A DNA stretch of 32,000 bases from an uncultured Actinomycetes bacterium. GTDB lineage: Bacteria; Actinomycetota; Actinomycetes; S36-B12; CAIYMF01. Where the stretch lies: contig CAWJMG010000003.1 of the NCBI GenBank assembly GCA_963843975.1, positions 1,350,001 to 1,382,000 of the forward strand. The letters run 5' to 3'. Below, piece after piece: positions 1-32,000 of the stretch. Below the pieces are notes generated by a model. It saw only the letters and a list, made by a program, of their open reading frames with translations. It did not search any database and had not been told where the DNA came from. Each line of letters begins with the position of its first letter. The first letter of the stretch is position 1. The translations under genes and the position numbers were made by a program.

Positions 1-930
1 GTTGGCGTGCGTGGCCACGACGCGCTCGGCCACCTGAAGCGCCGCCGACGTCATGATGTCGAGGTTGCCGGCGTACGCCGGGAGGTAGTGGCCGGCGCCC
101 TCGACCTCGAGGAACACCGACACCACCAGGCGGTCGGCGGGCTCGCGGTCGGGCACGAGCACGCGCTCCGCCGAGTCTTTGCCGACCTTGCGGAACTGCA
201 CCTTCTGCTTCAGGCGGTAGCCCGGCACGTACGACGCCACCCGCGCGACCATGCGTGCGACGGAGTCGATCACGGCCTGCTCGTCGCACTCGTCCACGAT
301 GGCGAGCACGGTGTCACGCATGATCAACGGCGGCTCGGCCGGGTTGAGGATGATGATCGCCTTGCCGCGGGCGGCACCGCCGACCCTCTCGATCGCGAGT
401 GATGTGGTCTCGGTGAACTCGTCGATGTTGGCGCGGGTGCCGGGTCCGGCCGACTTCGACGCGATCGACGCGACGATCTCCGCGTAGTGCACCGGCGTCA
501 CCTGCGAGATCGCGGCGACCATGGGGATGGTCGCCTGGCCGCCGCAGGTCACCATGTTCACGTTGCGGCTGGTGAGGTGCTCGTCGAGGTTGACGGCGGG
601 GACGACGTACGGGCCGATTGCGGCGGGCGTGAGGTCGACCATCGTGACGCCGGTGCCGGCGAGCGCCGCGTCGTTGTGGATGTGCGCGCCCGCAGACGTA
701 GCGTCGAACACGATGCCGATCTCGTCGAGGTGCGGCAGGTCGAGCAGGCCGTCGACGCCGGTCGAGACGGTGGGAACACCCATGCGGGCGGCGCGGGCGA
801 GGCCGTCGGATGCCGGGTCGATGCCGACCATCGCGCCCATCTCGAGGGTCTGCGACAGGCGCATCACCTTGATCATGAGATCGGTGCCGATGTTGCCCGA
901 CCCGATGATCGCGACCTTGTTGCGCGTCAC
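1..930 (-). CDS. acetaldehyde dehydrogenase (acetylating), MhpF/BphJ/DmpF/HsaG family; the C-terminal end runs off the window start
   Basis: My own minus-strand translation from GTG at 930-928 gives (M)[20 protein letters not shown]...[18 protein letters not shown]...[16 protein letters not shown]. These are the family's NAD-binding and catalytic-Cys motifs. GGAGGAG RBS at 936-942. GTGA overlap with the hydratase stop. It is absent from the ORF track because there is no stop inside the window. Confidence 0.9.
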
Positions 931-1730
931 GCCTTCTCCTCCATCGCGAACGTGACCGAGATCGTGCCGAGGCCGGAGATGTCCGCTTCGACGACGTCGC
1001 CCGGGCGGACGACAGACATGGGACCGAGCGCACCTGACAGCACGACCTCGCCCGCGCGCAGCGGGTCGCCGAGGTCGCGCACGGTGCGGGCCAGCCACAG
1101 CAGCGCGAGGAGCGGGTCGCCCAGGCAGGCAGCGCCCTGGCCTTCCGAGGCGATCGCGCCGTTCATGGTCATCGACATCACGACGTCGACCGGCTCGAAC
1201 TTGGTGAGCGGCACCACTAGGTCGGACACGACGTACAGGCCGCTCGAGGCGTTGTCGGCGACGGTGTCGACGTACGAGATGTCCCAGTCGGCGATGCGGC
1301 TGTCGACGATCTCGATCGCCGCGATCGCGCCAGTGACGGCCTCACGGACCTCCGCGACGTCCTCGAGCGGGCCGTCGAGGTCGGCGCCGAGGAGGAAGGC
1401 CACCTCCGCCTCGACCTTGGGCTGCAGCAGCAGCCCCGCGGGCACGGTGCCACCGGCGGGCACGACCATGTCGTCGAGCAGCGATCCGAAGTCGGGCGTG
1501 CCGACCCCCAGCTGCTTCTGCACGGCGGGCGATGTCAGCCCGATCTTCCGACCGACCCTCACCGCCCCGGAGTCGAGCCGGCGGGCGATGTTGAGCGAGG
1601 AGACGGCGTACGCCGACTCGACGTCGTCCGCCGCGATGAGGTCACGCACGGGCGGGCACGGCGTGCGCCATTCGGCGGCGGCCCAGAGCCGGTCGGCGGC
1701 GGCCTGCCGCGGGTCGGTGATGAGCGTCAT
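927..1730 (-). CDS. 2-keto-4-pentenoate (2-oxopent-4-enoate) hydratase, MhpD/BphH/XylJ/HsaE family
   Basis: 267-aa ORF. Family-typical segments are [23 protein letters not shown] and [12 protein letters not shown]. It is translationally coupled to the downstream acetaldehyde dehydrogenase, the classical hydratase to dehydrogenase (to aldolase) order. Confidence 0.9.
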
Positions 1731-1776
1731 GCGAGCAGCATGGACTCCCTGCGGTCAGTGCGGCACACTTCGTTCC

Positions 1777-2580
1777 ATGTCACGGAACACCAACGTCTCC
1801 CCTGCTGTTCGGACCTCGAGCGACACAGAACGCCCGGCCACCAGGGGCGAATCGCGCGACACCATGCTCGAGCGCGGCATCTTCATCCTGCAGTCGTTCC
1901 GTCCGACGGGACAGCCGCAGACGCTCACCGCCATCGCTCGCCGGACGGACCTGCCCAAGTCCACGACGCACCGCATCGTCGAGGTGCTCGCCGGCCAGGG
2001 CCTGCTGGAGCGGACGGATGAGGGATGGGTGCTCGGTCGCGCGCTGTTCGAGCTCGGCGAGCTCGTGCCCATCAAGCGGCGGCTGCGCGAGACCGCGCTG
2101 CCGTTCATGGAGGACCTGTACGAGGCCACGCACGAGACCGTGCACCTCGCGGTGCGCGACGACCTCGACGTGCTGTACGCCGAGAAGATCCGCGGTCACT
2201 CCGGCGTGGACATGCCGTCCCGCGTCGGGGGGCGACTGCCGCTGTCGAGCACGGGGGTGGGCAAGACGCTGCTCGCCTTCTCCCCCGCCTCCCTCGTCGA
2301 GGAGGTCATGTCACGGCCGCTGCGCAGGCTGACGGCTCTCTCCATCTCGGACCCGGTGGTCCTGCAGAACGAGCTCGCCACGATCCGCTCGGCCGGCGTC
2401 GGCTACGACCACGAGGAGGCGGCGCTCGGGGTCAGCTGCGTCGCCTCACCCGTCCTGGTGCGCGGCGAGCCCGTCGCCGCGCTGTCGGTGAGCGTCCCGT
2501 CCGACCAGCTGCAGCCGGCACGCCTTGCCCCCGCCGTCCGCACCGCAGCCCTGGCTCTCGGGCGGGCCCTGTCTCGTTGA
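1777..2580 (+). CDS. IclR-family transcriptional regulator
   Basis: Only the 3' part of track ORF 487..2580 looks real. It has an HTH (LTAIARRTDLPKSTTHRIVEVLAGQGLLER) and the IclR effector-domain pattern (GGRLPLSSTGVGKTLLAF...GYDHEEAALGVSCVASPV). The start is ambiguous: ATG 1777 is used here, and ATG 1864 is the alternative. It is divergent from the hydratase operon. Confidence 0.85.
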   Translation: MSRNTNVSPAVRTSSDTERPATRGESRDTMLERGIFILQSFRPTGQPQTLTAIARRTDLPKSTTHRIVEVLAGQGLLERTDEGWVLGRALFELGELVPIKRRLRETALPFMEDLYEATHETVHLAVRDDLDVLYAEKIRGHSGVDMPSRVGGRLPLSSTGVGKTLLAFSPASLVEEVMSRPLRRLTALSISDPVVLQNELATIRSAGVGYDHEEAALGVSCVASPVLVRGEPVAALSVSVPSDQLQPARLAPAVRTAALALGRALSR

Positions 2581-2586
2581 GGCCGA

Positions 2587-3786
2587 TCAGCCCCAGCCGT
2601 GCTGCAGCGGCGGCTCGTAGGGCCGCTGCCCCAGGGTGTGCGAGATCGCGTCAGCCGTGCGACGAAGCTCGTCGATCCAGGTGAGGACCTCCACCGCCTC
2701 AGCACGTGCCGGCAGGTGCACCAGGCGCAGGTACAGCACAGGCTCGCCCTTGTCGCCGGCCACGGGCACCACGATGGAGTGGACGTCGTAGCGGTGCCCG
2801 GGCAGCAGCTCCACCGGCTCGTAGCGGTCGGTGAACTCCGCGATGGTGGCCTTGACCGCACGCTCCCGGGCGGGAGTGGACTCGCCCTGCGCGTACTCGC
2901 GCAACGCGTCGTAGAAGCGGATCTCCTCGTCGGGAGCGAGTCGCGACATCGACCAGCCGCGGGCGCGGGCGACGGCGAGCCTCGAGAGATGCGCCTCACG
3001 TCCGGCGGCGTCCTGGATGCCACCGCGGTCGAGCCACTGCTCCTGCACGTCGGGCTCGCACCACGCGGCGATCTGCTCTCCGAGCGGCGCCATGAGCGGC
3101 ACCCGCATCCCGAGCATCGGCCCGGTGTGCGAGGGGCCCGAGCCTGCGGTCGCGACGAATGCGAGCTCGCTGCCCACGTGAGCGATGGCGTCGACCTCCA
3201 TGTCGACGCGGAGCGAGAGGTCCTCCAGGTGCGGGCGGGCGGCCTCGGCGGTGCGCACCGCGGAGATGAGGTCCGGTGCCGCCGTCGCGACGAGGGAGAG
3301 CGAGGTGAAGCGCCCGTAGCCGCCCTGGAAGAACAGCAGCGGCGCAACGGGGTTGACGACGTCCATCTCCTGGACGCGTCCGATGACGAGGTAGTGGTCG
3401 CCGGCCTCCTGGACCGACTCGACGCTGCACTCGATCCAGGCGACGGAGTCGTCGAGCACGGGAGCCCCCAGCGGCGACCGCGACCAGGCGATGCCGTCCC
3501 AGCTCGTCTCGCCACGGGACGCGAACCTGCGGCAGAGATCCTCCTGGTCGGCGGCCAGCACGTTCACGGCGAAGACGTTCGCCGACTGAAGCCGGGAGTA
3601 CCTCCCCGAGCCCTTCGTCGGCAGGAAGGCCACGAGCGGCGGATCGAGCGAGACGGAGGTGAACGAGCCGACGACCATGCCCACCGGCTCGCCGGCCTCG
3701 TCGAACCCGGTGATGAGCGCGACACCCGTCGGGTAGTGACCCAGGGTCTCGCGGAAGCGACGGCCGTCGAACGCTGTCGGCGTCAT
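2587..3786 (-). CDS. flavin reductase domain (HpaC/HsaB-like) fused to an IclR-effector-like (GAF-like) C-terminal domain, with no HTH
   Basis: The N-terminal ~165 aa, FRETLGHYPTGVALITG...GMVVGSFTSVSLDPPLVAF...FAVNVL...GDHYLVIGRV, is a flavin reductase split-barrel. The C-terminal ~230 aa follows IclR effector-domain motif order (ARPHLEDLS...GMRVPLMAPLG...ARARGWSMS...HSIVVPVAGDKGEPVLYLRLV). Start taken at ATG 3786 (MTPTAFDGRRFRE) with AAGGAG upstream. The track ORF extends to 3891. Confidence 0.75.
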   Translation of the reverse strand: MTPTAFDGRRFRETLGHYPTGVALITGFDEAGEPVGMVVGSFTSVSLDPPLVAFLPTKGSGRYSRLQSANVFAVNVLAADQEDLCRRFASRGETSWDGIAWSRSPLGAPVLDDSVAWIECSVESVQEAGDHYLVIGRVQEMDVVNPVAPLLFFQGGYGRFTSLSLVATAAPDLISAVRTAEAARPHLEDLSLRVDMEVDAIAHVGSELAFVATAGSGPSHTGPMLGMRVPLMAPLGEQIAAWCEPDVQEQWLDRGGIQDAAGREAHLSRLAVARARGWSMSRLAPDEEIRFYDALREYAQGESTPARERAVKATIAEFTDRYEPVELLPGHRYDVHSIVVPVAGDKGEPVLYLRLVHLPARAEAVEVLTWIDELRRTADAISHTLGQRPYEPPLQHGWG

Positions 3787-3850
3787 CGCGAACGTCACTC
3801 CTTCAGGTGCGGGGCCGGCCCGATCGGGCAGTACTCCGACGGTAGAGAGG

Positions 3851-5344
3851 TCACGCACGCCGGGCGAGAGACGCGTTCCGGGCCTCGGCACGAGCTGCCG
3901 TGGTGGTCCAGGTCGCGACTCCGGCGGCCACCAGGAGCGCGAGCAGAGATGCCCAGAAGATGCGGTAGCCCGTGAGCAACGAGTCGACGTCGGAGGTCGT
4001 CAGCTGAGCGGTATCGGCGGAGAAGAAGGCCTGCGCCCCTGTGGCGGAGAGGCCCAGCGTCACGACGGTCAGGCCCACTGCCAGCCCTACCGCGAAGGAC
4101 CCGTTCGTCCCCAGGGTCCTGACTGCGTTCGTGCGCCCGACCTTGTCAGGCGGCGCGAGGCCGATGAGCATGCTCGAGTTCACGGCTCCGAACAGGCCGC
4201 TCCCCGCTCCCACGATCGACACGCCGACGACCTGCAGAAGGGTCGTGCGCTCCGACCCGACCGAGGCGAGGAGCAGGACGACGCCGGCCGCGGTCACGAG
4301 GATTGTCGTCAGCGCGACCGACTCGGGCCTGCGGCCGCGAAGGGCCGGCCCGGCGAGAAGCGAGGAGACGGTCACCCCGACCGCGAGCGGCGCGACGACC
4401 GCTGCGGCCTGCAGGGGCGTGCCGCCCTCGACCCCCTGGACGTACAGCGCGACGAGGGCACCCGTCGCGAGCCGCGGCACGATCACGATGCACGAGGCGA
4501 GGAAGGCCACGCTGAACGCGCGGCTCCGGAACAGGTCCGGATCGATGGCCGGCTCGCGCGCGGTGCGCAGCCACCAGGGAAGCGGCGCGAGGCACAGCAC
4601 TGCCACCGCCAGCGCGGCCACGACGAGTGGCTCGGACCACCCGGAGTACGGCGCCCTCGAGACGCCGAGGAGGAGGCCGCTGAGCCCGACGAACAGCAGG
4701 AGCGACCCGACGACGTCGATGCGCACCCGGCTGCCGGCGGACGGCCGTGGCTGCCCCCGGAGGACACCCCGGGCCCAGAGCAGAGCCCCGACCCCGAGCG
4801 GGACGTTGAGCCAGAACAGCCAGCGCCAGTCGAGCACGGTGGTGACGACGCCGGCGATGACGGGACCGACGACGTGGCCGGTGGAGAAGCCGGCGAGGTA
4901 CACGCCCATCGCTCTACCCAGTCGCGGCCCCGGAAAGACCCCCGCGAGGATCACGGCCGCGTTGGTGAGCAGTACCGCTCCCCCGACCGCCTGGATCCCG
5001 CGACCGGCCACGATCACCCACGCGGACGGCGCGGCGGCCACCACCACTCCCCCGGCCGTCGTGAGAGCCACAGCCGCGAGGAAGAGCAACCGACGGTCGA
5101 CCACGTCGGCGACCTGGCCGAACGGGATCAGCAGCCCGGTGGAGACCAGCCCGAAGACGAGCAGGGTCCAGCTGCTCTGAGCCGCGGTGGCATCGAGGTC
5201 GGCTGCGACGCTCGGCAGCGCGACGTTCATCATCGTCGCGTTGAGCCCGACGGAGAACGTCGTGAGGAAGACGAGGCCGAGCAGCGACAGCTCATGCCGC
5301 CGTCGTACGGACGCGCTGGCGGCGCTGCCCTCCGGCGAGGGCAT
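3851..5344 (-). CDS. MFS transporter, DHA2 (EmrB/QacA-like, ~14 TMS) family
   Basis: Highly hydrophobic throughout, with an MFS motif-A-like segment (FGQVADVVDRRLLFLAAV). Start chosen at ATG 5344-5342 (MPSPEGS), which forms an ATGA overlap with the upstream FAH gene stop. Confidence 0.85.
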   Translation of the reverse strand: MPSPEGSAASASVRRRHELSLLGLVFLTTFSVGLNATMMNVALPSVAADLDATAAQSSWTLLVFGLVSTGLLIPFGQVADVVDRRLLFLAAVALTTAGGVVVAAAPSAWVIVAGRGIQAVGGAVLLTNAAVILAGVFPGPRLGRAMGVYLAGFSTGHVVGPVIAGVVTTVLDWRWLFWLNVPLGVGALLWARGVLRGQPRPSAGSRVRIDVVGSLLLFVGLSGLLLGVSRAPYSGWSEPLVVAALAVAVLCLAPLPWWLRTAREPAIDPDLFRSRAFSVAFLASCIVIVPRLATGALVALYVQGVEGGTPLQAAAVVAPLAVGVTVSSLLAGPALRGRRPESVALTTILVTAAGVVLLLASVGSERTTLLQVVGVSIVGAGSGLFGAVNSSMLIGLAPPDKVGRTNAVRTLGTNGSFAVGLAVGLTVVTLGLSATGAQAFFSADTAQLTTSDVDSLLTGYRIFWASLLALLVAAGVATWTTTAARAEARNASLARRA

Positions 5345-6195
5345 CAGGGGGCCGCGACGAACCGCTGCTGCAGCTCTCCGACGCCGTCGACCCATGTGCG
5401 CAGGGTGTCACCGGCGCGAAGGAAGGGCTTGTCCGGCCTGCCGAGAGCCACGCCGGAGGGGGTGCCCGTCCAGATGAGGTCGCCGGGCAGCAGGGTGACC
5501 GACGCCGATAGCTCGGCGACCAGCCGCGACACGGGGAAGATCAGCTCGCTCGTCCGCGACTCCTGCACCGTCACGCCGTTGACAGCGCAGCCGAGGCCGA
5601 GGTCGTCGCGGTCCGGCAGCGCGCCGGTGGTGACCAGCCATGGCCCGGTGGGCCCATACCCGGGCAGGGACTTGCCGAGCGACCACTGTCGCGCCGGGTC
5701 GTTCGTCTGCCGGTCGCGGTCCGAGATGTCGTTTCCCACCGTGACACCAGCCACGTGGTCCCAGGCCTCGGACTCGGCCACGCGGCTCGCCTCGCGACCG
5801 ATGACGACGACCAGCTCGGCCTCCCAGTCGATCGACGGCCCGGCCACGACCACTTCGGTCACAGGTCCGGTGAGGCACGAGGCGAACTTGGTGAACACGA
5901 CGGGCCGATCGGGGATCGCAGCACCCGTCTCGCGGGCGTGCTCGCGGTAGTTGAGCCCGATCGCGAAGACCTGCCGCGGCCGCGGTACCGGTGGGCCCAG
6001 CTCGGCGGGGTCGAACGCCTCGCCGTCGACGGCGGCCAGGTCGAGTTCCGCCCCCCACGCGAGGAGCGTGTCCCACCGCTCGAAGGCCGCCTGCGGGTCA
6101 GCTCCGAAGGCGCCGGCCGAGAGCCTCTCGACATCGGCCCCGAGACCGTCGTCGAGGACCAGGGTCAGCCGTCCGGCCAGGTTCGCGAGGCGCAC
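5344..6195 (-). CDS. fumarylacetoacetate hydrolase (FAH) family protein (COG0179-type hydratase/decarboxylase/acylpyruvase)
   Basis: Only the C-terminal 284 codons of track ORF 5344..6864 are protein-like (QVFAIGLNYREHA...IDWEAELVVVIG...GVTVGNDISDRD...GDLIWTGTPSGV). GTG start at 6195-6193, preceded by AAGGAG. Confidence 0.85.
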   Translation of the reverse strand: MRLANLAGRLTLVLDDGLGADVERLSAGAFGADPQAAFERWDTLLAWGAELDLAAVDGEAFDPAELGPPVPRPRQVFAIGLNYREHARETGAAIPDRPVVFTKFASCLTGPVTEVVVAGPSIDWEAELVVVIGREASRVAESEAWDHVAGVTVGNDISDRDRQTNDPARQWSLGKSLPGYGPTGPWLVTTGALPDRDDLGLGCAVNGVTVQESRTSELIFPVSRLVAELSASVTLLPGDLIWTGTPSGVALGRPDKPFLRAGDTLRTWVDGVGELQQRFVAAP

Positions 6196-6226
6196 AGCGT
6201 CCGGGCTCCTTGTCGTGTGGGGTGGC

Positions 6227-7027
6227 TCAGGCCCAGGTGTCGCGGGCGATGCGGGCGGCCGCGCGTCGGACGTGGGTGCCGACCTGGGCCGGGTCGAAGC
6301 GCCCGGTCGGACCGGCCACCGACACCGCGGCCACAGCCACGCCGTCGCGCAGGATCGGCGCCGCCGCGCACATGAGCCCGAGCGCCGACTCCTCCCTCTC
6401 GAACGCGATGCCGTCCACGTGCACCTTGCGCAGCTGCTGGAGGAAGCGTCCGGGGTGGGCGATCGAGTAGCGCGTGCGCTGGGTGAGGCCGCCCTCGACC
6501 GTGCGCTGGATGGTGGCGGGCTCGCTGAACGCGAGGATCGCCTTGCCCAGCGAGGTGCAGTTGGCCGGCACCCGCCCACCGACGACGCTCGGCGTCCTCG
6601 GCGAGAGCGGGCCGCTGACCTTGTCGAGGTAGACGACGTCGGAGCCGTCGAGCACCGCGAGGTGCACGGCGAACTGGGTGCGGGCGAAGAGCTCCCCGAG
6701 GTACGGCGCTGCCACGTCGCGCAGTCCGCGAGGCTGGCAGTGCTGGACCCCGTTGCCGAGCTCGAAGAGCCGCCACCCCAGCCGGTAGTCGGTGCCGTCA
6801 CGCTCGACGAACCCGGCCTGCTCGAGGTGGCTGAGGAGTCGGAACGCCGTCGACTTGGCCACACCAGCCCGGCGCGCGATCTCGCTCACGCCGAGTGTGG
6901 GTCCGTGGCCACGGAACACGTCGAGCAGGGTCAGCGCCTTGAGGACGGAGCCCGCCTTCGCGTCCTCGTCCTGAGCGGTGTCCTGGTGCTCTGCGGGCAC
7001 CATCTCGAGAACTGTTGCCTGAGACAT
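6227..7027 (-). CDS. IclR-family transcriptional regulator
   Basis: ATG at 7027-7025 (MSQATVLE) with a GGAGGAGG RBS. HTH is LGVSEIARRAGVAKSTAFRLLSHLEQAGFVER. Effector domain is GGRVPANCTSLGKAILAF...GIAFEREESALGLMCAAAPI. Confidence 0.9.
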   Translation of the reverse strand: MSQATVLEMVPAEHQDTAQDEDAKAGSVLKALTLLDVFRGHGPTLGVSEIARRAGVAKSTAFRLLSHLEQAGFVERDGTDYRLGWRLFELGNGVQHCQPRGLRDVAAPYLGELFARTQFAVHLAVLDGSDVVYLDKVSGPLSPRTPSVVGGRVPANCTSLGKAILAFSEPATIQRTVEGGLTQRTRYSIAHPGRFLQQLRKVHVDGIAFEREESALGLMCAAAPILRDGVAVAAVSVAGPTGRFDPAQVGTHVRRAAARIARDTWA

Positions 7028-7048
7028 GCGTTCCTCCTCCGAGGTACG

Positions 7049-7082
7049 CCTGTGCGGCCGGGGCCGATCCCGGCCGCACAGG
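7049..7082 (-). terminator. perfect 14-bp GC-rich stem-loop between the oxygenase gene and the iclR RBS (no U-tract)
   Basis: CCTGTGCGGCCGGG (7049-7062), loop GCCGAT, CCCGGCCGCACAGG (7069-7082). It lies 60 nt after the oxygenase stop and only ~8 nt before the iclR RBS on the minus-strand transcript. Confidence 0.55.
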
Positions 7083-7142
7083 TCGAGCTGCTGGGGGTCG
7101 TGCGGAGGTCGAGCGGGCGAGGCGCGTGGCCCAGAAGATGGC

Positions 7143-8321
7143 TCAGTGGAAGGAGGGCATGACGACCGGGCCGCCGAAGTACTGGACGCCCCACGTCGTG
7201 TACTGCTTCTCCGCCTCGTTGCAGATGTGGCTGCCGCCTGCGTGCAGATCGCGCCAGTACCGCTGGAGGTGGCCCGGGCGGTCGGTGTGGATGGCCGAGG
7301 CACCAGCCAGGTTGAAGAGCTTGTCGATCGCGGCGATGGCGCGACGCGACGCGCGCACCTGGTCACGCCGGCTGGCGAGCCGCTGCTCCAGCGTGAGCGG
7401 GATGCCGTTCACCATCTGGTCGTAGAACTCGTCGAACATGACCTTGAGGACGAGCTTGCTGGCCGCGAGGTCGGAGTACGCCTCGGCAAGGGCAGCGAGC
7501 TGGAACGGGTCGGTCTTGGCGACGCTCCCGTTGGCGCTCACCCGGTTGCGGACGTACTCGGTGTAAACGTCGAGGCAGCCCTGCGCGATGCCGAGCGTGC
7601 CGGACCCGATGGCTGCAGAGAACAGCACCGCGAAGTTCAGGTTGTAGAGCGGGTTCCCCGGCTGACGCTCCTCGGAGTAGCCGTTCTCCAGCATGCGGAC
7701 GCCCTCGACGACCCGGTAGTCGGGGATGAAGGCGTCGACGATCTTCACGTCCTTGGATCCGGTGCCGGTGAGGCCCATGACGTTCCACGAGCCCTCGATC
7801 ACCTCGTAGTCCGAGCGGGGCAGCACGAAGTGGCGGATGTCAGGAGGAGTGCCAACGGCGCCGTCCTCGTCGACCACGATCCCGCCGAGGATGATCCAGT
7901 CGCAGAAGTCCGTGCCCGTCGAGTACGGCCACTGGCCGGAGAAGCGGAAGCCGCCGTCGACCTTGGTGGCGCGGCCGAACGGCGCATAGGGAGAAGCGAC
8001 CAGCGTGTCGGGGTCGTCGCCGTAGATCTCGTCCTGCAGACGGGGGTCCATGAGCGCGATCTCCCACGGGTGGACGCCGACGACGCCGGCGATCCAGCCC
8101 GCTGACGGGCTGTACTGCGCCACGGCCTGCACCCAGTCGAAGAACGTCGTCGGACGCTCCTCGAAGCCGCCGTACTGCTTCGACTGGAGCAGGCGGAAGC
8201 CGCCGGACTCCTTGAGGATGCGGATCGTCTCGTCGGTGAGCCGACCCAGCTCGTCGCACTTGGGTGCCTCCTCGCGGAGGACGTCACCGGCCTTGTGGAT
8301 CGCCTCGACAGCCTCGTGCAT
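7143..8321 (-). CDS. flavin-dependent monooxygenase, oxygenase component (acyl-CoA dehydrogenase fold; HsaA / HpaH-C2-type group D)
   Basis: 392 aa, colinear with the remembered M. tuberculosis HsaA sequence (LRRLPDET.., ..VVGVHPWE.., SSYAPxG.., VMGLTGTGSKDV, RRDQVRA..SI..IDRLF..SGA.., QRYWRDLHAG). It requires a separate flavin reductase. Confidence 0.85.
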   Translation of the reverse strand: MHEAVEAIHKAGDVLREEAPKCDELGRLTDETIRILKESGGFRLLQSKQYGGFEERPTTFFDWVQAVAQYSPSAGWIAGVVGVHPWEIALMDPRLQDEIYGDDPDTLVASPYAPFGRATKVDGGFRFSGQWPYSTGTDFCDWIILGGIVVDEDGAVGTPPDIRHFVLPRSDYEVIEGSWNVMGLTGTGSKDVKIVDAFIPDYRVVEGVRMLENGYSEERQPGNPLYNLNFAVLFSAAIGSGTLGIAQGCLDVYTEYVRNRVSANGSVAKTDPFQLAALAEAYSDLAASKLVLKVMFDEFYDQMVNGIPLTLEQRLASRRDQVRASRRAIAAIDKLFNLAGASAIHTDRPGHLQRYWRDLHAGGSHICNEAEKQYTTWGVQYFGGPVVMPSFH

Positions 8322-8408
8322 GCGCCTGTCCTTTCCGGTCGCCGTACCGCCCGGCCGTGTGCTTCACGCCCTGGAACGAGCCCTACGGGGAAGTTCGGAT
8401 GGATCGAT

Positions 8409-8434
8409 CCCTGTCTGTATCGATCGCTACAGGG
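8409..8434. promoter_or_regulatory. nested imperfect palindromes in the 323-bp oxygenase/TetR divergent intergenic region (candidate operator)
   Basis: CCCTGT-N14-ACAGGG (8409-8434) encloses CTGTATCGATCGCTACAG (8415-8432, 18 bp, one mismatch). This is a locally AT-richer patch. It is followed by GTGACaccgGTCAC at 8439-8452. Confidence 0.35.
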
Positions 8435-8644
8435 GACTGTGACACCGGTCACCGGGCAAGCGCAAGAGGTGTCGTTCCGGTGAGCGGGACGTTTCGGTTC
8501 CGTGTCCGGCAGGCAGCCGTCACCGTCGTCCCGTGGGGCGGACCACGCGTCGCCCGCGCCGCCAGCAGCGGCGGCCCCTACGCTGGGACCGCCCGAGCGC
8601 CGACGGGCCCATGACCTGCGGCGACATGAGGAGAGGACGAGGAC

Positions 8645-9991
8645 GTGCCCCCGAAGACCGACCGCCGGCACCGGCAGGGTCACGAGTCACGGGTGCGGAT
8701 CCTCGAGGCGGCGCTCGAGATCGCAGCCGAGCGCGGGTACGACGGCACGACCGTCGCACTGGTCACCGAGCGCACGGGCCTGCCTGCGTCGTCGGTCTAC
8801 TGGCACTTCAAGAACAAGGACGCGCTCCTCGCCGAGACGCTCGAGCACAGCTACCGGATCTGGCGCGAGGGGACGCCGACCCGCGACCCCTCCGACGTCG
8901 GCGAACCTGCAGACCGTGTGCGGCACCGGTTCGCCCAGATGCGCGACGGGCTCTCGTCGGCGCCAGAGTTCTGGCGTCTCGGCCTCATGCTGGCGCTGCT
9001 GCGGGGTGACGAGCAGATCGCCGCGCGGGCCAGATTCCTCCAGGTACGTCAGGAGACGCTCGACGCCACCGTCGCCTGGTGGGACGACGTCCTGCCGGAC
9101 GGGACCTCCACGAGGCACCCCGACCTGTCGGCCGTGCTGACCCAGCTGCTCATGGCCTCGGGCGACGGCCTCTTCGTAGCTGCGCAGACCGAGCGGGCCT
9201 GGAACTTCGCGCGCCTCACGGACTCGCTCGGCCGGGCCTTTGCCGCGGTCGCGCCACGCCTCGCAGCCGCTCCCCGACGACGCCGCACGACCGCGTCGCG
9301 GGACACCGACGAGGGCCTGGGCCCCCGTGCCGCGCCCGAGGAGTCGCGCGCCCGGTTGCTCGCAGCGGCGGCCGAGGTAGCCACCGAGCGCGGCTACGTC
9401 GGGACGACGATCTCCCGCGTCTGCGAGCGGTCGGGGCTTCCGGTGAGCTCCCTCTACTGGTTCTTCGACGACAAGGACGCCCTTCTGGCCGCCGTCGTGC
9501 AGCACTCGTTCGACGAGTGGCTGGACCTCCAGCCCACCTGGACGCTGGCGACGACGGGCGACATGCGCGTCACGGTCCTCACCCGTGTCCTGCGCCGCAC
9601 GACCCGTAGCTTCGGCGACGCCCCCGACTTCCTGCGCATCGGGCACATGGTGGCGCTGGAGCGGCAGGACGAGGATCCGGCCGCTCGGGTGCTGTTCCTG
9701 CGGATCCGGCGCGACGTGGAGAAGTCGCTCACGGCATGGTTCGCCGGAACTCTCTCCGCCGGCCCGGCCGCCGGCGACCGCGAGCTCCCCCGCACGCTGG
9801 CCCGCCTCGTCATGGCCATCACGGACGGGCTCTTCCTCGCCGAGCAGATGGACTCCTGGGACTGGGACTTCGATGCGCTGGTCGACGCTCTCGTCGCCGT
9901 GCTCGAGGAGATCGTGGCGCAGCGGGAGGACGAGCTCACTGCGAAGGCGAAGGCCGCGGCCCGTGCCCGTCGCGCCGCTGCGCGGGCCTGA
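8645..9991 (+). CDS. TetR/AcrR-family regulator made of two complete tandem TetR repeats (single-chain pseudo-dimer)
   Basis: Two TetR_N HTHs are present: RILEAALEIAAERGYDGTTVALVTERTGLPASSVYWHFKNKDALL (aa ~17-60) and RLLAAAAEVATERGYVGTTISRVCERSGLPVSSLYWFFDDKDALL (aa ~245-290). Each is followed by a similar ligand-domain segment (FWRLGLMLALLRGDE / FLRIGHMVALERQDE). GTG start at 8645 after GAGGAGAGGACGAGGA. Confidence 0.85.
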   Translation: MPPKTDRRHRQGHESRVRILEAALEIAAERGYDGTTVALVTERTGLPASSVYWHFKNKDALLAETLEHSYRIWREGTPTRDPSDVGEPADRVRHRFAQMRDGLSSAPEFWRLGLMLALLRGDEQIAARARFLQVRQETLDATVAWWDDVLPDGTSTRHPDLSAVLTQLLMASGDGLFVAAQTERAWNFARLTDSLGRAFAAVAPRLAAAPRRRRTTASRDTDEGLGPRAAPEESRARLLAAAAEVATERGYVGTTISRVCERSGLPVSSLYWFFDDKDALLAAVVQHSFDEWLDLQPTWTLATTGDMRVTVLTRVLRRTTRSFGDAPDFLRIGHMVALERQDEDPAARVLFLRIRRDVEKSLTAWFAGTLSAGPAAGDRELPRTLARLVMAITDGLFLAEQMDSWDWDFDALVDALVAVLEEIVAQREDELTAKAKAAARARRAAARA

Positions 9992-10051
9992 CCGTCCCGG
10001 CGGACGGCACCTGTGTTGTCGTCCGCTGCCACGTCGTACCACGATGCGGGG

Positions 10052-10468
10052 ATGAGCCTGCTCACCTTGGACATCACCCGCACCCTGCTGGACGCCGTCG
10101 TCACGGAGGCGGCTGGGCGTGGTGAGCGCATCAGCGTCGTGATCGTCGACGCGCACGGCGACGTGGTCGGCTCTCTGCGCATGGACGGCGCCCCGGGGTT
10201 CACCCCGTCGGTGGCCAGGGCGAAGGCGCGGACCTCGGTTCTGATGCGTGCGGACAGCGGAGCCCTCGCCGGCCTCAAGGCGGACTACCCCGAGCTGATC
10301 GACCAGATCACCGAGCACGCCGGGTTCCGCGTCACGACGCTGCCCGGGGCCGTGGTGCTGCAGGGTGGCGACTCGACGCTCGGTGCCGTGGCGGTGAGCG
10401 GGGCACACCCCGACGTCGACGTCGCATGCGCGGAGACCGCACGCTCGCTCTGGCTGACCCTCCCCTGA
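10052..10468 (+). CDS. GlcG/HbpS-like (DUF336) putative heme-binding protein
   Basis: MSLLTLDITRTLLDAVV...VVIVDAHGDVVGSLRMDGAP...ARAKARTS...GAVAVSGAHPDVDVACA matches the DUF336 pattern. Start at ATG 10052; the track ORF begins at 10013. Confidence 0.75.
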   Translation: MSLLTLDITRTLLDAVVTEAAGRGERISVVIVDAHGDVVGSLRMDGAPGFTPSVARAKARTSVLMRADSGALAGLKADYPELIDQITEHAGFRVTTLPGAVVLQGGDSTLGAVAVSGAHPDVDVACAETARSLWLTLP

Positions 10469-10472
10469 CGCA

Positions 10473-10512
10473 CGGGAGTGCCAGAGACCACAAAGGTCTT
10501 CTGGCACTCCCG
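10473..10512. terminator. strong stem-loop between convergent genes (bidirectional terminator candidate)
   Basis: CGGGAGTGCCAGAGACC / loop ACAAA / GGTCTTCTGGCACTCCCG, giving 13+4 bp with one bulged T. It lies between the glcG-like stop (10468) and the dioxygenase stop (10528). No U-tract on either strand. Confidence 0.6.
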
Positions 10513-10527
10513 TCGTGCTGCAGCGGG

Positions 10528-11421
10528 CTAGGCGTCGATGACGTCGGGGGCGTTCTGGACGCGCACGTGGCCCCAGAAGCTCGGGACGTCGTATCGGCCC
10601 GGGAGCCACTGGTCGTCGTCGATGGTGAGGCCACCGGTGCCGTACTCGATCTGGAAGCCCGACGGGGTGCGCACGTAGAACGAGATCATCTGGTCGTTCG
10701 AGTGGCGCCCGAGCGACATCGCGAGAGGGGCGAATCCGTCCTCGACGACCTTGGAGTAGGCGCGGCCCACGGCGTCGATGTCGTCGACCTCGAACATGAT
10801 GTGGCCGATGCCCGGGGGCACTCCGGGCACGGCCGCGAACGCCATCGAGTGGTGCCGCTCGTTGCAGTGCGTGAAGGTTGCGGCCAGCGGCCCGAAGTCG
10901 ATGTAGTCGCTGAACTTGAAGCCCAGGATGTCGAAGTAGAGCCTGTTGTACGCCGCCTCGTCGCTGACCATCTGGAACACGTGGCCCGCGCCGCCCGCAC
11001 CGGTGACGAAGCGCGCGGCTGTCGGCGACACGAACACGGCCCGCGGCTCGCGGAAGCCGTAGAAGAGCTCGACCGAGATGCCGTCGGGGTCGTCGAAGGT
11101 CACGAGTCCGCTGACGTACCGCTCACGGTAGGCGACCTGCGGATCCTCGCGCTTGATGGCGTAGCCCTCGGCCTCGAGTCGCTGTGCGACCTCCTCGAGC
11201 TCGGCAGCACCCGCAACCTCCCAGCCGAGCACGGTGACTCCGTCGCGGTCGGCCTTGCGGATGTCGAGGCGGTACTCCTTGTGGTCGCACCGCAACCGCA
11301 GCATGTCGTCGGTGCGCTCAGCCACGGCGAACCCGAGCAGCTCGGTGGCGAAGGTCTCCCACGCGTCAAGGTCGGTCGCCGAGACGACGGCGTACCCGAA
11401 CCCCCTGATCCGTGCGGTCAT
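10528..11421 (-). CDS. type I extradiol ring-cleavage dioxygenase (BphC/HsaC, 2,3-dihydroxybiphenyl 1,2-dioxygenase-like; VOC superfamily)
   Basis: 297 aa. Two-domain VOC pattern with metal ligand regions GAGHVFQM, HCNERHHSMAF, HIMFEV and GRHSNDQMISFYVRTPSGFQIEYG. Confidence 0.9.
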   Translation of the reverse strand: MTARIRGFGYAVVSATDLDAWETFATELLGFAVAERTDDMLRLRCDHKEYRLDIRKADRDGVTVLGWEVAGAAELEEVAQRLEAEGYAIKREDPQVAYRERYVSGLVTFDDPDGISVELFYGFREPRAVFVSPTAARFVTGAGGAGHVFQMVSDEAAYNRLYFDILGFKFSDYIDFGPLAATFTHCNERHHSMAFAAVPGVPPGIGHIMFEVDDIDAVGRAYSKVVEDGFAPLAMSLGRHSNDQMISFYVRTPSGFQIEYGTGGLTIDDDQWLPGRYDVPSFWGHVRVQNAPDVIDA

Positions 11422-11466
11422 GGGACTGGTTCCTCTCTGTCGAGCGCTGGTGGGTCGTACCGGGGC

Positions 11467-12306
11467 TCAGCGGTTGCTGACGAAATCGGTGACGAGGCGG
11501 TTGAACTCGGCCGAGTGCTCCACCTGGGCCCAGTGGCCGCAGCGGTTGAGCAGCATGAGGCGCGAGTCGGGGATCATCGCCGTGAGCGCGAGGCTGTTCT
11601 CGTAGTGCACGACGCGGTCGTCCCTGCCGTGGAACAGCAGCGCAGGCGTGCGGATCGAGAGGACGTCATCCACGGTCGGCCAGAAGGGAAAGGCCTTGCC
11701 GATACCGGCGACGAAGTTCTCGAGGTGGTCTGGCCGGGCGAGCGCGGCGTCCGAGCGCTGCTGCGCAAGCGCATCAGTGGCGTTGGCGGGGTCGAACGTC
11801 ATGATCTCGACGAGTCGCTTCATGCTGGCCGGCGACGGGTCGCGATAGGCCTCCTGCAGCACCTTGAGGCCCTCGGTCGGGCCGTCGCCGGCACCGAAGA
11901 GCCGCGGCCCCGGAGCGCCAGGGCCCATCGTGACGAGGTGCGAGATGCGGTCGGGGTGCAGGGCCGCGAACCGCAGTGCGGTCATGCCGCCCATTGAGTT
12001 GCCGACGAACGCGGCCTTCTCGATCCCGAGGGTGTCGAGGAGGTCGAGCGCGGCGCCGGCATGGTCGCGCTCGTCGAACGTGACCGCGTCCGACAGACCC
12101 CATCCCGGCATGTCGACGGCGATCACACGGAACCGCTCGGCCAGCGCAGGCATGTTGGGGCCGAAGTTGCTCCAGCCGGTGGCACCAGGGCCGCTTCCGT
12201 GCAGCATGACCACCGGGTGGCCCTCGCCCGCCTCGTTGCAGTGGATCTTCCAGCGGGGGGTCTCGACCGTCCGGCTCGTCGACTCGAACGTGAGGTCGCG
12301 CGCCAC
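11467..12306 (-). CDS. meta-cleavage product (C-C bond) hydrolase, BphD/HsaD/MhpC alpha/beta-hydrolase family, copy 1
   Basis: HGSGPGA, nucleophile GNSMGG, HGRDDRVV and CGHWAQVEH. Start moved to GTG 12306-12304 (VARDLTFE) because GGAGGAG lies 5 nt upstream and the N-terminus then aligns with the paralog. The track ORF starts at 12348. Confidence 0.88.
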   Translation of the reverse strand: MARDLTFESTSRTVETPRWKIHCNEAGEGHPVVMLHGSGPGATGWSNFGPNMPALAERFRVIAVDMPGWGLSDAVTFDERDHAGAALDLLDTLGIEKAAFVGNSMGGMTALRFAALHPDRISHLVTMGPGAPGPRLFGAGDGPTEGLKVLQEAYRDPSPASMKRLVEIMTFDPANATDALAQQRSDAALARPDHLENFVAGIGKAFPFWPTVDDVLSIRTPALLFHGRDDRVVHYENSLALTAMIPDSRLMLLNRCGHWAQVEHSAEFNRLVTDFVSNR

Positions 12307-12410
12307 GACGGCTCCTCCCGGTTGCGCGAGGCTGATCCACGCGGTCACGGGAGCGTCGCACGCACGTGCCGGGCTGCCCCAGCGTCACGTGCCGGTCGGC
12401 GGAACGGCGC

Positions 12411-13610
12411 TCAGGCGGCACCTGCGGGGCGCGGGACGACCAGCAGGAGCATGAGCAGGGCACCCAGCGCGGCGATCAGCATCGTGGCGGGCATCGCCCA
12501 CGCGCCGGGCACGAGCGCGGACACGATCGGCGGGACAAGGGCACCCGCGAGGAACTGCGATGTGCCGAGCAGCCCGGACGCCGTGCCCGCCACGCGCCCG
12601 TGCGGCGTCATCGCAAGCGACTGGGAGTTCGCCGCCATGCCGCCGTACCCGCCGAGCGCTACGACGGCCGTGCCGACGACCCAGGGCAGCGGGACGTCGC
12701 GCACTATCGCGACGAGCAGGAGAAGAGACGCCGCGGCGATGACCGCCAGCCCACGCAGCAACGCACGACGGGGCCCGATCCGGCCGACCGACCACGCGTT
12801 GGCCTGGGCCCCGAGGACGAAGGCGGTCGCCGTGCAGGCGAACACGGCCGAGTACTGCTGCGGCGTGACGCCGTACTGCCCGGTGAGCACGAACGAGCTC
12901 GAGGAGATCCAGCTGAACAGGATGATGCCGAGGAACGAGCCGACACCGAGGTAGCCGAGGAAGGCGCGGTCGCGCAGCAGCCGGCGCACCTCTGCCCACT
13001 GCTCCCGTGGGTGCCCGTCCAGGCGCGCGTGCTCGGGGTGCGTCTCGGGGAGCAGGAAGAACGCCGCAGCGAGGATGACGAGCCCCAGCCCGGCGAGGAC
13101 CACGAACAGGCCTCGCCAGTCGGTCACGCGCAGCAGCTGGCCGCCGAGCACCGGCCCCAGCACCGGGGCGAGCCCCATCACGAGGATGAGCCGAGACAGC
13201 ACCCGTGCAGCCGCGGCGCCCTCGACCAGGTCGCGCACGCAGGCCCGGGCGATGACTGTGCCCGCCGATCCTGCCAGGCCCTGGACGAAGCGCAGAGCGA
13301 GCAGCACCTCGATACTCGGGGCGACGGCGCAGAGGAGGCTGGCCGCCACGAATACGGCGAAGCCGACCAGCAGCGGGGCGCGACGCCCCGTCCGGTCGCT
13401 GATCGGGCCCATCACCAGCTGGCCCAGGGCCAGCCCGACGATCGTCGCCGAGATGGTGAGCTGCGCCTGAGCGCTCGAGCTGCCCAGCGACGCCGCGAGG
13501 TCAGGCAGGCCCGGGAGGTACAGGTCCGTCGCCAGGGGCGCCAGCATGATCAGAGACCCGAGGACGAAGTACATCTGGAGCGGGAACGACCCAACGGTCC
13601 CCTCGCGCAT
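12411..13610 (-). CDS. MFS transporter, Bcr/CflA (DHA1, 12 TMS) family
   Basis: LAPLATDLYLPGLP, GPISDRTGRR and RFVQGLAGSAG motifs. Start is either ATG 13610 (GAGGA 5 nt upstream, used here) or GTG 13628 (track). Confidence 0.85.
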   Translation of the reverse strand: MREGTVGSFPLQMYFVLGSLIMLAPLATDLYLPGLPDLAASLGSSSAQAQLTISATIVGLALGQLVMGPISDRTGRRAPLLVGFAVFVAASLLCAVAPSIEVLLALRFVQGLAGSAGTVIARACVRDLVEGAAAARVLSRLILVMGLAPVLGPVLGGQLLRVTDWRGLFVVLAGLGLVILAAAFFLLPETHPEHARLDGHPREQWAEVRRLLRDRAFLGYLGVGSFLGIILFSWISSSSFVLTGQYGVTPQQYSAVFACTATAFVLGAQANAWSVGRIGPRRALLRGLAVIAAASLLLLVAIVRDVPLPWVVGTAVVALGGYGGMAANSQSLAMTPHGRVAGTASGLLGTSQFLAGALVPPIVSALVPGAWAMPATMLIAALGALLMLLLVVPRPAGAA

Positions 13611-13658
13611 CCCGGTCCTCGTCGTCACCCGGTCATGAATACCCGCTCGTCAGGCGGC

Positions 13659-13672
13659 CGGCGGTACCGCCG
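13659..13672. promoter_or_regulatory. perfect 14-bp palindrome CGGCGGTACCGCCG in the MFS/hydrolase-2 divergent intergenic region (candidate operator)
   Basis: Read directly from the sequence. It is followed by TACCGGTCACCGG, which repeats the TACCG element. It sits in the ~135-150-bp divergent promoter region. Confidence 0.3.
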
Positions 13673-13762
13673 TACCGGTCACCGGCACGACCGCGTTCCA
13701 GCCGGACCGGTGCTGGCCCGACGATCGAGCGACACCCCTACCACCCACCGGAGCGATGACCC

Positions 13763-14614
13763 ATGCCCCTTGAGCTCACCGACGAGGCGACCAGCCGGTA
13801 CGTCCGCACGCCGAGCTGGAACATCCACTACAACGAGGCCGGCGAGGGCCACCCGGTGATCCTGCTGCACGGCAGCGGTGCCGGTGCCTCGGGCTGGAGC
13901 AACTTCCGGCCCAACATCGCACCGCTCGCGGAGAGCTTCCGCGTGATCGCGATGGACGCCCCGGGCTGGGGTCGGTCGGACGCGGCGCTGCCCGAGGTCT
14001 ACGACCACCCCAACGCCGTCCTCGAGCTCATGGACGCCCTCGGCATCGAGAGGGCCGCGCTCATCGGCAACTCGATGGGCGGCATGACCGCGGTGACCTT
14101 CGCCGCCCGCTACCCCGACCGGATCTCGCACCTCATCACGATGGGTCCGGGCGCCTTCATCACGACGCCGACCCTCTTCGGCGCCGGCGACGGCCCCAGC
14201 GAGGGGCTCAAGGTGCTGTTCGAGGGCTACCGGGACCCGACGCAGGCCACGATGAAGAAGCTCGTCGAGATCATGACCTTCGACTCTGCGAACGCCACCG
14301 ACGAGCTCGCTGCCCAACGTGCCGAGAACGCCCAGGCGCGTCCCGAGCACCTCACCAACTTCCTGCAGGGGATGGCGGGTGGAGGCCCTGTCCGCACCGC
14401 GGCCACGGTGGAGCAGGCGGCTGGCATCCGTACGCCGACCCTTCTGCTGCACGGCCGCGACGACCGCGTCGTGCACTTCGAGCACTCGCTGCGACTCGTC
14501 TCGGTGATCCCCGACTCACGGTTGGTGCTGCTCAACCGTTGCGGTCACTGGGCGCAGCTCGAGCATGCGGACGAGTTCAACAGGATCGTGACGGACTTCG
14601 TCCAGAACGCCTGA
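13763..14614 (+). CDS. meta-cleavage product hydrolase, BphD/HsaD/MhpC family, copy 2 (paralog of 11467-12306)
   Basis: 283 aa with HGSGAGA, GNSMGG, HGRDDRVV and CGHWAQLEH. By eye it is roughly two-thirds identical to copy 1 along the full length. Confidence 0.9.
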   Translation: MPLELTDEATSRYVRTPSWNIHYNEAGEGHPVILLHGSGAGASGWSNFRPNIAPLAESFRVIAMDAPGWGRSDAALPEVYDHPNAVLELMDALGIERAALIGNSMGGMTAVTFAARYPDRISHLITMGPGAFITTPTLFGAGDGPSEGLKVLFEGYRDPTQATMKKLVEIMTFDSANATDELAAQRAENAQARPEHLTNFLQGMAGGGPVRTAATVEQAAGIRTPTLLLHGRDDRVVHFEHSLRLVSVIPDSRLVLLNRCGHWAQLEHADEFNRIVTDFVQNA

Positions 14615-14615
14615 C

Positions 14616-14669
14616 CGCACGACGAAGGGGGCCGGCCACATCCTGCGAGCCGGCCCCCTTCGTCGTGCG
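14616..14669. terminator. perfect 21-bp stem-loop between convergent genes (bidirectional terminator candidate)
   Basis: CGCACGACGAAGGGGGCCGGC (14616-14636), 12-nt loop, GCCGGCCCCCTTCGTCGTGCG (14649-14669). It starts 2 nt after the hydrolase-2 stop and ends 9 nt before the permease stop. Confidence 0.7.
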
Positions 14670-14677
14670 TGCCGGCG

Positions 14678-15766
14678 TCAGACCGTCCGCGAGCGGTTGC
14701 GGACGATCTTCGCCAGGGCGACGGCCACGACGAGGCCGGCACCGTAGAAGACGTTCTGGATCCAGCCCGCGAAGCCGAGCAGCTGGAGCCCGAAGATGCC
14801 GGTCCACAGGAAGTAGATGGCGATCAGCGTGCCGATGGGATTGAACATGCCGGGCTGCACGACGGCGGTGCCGAGGAAGACCGCCGCGAGCGCCGGGAGC
14901 AGGAACTGTCCCGACGACGTCGGGTCGAAGCCGCCCAGGGTCGACACGAGCACGAGGCCCGCGAGACCGGCGACGAGCGAGGACCACATGTACGCACCGA
15001 AGCGGATCCGGTTCACCCGTACGCCTGCCAGACGCGCGACCTCGCGATTCGCGCCGACGAAGAGGATGTGGCGGCCCAGCGGCGTGTAGGCCATGAGGTA
15101 CGCGATGCCGACGGCGAGTGCCACGCCGTAGAAGAAGGACACCGGCATGCCGAGGACGGGGAACGACGCCAGGTTGCTGAAGATGTCGTCCTGGATGGAC
15201 ACGACGTTGGACGACGACAGCGCCTGTGAGAGGCCGATGAGCAGCGTGCCCGTGCCGAGCGTGACGACGAGGGACGAGACGTCGAGCACCACGACGAAGT
15301 AGGCGTTGACGGCGCCCACCACGAGGCAGGCGGCGAGCGCGATCAGGCATGCCACCCAGATGTTGACCCCGTGCAGTCCGGCGAGGACCGGCACGATCGT
15401 CGCGGCCAGACCCATGATCGAGGCGACCGACAGGTCGAACTCCCCCACCATCAGGGTGATCAAGGCCGACATCGCGAGGAACACCAGCACAGGCTGGCCG
15501 CCGAAGATGGCGCGCACAGCCCCCCAGGAGCCGAACGAGTCGGGCATCAGGAGGTAGTAGACGAGCGCCAGCGCCGCCCACACCAGCACCAGCGCGTACT
15601 TGCTGGTGACGACATGCAGCCACTGCGGCTCGTAGCGGCTGCGCAGCGTCACGCGGCTCGGCAGCTCCGCCGCCTCGGCCGGCTGGCCGCTGTCGCTGAC
15701 GAGGCGCTGCGTCGCGTCGTCGTCCGCGCTCAGACGCTCGGCTGCGGTCTCGGTCTCGTGCGTCAC
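14678..15766 (-). CDS. ABC transporter permease, RbsC/XylH-like (CUT2 sugar-type, BPD_transp_2)
   Basis: The C-terminal 362 codons of the 872-aa track ORF are multi-TMS with family-typical GEFDLSVASIMGLA and PLGRHILFVGANREVARLAGVRV. GTG start at 15766-15764, with CAGGAGG 6 nt upstream. GTGA overlap with the ATPase stop. Confidence 0.85.
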   Translation of the reverse strand: MTHETETAAERLSADDDATQRLVSDSGQPAEAAELPSRVTLRSRYEPQWLHVVTSKYALVLVWAALALVYYLLMPDSFGSWGAVRAIFGGQPVLVFLAMSALITLMVGEFDLSVASIMGLAATIVPVLAGLHGVNIWVACLIALAACLVVGAVNAYFVVVLDVSSLVVTLGTGTLLIGLSQALSSSNVVSIQDDIFSNLASFPVLGMPVSFFYGVALAVGIAYLMAYTPLGRHILFVGANREVARLAGVRVNRIRFGAYMWSSLVAGLAGLVLVSTLGGFDPTSSGQFLLPALAAVFLGTAVVQPGMFNPIGTLIAIYFLWTGIFGLQLLGFAGWIQNVFYGAGLVVAVALAKIVRNRSRTV

Positions 15767-17296
15767 TGGGAGCCTCCTGGGGCGGCGGTGGTCGTGGTGG
15801 CGTATACGGCCTCGAGCAGCGCGTCGGTCGTGGCGCCGCGCAGCTCGAGGAAGCGCTGGCCGGGGCGGTGGACCAGGACGCGGTCGCACACCTCGGCGAG
15901 GTCCGAGGGCTCGCCGCTCACGTAGAGGACGCCGACACCGCTGTCGGCCACGCCCTGGATCGCGGCCAGGATGTCCTGGCGGGCTCCCACGTCGACGGCC
16001 TGCGTGGCCTCGTGGAGCACGAACAGGCTCGGGACGATCGAGAGCCACTTCGCGAACAGCACCTTCTGCTGGTTGCCGCCGCTGAGCTCCTTCACCAGCG
16101 TCGCCGACGTCCGCGTCCTGATCGACAGCCGGTCGATGAGGTCCTCGGCCTGCCTGCGCTGCCACCGGCGTCCGACGAACCACGAGGTCCCCCGGCGGCG
16201 CAGGCTCGGCAGAGCGATGTTGTCGCTGATCGAGAAGCTCGAGCGCGAGGCCGTCCCGGTCGCGGCGCTCCGGCACGAGCGAGACACCGGCCGCCATGCA
16301 GTCGGCCACCGAGGCGCGTCGCAGGTCGAGGTCGCCGGTCCGGGTGCGCAGCACCCCCGATGTCGCCCGGCGCGCCCCGGTGAGGAGGTAGGGCACCGAC
16401 TCGAATCCCGAGCCGGGGAGGCCGGTCAGGCCGACGATCTCGCCCTCCCGCACCTCGAGGTCCACAGCCGCGAGGCCCTCGCCCGCGAGGTCGGACACCC
16501 GCGCGACGACGGGGCGGTCGGACGCGTCGACGCCGCGCGAGGTCAACGCGCCGACCGTCTTGCCCAGCATGAGGCGAGCCATGTCCTGCGAGGTCAGCTC
16601 GCTCGTGCGCAGCGCCCCGCCGGCGACCTTCCCGTCGCGGAGCACCGTGACGCGGTCCGCGAGCGCGAGGACCTCGTCCAGGTTGTGGCTGACCATGAGC
16701 ACGGAGGTGCCCTCCGCGACAACGCGCCGCAGGAGGGCGTGGAACTTGTCGAGCTCCTCGCGCGGGAGGGCTCGCGTGGCCTCGTCCAGGACGATGAGCC
16801 CGGCACCGGGTCGGTGGTCGCGCAGCGCACGCGCGATCGCGATCTCGGCCCGTCGTGCTGCGCCGAGAGCTGCGACGGGCGTGGACGGGTCCACGTCGAC
16901 GTCGAGCCGTGCGAGCACGTCGGAGGCGACGGCGGACTGGCGCTTCCAGTCGATGCGCCGGAGCAAGCGCGAATGGTGATAGCCGCCGACGCCGATGTTG
17001 TCGGAGACGGTCAGCTGGTCGAGCAGCCCGAGGTCCTGGTGGACCACCGAGATGCCCAGGTCCGCGGCCTCCCGCCACTGGACGGGCAGCTGCACGAGCT
17101 GCCCGTCCAGGGCGAGGGACGCTCCGGAGTCCGGGGAGTGGTACCCCGTCAGGATCTTGACGAGGGTCGACTTCCCTGAGCCGTTCTGGCCGACGAGCGC
17201 GTGGATCTCGCCCGGCTCGACGGTGAGCTCGACGTCGTCGAGGACCTTCGTCGAGCCGAACGTCTTGGAGACGTGGCGGGCTTCCAGGCGCTGCAT
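15763..17296 (-). pseudogene. CUT2 sugar-type ABC transporter ATP-binding protein (two fused NBDs, RbsA-like), interrupted by a +1 frame change near 16231-16240
   Basis: NBD1 and the start of NBD2 are in the frame of ORF 14678..17296 (GQNGSGKST, LIVLDEATRAL, ...GVSLVPERRDRDGLALEL). The rest of NBD2 is in the frame of ORF 15763..16287 (SISDNIALPSL...LSGGNQQKVLFAKWL...VDVGARQDI). The span is 1534 nt, which is 511 codons plus 1 nt. Confidence 0.85.
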
Positions 17297-17331
17297 CGGA
17301 TCTTCCCGTCTTCGCTGGTGGTGCGTCGGAC

Positions 17332-18537
17332 CTACTTGACGCCCCAGGCGGCGAGGAACGTCGCCTTGAAGGCCTCGTCGCCGTACCAGTTCGAGGTCAG
17401 GTACTCCTCGGGCGTGAGGGTGAGGTCGCCGATGTTCGACGAGTCGAAGTAGCGGCCGACCGCCTTGTCGTCGGGGGTGACGGCGTCGCCCGCGAGGAGC
17501 TGGCCGAGGGCGTTGGCGTAGGTCCAGCCGGTGTAGATGACCGGGTTGCCGAAGTCGCCGGCCTGGGTGCCCGCCTTGACGGCCTGCAGGTTGGCGAGGT
17601 CACCCGAGGCGGAGACCACGACGAGGTCGGACTTTCCCGCCGTCTTGGCACCCTGAACGGCCGGGGGCACGAACGAGTCCACCGGGACGAACAGCGTGTT
17701 GATGTCGGGGTTCTTGACCAACGCGGCGCTCACGGCGGAGGCGAGCTTGTCGATGTTCGCAGTGGTGAAGTCGACGGTCGCGAGAGCGCACGTCGGGCAG
17801 ATCTCCTTGTAGCTGGCGATGCCGGCGTCGCTGGCGTTCGTCGTCGTGCTGGAGTCGAGGAGGCGCAGCCACAGGCCGTTGGTGTCGGTGCCGCTCTTGG
17901 CCAGACCGGACTTCGTGATCACGTCGTAGATCCCGTTGACGCGCTCGGTCGGGTCGAAGAAGCCGAGCTTGGGGCCGACCTTGGCGTCACCCGAGGCCGG
18001 GACGCCGCCGACGAGGACGGGGATGCCCTGACCGGTGAGGGCGTCGAAGGCGTTCGGCAGCATGGCGTAGTCGATGAACGCGGTCACGACCGCGCCGGCG
18101 CCCTGCTCGCCGGACTGCTTGAGGCAGTTGCCGACCTCGGCCGGGTTGAACTTGCCATCGCACAGCTTGAACGTTCCGCCGGCGGCCTCGACCGCCTGCT
18201 TGAAGCCCTCGCCGATGCCGTGGATGACCGGGACGGCGTCGCCGATCGGGATCCACCAGACGGTCTTGCCCTTGATGTCGAGGGGCTTGGACGGGGCGGT
18301 CGGCGCGGGCCAGGCCACAGGAGCCTTCAGCGCGTCGAGCTCGGCCTGGACCGCGGCGATCGGGTCGGCGGCCGCGGAGGAGCTCGAGGCCGCGGGGGTC
18401 GAGGAGCTCGCCGCAGCGGAGCTGGACGTGGTCCCGGAGCTGCTGCTGCCGCAGGCGGCGAGCAGCAGGGCGGCCGCAGCGGCGGCGGACACGGCGACCT
18501 TCGACCGGAGGCCGGTCGAGCGAGTCGTGAGGGTCAT
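17332..18537 (-). CDS. ABC transporter substrate-binding lipoprotein (periplasmic-binding-protein type I, sugar-binding-like)
   Basis: Start at ATG 18537 (MTLTTRSTGLRSKVAVS). Signal peptide with lipobox LLLAAC|GSS, then a Ser/Ala/Thr-rich linker, then a PBP1-like body (KTVWWIPIGDAVPV...IPVLVGG...). It is the first gene of the SBP-ATPase-permease operon. Confidence 0.8.
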   Translation of the reverse strand: MTLTTRSTGLRSKVAVSAAAAAALLLAACGSSSSGTTSSSAAASSSTPAASSSSAAADPIAAVQAELDALKAPVAWPAPTAPSKPLDIKGKTVWWIPIGDAVPVIHGIGEGFKQAVEAAGGTFKLCDGKFNPAEVGNCLKQSGEQGAGAVVTAFIDYAMLPNAFDALTGQGIPVLVGGVPASGDAKVGPKLGFFDPTERVNGIYDVITKSGLAKSGTDTNGLWLRLLDSSTTTNASDAGIASYKEICPTCALATVDFTTANIDKLASAVSAALVKNPDINTLFVPVDSFVPPAVQGAKTAGKSDLVVVSASGDLANLQAVKAGTQAGDFGNPVIYTGWTYANALGQLLAGDAVTPDDKAVGRYFDSSNIGDLTLTPEEYLTSNWYGDEAFKATFLAAWGVK

Positions 18538-18854
18538 GTCGGATCCTTCAGGTCGAGCCGCAGGTGCGGCGATGCAGGAGGAACTCCGGCGGCGGGAGCC
18601 TGGTGCGCCGGGAGGGCGTGCGGTCCGAACCCGACCCGGTGGTCCGGGCAACGTTCGGCGTGCGCATCAGGATGGGGACGGCGCCCACGTGGCGGAATGA
18701 CGCCGTGCCGCTCGCTGGAACGACCGCTCCAGATGGTTCGGGGCGCCCGCGTGACGTCACCCGACCGTGACCTCGGTCCCCCGGTCGTGCCGTGACCGTT
18801 CCGGCCAGCGGTCCGACGCGCTGGACCGGCTCCCCCGGGCTTCCTAGCCTCGTC

Positions 18855-18879
18855 GAAACGTCGCCGTAGCGAACGTTTC
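18855..18879. promoter_or_regulatory. inverted repeat GAAACGT-N11-ACGTTTC just upstream of the eight-gene operon (candidate operator or 5'-UTR hairpin)
   Basis: Perfect 7-bp arms in an AT-richer patch. It ends 9 nt before the GAGGAG RBS and 20 nt before ATG 18899. Confidence 0.4.
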
Positions 18880-18898
18880 AGTGCTCCCGAGGAGAACC

Positions 18899-19828
18899 AT
18901 GCCGTCGCCCGAGCTGCCGCCCGCCCTGGCGTCCGCCAGCCCCGCGGACCGCCGAGAACGGCTCCGTGCCGTGCTCGCATCCGGCCAGACGCTCCTGCTG
19001 CCCGGAGCGGCAGACGCTGCCGGCGCCCTGCTCGTGGAGATGGCCGGGTTCGACGCGGTGTACGCCACCGGCGCCGGCATCTCCAACGCGCAGTTCGGGC
19101 TGCCCGACATCGGCCTCGTGTCGCAGACCGAGATCCTCGGGCAGCTCATGCGGATGGTGGCCGCCACCGACCTCCCCGTGCTGGCCGACGTCGACACCGG
19201 CTATGGCAACGTGCCGTCGGTCATCCGCACAGTGCAGCTCTTCGAGCGGGCGGGAGCGTCCGCGCTGCAGCTGGAGGACCAGGCGTTCCCCAAGCGGTGC
19301 GGCCACTTCGACGGCCACACGCTCATCGAGCAGCGAGAGATGCAGGCCAAGATCGCCGCAGCGGTGGCCGCCCGCACGGACCCGAACCTCGTCGTGATCG
19401 CACGCACGGATGCTCGAGGCGTGCTGGGCCTCGACGAGGCGCTACGGCGCGGACACGCATACCTGGAAGCCGGTGCCGACGCCCTCTTCGTCGAGGCTCC
19501 GCAGGGTGTCGAGGAGATGGCCCGCATCGGTCTGGAGTTCACGGGGGTCCCCCTGCTCGCGAACATCGTCGAGGGCGGCAAGACCCCACCGCTTCCCGTC
19601 GACGAGCTCCACGGGCTCGGCTTCTCGATCGTGCTCTATGCCAACTTCCTCATGCGCGTCATGCTCCACGCCGGCAAGGAGGCGCTGGGGCACCTGCGCA
19701 CGACCGGTGAGAGCGCGTCGTACGCCGACCGCATGCTGTCGTGGCAGGACCGGCAGGCGATGTTCCGGCTCGCCGACTTCGGCGACAGCGAGGACACCTT
19801 CCTCGCCGCCTGGGGCGCCGGCTCGTGA
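18899..19828 (+). CDS. isocitrate lyase / PEP mutase superfamily enzyme, lyase clade (methylisocitrate / dimethylmalate lyase-like)
   Basis: LLLPGAADAAGA, ADVDTGYGN and EDQAFPKRCGHFDGH (the K[KR]CGH lyase signature). GAGGAG RBS before ATG 18899; the track ORF starts at GTG 18881. Confidence 0.85.
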   Translation: MPSPELPPALASASPADRRERLRAVLASGQTLLLPGAADAAGALLVEMAGFDAVYATGAGISNAQFGLPDIGLVSQTEILGQLMRMVAATDLPVLADVDTGYGNVPSVIRTVQLFERAGASALQLEDQAFPKRCGHFDGHTLIEQREMQAKIAAAVAARTDPNLVVIARTDARGVLGLDEALRRGHAYLEAGADALFVEAPQGVEEMARIGLEFTGVPLLANIVEGGKTPPLPVDELHGLGFSIVLYANFLMRVMLHAGKEALGHLRTTGESASYADRMLSWQDRQAMFRLADFGDSEDTFLAAWGAGS

Positions 19829-21234
19829 GCGTGCACACCCTCGCCTCGGCGCTCGCCACCCGTCCGCGGCCCGACGTCGTCGTGCTCGGTGCGGGCCAGG
19901 CCGGCCTCACGGCCGCCGTCGCCGCTGCGCAGCAGGGTGCCACCGTCCTCGTGCTCGAGAAGCTGGCGTACGCCGGCGGCTCGACGTCGATGAGCTCGGG
20001 GCTCACGGCGTACGCAGGGACTGACGAGCAGCGAGAGCTGGGCATCGAGGACTCGGTCGAGGCGCTCAAGGCCGACATCCTGGCTACCGGCCAGCACCGG
20101 AACGACGAAGCACTGGTCGACGCCTACTGCCGGGAGCAGCTCACCACCTACCGCTGGCTCAAAGGCCTCGGTGTCGAGTACGGCCACATCCACGCGGCCT
20201 CGGGCCAGAGCGTCCCGCGCTCGCACGCCACCGACCCGAGCCGGATGATCGACACGCTCGTGAAGCGCGCCGAGGAGCTCGGCGTCGCGATCGTCTACGG
20301 CGTCCGCGCATTCCAGCTGATCGTCGCGGACGACACCGTCACCGGCGTCCTCTGCGAGGTCAACGGCAGCCTCACCGACGTGCCCGCCGGCGCGGTCGTG
20401 CTCGCGACGGGCGGATTCAGCCGCAACATCGAGCTGCTCGAGCGCTTCGTGCCCCAGATGGTTCACGCGATCCATGGGGGCTCCCCCGGCTCGGAGGGCG
20501 ACGGCCTGCTCATGGGCTGGAAGGTCGGCGCCGACTTCCGCGACACCCCGTACGTCAAGGGGACCTTCGGCATCTACCCCGGCGACGACCCCCGCGAGGG
20601 GGGTACCGGGATCCTCGCGGTCTACAAGGGCGCGATCGCGGTGAACCTGGCTGGGCGACGGTTCGTCGACGAGTCCCTTCCCTACAAGGCGATCGGGGAC
20701 GCGTGCCTGGCCCAGGAGGGGCACGTGGCCTGGCAGGTGTTCGACGAGCAGGTCATGGCCAAGGACGACCCCGAGGTGCACATCTACTGGTTCTCGGGAC
20801 GGCTCGCGACCGGCCTGCTCGAGACCGCCGACACCCTCGAGGGGCTCGCCGTGAAGATCGGTGTGCCGGTCGAGGACCTCCTCGACTCGGTCGCGTCCTA
20901 CAACGCCGCCGTGCGCGGCGAGCGCCCGGACGAGTTCGGGCGGACGTCGCTGTCCGGATCCTCCGACCGGCCGACCGAGGTCGTCGAGCCCCCGTTCTAC
21001 GCACACCTTTCCGGCGCGTCGGTGCTCGCGACCTACTGCGGGCTCACGGTCGACCCGGAGACGCACGTGCTCGACGTCTACGGGGAGCAGATCCCCGGCC
21101 TCTTCGCAGCAGGCGAGGTGACCGGCGGCTTCCACGGGGCGGGGTACGTGACCGGGACGTCGGTCGGCAAGTCCGGCGTCTTCGGCCGTATCGCGGGCCG
21201 GGCGGCAGCGGAGCATGCCGGGGTGCGCACATGA
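19825..21234 (+). CDS. FAD-binding dehydrogenase/reductase, soluble fumarate reductase / urocanate reductase / KstD (FAD_binding_2) family, copy 1
   Basis: DVVVLGAGQAGLTAAV...LEK...AGGSTSMSSGL...GIEDS...ATGGFS...PGLFAAGEVTGG. The GTG 19825 start overlaps the upstream stop (GTGA). Confidence 0.8.
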   Translation: MSVHTLASALATRPRPDVVVLGAGQAGLTAAVAAAQQGATVLVLEKLAYAGGSTSMSSGLTAYAGTDEQRELGIEDSVEALKADILATGQHRNDEALVDAYCREQLTTYRWLKGLGVEYGHIHAASGQSVPRSHATDPSRMIDTLVKRAEELGVAIVYGVRAFQLIVADDTVTGVLCEVNGSLTDVPAGAVVLATGGFSRNIELLERFVPQMVHAIHGGSPGSEGDGLLMGWKVGADFRDTPYVKGTFGIYPGDDPREGGTGILAVYKGAIAVNLAGRRFVDESLPYKAIGDACLAQEGHVAWQVFDEQVMAKDDPEVHIYWFSGRLATGLLETADTLEGLAVKIGVPVEDLLDSVASYNAAVRGERPDEFGRTSLSGSSDRPTEVVEPPFYAHLSGASVLATYCGLTVDPETHVLDVYGEQIPGLFAAGEVTGGFHGAGYVTGTSVGKSGVFGRIAGRAAAEHAGVRT

Positions 21235-22001
21235 CCGATCTGTTCAGCCTCGAGGGCCGGGTGGCACTCGTGGTCGGCGCGGCCGAAGGTGGCCTCGGCG
21301 CGTACGCCGCACGTGCGCTGCACGACGCCGGCGCGACCGTCGCGCTCGCCGACCTCGTGTCGCGCGAGGCAGATCTGGCTGCGACGGCGCACGCGTGCGG
21401 GTCCGCTGCCACCACGCACGCGGTCGACGTCACCGACGCAGCCTCGGTCACCGACCTCGTCGACGGTGTGGTCGCTGCCCACGGCCGCGTCGATGTGCTC
21501 GTCGCCTGCGCCGGCGCGATGCTCCGCCGCGAGATCGAGGCGACCGAACCGTCCGAGTGGCAGCGCATCATCGACGTCAACCTCACCGGGACGTGGCTGC
21601 TGGACCGCGCCGTGCTCGGGCCGATGCGGCAGCAGGGCTACGGCCGCATCGTGAACTTCTCCACGGTGTACGCCGAGCGCGTCGGCCCGATCCCGGAGTC
21701 GGCGTACTACGCGGCCAAGGCGGGCATCGCCAACGTGACGAGGGCGGTGGCCTCCGAGGCCGGCCGTGACGGGATCACCGCGAACTGCCTCGCACCCGCC
21801 GTCTTCTACCCCACGCGCATGACCGCGCCCCTCGCCGACGACCCCGAGCGGCTCGAGTGGTTCACGGCGCGGACGATGCTCGGCCGTCTCGGCGACCCCG
21901 CGACGGACCTCACGGGCCCGCTGCTGCTCCTCGCGAGCGACGCAGGCGCGTACCTGACAGGACAGATCCTCTACGTGGACGGCGGTTGGTCAGCATGGTG
22001 A
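21231..22001 (+). CDS. short-chain dehydrogenase/reductase (SDR)
   Basis: GRVALVVGAAEGGLG, NFSTVY, YYAAKAG (YxxxK) and ITANCLAPA. ATGA overlap with the upstream stop. Confidence 0.85.
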   Translation: MTDLFSLEGRVALVVGAAEGGLGAYAARALHDAGATVALADLVSREADLAATAHACGSAATTHAVDVTDAASVTDLVDGVVAAHGRVDVLVACAGAMLRREIEATEPSEWQRIIDVNLTGTWLLDRAVLGPMRQQGYGRIVNFSTVYAERVGPIPESAYYAAKAGIANVTRAVASEAGRDGITANCLAPAVFYPTRMTAPLADDPERLEWFTARTMLGRLGDPATDLTGPLLLLASDAGAYLTGQILYVDGGWSAW

Positions 22002-22591
22002 AGAACTCGGCACTGATCCTGGTGGACTACCAGGTCGCGCTCTGCGAGGAGGGCGACCTCTGCCGCCTGCCCGCGCTGGCTGCGCAGGTGCGCGAGCGCG
22101 ACGTCCTGGGACGGGCGTCGACGGTGCTTGAGGCCGCCCGCGCGGCCGGTGTTTACGTCGTCCACGTGCGTCTCGCATTCGACCCGACGTACGAGCTGCG
22201 CTCGAACCGCACGAAGCGCTGGGACGCCTACCCGGCGGACCGAGCGATGCTCGCCGACTCCCCCGCCGCGCAGATCGTCACGACGCTGGCACCCGCCGAG
22301 GGTGAGCCGGTTGTCGTCAAGGGGAGCGTCGACCCGTTCGTCGGCACGTCGCTCACCAACATGCTGCTCGGCAACGGGATCCGGTCGATCGCGGTCGCCG
22401 GCGTCGCCACCAACCTGGCAGTGGAGTCGGCGGTGCGCCACGCAGGCGACACCGGTTTCGACGTCACCGTCATCGAGGACCTCTGCGCCTCGTTCTCGCC
22501 TGCCGCGCACGAGTTCTCGATCGGCACGATCCTCCCGATGTTCGCCACCGTCGCCTCCAGCGACGACTATCTCGCATCCCTGGAGGGCTGA
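21995..22591 (+). CDS. isochorismatase-family (cysteine-hydrolase-like, RutB-like) protein with the nucleophile Cys replaced by Ala
   Basis: ALILVDYQ (Asp), VVVKGSVDPF (Lys) and VAGVATNLAVESAVRHAG, where the family has TNxCVEST. The ATG 21995 start overlaps the SDR stop by 7 nt (ATGGTGA). Confidence 0.8.
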   Translation: MVKNSALILVDYQVALCEEGDLCRLPALAAQVRERDVLGRASTVLEAARAAGVYVVHVRLAFDPTYELRSNRTKRWDAYPADRAMLADSPAAQIVTTLAPAEGEPVVVKGSVDPFVGTSLTNMLLGNGIRSIAVAGVATNLAVESAVRHAGDTGFDVTVIEDLCASFSPAAHEFSIGTILPMFATVASSDDYLASLEG

Positions 22592-22594
22592 GCG

Positions 22595-24028
22595 GTGTCG
22601 CACGAGTTCAACGTCGTCGTCGTGGGATCCGGCATCGCCGGACTGTCGGCGGCGATCTCCGCCCTGGAGTCGGGTGCCCGCGTGGCCGTCGTCGAGCGGG
22701 CGACGCCCGAGGAGAGCGGCGGCAACACCCGCTACACCGAGGCGTTCCTGCGCATGGAGACGATCGAGAAGCCGTCCGACGACCTCGAGGACCGGCTCCT
22801 GGGCGACCACATGGGTCACCCGGACCCGGGGGTCCTCGCCGATGCGATGGCCGAGCGCTCGTCGTGGTCGCAGCCGATGCGCACTCTCGACGTGGCGGAC
22901 GGCGAGATGGTGATGCGGCTCGCCGAGGAGGCGCCCGCGACCCTCGAATGGCTGACGTCGCACGGCATGCGGTTCGACGCCCTGCCGACTCCGTTCCTCA
23001 CCCAGGGCGCGCCCCGCATGTCGCCGGTCGGAGGTGGCTGGGAGCTGGTGACGACCCTGAGCGCGCGCGCACGTGCACTCGGCGCCCAGTACTTCTACGA
23101 GACGACCGCCCTCGGCCTGGTGCTCGACGACGCCCACCGCGTCATCGGCGTCCGCACCTCCCCGGCCGGCGTGATCTCCGGCCGGGTGGTGCTTGCCGCC
23201 GGAGGCTTCGAGGGCAACAGCGAGATGCTCGCCCGCTACATGGGACCTGGCGCGATCAACACGCGACCGGTGGCGCGCGGCGGCCACTACAACAAGGGCG
23301 AGGGCATCGAGATGGCGCTAGCGATCGGCGCCGCCGGGGCGGGCAACTTCTCGCTCTTCCACGCCGAGCCGATCGACCCGCGGTCAGGCGTGGCCGAGGC
23401 GGCGATCTTCGCGTTCAACTACGGGATCCTCGTGAACTCCGAGGGCGAGCGGTTCGTCGACGAGGCCCGCGGCACGATCGACGCCTGGTACGAGCGCGTG
23501 ACGCGCGAGATCCACGCCCAGACCGAGGGAATCGCGTGGTGGGTCTACGACCAGCGCGGCGCGAGCGTGCCGAACATCTCGGTGGGCATCCGCACCGACC
23601 AACCGCCGGTGTCCGCACCCACGATCGAGGAGCTCGCGGTCCGGATCGGCGTTCCGGTCGCTGCGCTCTCGGCGACGGTCGCGGAGTTCAACGCTGCGTG
23701 CCCTGACGAGGCCGGCTTCGACCACAGCCGGCCGGACGGCCTCGCCACGACCGGGCTCGACGTACCGAAGTCGAACTGGTCGCGGCCGATCGAGGAGGGT
23801 CCGTTCCTGGCCTATCCGATCATCGCCGCGAACGTGTTCACGTTCGGCGGCCTGCGCACCGACTCCGAGGCCAAGGTCGTGAACCGCTCCGGCGAGCCGA
23901 TCCCGGGCCTCTACGCGGCCGGCGAGATCACCGGCATGTACTACACGAACTACACCGGCTCGACCTCGGTGCTCCGCGGGGCGGTCTTCGGTCGCGTGGC
24001 GGGCGCGAACGCGGCGGCCTCAGCATGA
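22595..24028 (+). CDS. FAD-dependent oxidoreductase, tricarballylate dehydrogenase TcuA-like (FAD_binding_2), copy 2
   Basis: NVVVVGSGIAGLSAAISALESGARVAVVER...SGGNTRYTEA...AAGGFEGN...PGLYAAGEITG. GTG start 3 nt after the upstream stop, preceded by GGAGGG. Confidence 0.75.
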   Translation: MSHEFNVVVVGSGIAGLSAAISALESGARVAVVERATPEESGGNTRYTEAFLRMETIEKPSDDLEDRLLGDHMGHPDPGVLADAMAERSSWSQPMRTLDVADGEMVMRLAEEAPATLEWLTSHGMRFDALPTPFLTQGAPRMSPVGGGWELVTTLSARARALGAQYFYETTALGLVLDDAHRVIGVRTSPAGVISGRVVLAAGGFEGNSEMLARYMGPGAINTRPVARGGHYNKGEGIEMALAIGAAGAGNFSLFHAEPIDPRSGVAEAAIFAFNYGILVNSEGERFVDEARGTIDAWYERVTREIHAQTEGIAWWVYDQRGASVPNISVGIRTDQPPVSAPTIEELAVRIGVPVAALSATVAEFNAACPDEAGFDHSRPDGLATTGLDVPKSNWSRPIEEGPFLAYPIIAANVFTFGGLRTDSEAKVVNRSGEPIPGLYAAGEITGMYYTNYTGSTSVLRGAVFGRVAGANAAASA

Positions 24029-24822
24029 GGATCTGGCACCAGAGCTTCACGGTGCTCGACGACGTCCCACACTACCGGGACGCGATGGCGCGGCACCTCG
24101 CCATCGTCGTGGGCGACGGCACCGAGATCGACTTCCACGGGATGGCGCCGGGCACGTACCCGTCCGACTACCCGGGCGTGCACATCGGCTACGCCTATCT
24201 CGCCGGGCTGCACAAGGAGCAGTTCGTCCGTGCCGCGCAGCGGGCCCAGGCCGAGGGCTACGACGCGTTCGTCATCGCCACGATCCCGGACACCGGGTTC
24301 GAGGAGTGCCGCAGCGTCGTCGACATCCCGGTGCTCGCGTTCGGCAACACCTCGATCGGGTTCGCCTCCCAGCTCGGCAGCCGGGTCGGCATCGTGCACT
24401 TCATCGGAGGCCTGCGCGACCAGATCCGGCGCAACGTCCGCAGCTACGGCTTCGGCGACCTCGTCGGCCCGATCGTGCAGGTGGACGCACGGTTTCACGA
24501 CATCATGTCGGCCTACGCCGAACCCGCGGGGCTGATCGCAGCGTTCGAGTCTGCGGCGCGGGTGGCCATCGCGGATGGGGCCGACGTGATCGTGCCGGGC
24601 GAGGGACCGCTCAACATCTTCTTGGCCGACCAGGGCGTGACCCGCGTGGACGATGTACCTGTCATCGACTCGCTCGGCGTGCTGCTGCAGTCGGCCGAGC
24701 TCCGGGCAAGCATCTACCGCCGCACAGCGTTGCGCCCTGCGCGCACAGGCTTCTTCCACGCGCAGCCGCCTGCCGAGGCGATCGCGGCGACGCGCGAGTT
24801 CTACCGGACTCTGCAGGCCTGA
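24025..24822 (+). CDS. Asp/Glu/hydantoin racemase superfamily protein lacking both canonical catalytic cysteines
   Basis: MRIWHQSFTVL..., EGYDAFVIATIPDTGF..DIPVLAF and GADVIVPGEGPLN...VPVIDS align to hydantoin racemase blocks (..YVIACFDDPGL.. and ..IVLGCAGMS..). Thr and Glu sit at the two Cys positions. ATGA overlap with the upstream stop. Confidence 0.75.
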   Translation: MRIWHQSFTVLDDVPHYRDAMARHLAIVVGDGTEIDFHGMAPGTYPSDYPGVHIGYAYLAGLHKEQFVRAAQRAQAEGYDAFVIATIPDTGFEECRSVVDIPVLAFGNTSIGFASQLGSRVGIVHFIGGLRDQIRRNVRSYGFGDLVGPIVQVDARFHDIMSAYAEPAGLIAAFESAARVAIADGADVIVPGEGPLNIFLADQGVTRVDDVPVIDSLGVLLQSAELRASIYRRTALRPARTGFFHAQPPAEAIAATREFYRTLQA

Positions 24823-24823
24823 C

Positions 24824-26188
24824 ATGTCGGTGGACGTCGACGTCGTCGTGGTGGGCGGTGGCGGGTGCGGCATGGTCGCGGCGCTGCGCGCCGCGCGCGC
24901 AGGGCTCACGGTCGCGGTGTTCGAGAAGAGCACGCAGCACGGATGCAACACCGAGGTGTCGAGCGGCAGCATCGCGGCGGCGGGCACCCGCTGGCAGCGC
25001 GCGGCCGGCATCGACGACTCGGTGCAGCGACAGGTGGACGACATCGTGCGCGAGAGCGAGGACGAGTCGACGCGCCGTCTGGTCGAGGCCGTGTGCGCCG
25101 TCGCGCCGCTCTACCTCGAGTGGCTGGCAGACGAGCTCGGACATCCCGTGGTGATCGGCGACGACATGCTCCGCCACGGCATGACCGCCCCCCGGCTGCA
25201 CACCGACACCGGGCGCGAGGGCGGCACACGCCTCGTACGGACGTTGCGGGACGCCATCGCCGCCGACGACCGGATCGCCTTCGTCGACAACACCCCCGGA
25301 CTCGGCCTCGTCGCGGACGACGCCGGTGCGGTGCTCGGAGTCGTGGTCGACCAGAACGGTGAGCGCGTGGAGGTGCTGGCGCACGCCGTCGTGCTCGCGT
25401 CGGACGGCTTCGCGGCCAACCAGGACCTGCTCGCAGAGTGGATCCCGGACACGGTCGAGGATGTGTTCCAGGGCGTCTCGACGTCGACCGGCGATGCCCT
25501 CGCGTGGGCGACCAGGCTCGGTGCCGCGACCCGGAACATGGGTTCGTTCCTCGGCAGCGGCATGGTCGTGCCCGGTCACGCGACCCGCGTGAACCCCGCG
25601 CTCCCCTTCTGGGGCGCGATGATCGTGGGCCTGGACGGGCTCCGCTTCCTCGAGGAGCACGACCATGGCTACTCCTCGTTGGGCGCGGTCCTTCGCGCTC
25701 TGCCGGACAGACGGGCCGTACTCGTCTGGGACGAGCAGCTGCACGGGCCGTCGCTGCGCTCCGAGCTCATGCGCGAGTCCGAGCGTGCCGGCGCCTTCCG
25801 CCGGTACGACGACGCCGCATCTCTGTGCGCCGCTCTGGGGATCGACGGCGAGGCCCTCGCCGGCACGCTCGCCGGCTTCGAGGGCCTCGACGAGCGCACG
25901 GGCGACCGACGTCCGCTGGAAGCGCCGTACTACGCGGCCTTCCTGACCAGCGGCATCCTCGCGACCCAGGGCGGACTCGACATCGACACGACCGGGCGGG
26001 TCCTGCGCGAGGACGGCAGCACCATCCCGGGCCTGTACGCCGGTGGCGGCACCGCCACGGGCATCTCCGGCCCAAGCTCGCGCGGCTACTCGTCGGGCAA
26101 CGGGCTCCTGGCGGCACTCGGCCTCGGCTGGATCATCGGCGAGCACCTCGGCGCGCTGCACGGCGCGCCCACGAACCATGCGGAGTGA
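24824..26188 (+). CDS. FAD-binding dehydrogenase/reductase (FAD_binding_2 family), copy 3
   Basis: DVVVVGGGGCGMVAALRAARAGLTVAVFEK...SSGSIAAAGT...GIDDS...ASDGF...PGLYAGGGTATG. ATG lies 1 nt after the upstream stop. Confidence 0.8.
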   Translation: MSVDVDVVVVGGGGCGMVAALRAARAGLTVAVFEKSTQHGCNTEVSSGSIAAAGTRWQRAAGIDDSVQRQVDDIVRESEDESTRRLVEAVCAVAPLYLEWLADELGHPVVIGDDMLRHGMTAPRLHTDTGREGGTRLVRTLRDAIAADDRIAFVDNTPGLGLVADDAGAVLGVVVDQNGERVEVLAHAVVLASDGFAANQDLLAEWIPDTVEDVFQGVSTSTGDALAWATRLGAATRNMGSFLGSGMVVPGHATRVNPALPFWGAMIVGLDGLRFLEEHDHGYSSLGAVLRALPDRRAVLVWDEQLHGPSLRSELMRESERAGAFRRYDDAASLCAALGIDGEALAGTLAGFEGLDERTGDRRPLEAPYYAAFLTSGILATQGGLDIDTTGRVLREDGSTIPGLYAGGGTATGISGPSSRGYSSGNGLLAALGLGWIIGEHLGALHGAPTNHAE

Positions 26189-27096
26189 CAGTGACCAGTG
26201 CGGACAGCACGGACCTCCCGATCCCGGCTCCCACTCTCCCTGGCCAGGGTTCGTGGACGGTCGGCTCGGTGCGGGTCACGCCGCTGTACGACGGGACGCT
26301 CCTCACGCCGCCCGAGCGGCTGTACGCCCTGGCGGACCACCACTACCCCGTCGTCGCCGACGCGCTCGGTCTCCGTGCGGACGACTGGCTCGACCATCAG
26401 TCCGCGCTGACCGACGGCTTCCTCGAGCTGACCTTCGGCGGCTACCTGGTGGAGACCGGGGACGGCCGCATCGTCCTCGTCGACGCGGGGCAGGGCCCGA
26501 CGGACTGGGCCCCCGCACCCGAGGTGGCTCCTCAGCACTACGGCCGCCTCCTGCACAGCATGCGCGACGCCGGCGTGGAGCCGGACGACATCACCGACGT
26601 CGTCATCACGCACCTGCACGCCGACCACGTCGGCTGGGCGGCAACGGACGGCGACCCGACCTTCGCAAACGCGACGTACCGCTGCCATGCCGACGACCTC
26701 GCCCTGTTCGTCCCCGGCGACCCCGTCGCGACCCGGGCGCTCACACCTGCACTCGGCCGCATCTCGCCGTGGACCGGCGCCGGACCACTGCTCGGTCCCC
26801 TGGGCGTCCGCCCGGCTCCCGGTCACACCCCGGGCACGACGGTCGTGACGGTCGAGTCCGAGGGCGAGCGGCTCTGGCTGCTCGGTGACGTCTACCACTC
26901 CGCACCCGAGCTGCTCGAGGCTGTCGGCTGGTGCGGCATGGGCGACCGGGACGCGATCGGTGCGTTCCGGACGCGACTCGCGGTCGCGGACGCGCTCGAG
27001 CACGCGGACATCGCGTTCGCCGCGGCCCACTTCCCCGGGATGCCTCGCCAGCGGCTGATCCGTTCCGACGGGCGTCGTACCCTCGTCGATATGTGA
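26185..27096 (+). CDS. MBL-fold metallo-hydrolase
   Basis: VVITHLHADHVGW (HxHxDH), GHTPG and VYHS. The GTG 26185 start overlaps the upstream stop (GTGA); GTG 26191 is the alternative. Confidence 0.85.
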   Translation: MTVTSADSTDLPIPAPTLPGQGSWTVGSVRVTPLYDGTLLTPPERLYALADHHYPVVADALGLRADDWLDHQSALTDGFLELTFGGYLVETGDGRIVLVDAGQGPTDWAPAPEVAPQHYGRLLHSMRDAGVEPDDITDVVITHLHADHVGWAATDGDPTFANATYRCHADDLALFVPGDPVATRALTPALGRISPWTGAGPLLGPLGVRPAPGHTPGTTVVTVESEGERLWLLGDVYHSAPELLEAVGWCGMGDRDAIGAFRTRLAVADALEHADIAFAAAHFPGMPRQRLIRSDGRRTLVDM

Positions 27097-27195
27097 GGCG
27101 GCTCCTTGCCAGTGCTCGGGCTCGGGAATGCGCCCGCACCGTCCTGCTGTTGCGCCGACAGGTGCCCGCGCGCGCGGGCCGAGGAGAGGCTGGCC

Positions 27196-27850
27196 ATGGC
27201 GGACGTGCTCAAGGTGGATGTGTGGTCCGACGTGGCCTGCCCGTGGTGCTACATCGGCAAGCGCCGCTTCGCCGAGGGCGTGCGCCGCTACACCGAGGCC
27301 GGCGGCGACCGCGTCGTCGAGGTCGAGTACCACTCCTTCGAGCTTCTCCCCCGACACCCCGGTGGACTTCGAGGGCGACGAGATCGACTTCCTCGCCAAG
27401 CACAAGCGCATGCCGGTCGAGCAGGTGCGCCAGCTCATCGGCCACGTGAAGCAGGTGGCCGCCGGCGAGGGCCTCGACTACGACTTCGAGGCGCTGCACC
27501 ACACCAAGACCCTCAAGGCGCACGAGCTTCTGCACCTCGCCAAGGCGAAGGGCAAGCAGGAGGAGATGAAGGAGCGGCTGCTCGCCGCCTACTTCGTCCA
27601 GGGCCGTCACGTCGGGCGCATCGAGGAGCTCGCCTCGCTGGCCGCAGACGTCGGCCTCGACCCCGTGGAGGTGACCGCCGATCTCGAGGCAGGCACCTAC
27701 GGGGACGCTGTGGCTGCCGACATCGCCCAGGGCCTCGCCTACGGCATCAACGGCGTCCCGTTCTACGTGATCGACGGCCGCTACGGCGTGAGCGGTGCGC
27801 AGAGCGCCGACCTGTTCGCCGAGGCGCTGGCGCAGGCGGCGGCGGAGTGA
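27196..27850 (+). pseudogene. DsbA-family thiol:disulfide oxidoreductase (FrnE-like), needing a +1 frame change at 27343-27352
   Basis: The N-terminus is in frame 1 (MADVLKVDVWSDVACPWCYIGKRRF...VEYHSFEL, with CPWC active site). The remainder is in frame 2 (SPDTPVDFEGDEIDFLAKHK...GINGVPFYVIDGRYGVSGAQ...). The junction lies at GAG CTT CTC CCC C, which includes a C5 run at 27348-27352. Confidence 0.85.
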
Positions 27851-27972
27851 CGACGCCGACCCCGTTCACGGTGCTGCCGGGCGCCGACGACGTGGCGTGC
27901 GTGGACGGCGTCTGCGCCGTGCCGACGCCGTCCGACATCGACCCCGCGACGGACGAACCGGCGCAGGACTAG
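27847..27972 (+). other. open 41-codon tail in frame 1 carrying a C-x4-C motif; possible displaced C-terminal tail of the FrnE-like protein or a coupled small ORF
   Basis: (V)TTPTPFTVLPGADDVACVDGVCAVPTPSDIDPATDEPAQD. The GTG overlaps the frame-2 stop (GTGA). ATG 27196 to stop 27972 is exactly 259 codons in frame 1. Confidence 0.35.
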
Positions 27973-29186
27973 CCGCCCGAGACCGACAGCTCGGCAGCGC
28001 TGATGTCGGCGAGGAAGCCCTCGAGGTCGTCCGGGTCGTCGAGCCAGCGGTCCGGCAGCGCGACGCGCTTGCCGGGCTGAGTGCGGCCGCGCGGACCCTC
28101 GCTGACCTCGCCGGGCCACGGCTGGTCGAGGTCCATCTGCGCGATGAAGCCGTCGATCTCCTCGAGCGTGTCCGCGAGCGCGAGCCCCTGACGGATCTCG
28201 CGGCGTACGACGAAACCCTTGAGATACCAGGCGATGTGCTTGCGGAAGTCGCGCGGGCCCTTGTCCTCGCCGAGCACCTCGGAGAGCAGCTGCGCGTGGT
28301 GGCGCATCACCGCGGACACCTCGCGGAGGCCGGGGTCGGCCGGCACCTCGCGACCGGTGAAGCTCGCGGCGAGCTGGCCGAACAACCACGGCCGCCCCAG
28401 GCAGCCACGCCCGACAACGATGCCGGCAGCGCCGGTCTGCTCGACCATGCGGCGCGCGTCGCTGTAGGTCCAGATGTCGCCGTTGCCCAGCACCGGGATG
28501 CCGAAGGGCTCGAGCTCCTCCACCAGTCGGGCGATCGCCGACCAGTCGGCGGTGCCGCCGTACAGCTGGCTCGCGGTGCGGCCGTGCAGGGCGACCCAGG
28601 CCGCACCCTCCTCAGCAGCGGCACGACCGGCCTCGAGGTAGGTGAGGTGGTCGTCGTCGACTCCCGTGCGCATCTTCACGGTGACGGGGACGGGCTCGCG
28701 CCCGACGGCTCGCGCGGCGTCCTCGGAAGCGGCCACGGCCTCGCGGACGATCGCGCGGAACAGGCCGCGCTTCCAGGGCAGCGCGCTGCCCCCGCCCTTG
28801 CGCGTGACCTTGGGCACGGGGCAGCCGAAGTTGAGGTCGACGTGGTCGGCGCGGTCCTCGGAGACGAGCAGCCGGACGGCGGCTGCGACCGTCGCCGGGT
28901 CGACGCCGTACAGCTGCACGCTGCGCGGCTGCTCGTCGGCGTCGGTCGCGATCATCTTCATGGTCTCGTCGTTGCGCTCGACGAGCGCACGGCTCGTGAT
29001 CATCTCGGTGACGTAGATGCCGGTCGCGGCGCCCTCCGTCGCGGCACGGGCCTGCTCACGGGCGAGGCGGCGGAACGCACGGTTGGTAATGCCGGCCATG
29101 GGTGCGAGCACGACAGGAACGCCACCGCGCGCGAGCAGCTCGTACCCCGGATGCGTCACCCGCCCATCATCCCCGACACCCCGCAT
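27969..29186 (-). CDS. dusB: tRNA-dihydrouridine synthase (DusB-like)
   Basis: VVLAPMAGITN, VDLNFGCPVPKV, VTVKMR, LHGRTA, GNGDI and GRGCLGRPW. The start is uncertain: ATG 29186, or GTG 29159. Confidence 0.88.
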   Translation of the reverse strand: MRGVGDDGRVTHPGYELLARGGVPVVLAPMAGITNRAFRRLAREQARAATEGAATGIYVTEMITSRALVERNDETMKMIATDADEQPRSVQLYGVDPATVAAAVRLLVSEDRADHVDLNFGCPVPKVTRKGGGSALPWKRGLFRAIVREAVAASEDAARAVGREPVPVTVKMRTGVDDDHLTYLEAGRAAAEEGAAWVALHGRTASQLYGGTADWSAIARLVEELEPFGIPVLGNGDIWTYSDARRMVEQTGAAGIVVGRGCLGRPWLFGQLAASFTGREVPADPGLREVSAVMRHHAQLLSEVLGEDKGPRDFRKHIAWYLKGFVVRREIRQGLALADTLEEIDGFIAQMDLDQPWPGEVSEGPRGRTQPGKRVALPDRWLDDPDDLEGFLADISAAELSVSGG

Positions 29187-29239
29187 GCGGCAGAAATCCG
29201 GAAGGCTGACGCAGCCTCCGGCAGCGGGGGCGGCGCGGC

Positions 29240-30220
29240 GTGCGTACGGTGTGGGGCGTGACCGAGCCGAAGCGTGGTTGGACCCCGGACGTGCTCCCCG
29301 GGTTCGAGCAGACCGTCCTTCCGATGCCGCCGTCCTGGGACGGGCCGGCCGAGACCGTGCTCGTACGCCGGACGACTCAGCTCACCAGCGGCGGCGCGGT
29401 GCTCTACGTGCACGGCTTCGGCGACTACTTCTTCCAGAGCCACCTCGCCGACTACTACGAGACGCAGGGGCTGCGCCTCTACGCCGTCGACCTGCGCCGG
29501 CACGGTCGCGCGCTCCTCGAGCACCAGCACCCGAACACCTGCCGCAGCATCGACGAGTACCTCGAGGACATCGACGCCGCGATCGAGGTGCTGGTGGGCG
29601 AGGAGGGCGTCACCTGGCTCCTCGTGAACGGCCACTCGACCGGCGGCCTCGCCGCCGCCATCCAGGCCCACCGCGGCCAGCAGAAGCGCGCGGTGGACGC
29701 CCTGTACCTCAACAGCCCGTTCCTCGACATGAACCTCCCCGCGTGGCAGGAGGCGCTGGTCGAGCCCTTCCTCGCCGCGATCGGCGGCGTCCTGCCCGGC
29801 CTCTCGCTGCCGAGCCTCGACCCGCTCTACGGCGAGAGCATCCACGACGGCGCGCGCGGCGCCTGGTCGTTCGACCTCGGCTGGAAGCCGCTCGCCGGCT
29901 TCCCCGCCACCGCCGGATGGATCCGTGCGATCCACCGCGCGCAGGCCGAGATCGAGGACGGCCTGTCGATCCAGGCCCCGGTGCTCGTCCTGCACGCGGC
30001 GCGCTCGCTGCACCCGAAGGGCTGGAGCGACGACATCCGTCGCGCCGACGTCGTGCTCGACGTCGACGACATCGCGCGCCTCGCACCCATGCTCGGCGCA
30101 CGCGTCGAGGTCGAGGCGGTGCCCGACGGCATCCACGACCTCGCCCTCGCCGAGGAGGGTCCGCGCGAGGAGGCCTTCCGCATGGTCACCGACTGGCTCA
30201 CCCGAGTCCGCCAGGTCTGA
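29240..30220 (+). CDS. alpha/beta hydrolase (lysophospholipase / monoacylglycerol-lipase-like, S33)
   Basis: VLYVHGFGDYFF, nucleophile elbow NGHSTGG and a late His (GIHDL). The start is ambiguous among GTG 29240, 29249 and 29258. Confidence 0.75.
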   Translation: MRTVWGVTEPKRGWTPDVLPGFEQTVLPMPPSWDGPAETVLVRRTTQLTSGGAVLYVHGFGDYFFQSHLADYYETQGLRLYAVDLRRHGRALLEHQHPNTCRSIDEYLEDIDAAIEVLVGEEGVTWLLVNGHSTGGLAAAIQAHRGQQKRAVDALYLNSPFLDMNLPAWQEALVEPFLAAIGGVLPGLSLPSLDPLYGESIHDGARGAWSFDLGWKPLAGFPATAGWIRAIHRAQAEIEDGLSIQAPVLVLHAARSLHPKGWSDDIRRADVVLDVDDIARLAPMLGARVEVEAVPDGIHDLALAEEGPREEAFRMVTDWLTRVRQV

Positions 30221-30226
30221 CCGGCG

Positions 30227-30556
30227 TCAGCCGTTCGACGACCGCTGCTGCTCGACGGCGTCGAAGAACCAGGCGGGGAGCATGCCCGTACGCCGCAGCG
30301 CGCTCGACTCGTCGGGCGTGAGCCGGGCGGCCGCCGCCTCGACGGCCGGGCCATAGGTCGCGCGCACCTGCGTCTGCCGGTCGCGCACCACGTCGCGACC
30401 CATCCCGCCGCTCAGCGCGCCGGCGATCGACCAGCCGCTGCCCTTGCTCCGTCGTTCGACCTCCGGCTCGGCCGCGAGCCAGGCCAGCCGGTCGTCGCCG
30501 AGGTCCGTCAGCGACACATCAGCCGGCAGGTACGGCGGCCACTTCGCCTTCTTCAT
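30227..30556 (-). CDS. hypothetical protein (109 aa)
   Basis: Only the last 109 codons of track ORF 30227..31885 have protein-like composition and very high third-position GC (MKKAKWPPYLPADVSLTDLGDDRLAWLAAEPE...LPAWFFDAVEQQ). I recognised no family. Confidence 0.5.
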   Translation of the reverse strand: MKKAKWPPYLPADVSLTDLGDDRLAWLAAEPEVERRSKGSGWSIAGALSGGMGRDVVRDRQTQVRATYGPAVEAAAARLTPDESSALRRTGMLPAWFFDAVEQQRSSNG

Positions 30557-30596
30557 CGACGCCACGCGCAGATTCTGGCACTGGCAGGCTGGCTCC

Positions 30597-31244
30597 ATGA
30601 CGCGCGTGCCCGAGGTCGACCATGTCGTGATGGGGGTCGCCGACCTCGACGAGGCAACGGCCTGGCTCGCCGACCAGGGGCTCACCGCGCTGCCCGGCGG
30701 CACGCACCCGCACTGGGGCACGGCCAACCGCATCGTGCCGCTGGGGTCGGCGTACCTCGAGCTCGTCGCGGTCGTCGATCCGGACGTGGCCGCGGGCAGC
30801 GCGTTCGGGTCGTGGGTCTCGGCCCAGGCGCGCGGCGACGCCGCGTGGGGCTGGGCGGTGCGGCCGCACGACATCGCAGCGACGTGCGAGCGCCTCGGCC
30901 TCGACCTCGTGCCCGGCAGCCGCGTGCGGCCCGACGGCGTCACGCTCTCGTGGCAGCTCGCGGGAGTGCCCGACGAGCGGTCCGACCGCTCGCTCCCCTT
31001 CTTCATCGCCTGGGGCGACGGCGTCCCGATGCCCGGTGAGGCGGCGGTGACGCACGACGCCGGGACGGTGAGGCTGCGCAGCGTCACGGTCGGTGGCGAG
31101 CCCGAGGTGCTCGGGCCCTGGCTGGGTGGCGCGATGGACGGCGTGGTCGTCACAGCCGGCCGCGCCGGCGTGCTCGCCGTCGTGCTCACGACGCCGTCCG
31201 ACGAGATCACCCTGCGTCCGCCGCTCACGGAGAGCCGCCCATGA
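30597..31244 (+). CDS. glyoxalase-like / VOC-family domain protein
   Basis: MTRVPEVDHVVMGVADLDEATAWLADQGL...GTANRIVPLGSAYLELVAV...LPFFIAW. The pattern resembles Glyoxalase_3-type proteins. Start at ATG 30597. Confidence 0.65.
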   Translation: MTRVPEVDHVVMGVADLDEATAWLADQGLTALPGGTHPHWGTANRIVPLGSAYLELVAVVDPDVAAGSAFGSWVSAQARGDAAWGWAVRPHDIAATCERLGLDLVPGSRVRPDGVTLSWQLAGVPDERSDRSLPFFIAWGDGVPMPGEAAVTHDAGTVRLRSVTVGGEPEVLGPWLGGAMDGVVVTAGRAGVLAVVLTTPSDEITLRPPLTESRP

Positions 31245-32000
31245 CCGTGCTCACGCCGGAGCAGGAGGTGTGGCGGTCGCGCGCGTGGGCGTCTTACCCG
31301 GGGATCCTCACGTTGTCGGGCGTCGGGCGCGACGACGACTCCGTGTTCCGGTCGCCGACCGTGTCCGGCGCCGACATGGGTGTGCCGCACCCGTGGGGAC
31401 TGCGCATCTGCGCCGGCGACGCTGCGCCGGATCCGTCGGACGCCGCGGCCGCGATCGCCTGGTGCACAAGGCGCGACGCCGGACACGGCTGGCGGGTGAG
31501 CGCGCCGGAGTCGCGATCCACCGACTGGGGCGAGCTCGAACGCGAGGAGCGCAGCGGCGTGTTCGCCACGGATGCCGCTGTCGCCGCAGCCTTCCCCCTC
31601 GTCGTCCCCGACGACGTGCGCCTCGACCACGACCCGACGTTGGCCGACATCCGCGCGGCGTACGGCGGATGGATGGCCGACGACCCGCTCGCAGCGCTGC
31701 TCGTGAGCGACGACGACCACGCGCACCCCGATCGCGCGTTCGTGGTCGCGCACCTGCACGGCGGGCCGGTCGGGTGCGCGTTCGTCTGGTGGGGTGAGGG
31801 CACGGCGTACCTGTCGGGCATCGGCGTCGTGGAGAGGCTGCGCGGACGCGGGATCGGCAACGCGCTGACCACGGCGGCGGCGCACGTCGGCGCGGCGCGC
31901 GCCGGCACCGACGTCGTGTGGATGTTCGCGACGACCGAGGGAGCGGCGCTCTACGGCCGCATGGGATTCGTGCTCGTCGACACCGAAGTGCAGCTGCGCG
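31241..32000 (+). CDS. GNAT-family N-acetyltransferase, with the 3' end beyond the window
   Basis: My own translation from ATG 31241 (ATGA overlap with the upstream stop) stays open to the window end. It contains the acetyl-CoA motif IGVVERLRGRGIGNALT and ...ALYGRMGF. It is not in the ORF track because there is no stop. Confidence 0.75.
   Translation, partial: MTVLTPEQEVWRSRAWASYPGILTLSGVGRDDDSVFRSPTVSGADMGVPHPWGLRICAGDAAPDPSDAAAAIAWCTRRDAGHGWRVSAPESRSTDWGELEREERSGVFATDAAVAAAFPLVVPDDVRLDHDPTLADIRAAYGGWMADDPLAALLVSDDDHAHPDRAFVVAHLHGGPVGCAFVWWGEGTAYLSGIGVVERLRGRGIGNALTTAAAHVGAARAGTDVVWMFATTEGAALYGRMGFVLVDTEVQLR

Follow-up and report, generated by a model that had tools for sequence, protein, structure and literature searches.

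What does a flavin reductase do with the effector domain of a transcription factor? The question is raised by a gene in a 32,000-nucleotide stretch of DNA (the window) from an uncultured Actinomycetes bacterium (contig CAWJMG010000003.1, positions 1,350,001 to 1,382,000), in which the two are joined in a single protein of 399 aa. In two-component flavin monooxygenases, a reductase without a ready oxygenase risks wasting NADH and making H2O2. The reading favoured here, which stands about an even chance of being right as a whole, is that the protein serves in the role of HsaB as the reductase of a group D HsaA-like phenol hydroxylase, and that it has captured an IclR-type sensor whose function is probably allosteric. 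The gene and its parts are the following.

2587..3786, minus strand: whole gene, 399 aa, flavin reductase plus IclR_C-type domain (continuous ORF, full-length homologues, dN/dS)
3798..3804, minus strand: ribosome-binding site GAAGGAG, 11 nt 5' of the ATG of the fusion gene (read from the sequence)
3307..3786, minus strand: HsaB/HpaC-type NADH:flavin reductase domain, residues 1-160 (Pfam, NCBIfam, Foldseek, invariant residues)
3277..3306, minus strand: flexible interdomain linker, residues 161-170, following FFQGGYGRF (AlphaFold pLDDT, invariant junction motif)
2635..3276, minus strand: divergent IclR-type effector-binding domain, residues ~171-384, no HTH (profile against PDB, Pfam, Foldseek)
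2791..2940, minus strand: helical insert of two helices, residues ~283-332, between the fourth and fifth strands of the IclR_C fold (alignment, AlphaFold)

The gene is read on the minus strand, from an ATG at 3786 to a stop codon at 2587–2589, as an uninterrupted ORF of 399 codons; the first-pass annotation had given no strand. The start methionine is the same residue in the homologues, more than 100 of which are full-length (385–425 aa, about 95% coverage).

The N-terminal half is an HsaB/HpaC-type NADH:flavin reductase, as had been recognised from the sequence. Pfam Flavin_Reduct (PF01613) matches residues 16–159 with an E value of 1.8e-42 and 145.5 bits (cutoff 27), and the best NCBIfam match is HsaB, with further matches to FerA, C1 and StyB; the HsaB score of 181.6 bits lies below the equivalog cutoff of 230 (NF045630). 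With the full model, the top Foldseek matches are flavin reductases (3nfw, 4xj2, 5zc2 and 8ct0) of the split beta-barrel fold, with E values down to 1e-18 and TM-scores on the target of 0.75–0.85. Residues G40, S41, S44, S46, P49, P50, G129, D130 and H131 are invariant across the family. The two-domain reductase of S. meliloti (3rh7) was considered as a protein of the same architecture and rejected, since it matched the full-length model but is absent from the top 50 Foldseek matches of the C-terminal domain, and so gives no sign of the same arrangement.

The remainder of the protein had been described as an IclR effector-type domain with an insertion of about 45 aa and no HTH, and this description holds throughout. 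Taken alone, the protein scores just below the Pfam IclR_C cutoff of 24 (21.0 bits for the whole, 23.5 bits for the isolated half), but all 17 of the 17 C-terminal halves scanned in the fusion family match IclR_C, many homologues already bear a precomputed PF01614 assignment, and the identification is secure at the family level. A profile built from the C-terminal halves and run against the PDB has IclR regulators as its top six matches (best 5tjj, E 5.4e-10), aligned in two colinear blocks. The AlphaFold model of the domain is confident (pLDDT 85, pTM 0.83), and all of its top 50 Foldseek matches in the PDB are IclR-family entries, with a probability of 1.00 and TM-scores of up to 0.74 on domain-only targets. 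No HTH profile in Pfam matches the protein at E values up to 10, and the N-terminus is occupied by the reductase. The effector-domain fold and the GxRxP signature are common to the fusion and to IclR regulators such as PcaR, PobR, TM-IclR, KdgR and AllR, but these canonical proteins possess HTH_IclR and lack the insert, whereas in the fusion the reverse is true. Without HTH_IclR, DNA binding in the manner of IclR regulators is impossible for the fusion protein.

The insert is about 47 aa long, forms helices at residues 285–299 and 305–316 in the AlphaFold model, and is conserved, with R296, Y298, P305, R309 and Y322 among its conserved residues. Across 52 sequences, eight positions of the C-terminal domain as a whole are invariant and about 30 more are nearly so. 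Two weak hints to the ligand were noticed: the many conserved Arg, Tyr and Trp residues of the domain, and the CoA-related neighbours of its sister regulators and of distant fusion clades. Between the two halves, the junction motif FFQGGYGRF is invariant in the family alignment, while residues 155–167 of the linker region have pLDDT values below 50. The pTM of the whole protein is 0.63, compared with 0.83 for the IclR-type domain alone, and AlphaFold gives no confident packing of reductase against sensor.

As to the origin of the domain, the same insert-bearing module is found in HTH_IclR regulators of about 300 aa (P0226, P0233, P0237, P0242, P0243 and P0260), with 25–33% identity to the fused domain. 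They share with the fusion the IclR_C subtype, including the insert, W251 and the motifs GxRxPL and RxRG[WY]S, and differ in carrying an N-terminal HTH_IclR where the fusion has its reductase. In these regulators the IclR_C domain is the effector-binding module. This lineage is the likely donor of the fused domain. Its members have thioesterase, acyl-CoA synthetase, BVMO and luciferase-like genes as neighbours. Recent duplication of one of the IclR genes beside the fusion was rejected as a source: both lack the insert, and in hhalign comparisons with the fused domain the first (1777–2580) has a probability of 1.4% and the second (6227–7027) one of 41%, a weak similarity.

The genes around the fusion suggest which oxygenase it serves.

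1..~935, minus strand: DmpF-like acetaldehyde dehydrogenase, next after the hydratase-like gene (profile matches)
927..1730, minus strand: 2-keto-4-pentenoate hydratase-like enzyme (profile matches)
1777..2580, plus strand: IclR regulator no. 1, complete, convergent with the fusion gene (Pfam HTH_IclR and IclR_C)
3851..5395, minus strand: MFS transporter directly upstream of the fusion gene, stop at 3851 (Pfam MFS_1)
5344..6195, minus strand: FAA-hydrolase-family enzyme, 283 aa (Pfam FAA_hydrolase, E 3e-64; all NCBIfam scores below cutoff)
6227..7027, minus strand: IclR regulator no. 2, complete, in the same co-directional gene string (Pfam HTH_IclR and IclR_C)
7143..8321, minus strand: HsaA-like group D flavin-dependent oxygenase, presumed acceptor of the reduced flavin (Pfam Acyl-CoA_dh_2, NCBIfam)
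8645..9991, plus strand: 448-aa regulator with two TetR_N domains, forming a divergently transcribed pair with the HbpS/GlcG-like gene (Pfam)
10013..10468, plus strand: HbpS/GlcG-like protein, second of the divergently transcribed pair (Pfam)
10528..11421, minus strand: BphC/HsaC-like extradiol dioxygenase (Pfam Glyoxalase and BphC_D1)
11467..12348, minus strand: BphD/HsaD-like meta-cleavage-product hydrolase (profile matches)
13763..14614, plus strand: paralogue, 67% identical, of the hydrolase at 11467–12348 (sequence comparison)

HsaB is the reductase of the steroid-ring hydroxylase HsaAB of Rhodococcus jostii RHA1 and Mycobacterium tuberculosis, and the resemblance to that system extends from the reductase half, for which HsaB is the best NCBIfam family, to partner genes like HsaA, HsaC and HsaD, to HsaE/G-like genes in the window and, in the close relative L001, to an HsaF/DmpG-like aldolase into which the cluster runs on. 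It is a resemblance within limits. The HsaB profile has 186 positions, the length of a single reductase domain, against the 399 aa of the fusion, and by the NCBIfam equivalog cutoffs none of the neighbours is a true hsaA, hsaC or hsaD orthologue. The oxygenase has the group D fold and scores 374.9 bits with HsaA (cutoff 450), its second-best NCBIfam family being the Acinetobacter baumannii C2 type (201 bits, far below the equivalog cutoff of 650); the dioxygenase scores 275 bits with BphC and 242 bits with HsaC, both below cutoff (450 for HsaC), and the HsaD-like hydrolase 240.8 bits against 400. Since the fusion and its partner enzymes all fall below the equivalog cutoffs, the substrate is probably not 3-HSA.

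Synteny gives good support to the pairing of the fusion with the HsaA-like oxygenase, which the first-pass annotation had expected. No other Flavin_Reduct gene lies in the window. An HsaA-like gene lies near it in 37 of 82 loci overall and in 20 of the 28 closest, and in 36 of the 37 loci with such a gene the fusion is the only flavin reductase within 10 kb. In Arthrobacter (L006), it occupies the position of HsaB in a cluster with Rieske/KshA_C, KshB-like reductase, HsaD-, HsaA-, HsaC- and HsaE/G/F-like genes. Within its own clade, then, the fusion usually lies in a meta-cleavage cluster as the sole reductase next to an HsaA-like oxygenase. A universal pairing with HsaA-like oxygenases was rejected: distant fusion clades often have no HsaA-like neighbour, so the association is specific to the clade. 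Among the minor features of the neighbourhood, the TetR_N regulator and its HbpS-like partner recur with the cluster in L001, L004 and L008, with the HbpS-like gene alone in L005 and the TetR gene alone in L006. The true start of the MFS transporter is probably near 5341; its orthologue in L001 has 496 aa.

The architecture is by no means confined to this locus. At least 597 fusion loci were found in species-representative reference genomes, by a scan with the full-length alignment (A1) followed by verification of both halves with tblastn, and nearly all of 80 loci examined belong to Actinomycetota, in many orders. Arthrobacter, Terrabacter and Nocardioides are among the cultivable carriers. 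The insert-bearing IclR_C subtype has 1,033 cluster representatives at E <= 1e-10, and among the 150 best representatives (clustered at 50% identity), 111 are reductase fusions. Values of dN/dS of 0.06–0.09 for the reductase, 0.05–0.14 for IclR_C and 0.05–0.10 for the insert show that both halves evolve under purifying selection. Identity to the window protein across the family is 57–60% in the reductase half and 33–35% in the C-terminal half; faster divergence of the latter is expected if sensor specificity differs between pathways, and it also fits weaker constraint.

The first-pass annotation did not know fusions of Flavin_Reduct with IclR_C to be a described architecture, a remark that calls for some qualification. 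Such fusions are real, widespread and common in sequence databases, where they are labelled automatically (Pfam PF01613 with PF01614, and names from JGI like 'RutF/DNA-binding IclR family'), but our full-text literature search found no paper that characterises such a protein. The nearest study of a pathway, that of the ipp cluster, concerns IppA2 of Rhodococcus sp. D-6 (with which MpdB is grouped), a reductase of the same family that works with the same kind of oxygenase; unlike the fusion, it is a plain protein of 162 aa, active as such (PMC12442392).

The nearest functional parallel is the reductase C1 (AbHpaC; PDB 5zc2, 5zyr) of the p-hydroxyphenylacetate 3-hydroxylase of A. baumannii, the MarR-type domain of which is the only well-studied safeguard of this kind at the reductase. 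That C-terminal domain autoinhibits the enzyme, and 4-HPA relieves the inhibition, raising flavin reduction at least 30-fold (PMC10816480; PMC6165268); a 2024 review called it uncommon (PMC10816480). C1 and the fusion alike consist of an HpaC-type reductase, a linker and a C-terminal domain derived from a transcription factor, and the C1 partner, C2, is a group D oxygenase of the acyl-CoA-dehydrogenase fold, probably related to that of the window. They differ in the extra domain, which in C1 is a MarR-type winged helix of about 150 aa and in the fusion an alpha/beta IclR effector domain of about 215 aa, and in that C1 has been tested biochemically while the fusion is known here from sequence and models. 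Homology between the two C-terminal domains was rejected. The NCBIfam C1 profile (NF045919) matches at only positions 3–158 of 309 (123.6 bits, cutoff 340), which is the reductase half, and no MarR profile of Pfam matches the fusion protein, so that the C1 and IclR_C fusions are independent events. With extra domains of unrelated fold, the analogy is functional, not homologous.

On this analogy, ligand gating of the reduced-flavin supply is plausible. An insert-bearing IclR transcription factor would have had its winged-helix DNA-binding domain swapped for a reductase, and the IclR effector-type domain, attached through a flexible stretch of some 10 residues, would bind a metabolite of the pathway (the substrate, a product or a downstream intermediate), most likely in an allosteric role. 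The fusion would be the NADH:flavin reductase of an HsaA-like phenol hydroxylase of the two-component, group D kind, whose catechol product would enter a meta-cleavage pathway of the BphC/HsaC type. Binding of the metabolite may turn flavin reduction on or off; free reduced flavin would then be produced only while the oxygenase is able to consume it, and futile NADH oxidation and H2O2 formation would be limited. Ligand binding by the domain, the identity of the ligand and its effect on catalysis are all things that we infer. It can be proposed more tentatively, at somewhat below an even chance, that the fusions constitute a second class of metabolite-gated flavin reductases, one that arose independently and is far more widespread, at work in many catabolic pathways of Actinobacteria, where the specificity of the sensor would have diverged from pathway to pathway. 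If the IclR-type domain does the same job as that of C1, then substrate-gated flavin supply would be a design that recurs in hundreds of Actinobacteria rather than an isolated case, and the fusion would show clearly how the sensor domain of a transcription factor can be put to new use in regulating an enzyme. It might also have practical uses, as a source of reductases that a ligand can switch, for biocatalysis, and of new sensor domains with which to build biosensors.

IclR_C domains also mediate dimer and tetramer formation, and a purely structural role for the fused domain is possible, if on balance unlikely. As a ligand-independent oligomerisation or docking module that senses no small molecule, it would bring the reductase, normally a dimer, into a larger assembly, or anchor it to the HsaA-like oxygenase for a low-loss handover of reduced flavin. 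The fold is that of effector domains which form dimer and tetramer contacts in regulators, the conserved Arg/Tyr-rich helical insert could serve as a protein–protein surface, and a ligand for the domain could not be inferred. However, the members of the donor lineage are genuine HTH-bearing regulators in which this domain is the effector-binding module, and the fusion has conserved motifs in common with them. Moreover, IppA2, the characterised reductase of the same oxygenase subclade, works without any added domain (PMC12442392), and the reduced FMN of C1/C2 is reported to pass by diffusion, with no protein–protein contact (PMC10816480).

Two further alternatives to a metabolite sensor fare less well. 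Aromatic catabolic clusters commonly contain IclR regulators, and here, as the first-pass annotation had pointed out, two complete ones lie within 4 kb of the fusion gene, one of them with its stop codon separated by 6 bp from that of the fusion. The protein might be a 'trigger enzyme' or a decoy whose HTH-less domain forms mixed oligomers with the neighbouring IclR proteins or competes for their inducer; transcription of the cluster would then follow how much reductase there is, or its redox state. An IclR gene neighbours the fusion in 19 of 72 related loci, including most of the closest. This explanation is nevertheless improbable: such regulators are frequent in clusters of this type anyway, a majority of the distant fusion loci lack an IclR gene nearby, and the lack of the insert in the adjacent IclR proteins, together with their weak likeness to the fused domain in hhalign, makes homotypic mixed oligomers unlikely. 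Very improbable is the view that the sensor domain is a decaying, functionless remnant of a fusion accident and that the reductase alone matters. The sub-threshold Pfam score of the IclR_C region and the lower conservation of the C-terminal half would fit it, but it is strongly disfavoured by dN/dS values for that half and the insert in the same range as those of the reductase, by the invariant positions, by retention of the fusion across many actinobacterial orders and by the confident domain model.

Finally, an assembly or annotation artefact, in which a sequencing error joined two genes, is practically excluded and has nothing in its favour: no frameshift or stop that would split the gene at 2587–3786 was found, ORFs of about 398 aa are called in 72 loci, the two halves lie side by side in 79 of 82 related loci, and the junction motif FFQGGYGRF...SLVA is kept in many genera, in genomes and metagenomes obtained independently.

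The fusion gene is one uninterrupted reading frame of 399 codons, and the frameshift or stop that the first-pass annotation had named as grounds for splitting it was not found. A GAAGGAG ribosome-binding site can be read 11 nt 5' of the ATG, the start Met is the same Met in homologues across the family alignment, and the GC3 of 0.90, in a window with 71% G+C, shows a bias typical of a real gene. It closes a run of five co-directional genes, and both of the IclR regulators claimed to lie nearby are present:

7143-8321, minus strand, gene 1: HsaA-like oxygenase
6227-7027, minus strand, gene 2: IclR no. 2, a canonical IclR regulator
5344-6195, minus strand, gene 3: FAA-hydrolase-family enzyme
3851 to ~5341, minus strand, gene 4: MFS transporter
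2587-3786, minus strand, gene 5: fusion gene (ATG at 3786, stop 2587-2589)
1777-2580, convergent with the fusion gene: IclR no. 1, a canonical IclR regulator

The N-terminal half is predicted to be an NADH:flavin reductase of the HsaB/HpaC type, as first proposed, and the protein belongs to the Flavin_Reduct family (Pfam match at residues 16-159, E 1.8e-42), with core residues invariant across 52 family members. HsaB is its top NCBIfam model, followed by FerA, Acinetobacter baumannii C1, StyB and HpaC, but at 181.6 bits against an equivalog cutoff of 230 it is not an HsaB orthologue by the NCBI criterion. In the PDB, the best matches to the AlphaFold model of the full-length protein (mean pLDDT 83.7) are solved flavin reductases. 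Ranked second among these is 3rh7, an unpublished structure of the two-domain Sinorhizobium meliloti flavin reductase SMa0793 (292 aa), which may likewise be a reductase that has gained a regulatory domain; its extra domain was absent from the top 50 structure matches of the sensor-domain model.

The C-terminal half had been described as an IclR effector-type domain with a ~45-aa insertion and no winged-helix HTH, and this description was right in all structural detail. In the profile search the identification stood at the family level, where all 17 C-terminal halves scanned match IclR_C, but the window protein alone falls below the Pfam cutoff of 24 bits (21.0 whole, 23.5 for the isolated half), its match spanning just the first two-thirds of the profile. 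A profile of the 17 halves found IclR regulators as its top six PDB entries (5tjj at E 5.4e-10, then 2ia2, KdgR, PcaR, 2g7u and TM-IclR), matching in two colinear blocks separated by a gap. Structure prediction gave a confident model of the domain alone (pLDDT 85, pTM 0.83), for which the top 50 Foldseek matches all belong to the IclR family (TM as high as 0.74 on domain-only targets). The insert, seen in the models and by alignment with the window's two canonical IclR regulators, comprises ~47 residues (~283-332) forming two helices. No HTH profile was matched in the Pfam scan, so the fusion protein is not an IclR regulator; conservation and modelling together show a selected, well-folded IclR sensor domain, predicted to lack DNA-binding capacity.

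Comparative data indicate a genuine and ancient fusion that is under selection. With one genome scanned per species, at least 597 related loci came up, and the 80 best are almost all from Actinomycetota (Arthrobacter, Glutamicibacter, Terrabacter, Janibacter, Nocardioides, Streptomyces, Amycolatopsis, Actinomadura, Rhodococcus, Gordonia, Dactylosporangium, Microbacterium, Leifsonia and Frankiaceae). Reductase and sensor halves lie side by side in 79 of 82 loci, and more than 100 full-length homologues cover ~95% of the protein. Against orthologues of 96% and 87% identity, the reductase has a dN/dS of 0.06-0.09, the IclR_C half 0.05-0.14 and the insert 0.05-0.10. These selection and conservation data exclude both an artefactual fusion and a decaying remnant of a sensor domain. 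In this otherwise actinobacterial family, two fusion genes come from contigs binned to unexpected taxa, in MAGs labelled Pseudomonadota (L073) and Bifidobacterium breve (L009), where mis-binning or horizontal transfer could be responsible.

When the full database was searched with the C-terminal alignment, 1,740 cluster representatives were found at E <= 1e-3 and 1,033 at E <= 1e-10. The best 150 of these, classified by architecture, comprise 98 proteins with full reductase and IclR_C, 13 N-truncated fusion fragments, eight Pfam-verified HTH_IclR plus IclR_C regulators (seven of ~290-310 aa and one 613-aa double-IclR protein), 14 clearly truncated domain fragments and 17 with the domain only, as fragments or stand-alone. 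The fusion and the HTH-bearing regulators have in common the insert as well as the motifs GxRxPL, W251 and RxRG[WY]S, and the simplest history suggested by this pattern is that, in a lineage of IclR regulators with the insert, a reductase took the place of the HTH. A local duplication of recent date is unsupported as the source, as IclR no. 1 and no. 2 have neither insert nor motifs and match the fused domain weakly (hhalign probability 1.4% and 41%). In the 613-aa protein (P0141), tandem HTH_IclR/IclR_C units, the second of the insert-bearing subtype, are reminiscent of Streptomyces coelicolor PobR, a tandem IclR regulator (PDB 5w1e, 500 residues) among the fold matches of the sensor model. 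Two insert-bearing sister regulators (L088, 353-1165; L090, 7443-7958) adjoin 4HBT-type thioesterase genes, and L090 also holds genes for an acyl-CoA synthetase and for Baeyer-Villiger and luciferase-like monooxygenases; these neighbours give a weak hint that the subtype may sense an acyl-CoA or carboxylate.

The proposed partnership with the HsaA-like oxygenase is well supported by gene context. No other flavin reductase is found in the window, 20 of the 28 closest related loci have an HsaA-like gene within 10 kb of the fusion, and the fusion is the sole nearby reductase domain in 36 of 37 loci having an HsaA-like gene. In an Arthrobacter locus (L006) it occupies the HsaB position of a cluster with Rieske/KshA_C, KshB-like reductase, HsaD-, HsaA-, HsaC- and HsaE/G/F-like genes. 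This context supports the fusion as the replacement for HsaB in a two-component hydroxylase system of the HsaA type. The pairing is clade-specific, since distant fusion clades lie among other catabolic genes, their neighbours being SDR, enoyl-CoA hydratase, acyl-CoA synthetase, CoA-transferase and FAD-monooxygenase genes. Two fusion paralogues each occur in Nocardioides L005 (9001-10206, 17000-18211) and Streptomyces L007 (4143-5384, 9001-10215), the latter also with two HsaA-like oxygenase genes, which would fit a joint diversification of sensors and enzymes.

Other neighbours in the window include a BphC/HsaC-like extradiol dioxygenase, a 2-keto-4-pentenoate hydratase-like enzyme and a DmpF-like dehydrogenase. 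All neighbouring pathway enzymes score under their NCBIfam equivalog cutoffs, and the probable substrate is a substituted or bicyclic phenol rather than the steroid intermediate 3-HSA. Two BphD/HsaD-like hydrolase paralogues, 67% identical (11467-12348, minus; 13763-14614, plus), flank an MFS gene (12411-13628). Divergent from the HsaA-like gene, a regulator of 448 aa carrying two TetR_N domains (8645-9991, plus) adjoins an HbpS/GlcG-like gene (10013-10468, plus); the pair recurs near the fusion cluster in L001, L004 and L008, the HbpS-like gene alone in L005 and the TetR gene alone in L006.

The sensor domain may bind a metabolite of the pathway and gate flavin reduction. We infer this because IclR_C is an effector-binding module in the HTH-bearing relatives, because divergence has been faster in the sensor half than in the catalytic one (33-35% versus 57-60% identity to the window protein across the family), and because A. 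baumannii C1 offers a biochemical precedent. In C1, the reductase of p-hydroxyphenylacetate (4-HPA) 3-hydroxylase, a C-terminal MarR-type domain autoinhibits and 4-HPA relieves this, with at least 30-fold stimulation (PMC10816480; PMC6165268). The fusion lacks a MarR-type domain and hence is not a C1-type reductase, but it may work alike using an unrelated sensor fold; a flavin reductase would then have recruited a transcription-factor sensor convergently. Against gating, AlphaFold predicted no confident interdomain contact in the fusion, and IclR_C domains mediate oligomerisation too; that the domain is a ligand-independent scaffold or docking module is a less probable reading, though one to be taken seriously. 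It is unlikely that the fusion is a decoy interacting with the neighbouring IclR regulators.

The oxygenase partner of C1, C2, falls in the same subclade as HsaA, for which HsaB and MpdB are grouped as reductase partners, and IppA2, a characterised partner in that subclade, is a plain 162-aa protein (PMC12442392). The architecture had been put forward as perhaps undescribed: a full-text literature search, with most subscription journals outside its coverage, found no paper describing or testing Flavin_Reduct-IclR_C proteins, but the combination already carries automatic labels in sequence databases. An effector-gated reductase is already known as a concept; the fusion family is large and worth testing by flavoenzyme and regulation specialists.

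Elsewhere in the window is a second gene group (18881-26188), which nothing observed links to the fusion:

18881-19828: PEP-mutase/isocitrate-lyase-family protein
19741-21234, 22595-24028 and 24653-26188: three paralogous FAD_binding_2 flavoproteins (TcuA-, flavocytochrome c- or KstD-like)
21857-22591: isochorismatase-family protein
24025-24822: Asp/Glu racemase-family protein

In a single 872-codon frame (14678-17296, minus), residues 19-174 form an ABC ATPase domain and residues 603-858 a branched-chain-type permease domain. The frame could encode a fused transporter, or it could run through two genes; the gene after it (17332-18651) encodes a periplasmic-binding protein.

Follow-up and report, generated by a model that had tools for sequence, protein, structure and literature searches.

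The described system closest to the core chemistry that we propose for this locus is the aromatisation of cyclohexanecarboxylate (ChcB, ChcC1/ChcC2; NF053701, NF053676, NF053677), in which an SDR and successive FAD_binding_2 desaturations turn an alicyclic carboxylate into a hydroxybenzoate. Steroid ring A/B degradation (3-hydroxysteroid dehydrogenase, KstD/Kst4D, HsaAB, HsaC, HsaD) shares with the locus its TetR control and a set of enzyme families, namely an SDR, FAD_binding_2 desaturases, a two-component phenol hydroxylase of the ACAD fold with its flavin reductase, a type I extradiol dioxygenase and an alpha/beta C-C hydrolase. Single parts also recall the TcuABC system, the methylcitrate cycle and the maleamate branch of nicotinate/hydroxypyridine catabolism (NicD, NicF, NicE), the last of which combines alpha/beta hydrolase, isochorismatase-like and Asp/Glu-racemase-like folds.

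We analysed a stretch of 32,000 nt (the window) from an uncultured Actinomycetes bacterium, in which an eight-gene unit and an importer occupy positions 14678-27096 (Table 1). Its proteins reach only 80-154 bits against Chc models with cut-offs of 350-1000; there are three flavoproteins rather than two, and both the additional enzymes and the meta-cleavage set downstream are different. Scores against steroid models likewise lie under their cut-offs (HsaA 375/450, HsaB 181/230, HsaC 242/450, HsaD 237-241/400, KstD 119-161/789), and, unlike the steroid pathway, the locus has short flavoproteins (454-477 aa) of the TcuA/flavocytochrome type and no CoA-dependent genes. The flavoprotein closest to TcuA is fad2 (345 bits), and a Variovorax version of the module adjoins an annotated tcuA, but fad2 remains below the 369-bit cut-off, and the Fe-S/haem partner TcuB and the transporter TcuC are absent among the scanned window genes and the called genes of loci L029-L039. 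The lyase is 40-45% PrpB-like, and PrpD-family genes lie beside the module in several genomes; however, it scores 272 against a required 354 bits, PrpC and PrpE are lacking, and it stands amid flavoproteins and ring-cleavage genes. As to the maleamate branch, the NicF-type cysteine is replaced here by Ala or Val and the cysteine dyad of the isomerase/racemase by Thr/Glu, and the racemase-like protein belongs to the hydantoin-racemase rather than the maleate-isomerase subtype. Given the absence of TcuB and TcuC, equivalog scores that all fall short of their cut-offs and the loss of the catalytic cysteines, the locus encodes neither a tricarballylate, a nicotinate nor a methylcitrate pathway. 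Full-text literature searching found no characterised equivalent of the gene set, which supports the original prediction of a combination that matches no known pathway; that prediction was also right about the absence of TcuB and TcuC and of the catalytic cysteines.

Table 1. Features of the window, in order of position
Feature	Position	Strand	Basis
HsaB-like flavin reductase, extra C-terminal domain of ~230 aa	2587..3891	-	profile matches
HsaA-like oxygenase component, acyl-CoA-dehydrogenase fold	7143..8321	-	NF045629, 375 vs 450-bit cut-off
Fused double TetR regulator	8645..9991	+	two TetR_N stretches
HbpS-like (DUF336) protein	10013..10468	+	48%-identical copy in Thermopolyspora flexuosa
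BphC/HsaC-like extradiol dioxygenase	10528..11421	-	TIGR03213 275 bits, HsaC 242 bits
Second BphD/HsaD-like hydrolase	11467..12348	-	63% identity to Streptomyces operon copy
BphD/HsaD-like meta-cleavage-product hydrolase (outside 14678-27096)	13763..14614	+	BphD 266 bits, HsaD 237 bits
BPD_transp_2 permease, GTG start (15766) overlapping ATPase stop	14678..15766	-	Pfam, tblastn, codon check
CUT2 ABC ATPase, frameshift near 16235-16239	15763..17296	-	GC3 frame plot, tblastn
Lipoprotein substrate-binding protein (SBP), divergent Peripla_BP_4, CUT2 type	17332..18537	-	Pfam
Control region between divergent SBP and lyase genes	18538..18898		361 bp
PrpB-like lyase, PEP-mutase/isocitrate-lyase family	18899..19828 (alternative GTG start 18881)	+	Pfam PEP_mutase/ICL
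fad1, FAD_binding_2, soluble fumarate-reductase/TcuA/KstD family	19825..21234	+	Pfam, NCBIfam, alignment
SDR oxidoreductase	21231..22001	+	Pfam
Isochorismatase-like protein without catalytic Cys	21995..22591	+	Pfam; alignment to 6xj4, 6xix
fad2, TcuA-like FAD_binding_2 flavoprotein	22595..24028	+	Pfam, NCBIfam
Hydantoin/allantoin-racemase-fold protein (Asp_Glu_race)	24025..24822	+	Pfam, AlphaFold, Foldseek
fad3, most divergent of the three FAD_binding_2 flavoproteins	24824..26188	+	Pfam, NCBIfam
MBL-fold lactonase-like hydrolase	26185..27096	+	Pfam Lactamase_B, HLHADH motif

Organisation of the locus

Analysis of the window confirmed that the eight-gene operon is real. Its genes run on the + strand from 18899 to 27096, and they are joined by GTGA or ATGA overlaps of 4 nt at 19825, 21231, 24025 and 26185, an overlap of 7 nt at 21995, and gaps of 3 nt at 22595 and 1 nt at 24824, all start and stop codons having been checked. 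Across the 13 genes of the unit GC3 lies at 0.87-0.96, which marks them as genuine coding sequences rather than ORFs that arise by chance at 71% GC. The lyase starts at ATG 18899 behind a GAGGAG ribosome-binding site, 361 bp from the divergent ATG of the SBP gene at 18537; several imperfect palindromes occur in this control region, none of them demonstrably conserved. Pfam domain content agrees with the gene order and families given in the original prediction, which was also correct about the tight junctions, the distance to the divergent SBP-ATPase-permease operon and the lack of a regulator gene inside 14678-27096; a conserved TetR pair lies outside this interval, fused into one gene.

The importer has the features of the CUT2 type: a Peripla_BP_4 SBP, a double-ABC ATPase of about 500 aa and a BPD_transp_2 permease. 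An ORF of 872 aa (14678-17296) that would make a single ATPase-permease gene was rejected as an artefact of an ATPase frameshift near 16237, because the GC3 frame plot and tblastn both show the frame to shift near 16235-16239. When the intact 512-aa ATPase of locus L004 is used as the tblastn query, the match in the window is split over frames -2 and -3; the C-terminal part of the ATPase ends at 15763 and a separate permease begins from GTG 15766. The ATPase orthologues elsewhere are intact (512-514 aa), whereas the window copy is frameshifted, and the permease is 69-78% identical to those of L004, L037, L038 and L039. In Knoellia and Intrasporangium, orthologous SBP, ATPase and permease genes stand at the head of the operon that contains the core, at identities (44-48%, 59-66% and 69-70%, respectively) in the range of the core genes, and the importer is thus a genuine partner, as had been proposed. 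The SBP carries the lipobox LLLAAC29, and its predicted model (pLDDT 87.6) has a ribose-binding-protein-like fold (target-normalised TM-scores 0.58-0.86), which fits a small polar ligand and suggests a non-aromatic one.

Catalytic residues of the core enzymes

Among NCBIfam models, the best match of fad2 is TcuA (NF006130, 345.3 bits against the cut-off of 369; TIGR02485, 198 against 372.55), and the TcuA scores of fad1 and fad3 are 223 and 100 bits. KstD and the ring desaturases ChcC1/ChcC2 are among their relatives; scores of the flavoproteins are higher for TcuA and flavocytochrome c than for the KstD or ChcC models. Orthologues are 59-89% identical for fad2, which is also 57% identical to the first flavoprotein of the Variovorax module, and 48-79% for fad3; the paralogues at locus L031 stand at 31% and 30%. 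At the positions of Fcc3 His365, Arg402, His504 and Arg545, fad1 has Tyr, Tyr, Leu and Tyr, and both fad2 and fad3 have Tyr at the two arginine positions, although a histidine equivalent to His365 may survive in fad2. All three lack the Arg402- and Arg545-type arginines, along with the His504/His505-type histidines, of fumarate reductase, and we rejected their assignment as soluble fumarate reductases or flavocytochromes c on account of the tyrosines at both substrate-arginine positions. All three also have tyrosines at the Tyr319 and Tyr466 positions of 3-ketosteroid delta4-(5alpha)-dehydrogenase (with Thr in fad1 and Ser in fad3 at the Ser468 position), but since the annotated Variovorax TcuA carries the same two tyrosines, these residues cannot tell ketone from carboxylate substrates.

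In the isochorismatase-like protein, alignment to the cysteine hydrolases 6xj4 and 6xix shows the catalytic Cys replaced by Ala, with the Asp (DYQ) and Lys (VVKG) retained; the position is Ala or Val in 17 of 17 orthologues, that of Variovorax included. A cysteine hydrolase of the NicF/RutB/BiuH type was rejected, the Asp-Lys-Cys triad being without its Cys. The AlphaFold model of the racemase-like protein (pLDDT 86) has the two-domain racemase fold and matches Klebsiella allantoin racemase (3qvk/3qvj) in Foldseek with TM-scores of 0.73 (query-normalised) and 0.78 (target-normalised). Where that enzyme, KpAllR, has the catalytic dyad Cys79/Cys184 (PMC12661438), the window protein has Thr86/Glu193, a pair that is invariant in 22 orthologues; across 117 racemase-family representatives the dyad positions hold S/E in 22, T/E in 19, C/C in 14 and C/E in 12.

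The lyase retains the KRCGH catalytic loop (residue 138 in the 315-aa form from GTG 18881), and its structural matches are 4iqd and PrpB structures (E 1e-61 to 1e-47). Given its scores against the PrpB models (TIGR02317, 272 vs 354.4 bits; NF008455, 237 vs 353), it appears to be a lyase-type member of the superfamily and not a PrpB equivalog. The nearest solved relatives of the SDR are the DHPS dehydrogenase HpsO, gluconate 5-dehydrogenases and BbsD, and those of the MBL protein are lactonases of the dihydrocoumarin-hydrolase and methyl-parathion-hydrolase kinds.

Conservation of the core and its neighbours

The operon recurs in many soil actinobacteria, in every case close to a sugar-type importer or to ring-opening enzymes. 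The comparison covered 19 related loci, which belong to at least ten genera of actinobacteria (Actinomadura, Spirillospora, Actinocorallia, Thermomonospora, Nocardioides, Knoellia, Intrasporangium, Geodermatophilus, Streptomyces and Salinibacterium). Clear orthologues of fad1, the SDR, the isochorismatase-like gene and the racemase-like gene occur in all 19, and the lyase in 18; fad2 and fad3 also have clear orthologues in 18, the Salinibacterium locus L031 holding only the paralogues of about 30% identity. The order of the core genes is the same across these loci. The MBL gene has an orthologue at a single locus (L015) and appears from this distribution to be a lineage-specific addition to the operon.

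The neighbours of the core are also conserved: hydrolase-like genes accompany it in 16 of the 19 loci and HsaA-like and extradiol dioxygenase genes in 13 each, and Hsa-like genes lie within 10 kb in 13-16 loci. A co-directional run in Intrasporangium and Knoellia comprises SBP, ATPase, permease, HsaA-like, BphD/HsaD-like hydrolase, HsaA-like, extradiol dioxygenase and lyase genes, followed by fad1, the SDR and the rest of the core, with an HsaB-like flavin reductase and two TetR genes nearby. In Knoellia, Streptomyces and Thermomonospora, core and Hsa-like genes share a single co-directional operon, and the run is uninterrupted, with gaps of 8-60 bp, in five genera; moreover, the Hsa-like genes vary in identity in step with the core genes.

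In the window itself, the orthologues of the reductase, HsaA-like, extradiol dioxygenase, hydrolase and TetR genes all lie upstream (2587-14614), where the Hsa-like genes form separate transcription units 0.1-16 kb away. The hydrolase adjacent to the importer is 78% identical to a Geodermatophilus copy that adjoins fad3, and 90% identical in L015. The HsaA-like protein shares 52-56% identity with both copies found in the operons of Streptomyces, Knoellia and Intrasporangium, the HsaB-like reductase is 46% identical to a 416-aa reductase beside the Streptomyces cluster, and the halves of the fused TetR protein match two separate TetR genes of Streptomyces locus L035 at 48% and 42%. The Thermopolyspora flexuosa copy of the HbpS-like gene stands divergent from an orthologous ABC operon.

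The original prediction, which passed over this larger set, is thus partly supported: the tight operon stands and the gene set is kept as a neighbourhood at 19 loci, but the eight genes do not form a self-contained system, the MBL gene being confined to one locus while Hsa-like, extradiol dioxygenase, hydrolase and TetR partners are conserved. Jointly with the pathway outlined below, we tentatively regard the eight genes as the distal portion of a wider catabolic gene set conserved across actinobacteria, which would comprise a CUT2-type importer, one or two HsaA-like monooxygenases, an HsaB-like reductase, an extradiol dioxygenase, BphD/HsaD-like hydrolases, the run from lyase through fad1, SDR, isochorismatase-like gene, fad2 and racemase-like gene to fad3, and a TetR regulator pair.

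Discussion

Because the ligand of the SBP looks non-aromatic, and yet a phenol-type hydroxylase and meta-cleavage enzymes are encoded, the aromatic ring must arise or be exposed inside the cell. Gene content, operon structure, joint conservation and the altered catalytic residues are established; what we infer is a substrate class, an order of steps and individual enzyme roles, as a possible scheme of import, aromatisation, Hsa-like ring opening and PrpB-like cleavage. The importer would take up a small, polar, alicyclic or hydroaromatic carboxylic acid, of which the SDR would oxidise a ring hydroxyl to a ketone, and fad1-3 would introduce C=C bonds beside the carbonyl or carboxylate until the ring is phenolic, by analogy with the aromatisation of steroid ring A or cyclohexanecarboxylate. 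The Thr/Glu racemase-fold protein may catalyse an epimerisation or proton shift at the carbon beside the carbonyl, such that all isomers enter the pathway, and the Cys-less isochorismatase-like protein may use its Asp and Lys for a hydrolysis like that of enol-ether or ester hydrolases, rather than act as an amidase. The phenol would then be hydroxylated to a catechol and undergo extradiol cleavage and hydrolysis, and the PrpB-like lyase would cleave a resulting 2-hydroxy di- or tricarboxylate, yielding a 2-oxo acid and a (di)carboxylate.

Several observations count against this aromatisation scheme: the flavoproteins are closer to TcuA and flavocytochrome c than to KstD or ChcC, the nearest solved relatives of the SDR act on open-chain hydroxy acids or sulfonates, and the Variovorax and Rokubacteria contexts suggest polycarboxylate chemistry. 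The steps could instead run in the reverse order: the imported acid would already be phenolic and carry a carboxylated side chain, the Hsa-like enzymes would open its ring first, and the seven-gene core would then carry out a CoA-free polycarboxylate breakdown through TcuA-like alpha,beta-dehydrogenations, SDR oxidation, epimerisation and PrpB-like cleavage. That fad2 is nearly a TcuA, that the lyase is PrpB-like and that the SDR resembles hydroxy-acid dehydrogenases all speak for such an order, as do the MmgE/PrpD-family genes adjoining the module in L004, Salinibacterium, Variovorax and Rokubacteria; and a Variovorax plasmid module and a Rokubacteria locus, which also carry further TcuA and MmgE/PrpD proteins, have TTT or TRAP carboxylate transporters and lack ring-cleavage genes. 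We nevertheless consider it rather unlikely: a ribose-binding-protein-like SBP would be odd for the import of a phenolic acid, the core conserves no hydratase although one is required between dehydrogenation and SDR oxidation, and three flavoproteins exceed the need of a short side-chain acid.

The lack of Hsa-like genes in the Variovorax module, and their separate transcription in the window, would also agree with the original view that seven or eight genes and the importer suffice for a polar polycarboxylate or sugar acid, the meta-cleavage link reflecting shared regulation or a catabolic island, and both the SBP fold and the relatives of the SDR fit a sugar acid. This is improbable given the uninterrupted runs in five genera, the proximity of Hsa-like genes at most loci and the parallel between their identities and those of the core. 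Import of a polar compound, which that view also held, remains in keeping with the SBP fold, but an oxidation-only pathway for a polycarboxylate, cyclic amide or sugar acid is insufficient because it leaves the aromatic ring-cleavage genes of the same operon unexplained. Least probable is that the locus represents a variant of the clusters for degradation of steroid or secosteroid rings A/B, in which a 3-hydroxysteroid dehydrogenase and KstD-like desaturases would work with HsaABCD: HsaA, HsaB, HsaC and HsaD are among the top NCBIfam models for the flanking genes, and KstD models among the matches of fad1-3, but every HsaA, HsaC, HsaD and KstD score is below its equivalog cut-off, no genes for KshAB (Rieske KshA), an Mce transporter, or side-chain or HIP (C/D-ring) degradation were seen at any locus, the importer is of the sugar type, and the lyase, isochorismatase-like and racemase-like proteins have no steroid counterpart.

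We thus return to aromatisation followed by ring opening as the scheme that we tentatively favour, and conclude that the operon is probably part of an uncharacterised pathway by which these actinobacteria degrade a small ring-shaped acid.

Operon structure

GC content is 69-74% throughout the window, and because chance long open reading frames are common in such DNA, genes were called by third-position GC (GC3), which was 0.87-0.96 in the eight plus-strand genes and in the three genes of the divergent ribose-type (CUT2) ABC importer. Pfam assignments reproduced exactly the gene order of the original prediction (PEP_mutase/ICL, FAD_binding_2, SDR, isochorismatase, FAD_binding_2, Asp_Glu_race, FAD_binding_2, Lactamase_B), and a nucleotide-level check recovered the tight junctions that it had described: GTGA/ATGA overlaps at 19825, 21231, 24025 and 26185, a longer one (7 nt) at 21995, and gaps of 3 nt at 22595 and 1 nt at 24824. 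The divergent arrangement was likewise as predicted, with 361 bp separating the ATG of the importer's binding protein (SBP; 18537) from that of the PrpB-like lyase (18899), which is preceded by a GAGGAG site.

Two points needed correction. The 872-aa ORF at 14678-17296, previously taken for a fused ATPase-permease, is no such fusion: its coding frame changes twice in a frame plot, the tblastn match to the intact 512-aa ATPase of a closely related MAG (L004) is broken into two frames at 16235-16239, and the permease starts at a GTG (15766) overlapping the ATPase stop. The spurious ORF arises because out-of-frame read-through stays open in high-GC DNA. The ATPase gene has a single frameshift relative to intact 512-514-aa orthologs, so that it has either become a pseudogene or been misassembled; that the closest relative (L015) likewise yields fragmented ORFs for this gene favors the latter. 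Similarly, the MBL gene, formerly counted as a member of the unit, has its sole ortholog in L015, and the MBL types near the cluster in other genomes are unrelated. Its product has an intact HxHxDH motif, and the gene should best be treated as an accessory of the operon. A DsbA-like/HCCA-isomerase-family gene follows 31 nt past the MBL stop codon; because the copy in L004 (89% identical) adjoins a Dus gene and is distant from the core, we assign it to the flanking region.

Features of the window, with family scores or other remarks
Feature	Position	Strand	Remark
MhpD-like hydratase	927-1730		rounds out meta-cleavage context
HsaB-like flavin reductase	2587-3891	-	HsaB 181 bits
MFS gene, EmrB family	3851-5395	-	drug-efflux type
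Acylpyruvate-hydrolase-like gene	5344-6240		46% identical to gene preceding Knoellia SBP; rounds out meta-cleavage context
HsaA-like oxygenase	7143-8321		375 bits vs cut-off 450
ACCGGTCACCGG, first copy	8444-8455		between HsaA-like and TetR genes
Double TetR (fused reading frame)	8645-9991	+	halves match two Streptomyces TetR genes
HbpS-like gene	10013-10468		
GC-rich hairpin	10469-10527		HbpS-like/extradiol
Extradiol dioxygenase	10528-11421		BphC 275, HsaC 242
Hydrolase	11467-12348		BphD 247, HsaD 241
MFS gene, Bcr/CflA family	12411-13628	-	drug-efflux type
ACCGGTCACCGG, second copy	13674-13685		between MFS and hydrolase genes
Hydrolase	13763-14614		BphD 266, HsaD 237; 78% identical to Geodermatophilus copy adjoining fad3
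GC-rich hairpin	14615-14677		hydrolase/permease
SBP-ATPase-permease operon	14678-18537	-	
ATPase gene	15763-17296	-	
Core, lyase to fad3	18899-26188	+	
fad1	19825-21234	+	
fad2	22595-24028	+	
fad3	24824-26188	+	
MBL gene	26185-27096	+	
DsbA-like gene	27128-27850	+	

Conservation of the gene set

Scanning a genome collection for the racemase-like protein gave 28 loci, and contig look-ups supplied more. The gene set is retained as a neighborhood, in identical gene order, across the 19 related loci in which the copy reaches 50% identity or more and the sequence spans 14 kb or more. All 19 contain matches to the SDR, the isochorismatase-like and racemase-like genes, and all three FAD_binding_2 flavoproteins (fad1, fad2 and fad3, in order), but for fad2 and fad3 the hits in Salinibacterium (L031) are ~30% paralogs with no clear orthologs. 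The lyase was matched in 18 of these loci, a BphD/HsaD-like hydrolase in 16, and the HsaA-like oxygenase and the extradiol dioxygenase in 13 each. Carriers belong to Actinomadura, Spirillospora, Actinocorallia, Thermomonospora, Nocardioides, Knoellia, Geodermatophilus, Streptomyces and Salinibacterium, together with several MAGs; Intrasporangium is an additional carrier genus outside this count. In three close MAGs (L001 4752, L004 4722 and L005 4703, minus strand), the lyase has the opposite orientation to that in the window and is the first gene of a lyase-SBP-ATPase-permease operon.

Active sites and predicted folds

The earlier observation that catalytic cysteines are missing from two of the enzymes holds. 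In alignment with the cysteine hydrolases 6xj4 and 6xix, the isochorismatase-like protein retains Asp and Lys and has Ala in place of the nucleophilic Cys, a position occupied by Ala or Val in every ortholog, that of Variovorax included. The model of the racemase-like protein (pLDDT 86) has a hydantoin/allantoin-racemase fold (TM-scores 0.73-0.78), in which Thr86 and Glu193, invariant in 22 orthologs, align with Cys79 and Cys184, the catalytic residues of Klebsiella allantoin racemase (PMC12661438). Among 117 representatives of the wider racemase-like family, the second site is mostly Glu, paired with Ser, Thr or Cys, and given this majority Thr86/Glu193 looks like an alternative acid/base pair rather than the product of decay. 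The family is of moderate size (1321 representative clusters at E <= 1e-3, 49 at E <= 1e-30), with ~480 clusters (50% identity) at E <= 1e-10 in the Cys-less hydantoin-racemase-fold family, and database names for the protein are generic ("allantoin racemase", "aspartate/glutamate racemase family protein"). A search for gene fusions returned long hits with no second domain, which we rejected because they look like read-through artifacts.

The three flavoproteins share only 28-36% pairwise identity. Of the fumarate-reductase residues His365, Arg402, His504 and Arg545, fad1 retains none; in all three, Tyr occupies the Arg402 and Arg545 positions, aligned with Tyr319 and Tyr466 of the 3-ketosteroid delta4-(5alpha)-dehydrogenase 4at0. 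Judged from these alignments, the replacements rule out fumarate-reductase chemistry. We rejected the tyrosine pair as a marker of ketone versus carboxylate substrates because an annotated TcuA has the same two residues. The KRCGH motif of the lyase is intact, and the nearest solved relatives of the SDR are DHPS dehydrogenase, gluconate 5-dehydrogenases and BbsD. The SBP is a lipoprotein (lipobox Cys29) that found no match in the PDB by sequence and was placed by fold search only, its confident model (pLDDT 87.6) having a ribose-binding-protein-like fold (target-normalized TM-scores 0.58-0.86 at 13-19% identity).

A larger catabolic unit

Knoellia, Streptomyces and Thermomonospora each have a single co-directional run that contains, in order, an ACAD-fold oxygenase, an alpha/beta hydrolase, a second ACAD-fold oxygenase, an extradiol dioxygenase, the lyase, fad1, the SDR, the isochorismatase-like gene, fad2, the racemase-like gene and fad3, followed by a ~400-aa flavin reductase and two TetR genes. 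A search with the window SBP located orthologous SBP-ATPase-permease genes immediately upstream of the run, in the same orientation, in Knoellia and Intrasporangium calvum, where identities to the window (44-48% for the SBP, 59-66% for the ATPase and 69-70% for the permease) are similar to those of the core genes. In I. calvum DSM 43043 (CP002343), the cluster occupies roughly 3.495-3.516 Mb. Streptomyces has a BPD_transp_2 gene at the equivalent position. An ABC importer was counted in only 4 of the 19 loci because flanks extended just 10 kb. Orthologs of all these extra members lie in the window upstream of the eight-gene operon. The boundaries of the unit should take in the Hsa-like genes together with the TetR pair and the reductase.

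At its C terminus, the HsaB-like reductase of the window has an additional domain of ~230 aa that gives a faint IclR_C-like signal; the reductases of L031 (12377-13573), L034 (12174-13364) and L035 (14014-15264) have such a domain too. The architecture resembles that of C1, the ligand-regulated reductase of p-hydroxyphenylacetate hydroxylase. The Salinibacterium reductase gene runs in the same direction as one for a TcuA-like flavoprotein instead of an oxygenase. Thermopolyspora flexuosa (L038 7254-13863) has an orthologous ABC operon (59-77% identity) without the core. A P450 and a ferredoxin adjoin this operon, and an HbpS-like gene with 48% identity to its counterpart in the window is divergent from it, so that the transporter and the HbpS-like protein seem to be inherited together. 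Two drug-efflux-type MFS genes lie amid the catabolic genes, and a 50%-identical copy of the Bcr/CflA gene is divergent from the lyase in Geodermatophilus (L030).

Regulation

The double TetR gene encodes 448 aa with two TetR_N domains, and its halves match two TetR genes that in Streptomyces, Knoellia and Salinibacterium are separate but adjacent and lie next to the cluster, so that it is either a gene fusion or the result of a lost stop codon. The exact palindromic 12-mer ACCGGTCACCGG occurs twice in the window, both times in a divergent promoter region, and may be a TetR operator; it is missing from the SBP-lyase region and is not conserved, with one match (L013) among 36 related loci. Scans of this high-GC DNA for consensus promoters and terminators returned nothing. 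Long perfect GC-rich hairpins at two sites between convergent genes are probably bidirectional terminators, missed by a scan that relies on a T-tail.

Pathway and alternatives

All NCBIfam equivalog scores fell below their cut-offs (PrpB 272/354, TcuA 345/369, HsaA 375/450, KstD <= 161/789, ChcC <= 136/900), the racemase-like protein and the SBP matched no NCBIfam model, and none of the core proteins has a characterized ortholog. The tricarballylate, nicotinate/maleamate, methylcitrate, Rut, biuret/cyanurate, hydantoin and vitamin B6 pathways were rejected on sub-threshold scores, absent catalytic cysteines or absent partner genes. A full-text literature search found no characterized cluster of such content, in agreement with the original statement that no known pathway matches. 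Because of the sub-threshold scores and the lack of a paper on such a combination, we conclude that the operon consists of known enzyme families in an undescribed combination, with undescribed active-site variants, and is not a categorically new system.

Steroid ring A opening provides a template that fits nine of the ~fourteen conserved genes (an SDR, FAD_binding_2 desaturases, a two-component phenol hydroxylase with its reductase, an extradiol dioxygenase and a C-C hydrolase), and the curated families ChcB, ChcC1 and ChcC2 are a precedent for aromatization of a simple alicyclic acid by an SDR and flavoproteins. Together with a sugar-type binding protein, these suggest a sequence of import, aromatization and cleavage. 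By this analogy, a small, polar, non-aromatic ring compound with a carboxylate would be imported and oxidized to a phenol; the phenol would be hydroxylated, its ring cleaved and the product hydrolyzed; and the resulting 2-hydroxy acid would be cut by the PrpB-like lyase. We hold this reading tentatively, at somewhat short of an even chance. Its fully specified form, in which we infer the roles of individual enzymes, is possible but doubtful: a CoA-independent route would bring in a sugar-like alicyclic acid through the ribose-type ABC importer, aromatize it with the SDR and three TcuA/KstD-family flavoproteins, and continue through Hsa-like hydroxylation and meta-cleavage to the final PrpB-like lyase, with an Asp/Lys-only isochorismatase-like hydrolase and a Thr/Glu hydantoin-racemase-fold isomerase contributing new catalytic residues.

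The main rival reads the same genes differently, with the core degrading a polycarboxylate released by the hydrolase. A Variovorax plasmid has a reduced module (fad2-like, SDR, isochorismatase-like, racemase-like, fad1-like) that adjoins TTT binding proteins, an annotated tcuA and an MmgE/PrpD gene, and no ring-cleavage genes were found there; in a Rokubacteria MAG, a more distant racemase-like gene occurs with TctA, PrpD-like, FAD_binding_2, an OYE-type reductase, a TRAP system and ETF. The recurring PrpD-like neighbors, the carboxylate transporters of the proteobacterial versions, and the likeness of core enzymes to TcuA and PrpB all speak for polycarboxylate degradation, which we nevertheless consider unlikely. 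The original prediction was right about the operon and in part about its interpretation; its self-contained pathway for a polar acid is weakened by uninterrupted Hsa-like-to-core operons in five genera and now appears improbable. A true steroid pathway, to which the Hsa-like genes might point, was rejected on the sub-threshold HsaA and KstD scores and the absence of KshAB; with every equivalog threshold failed and CoA-dependent genes also lacking, it is very improbable.

Implications

The cluster is real, conserved and uncharacterized, and offers no evidence of a new principle. Its gene set is spread over many genera of soil and freshwater actinobacteria, with the reduced form on the Variovorax plasmid, and once its substrate, probably a common compound of plant or microbial origin, is identified, a further catabolic pathway would be known. 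The "steroid" genes of the Hsa type serve as markers of steroid degraders, and this cluster shows that Hsa-like genes occur in a non-steroid context too. It is a clear target for substrate discovery, for which cultured carriers exist (Intrasporangium calvum, Knoellia, Actinomadura nitritigenes and Thermomonospora among them), and the result would allow functions to be assigned to the Cys-less hydantoin-racemase-fold family, a Cys-less isochorismatase-like branch and three orphan branches within the TcuA/fumarate-reductase flavoproteins.
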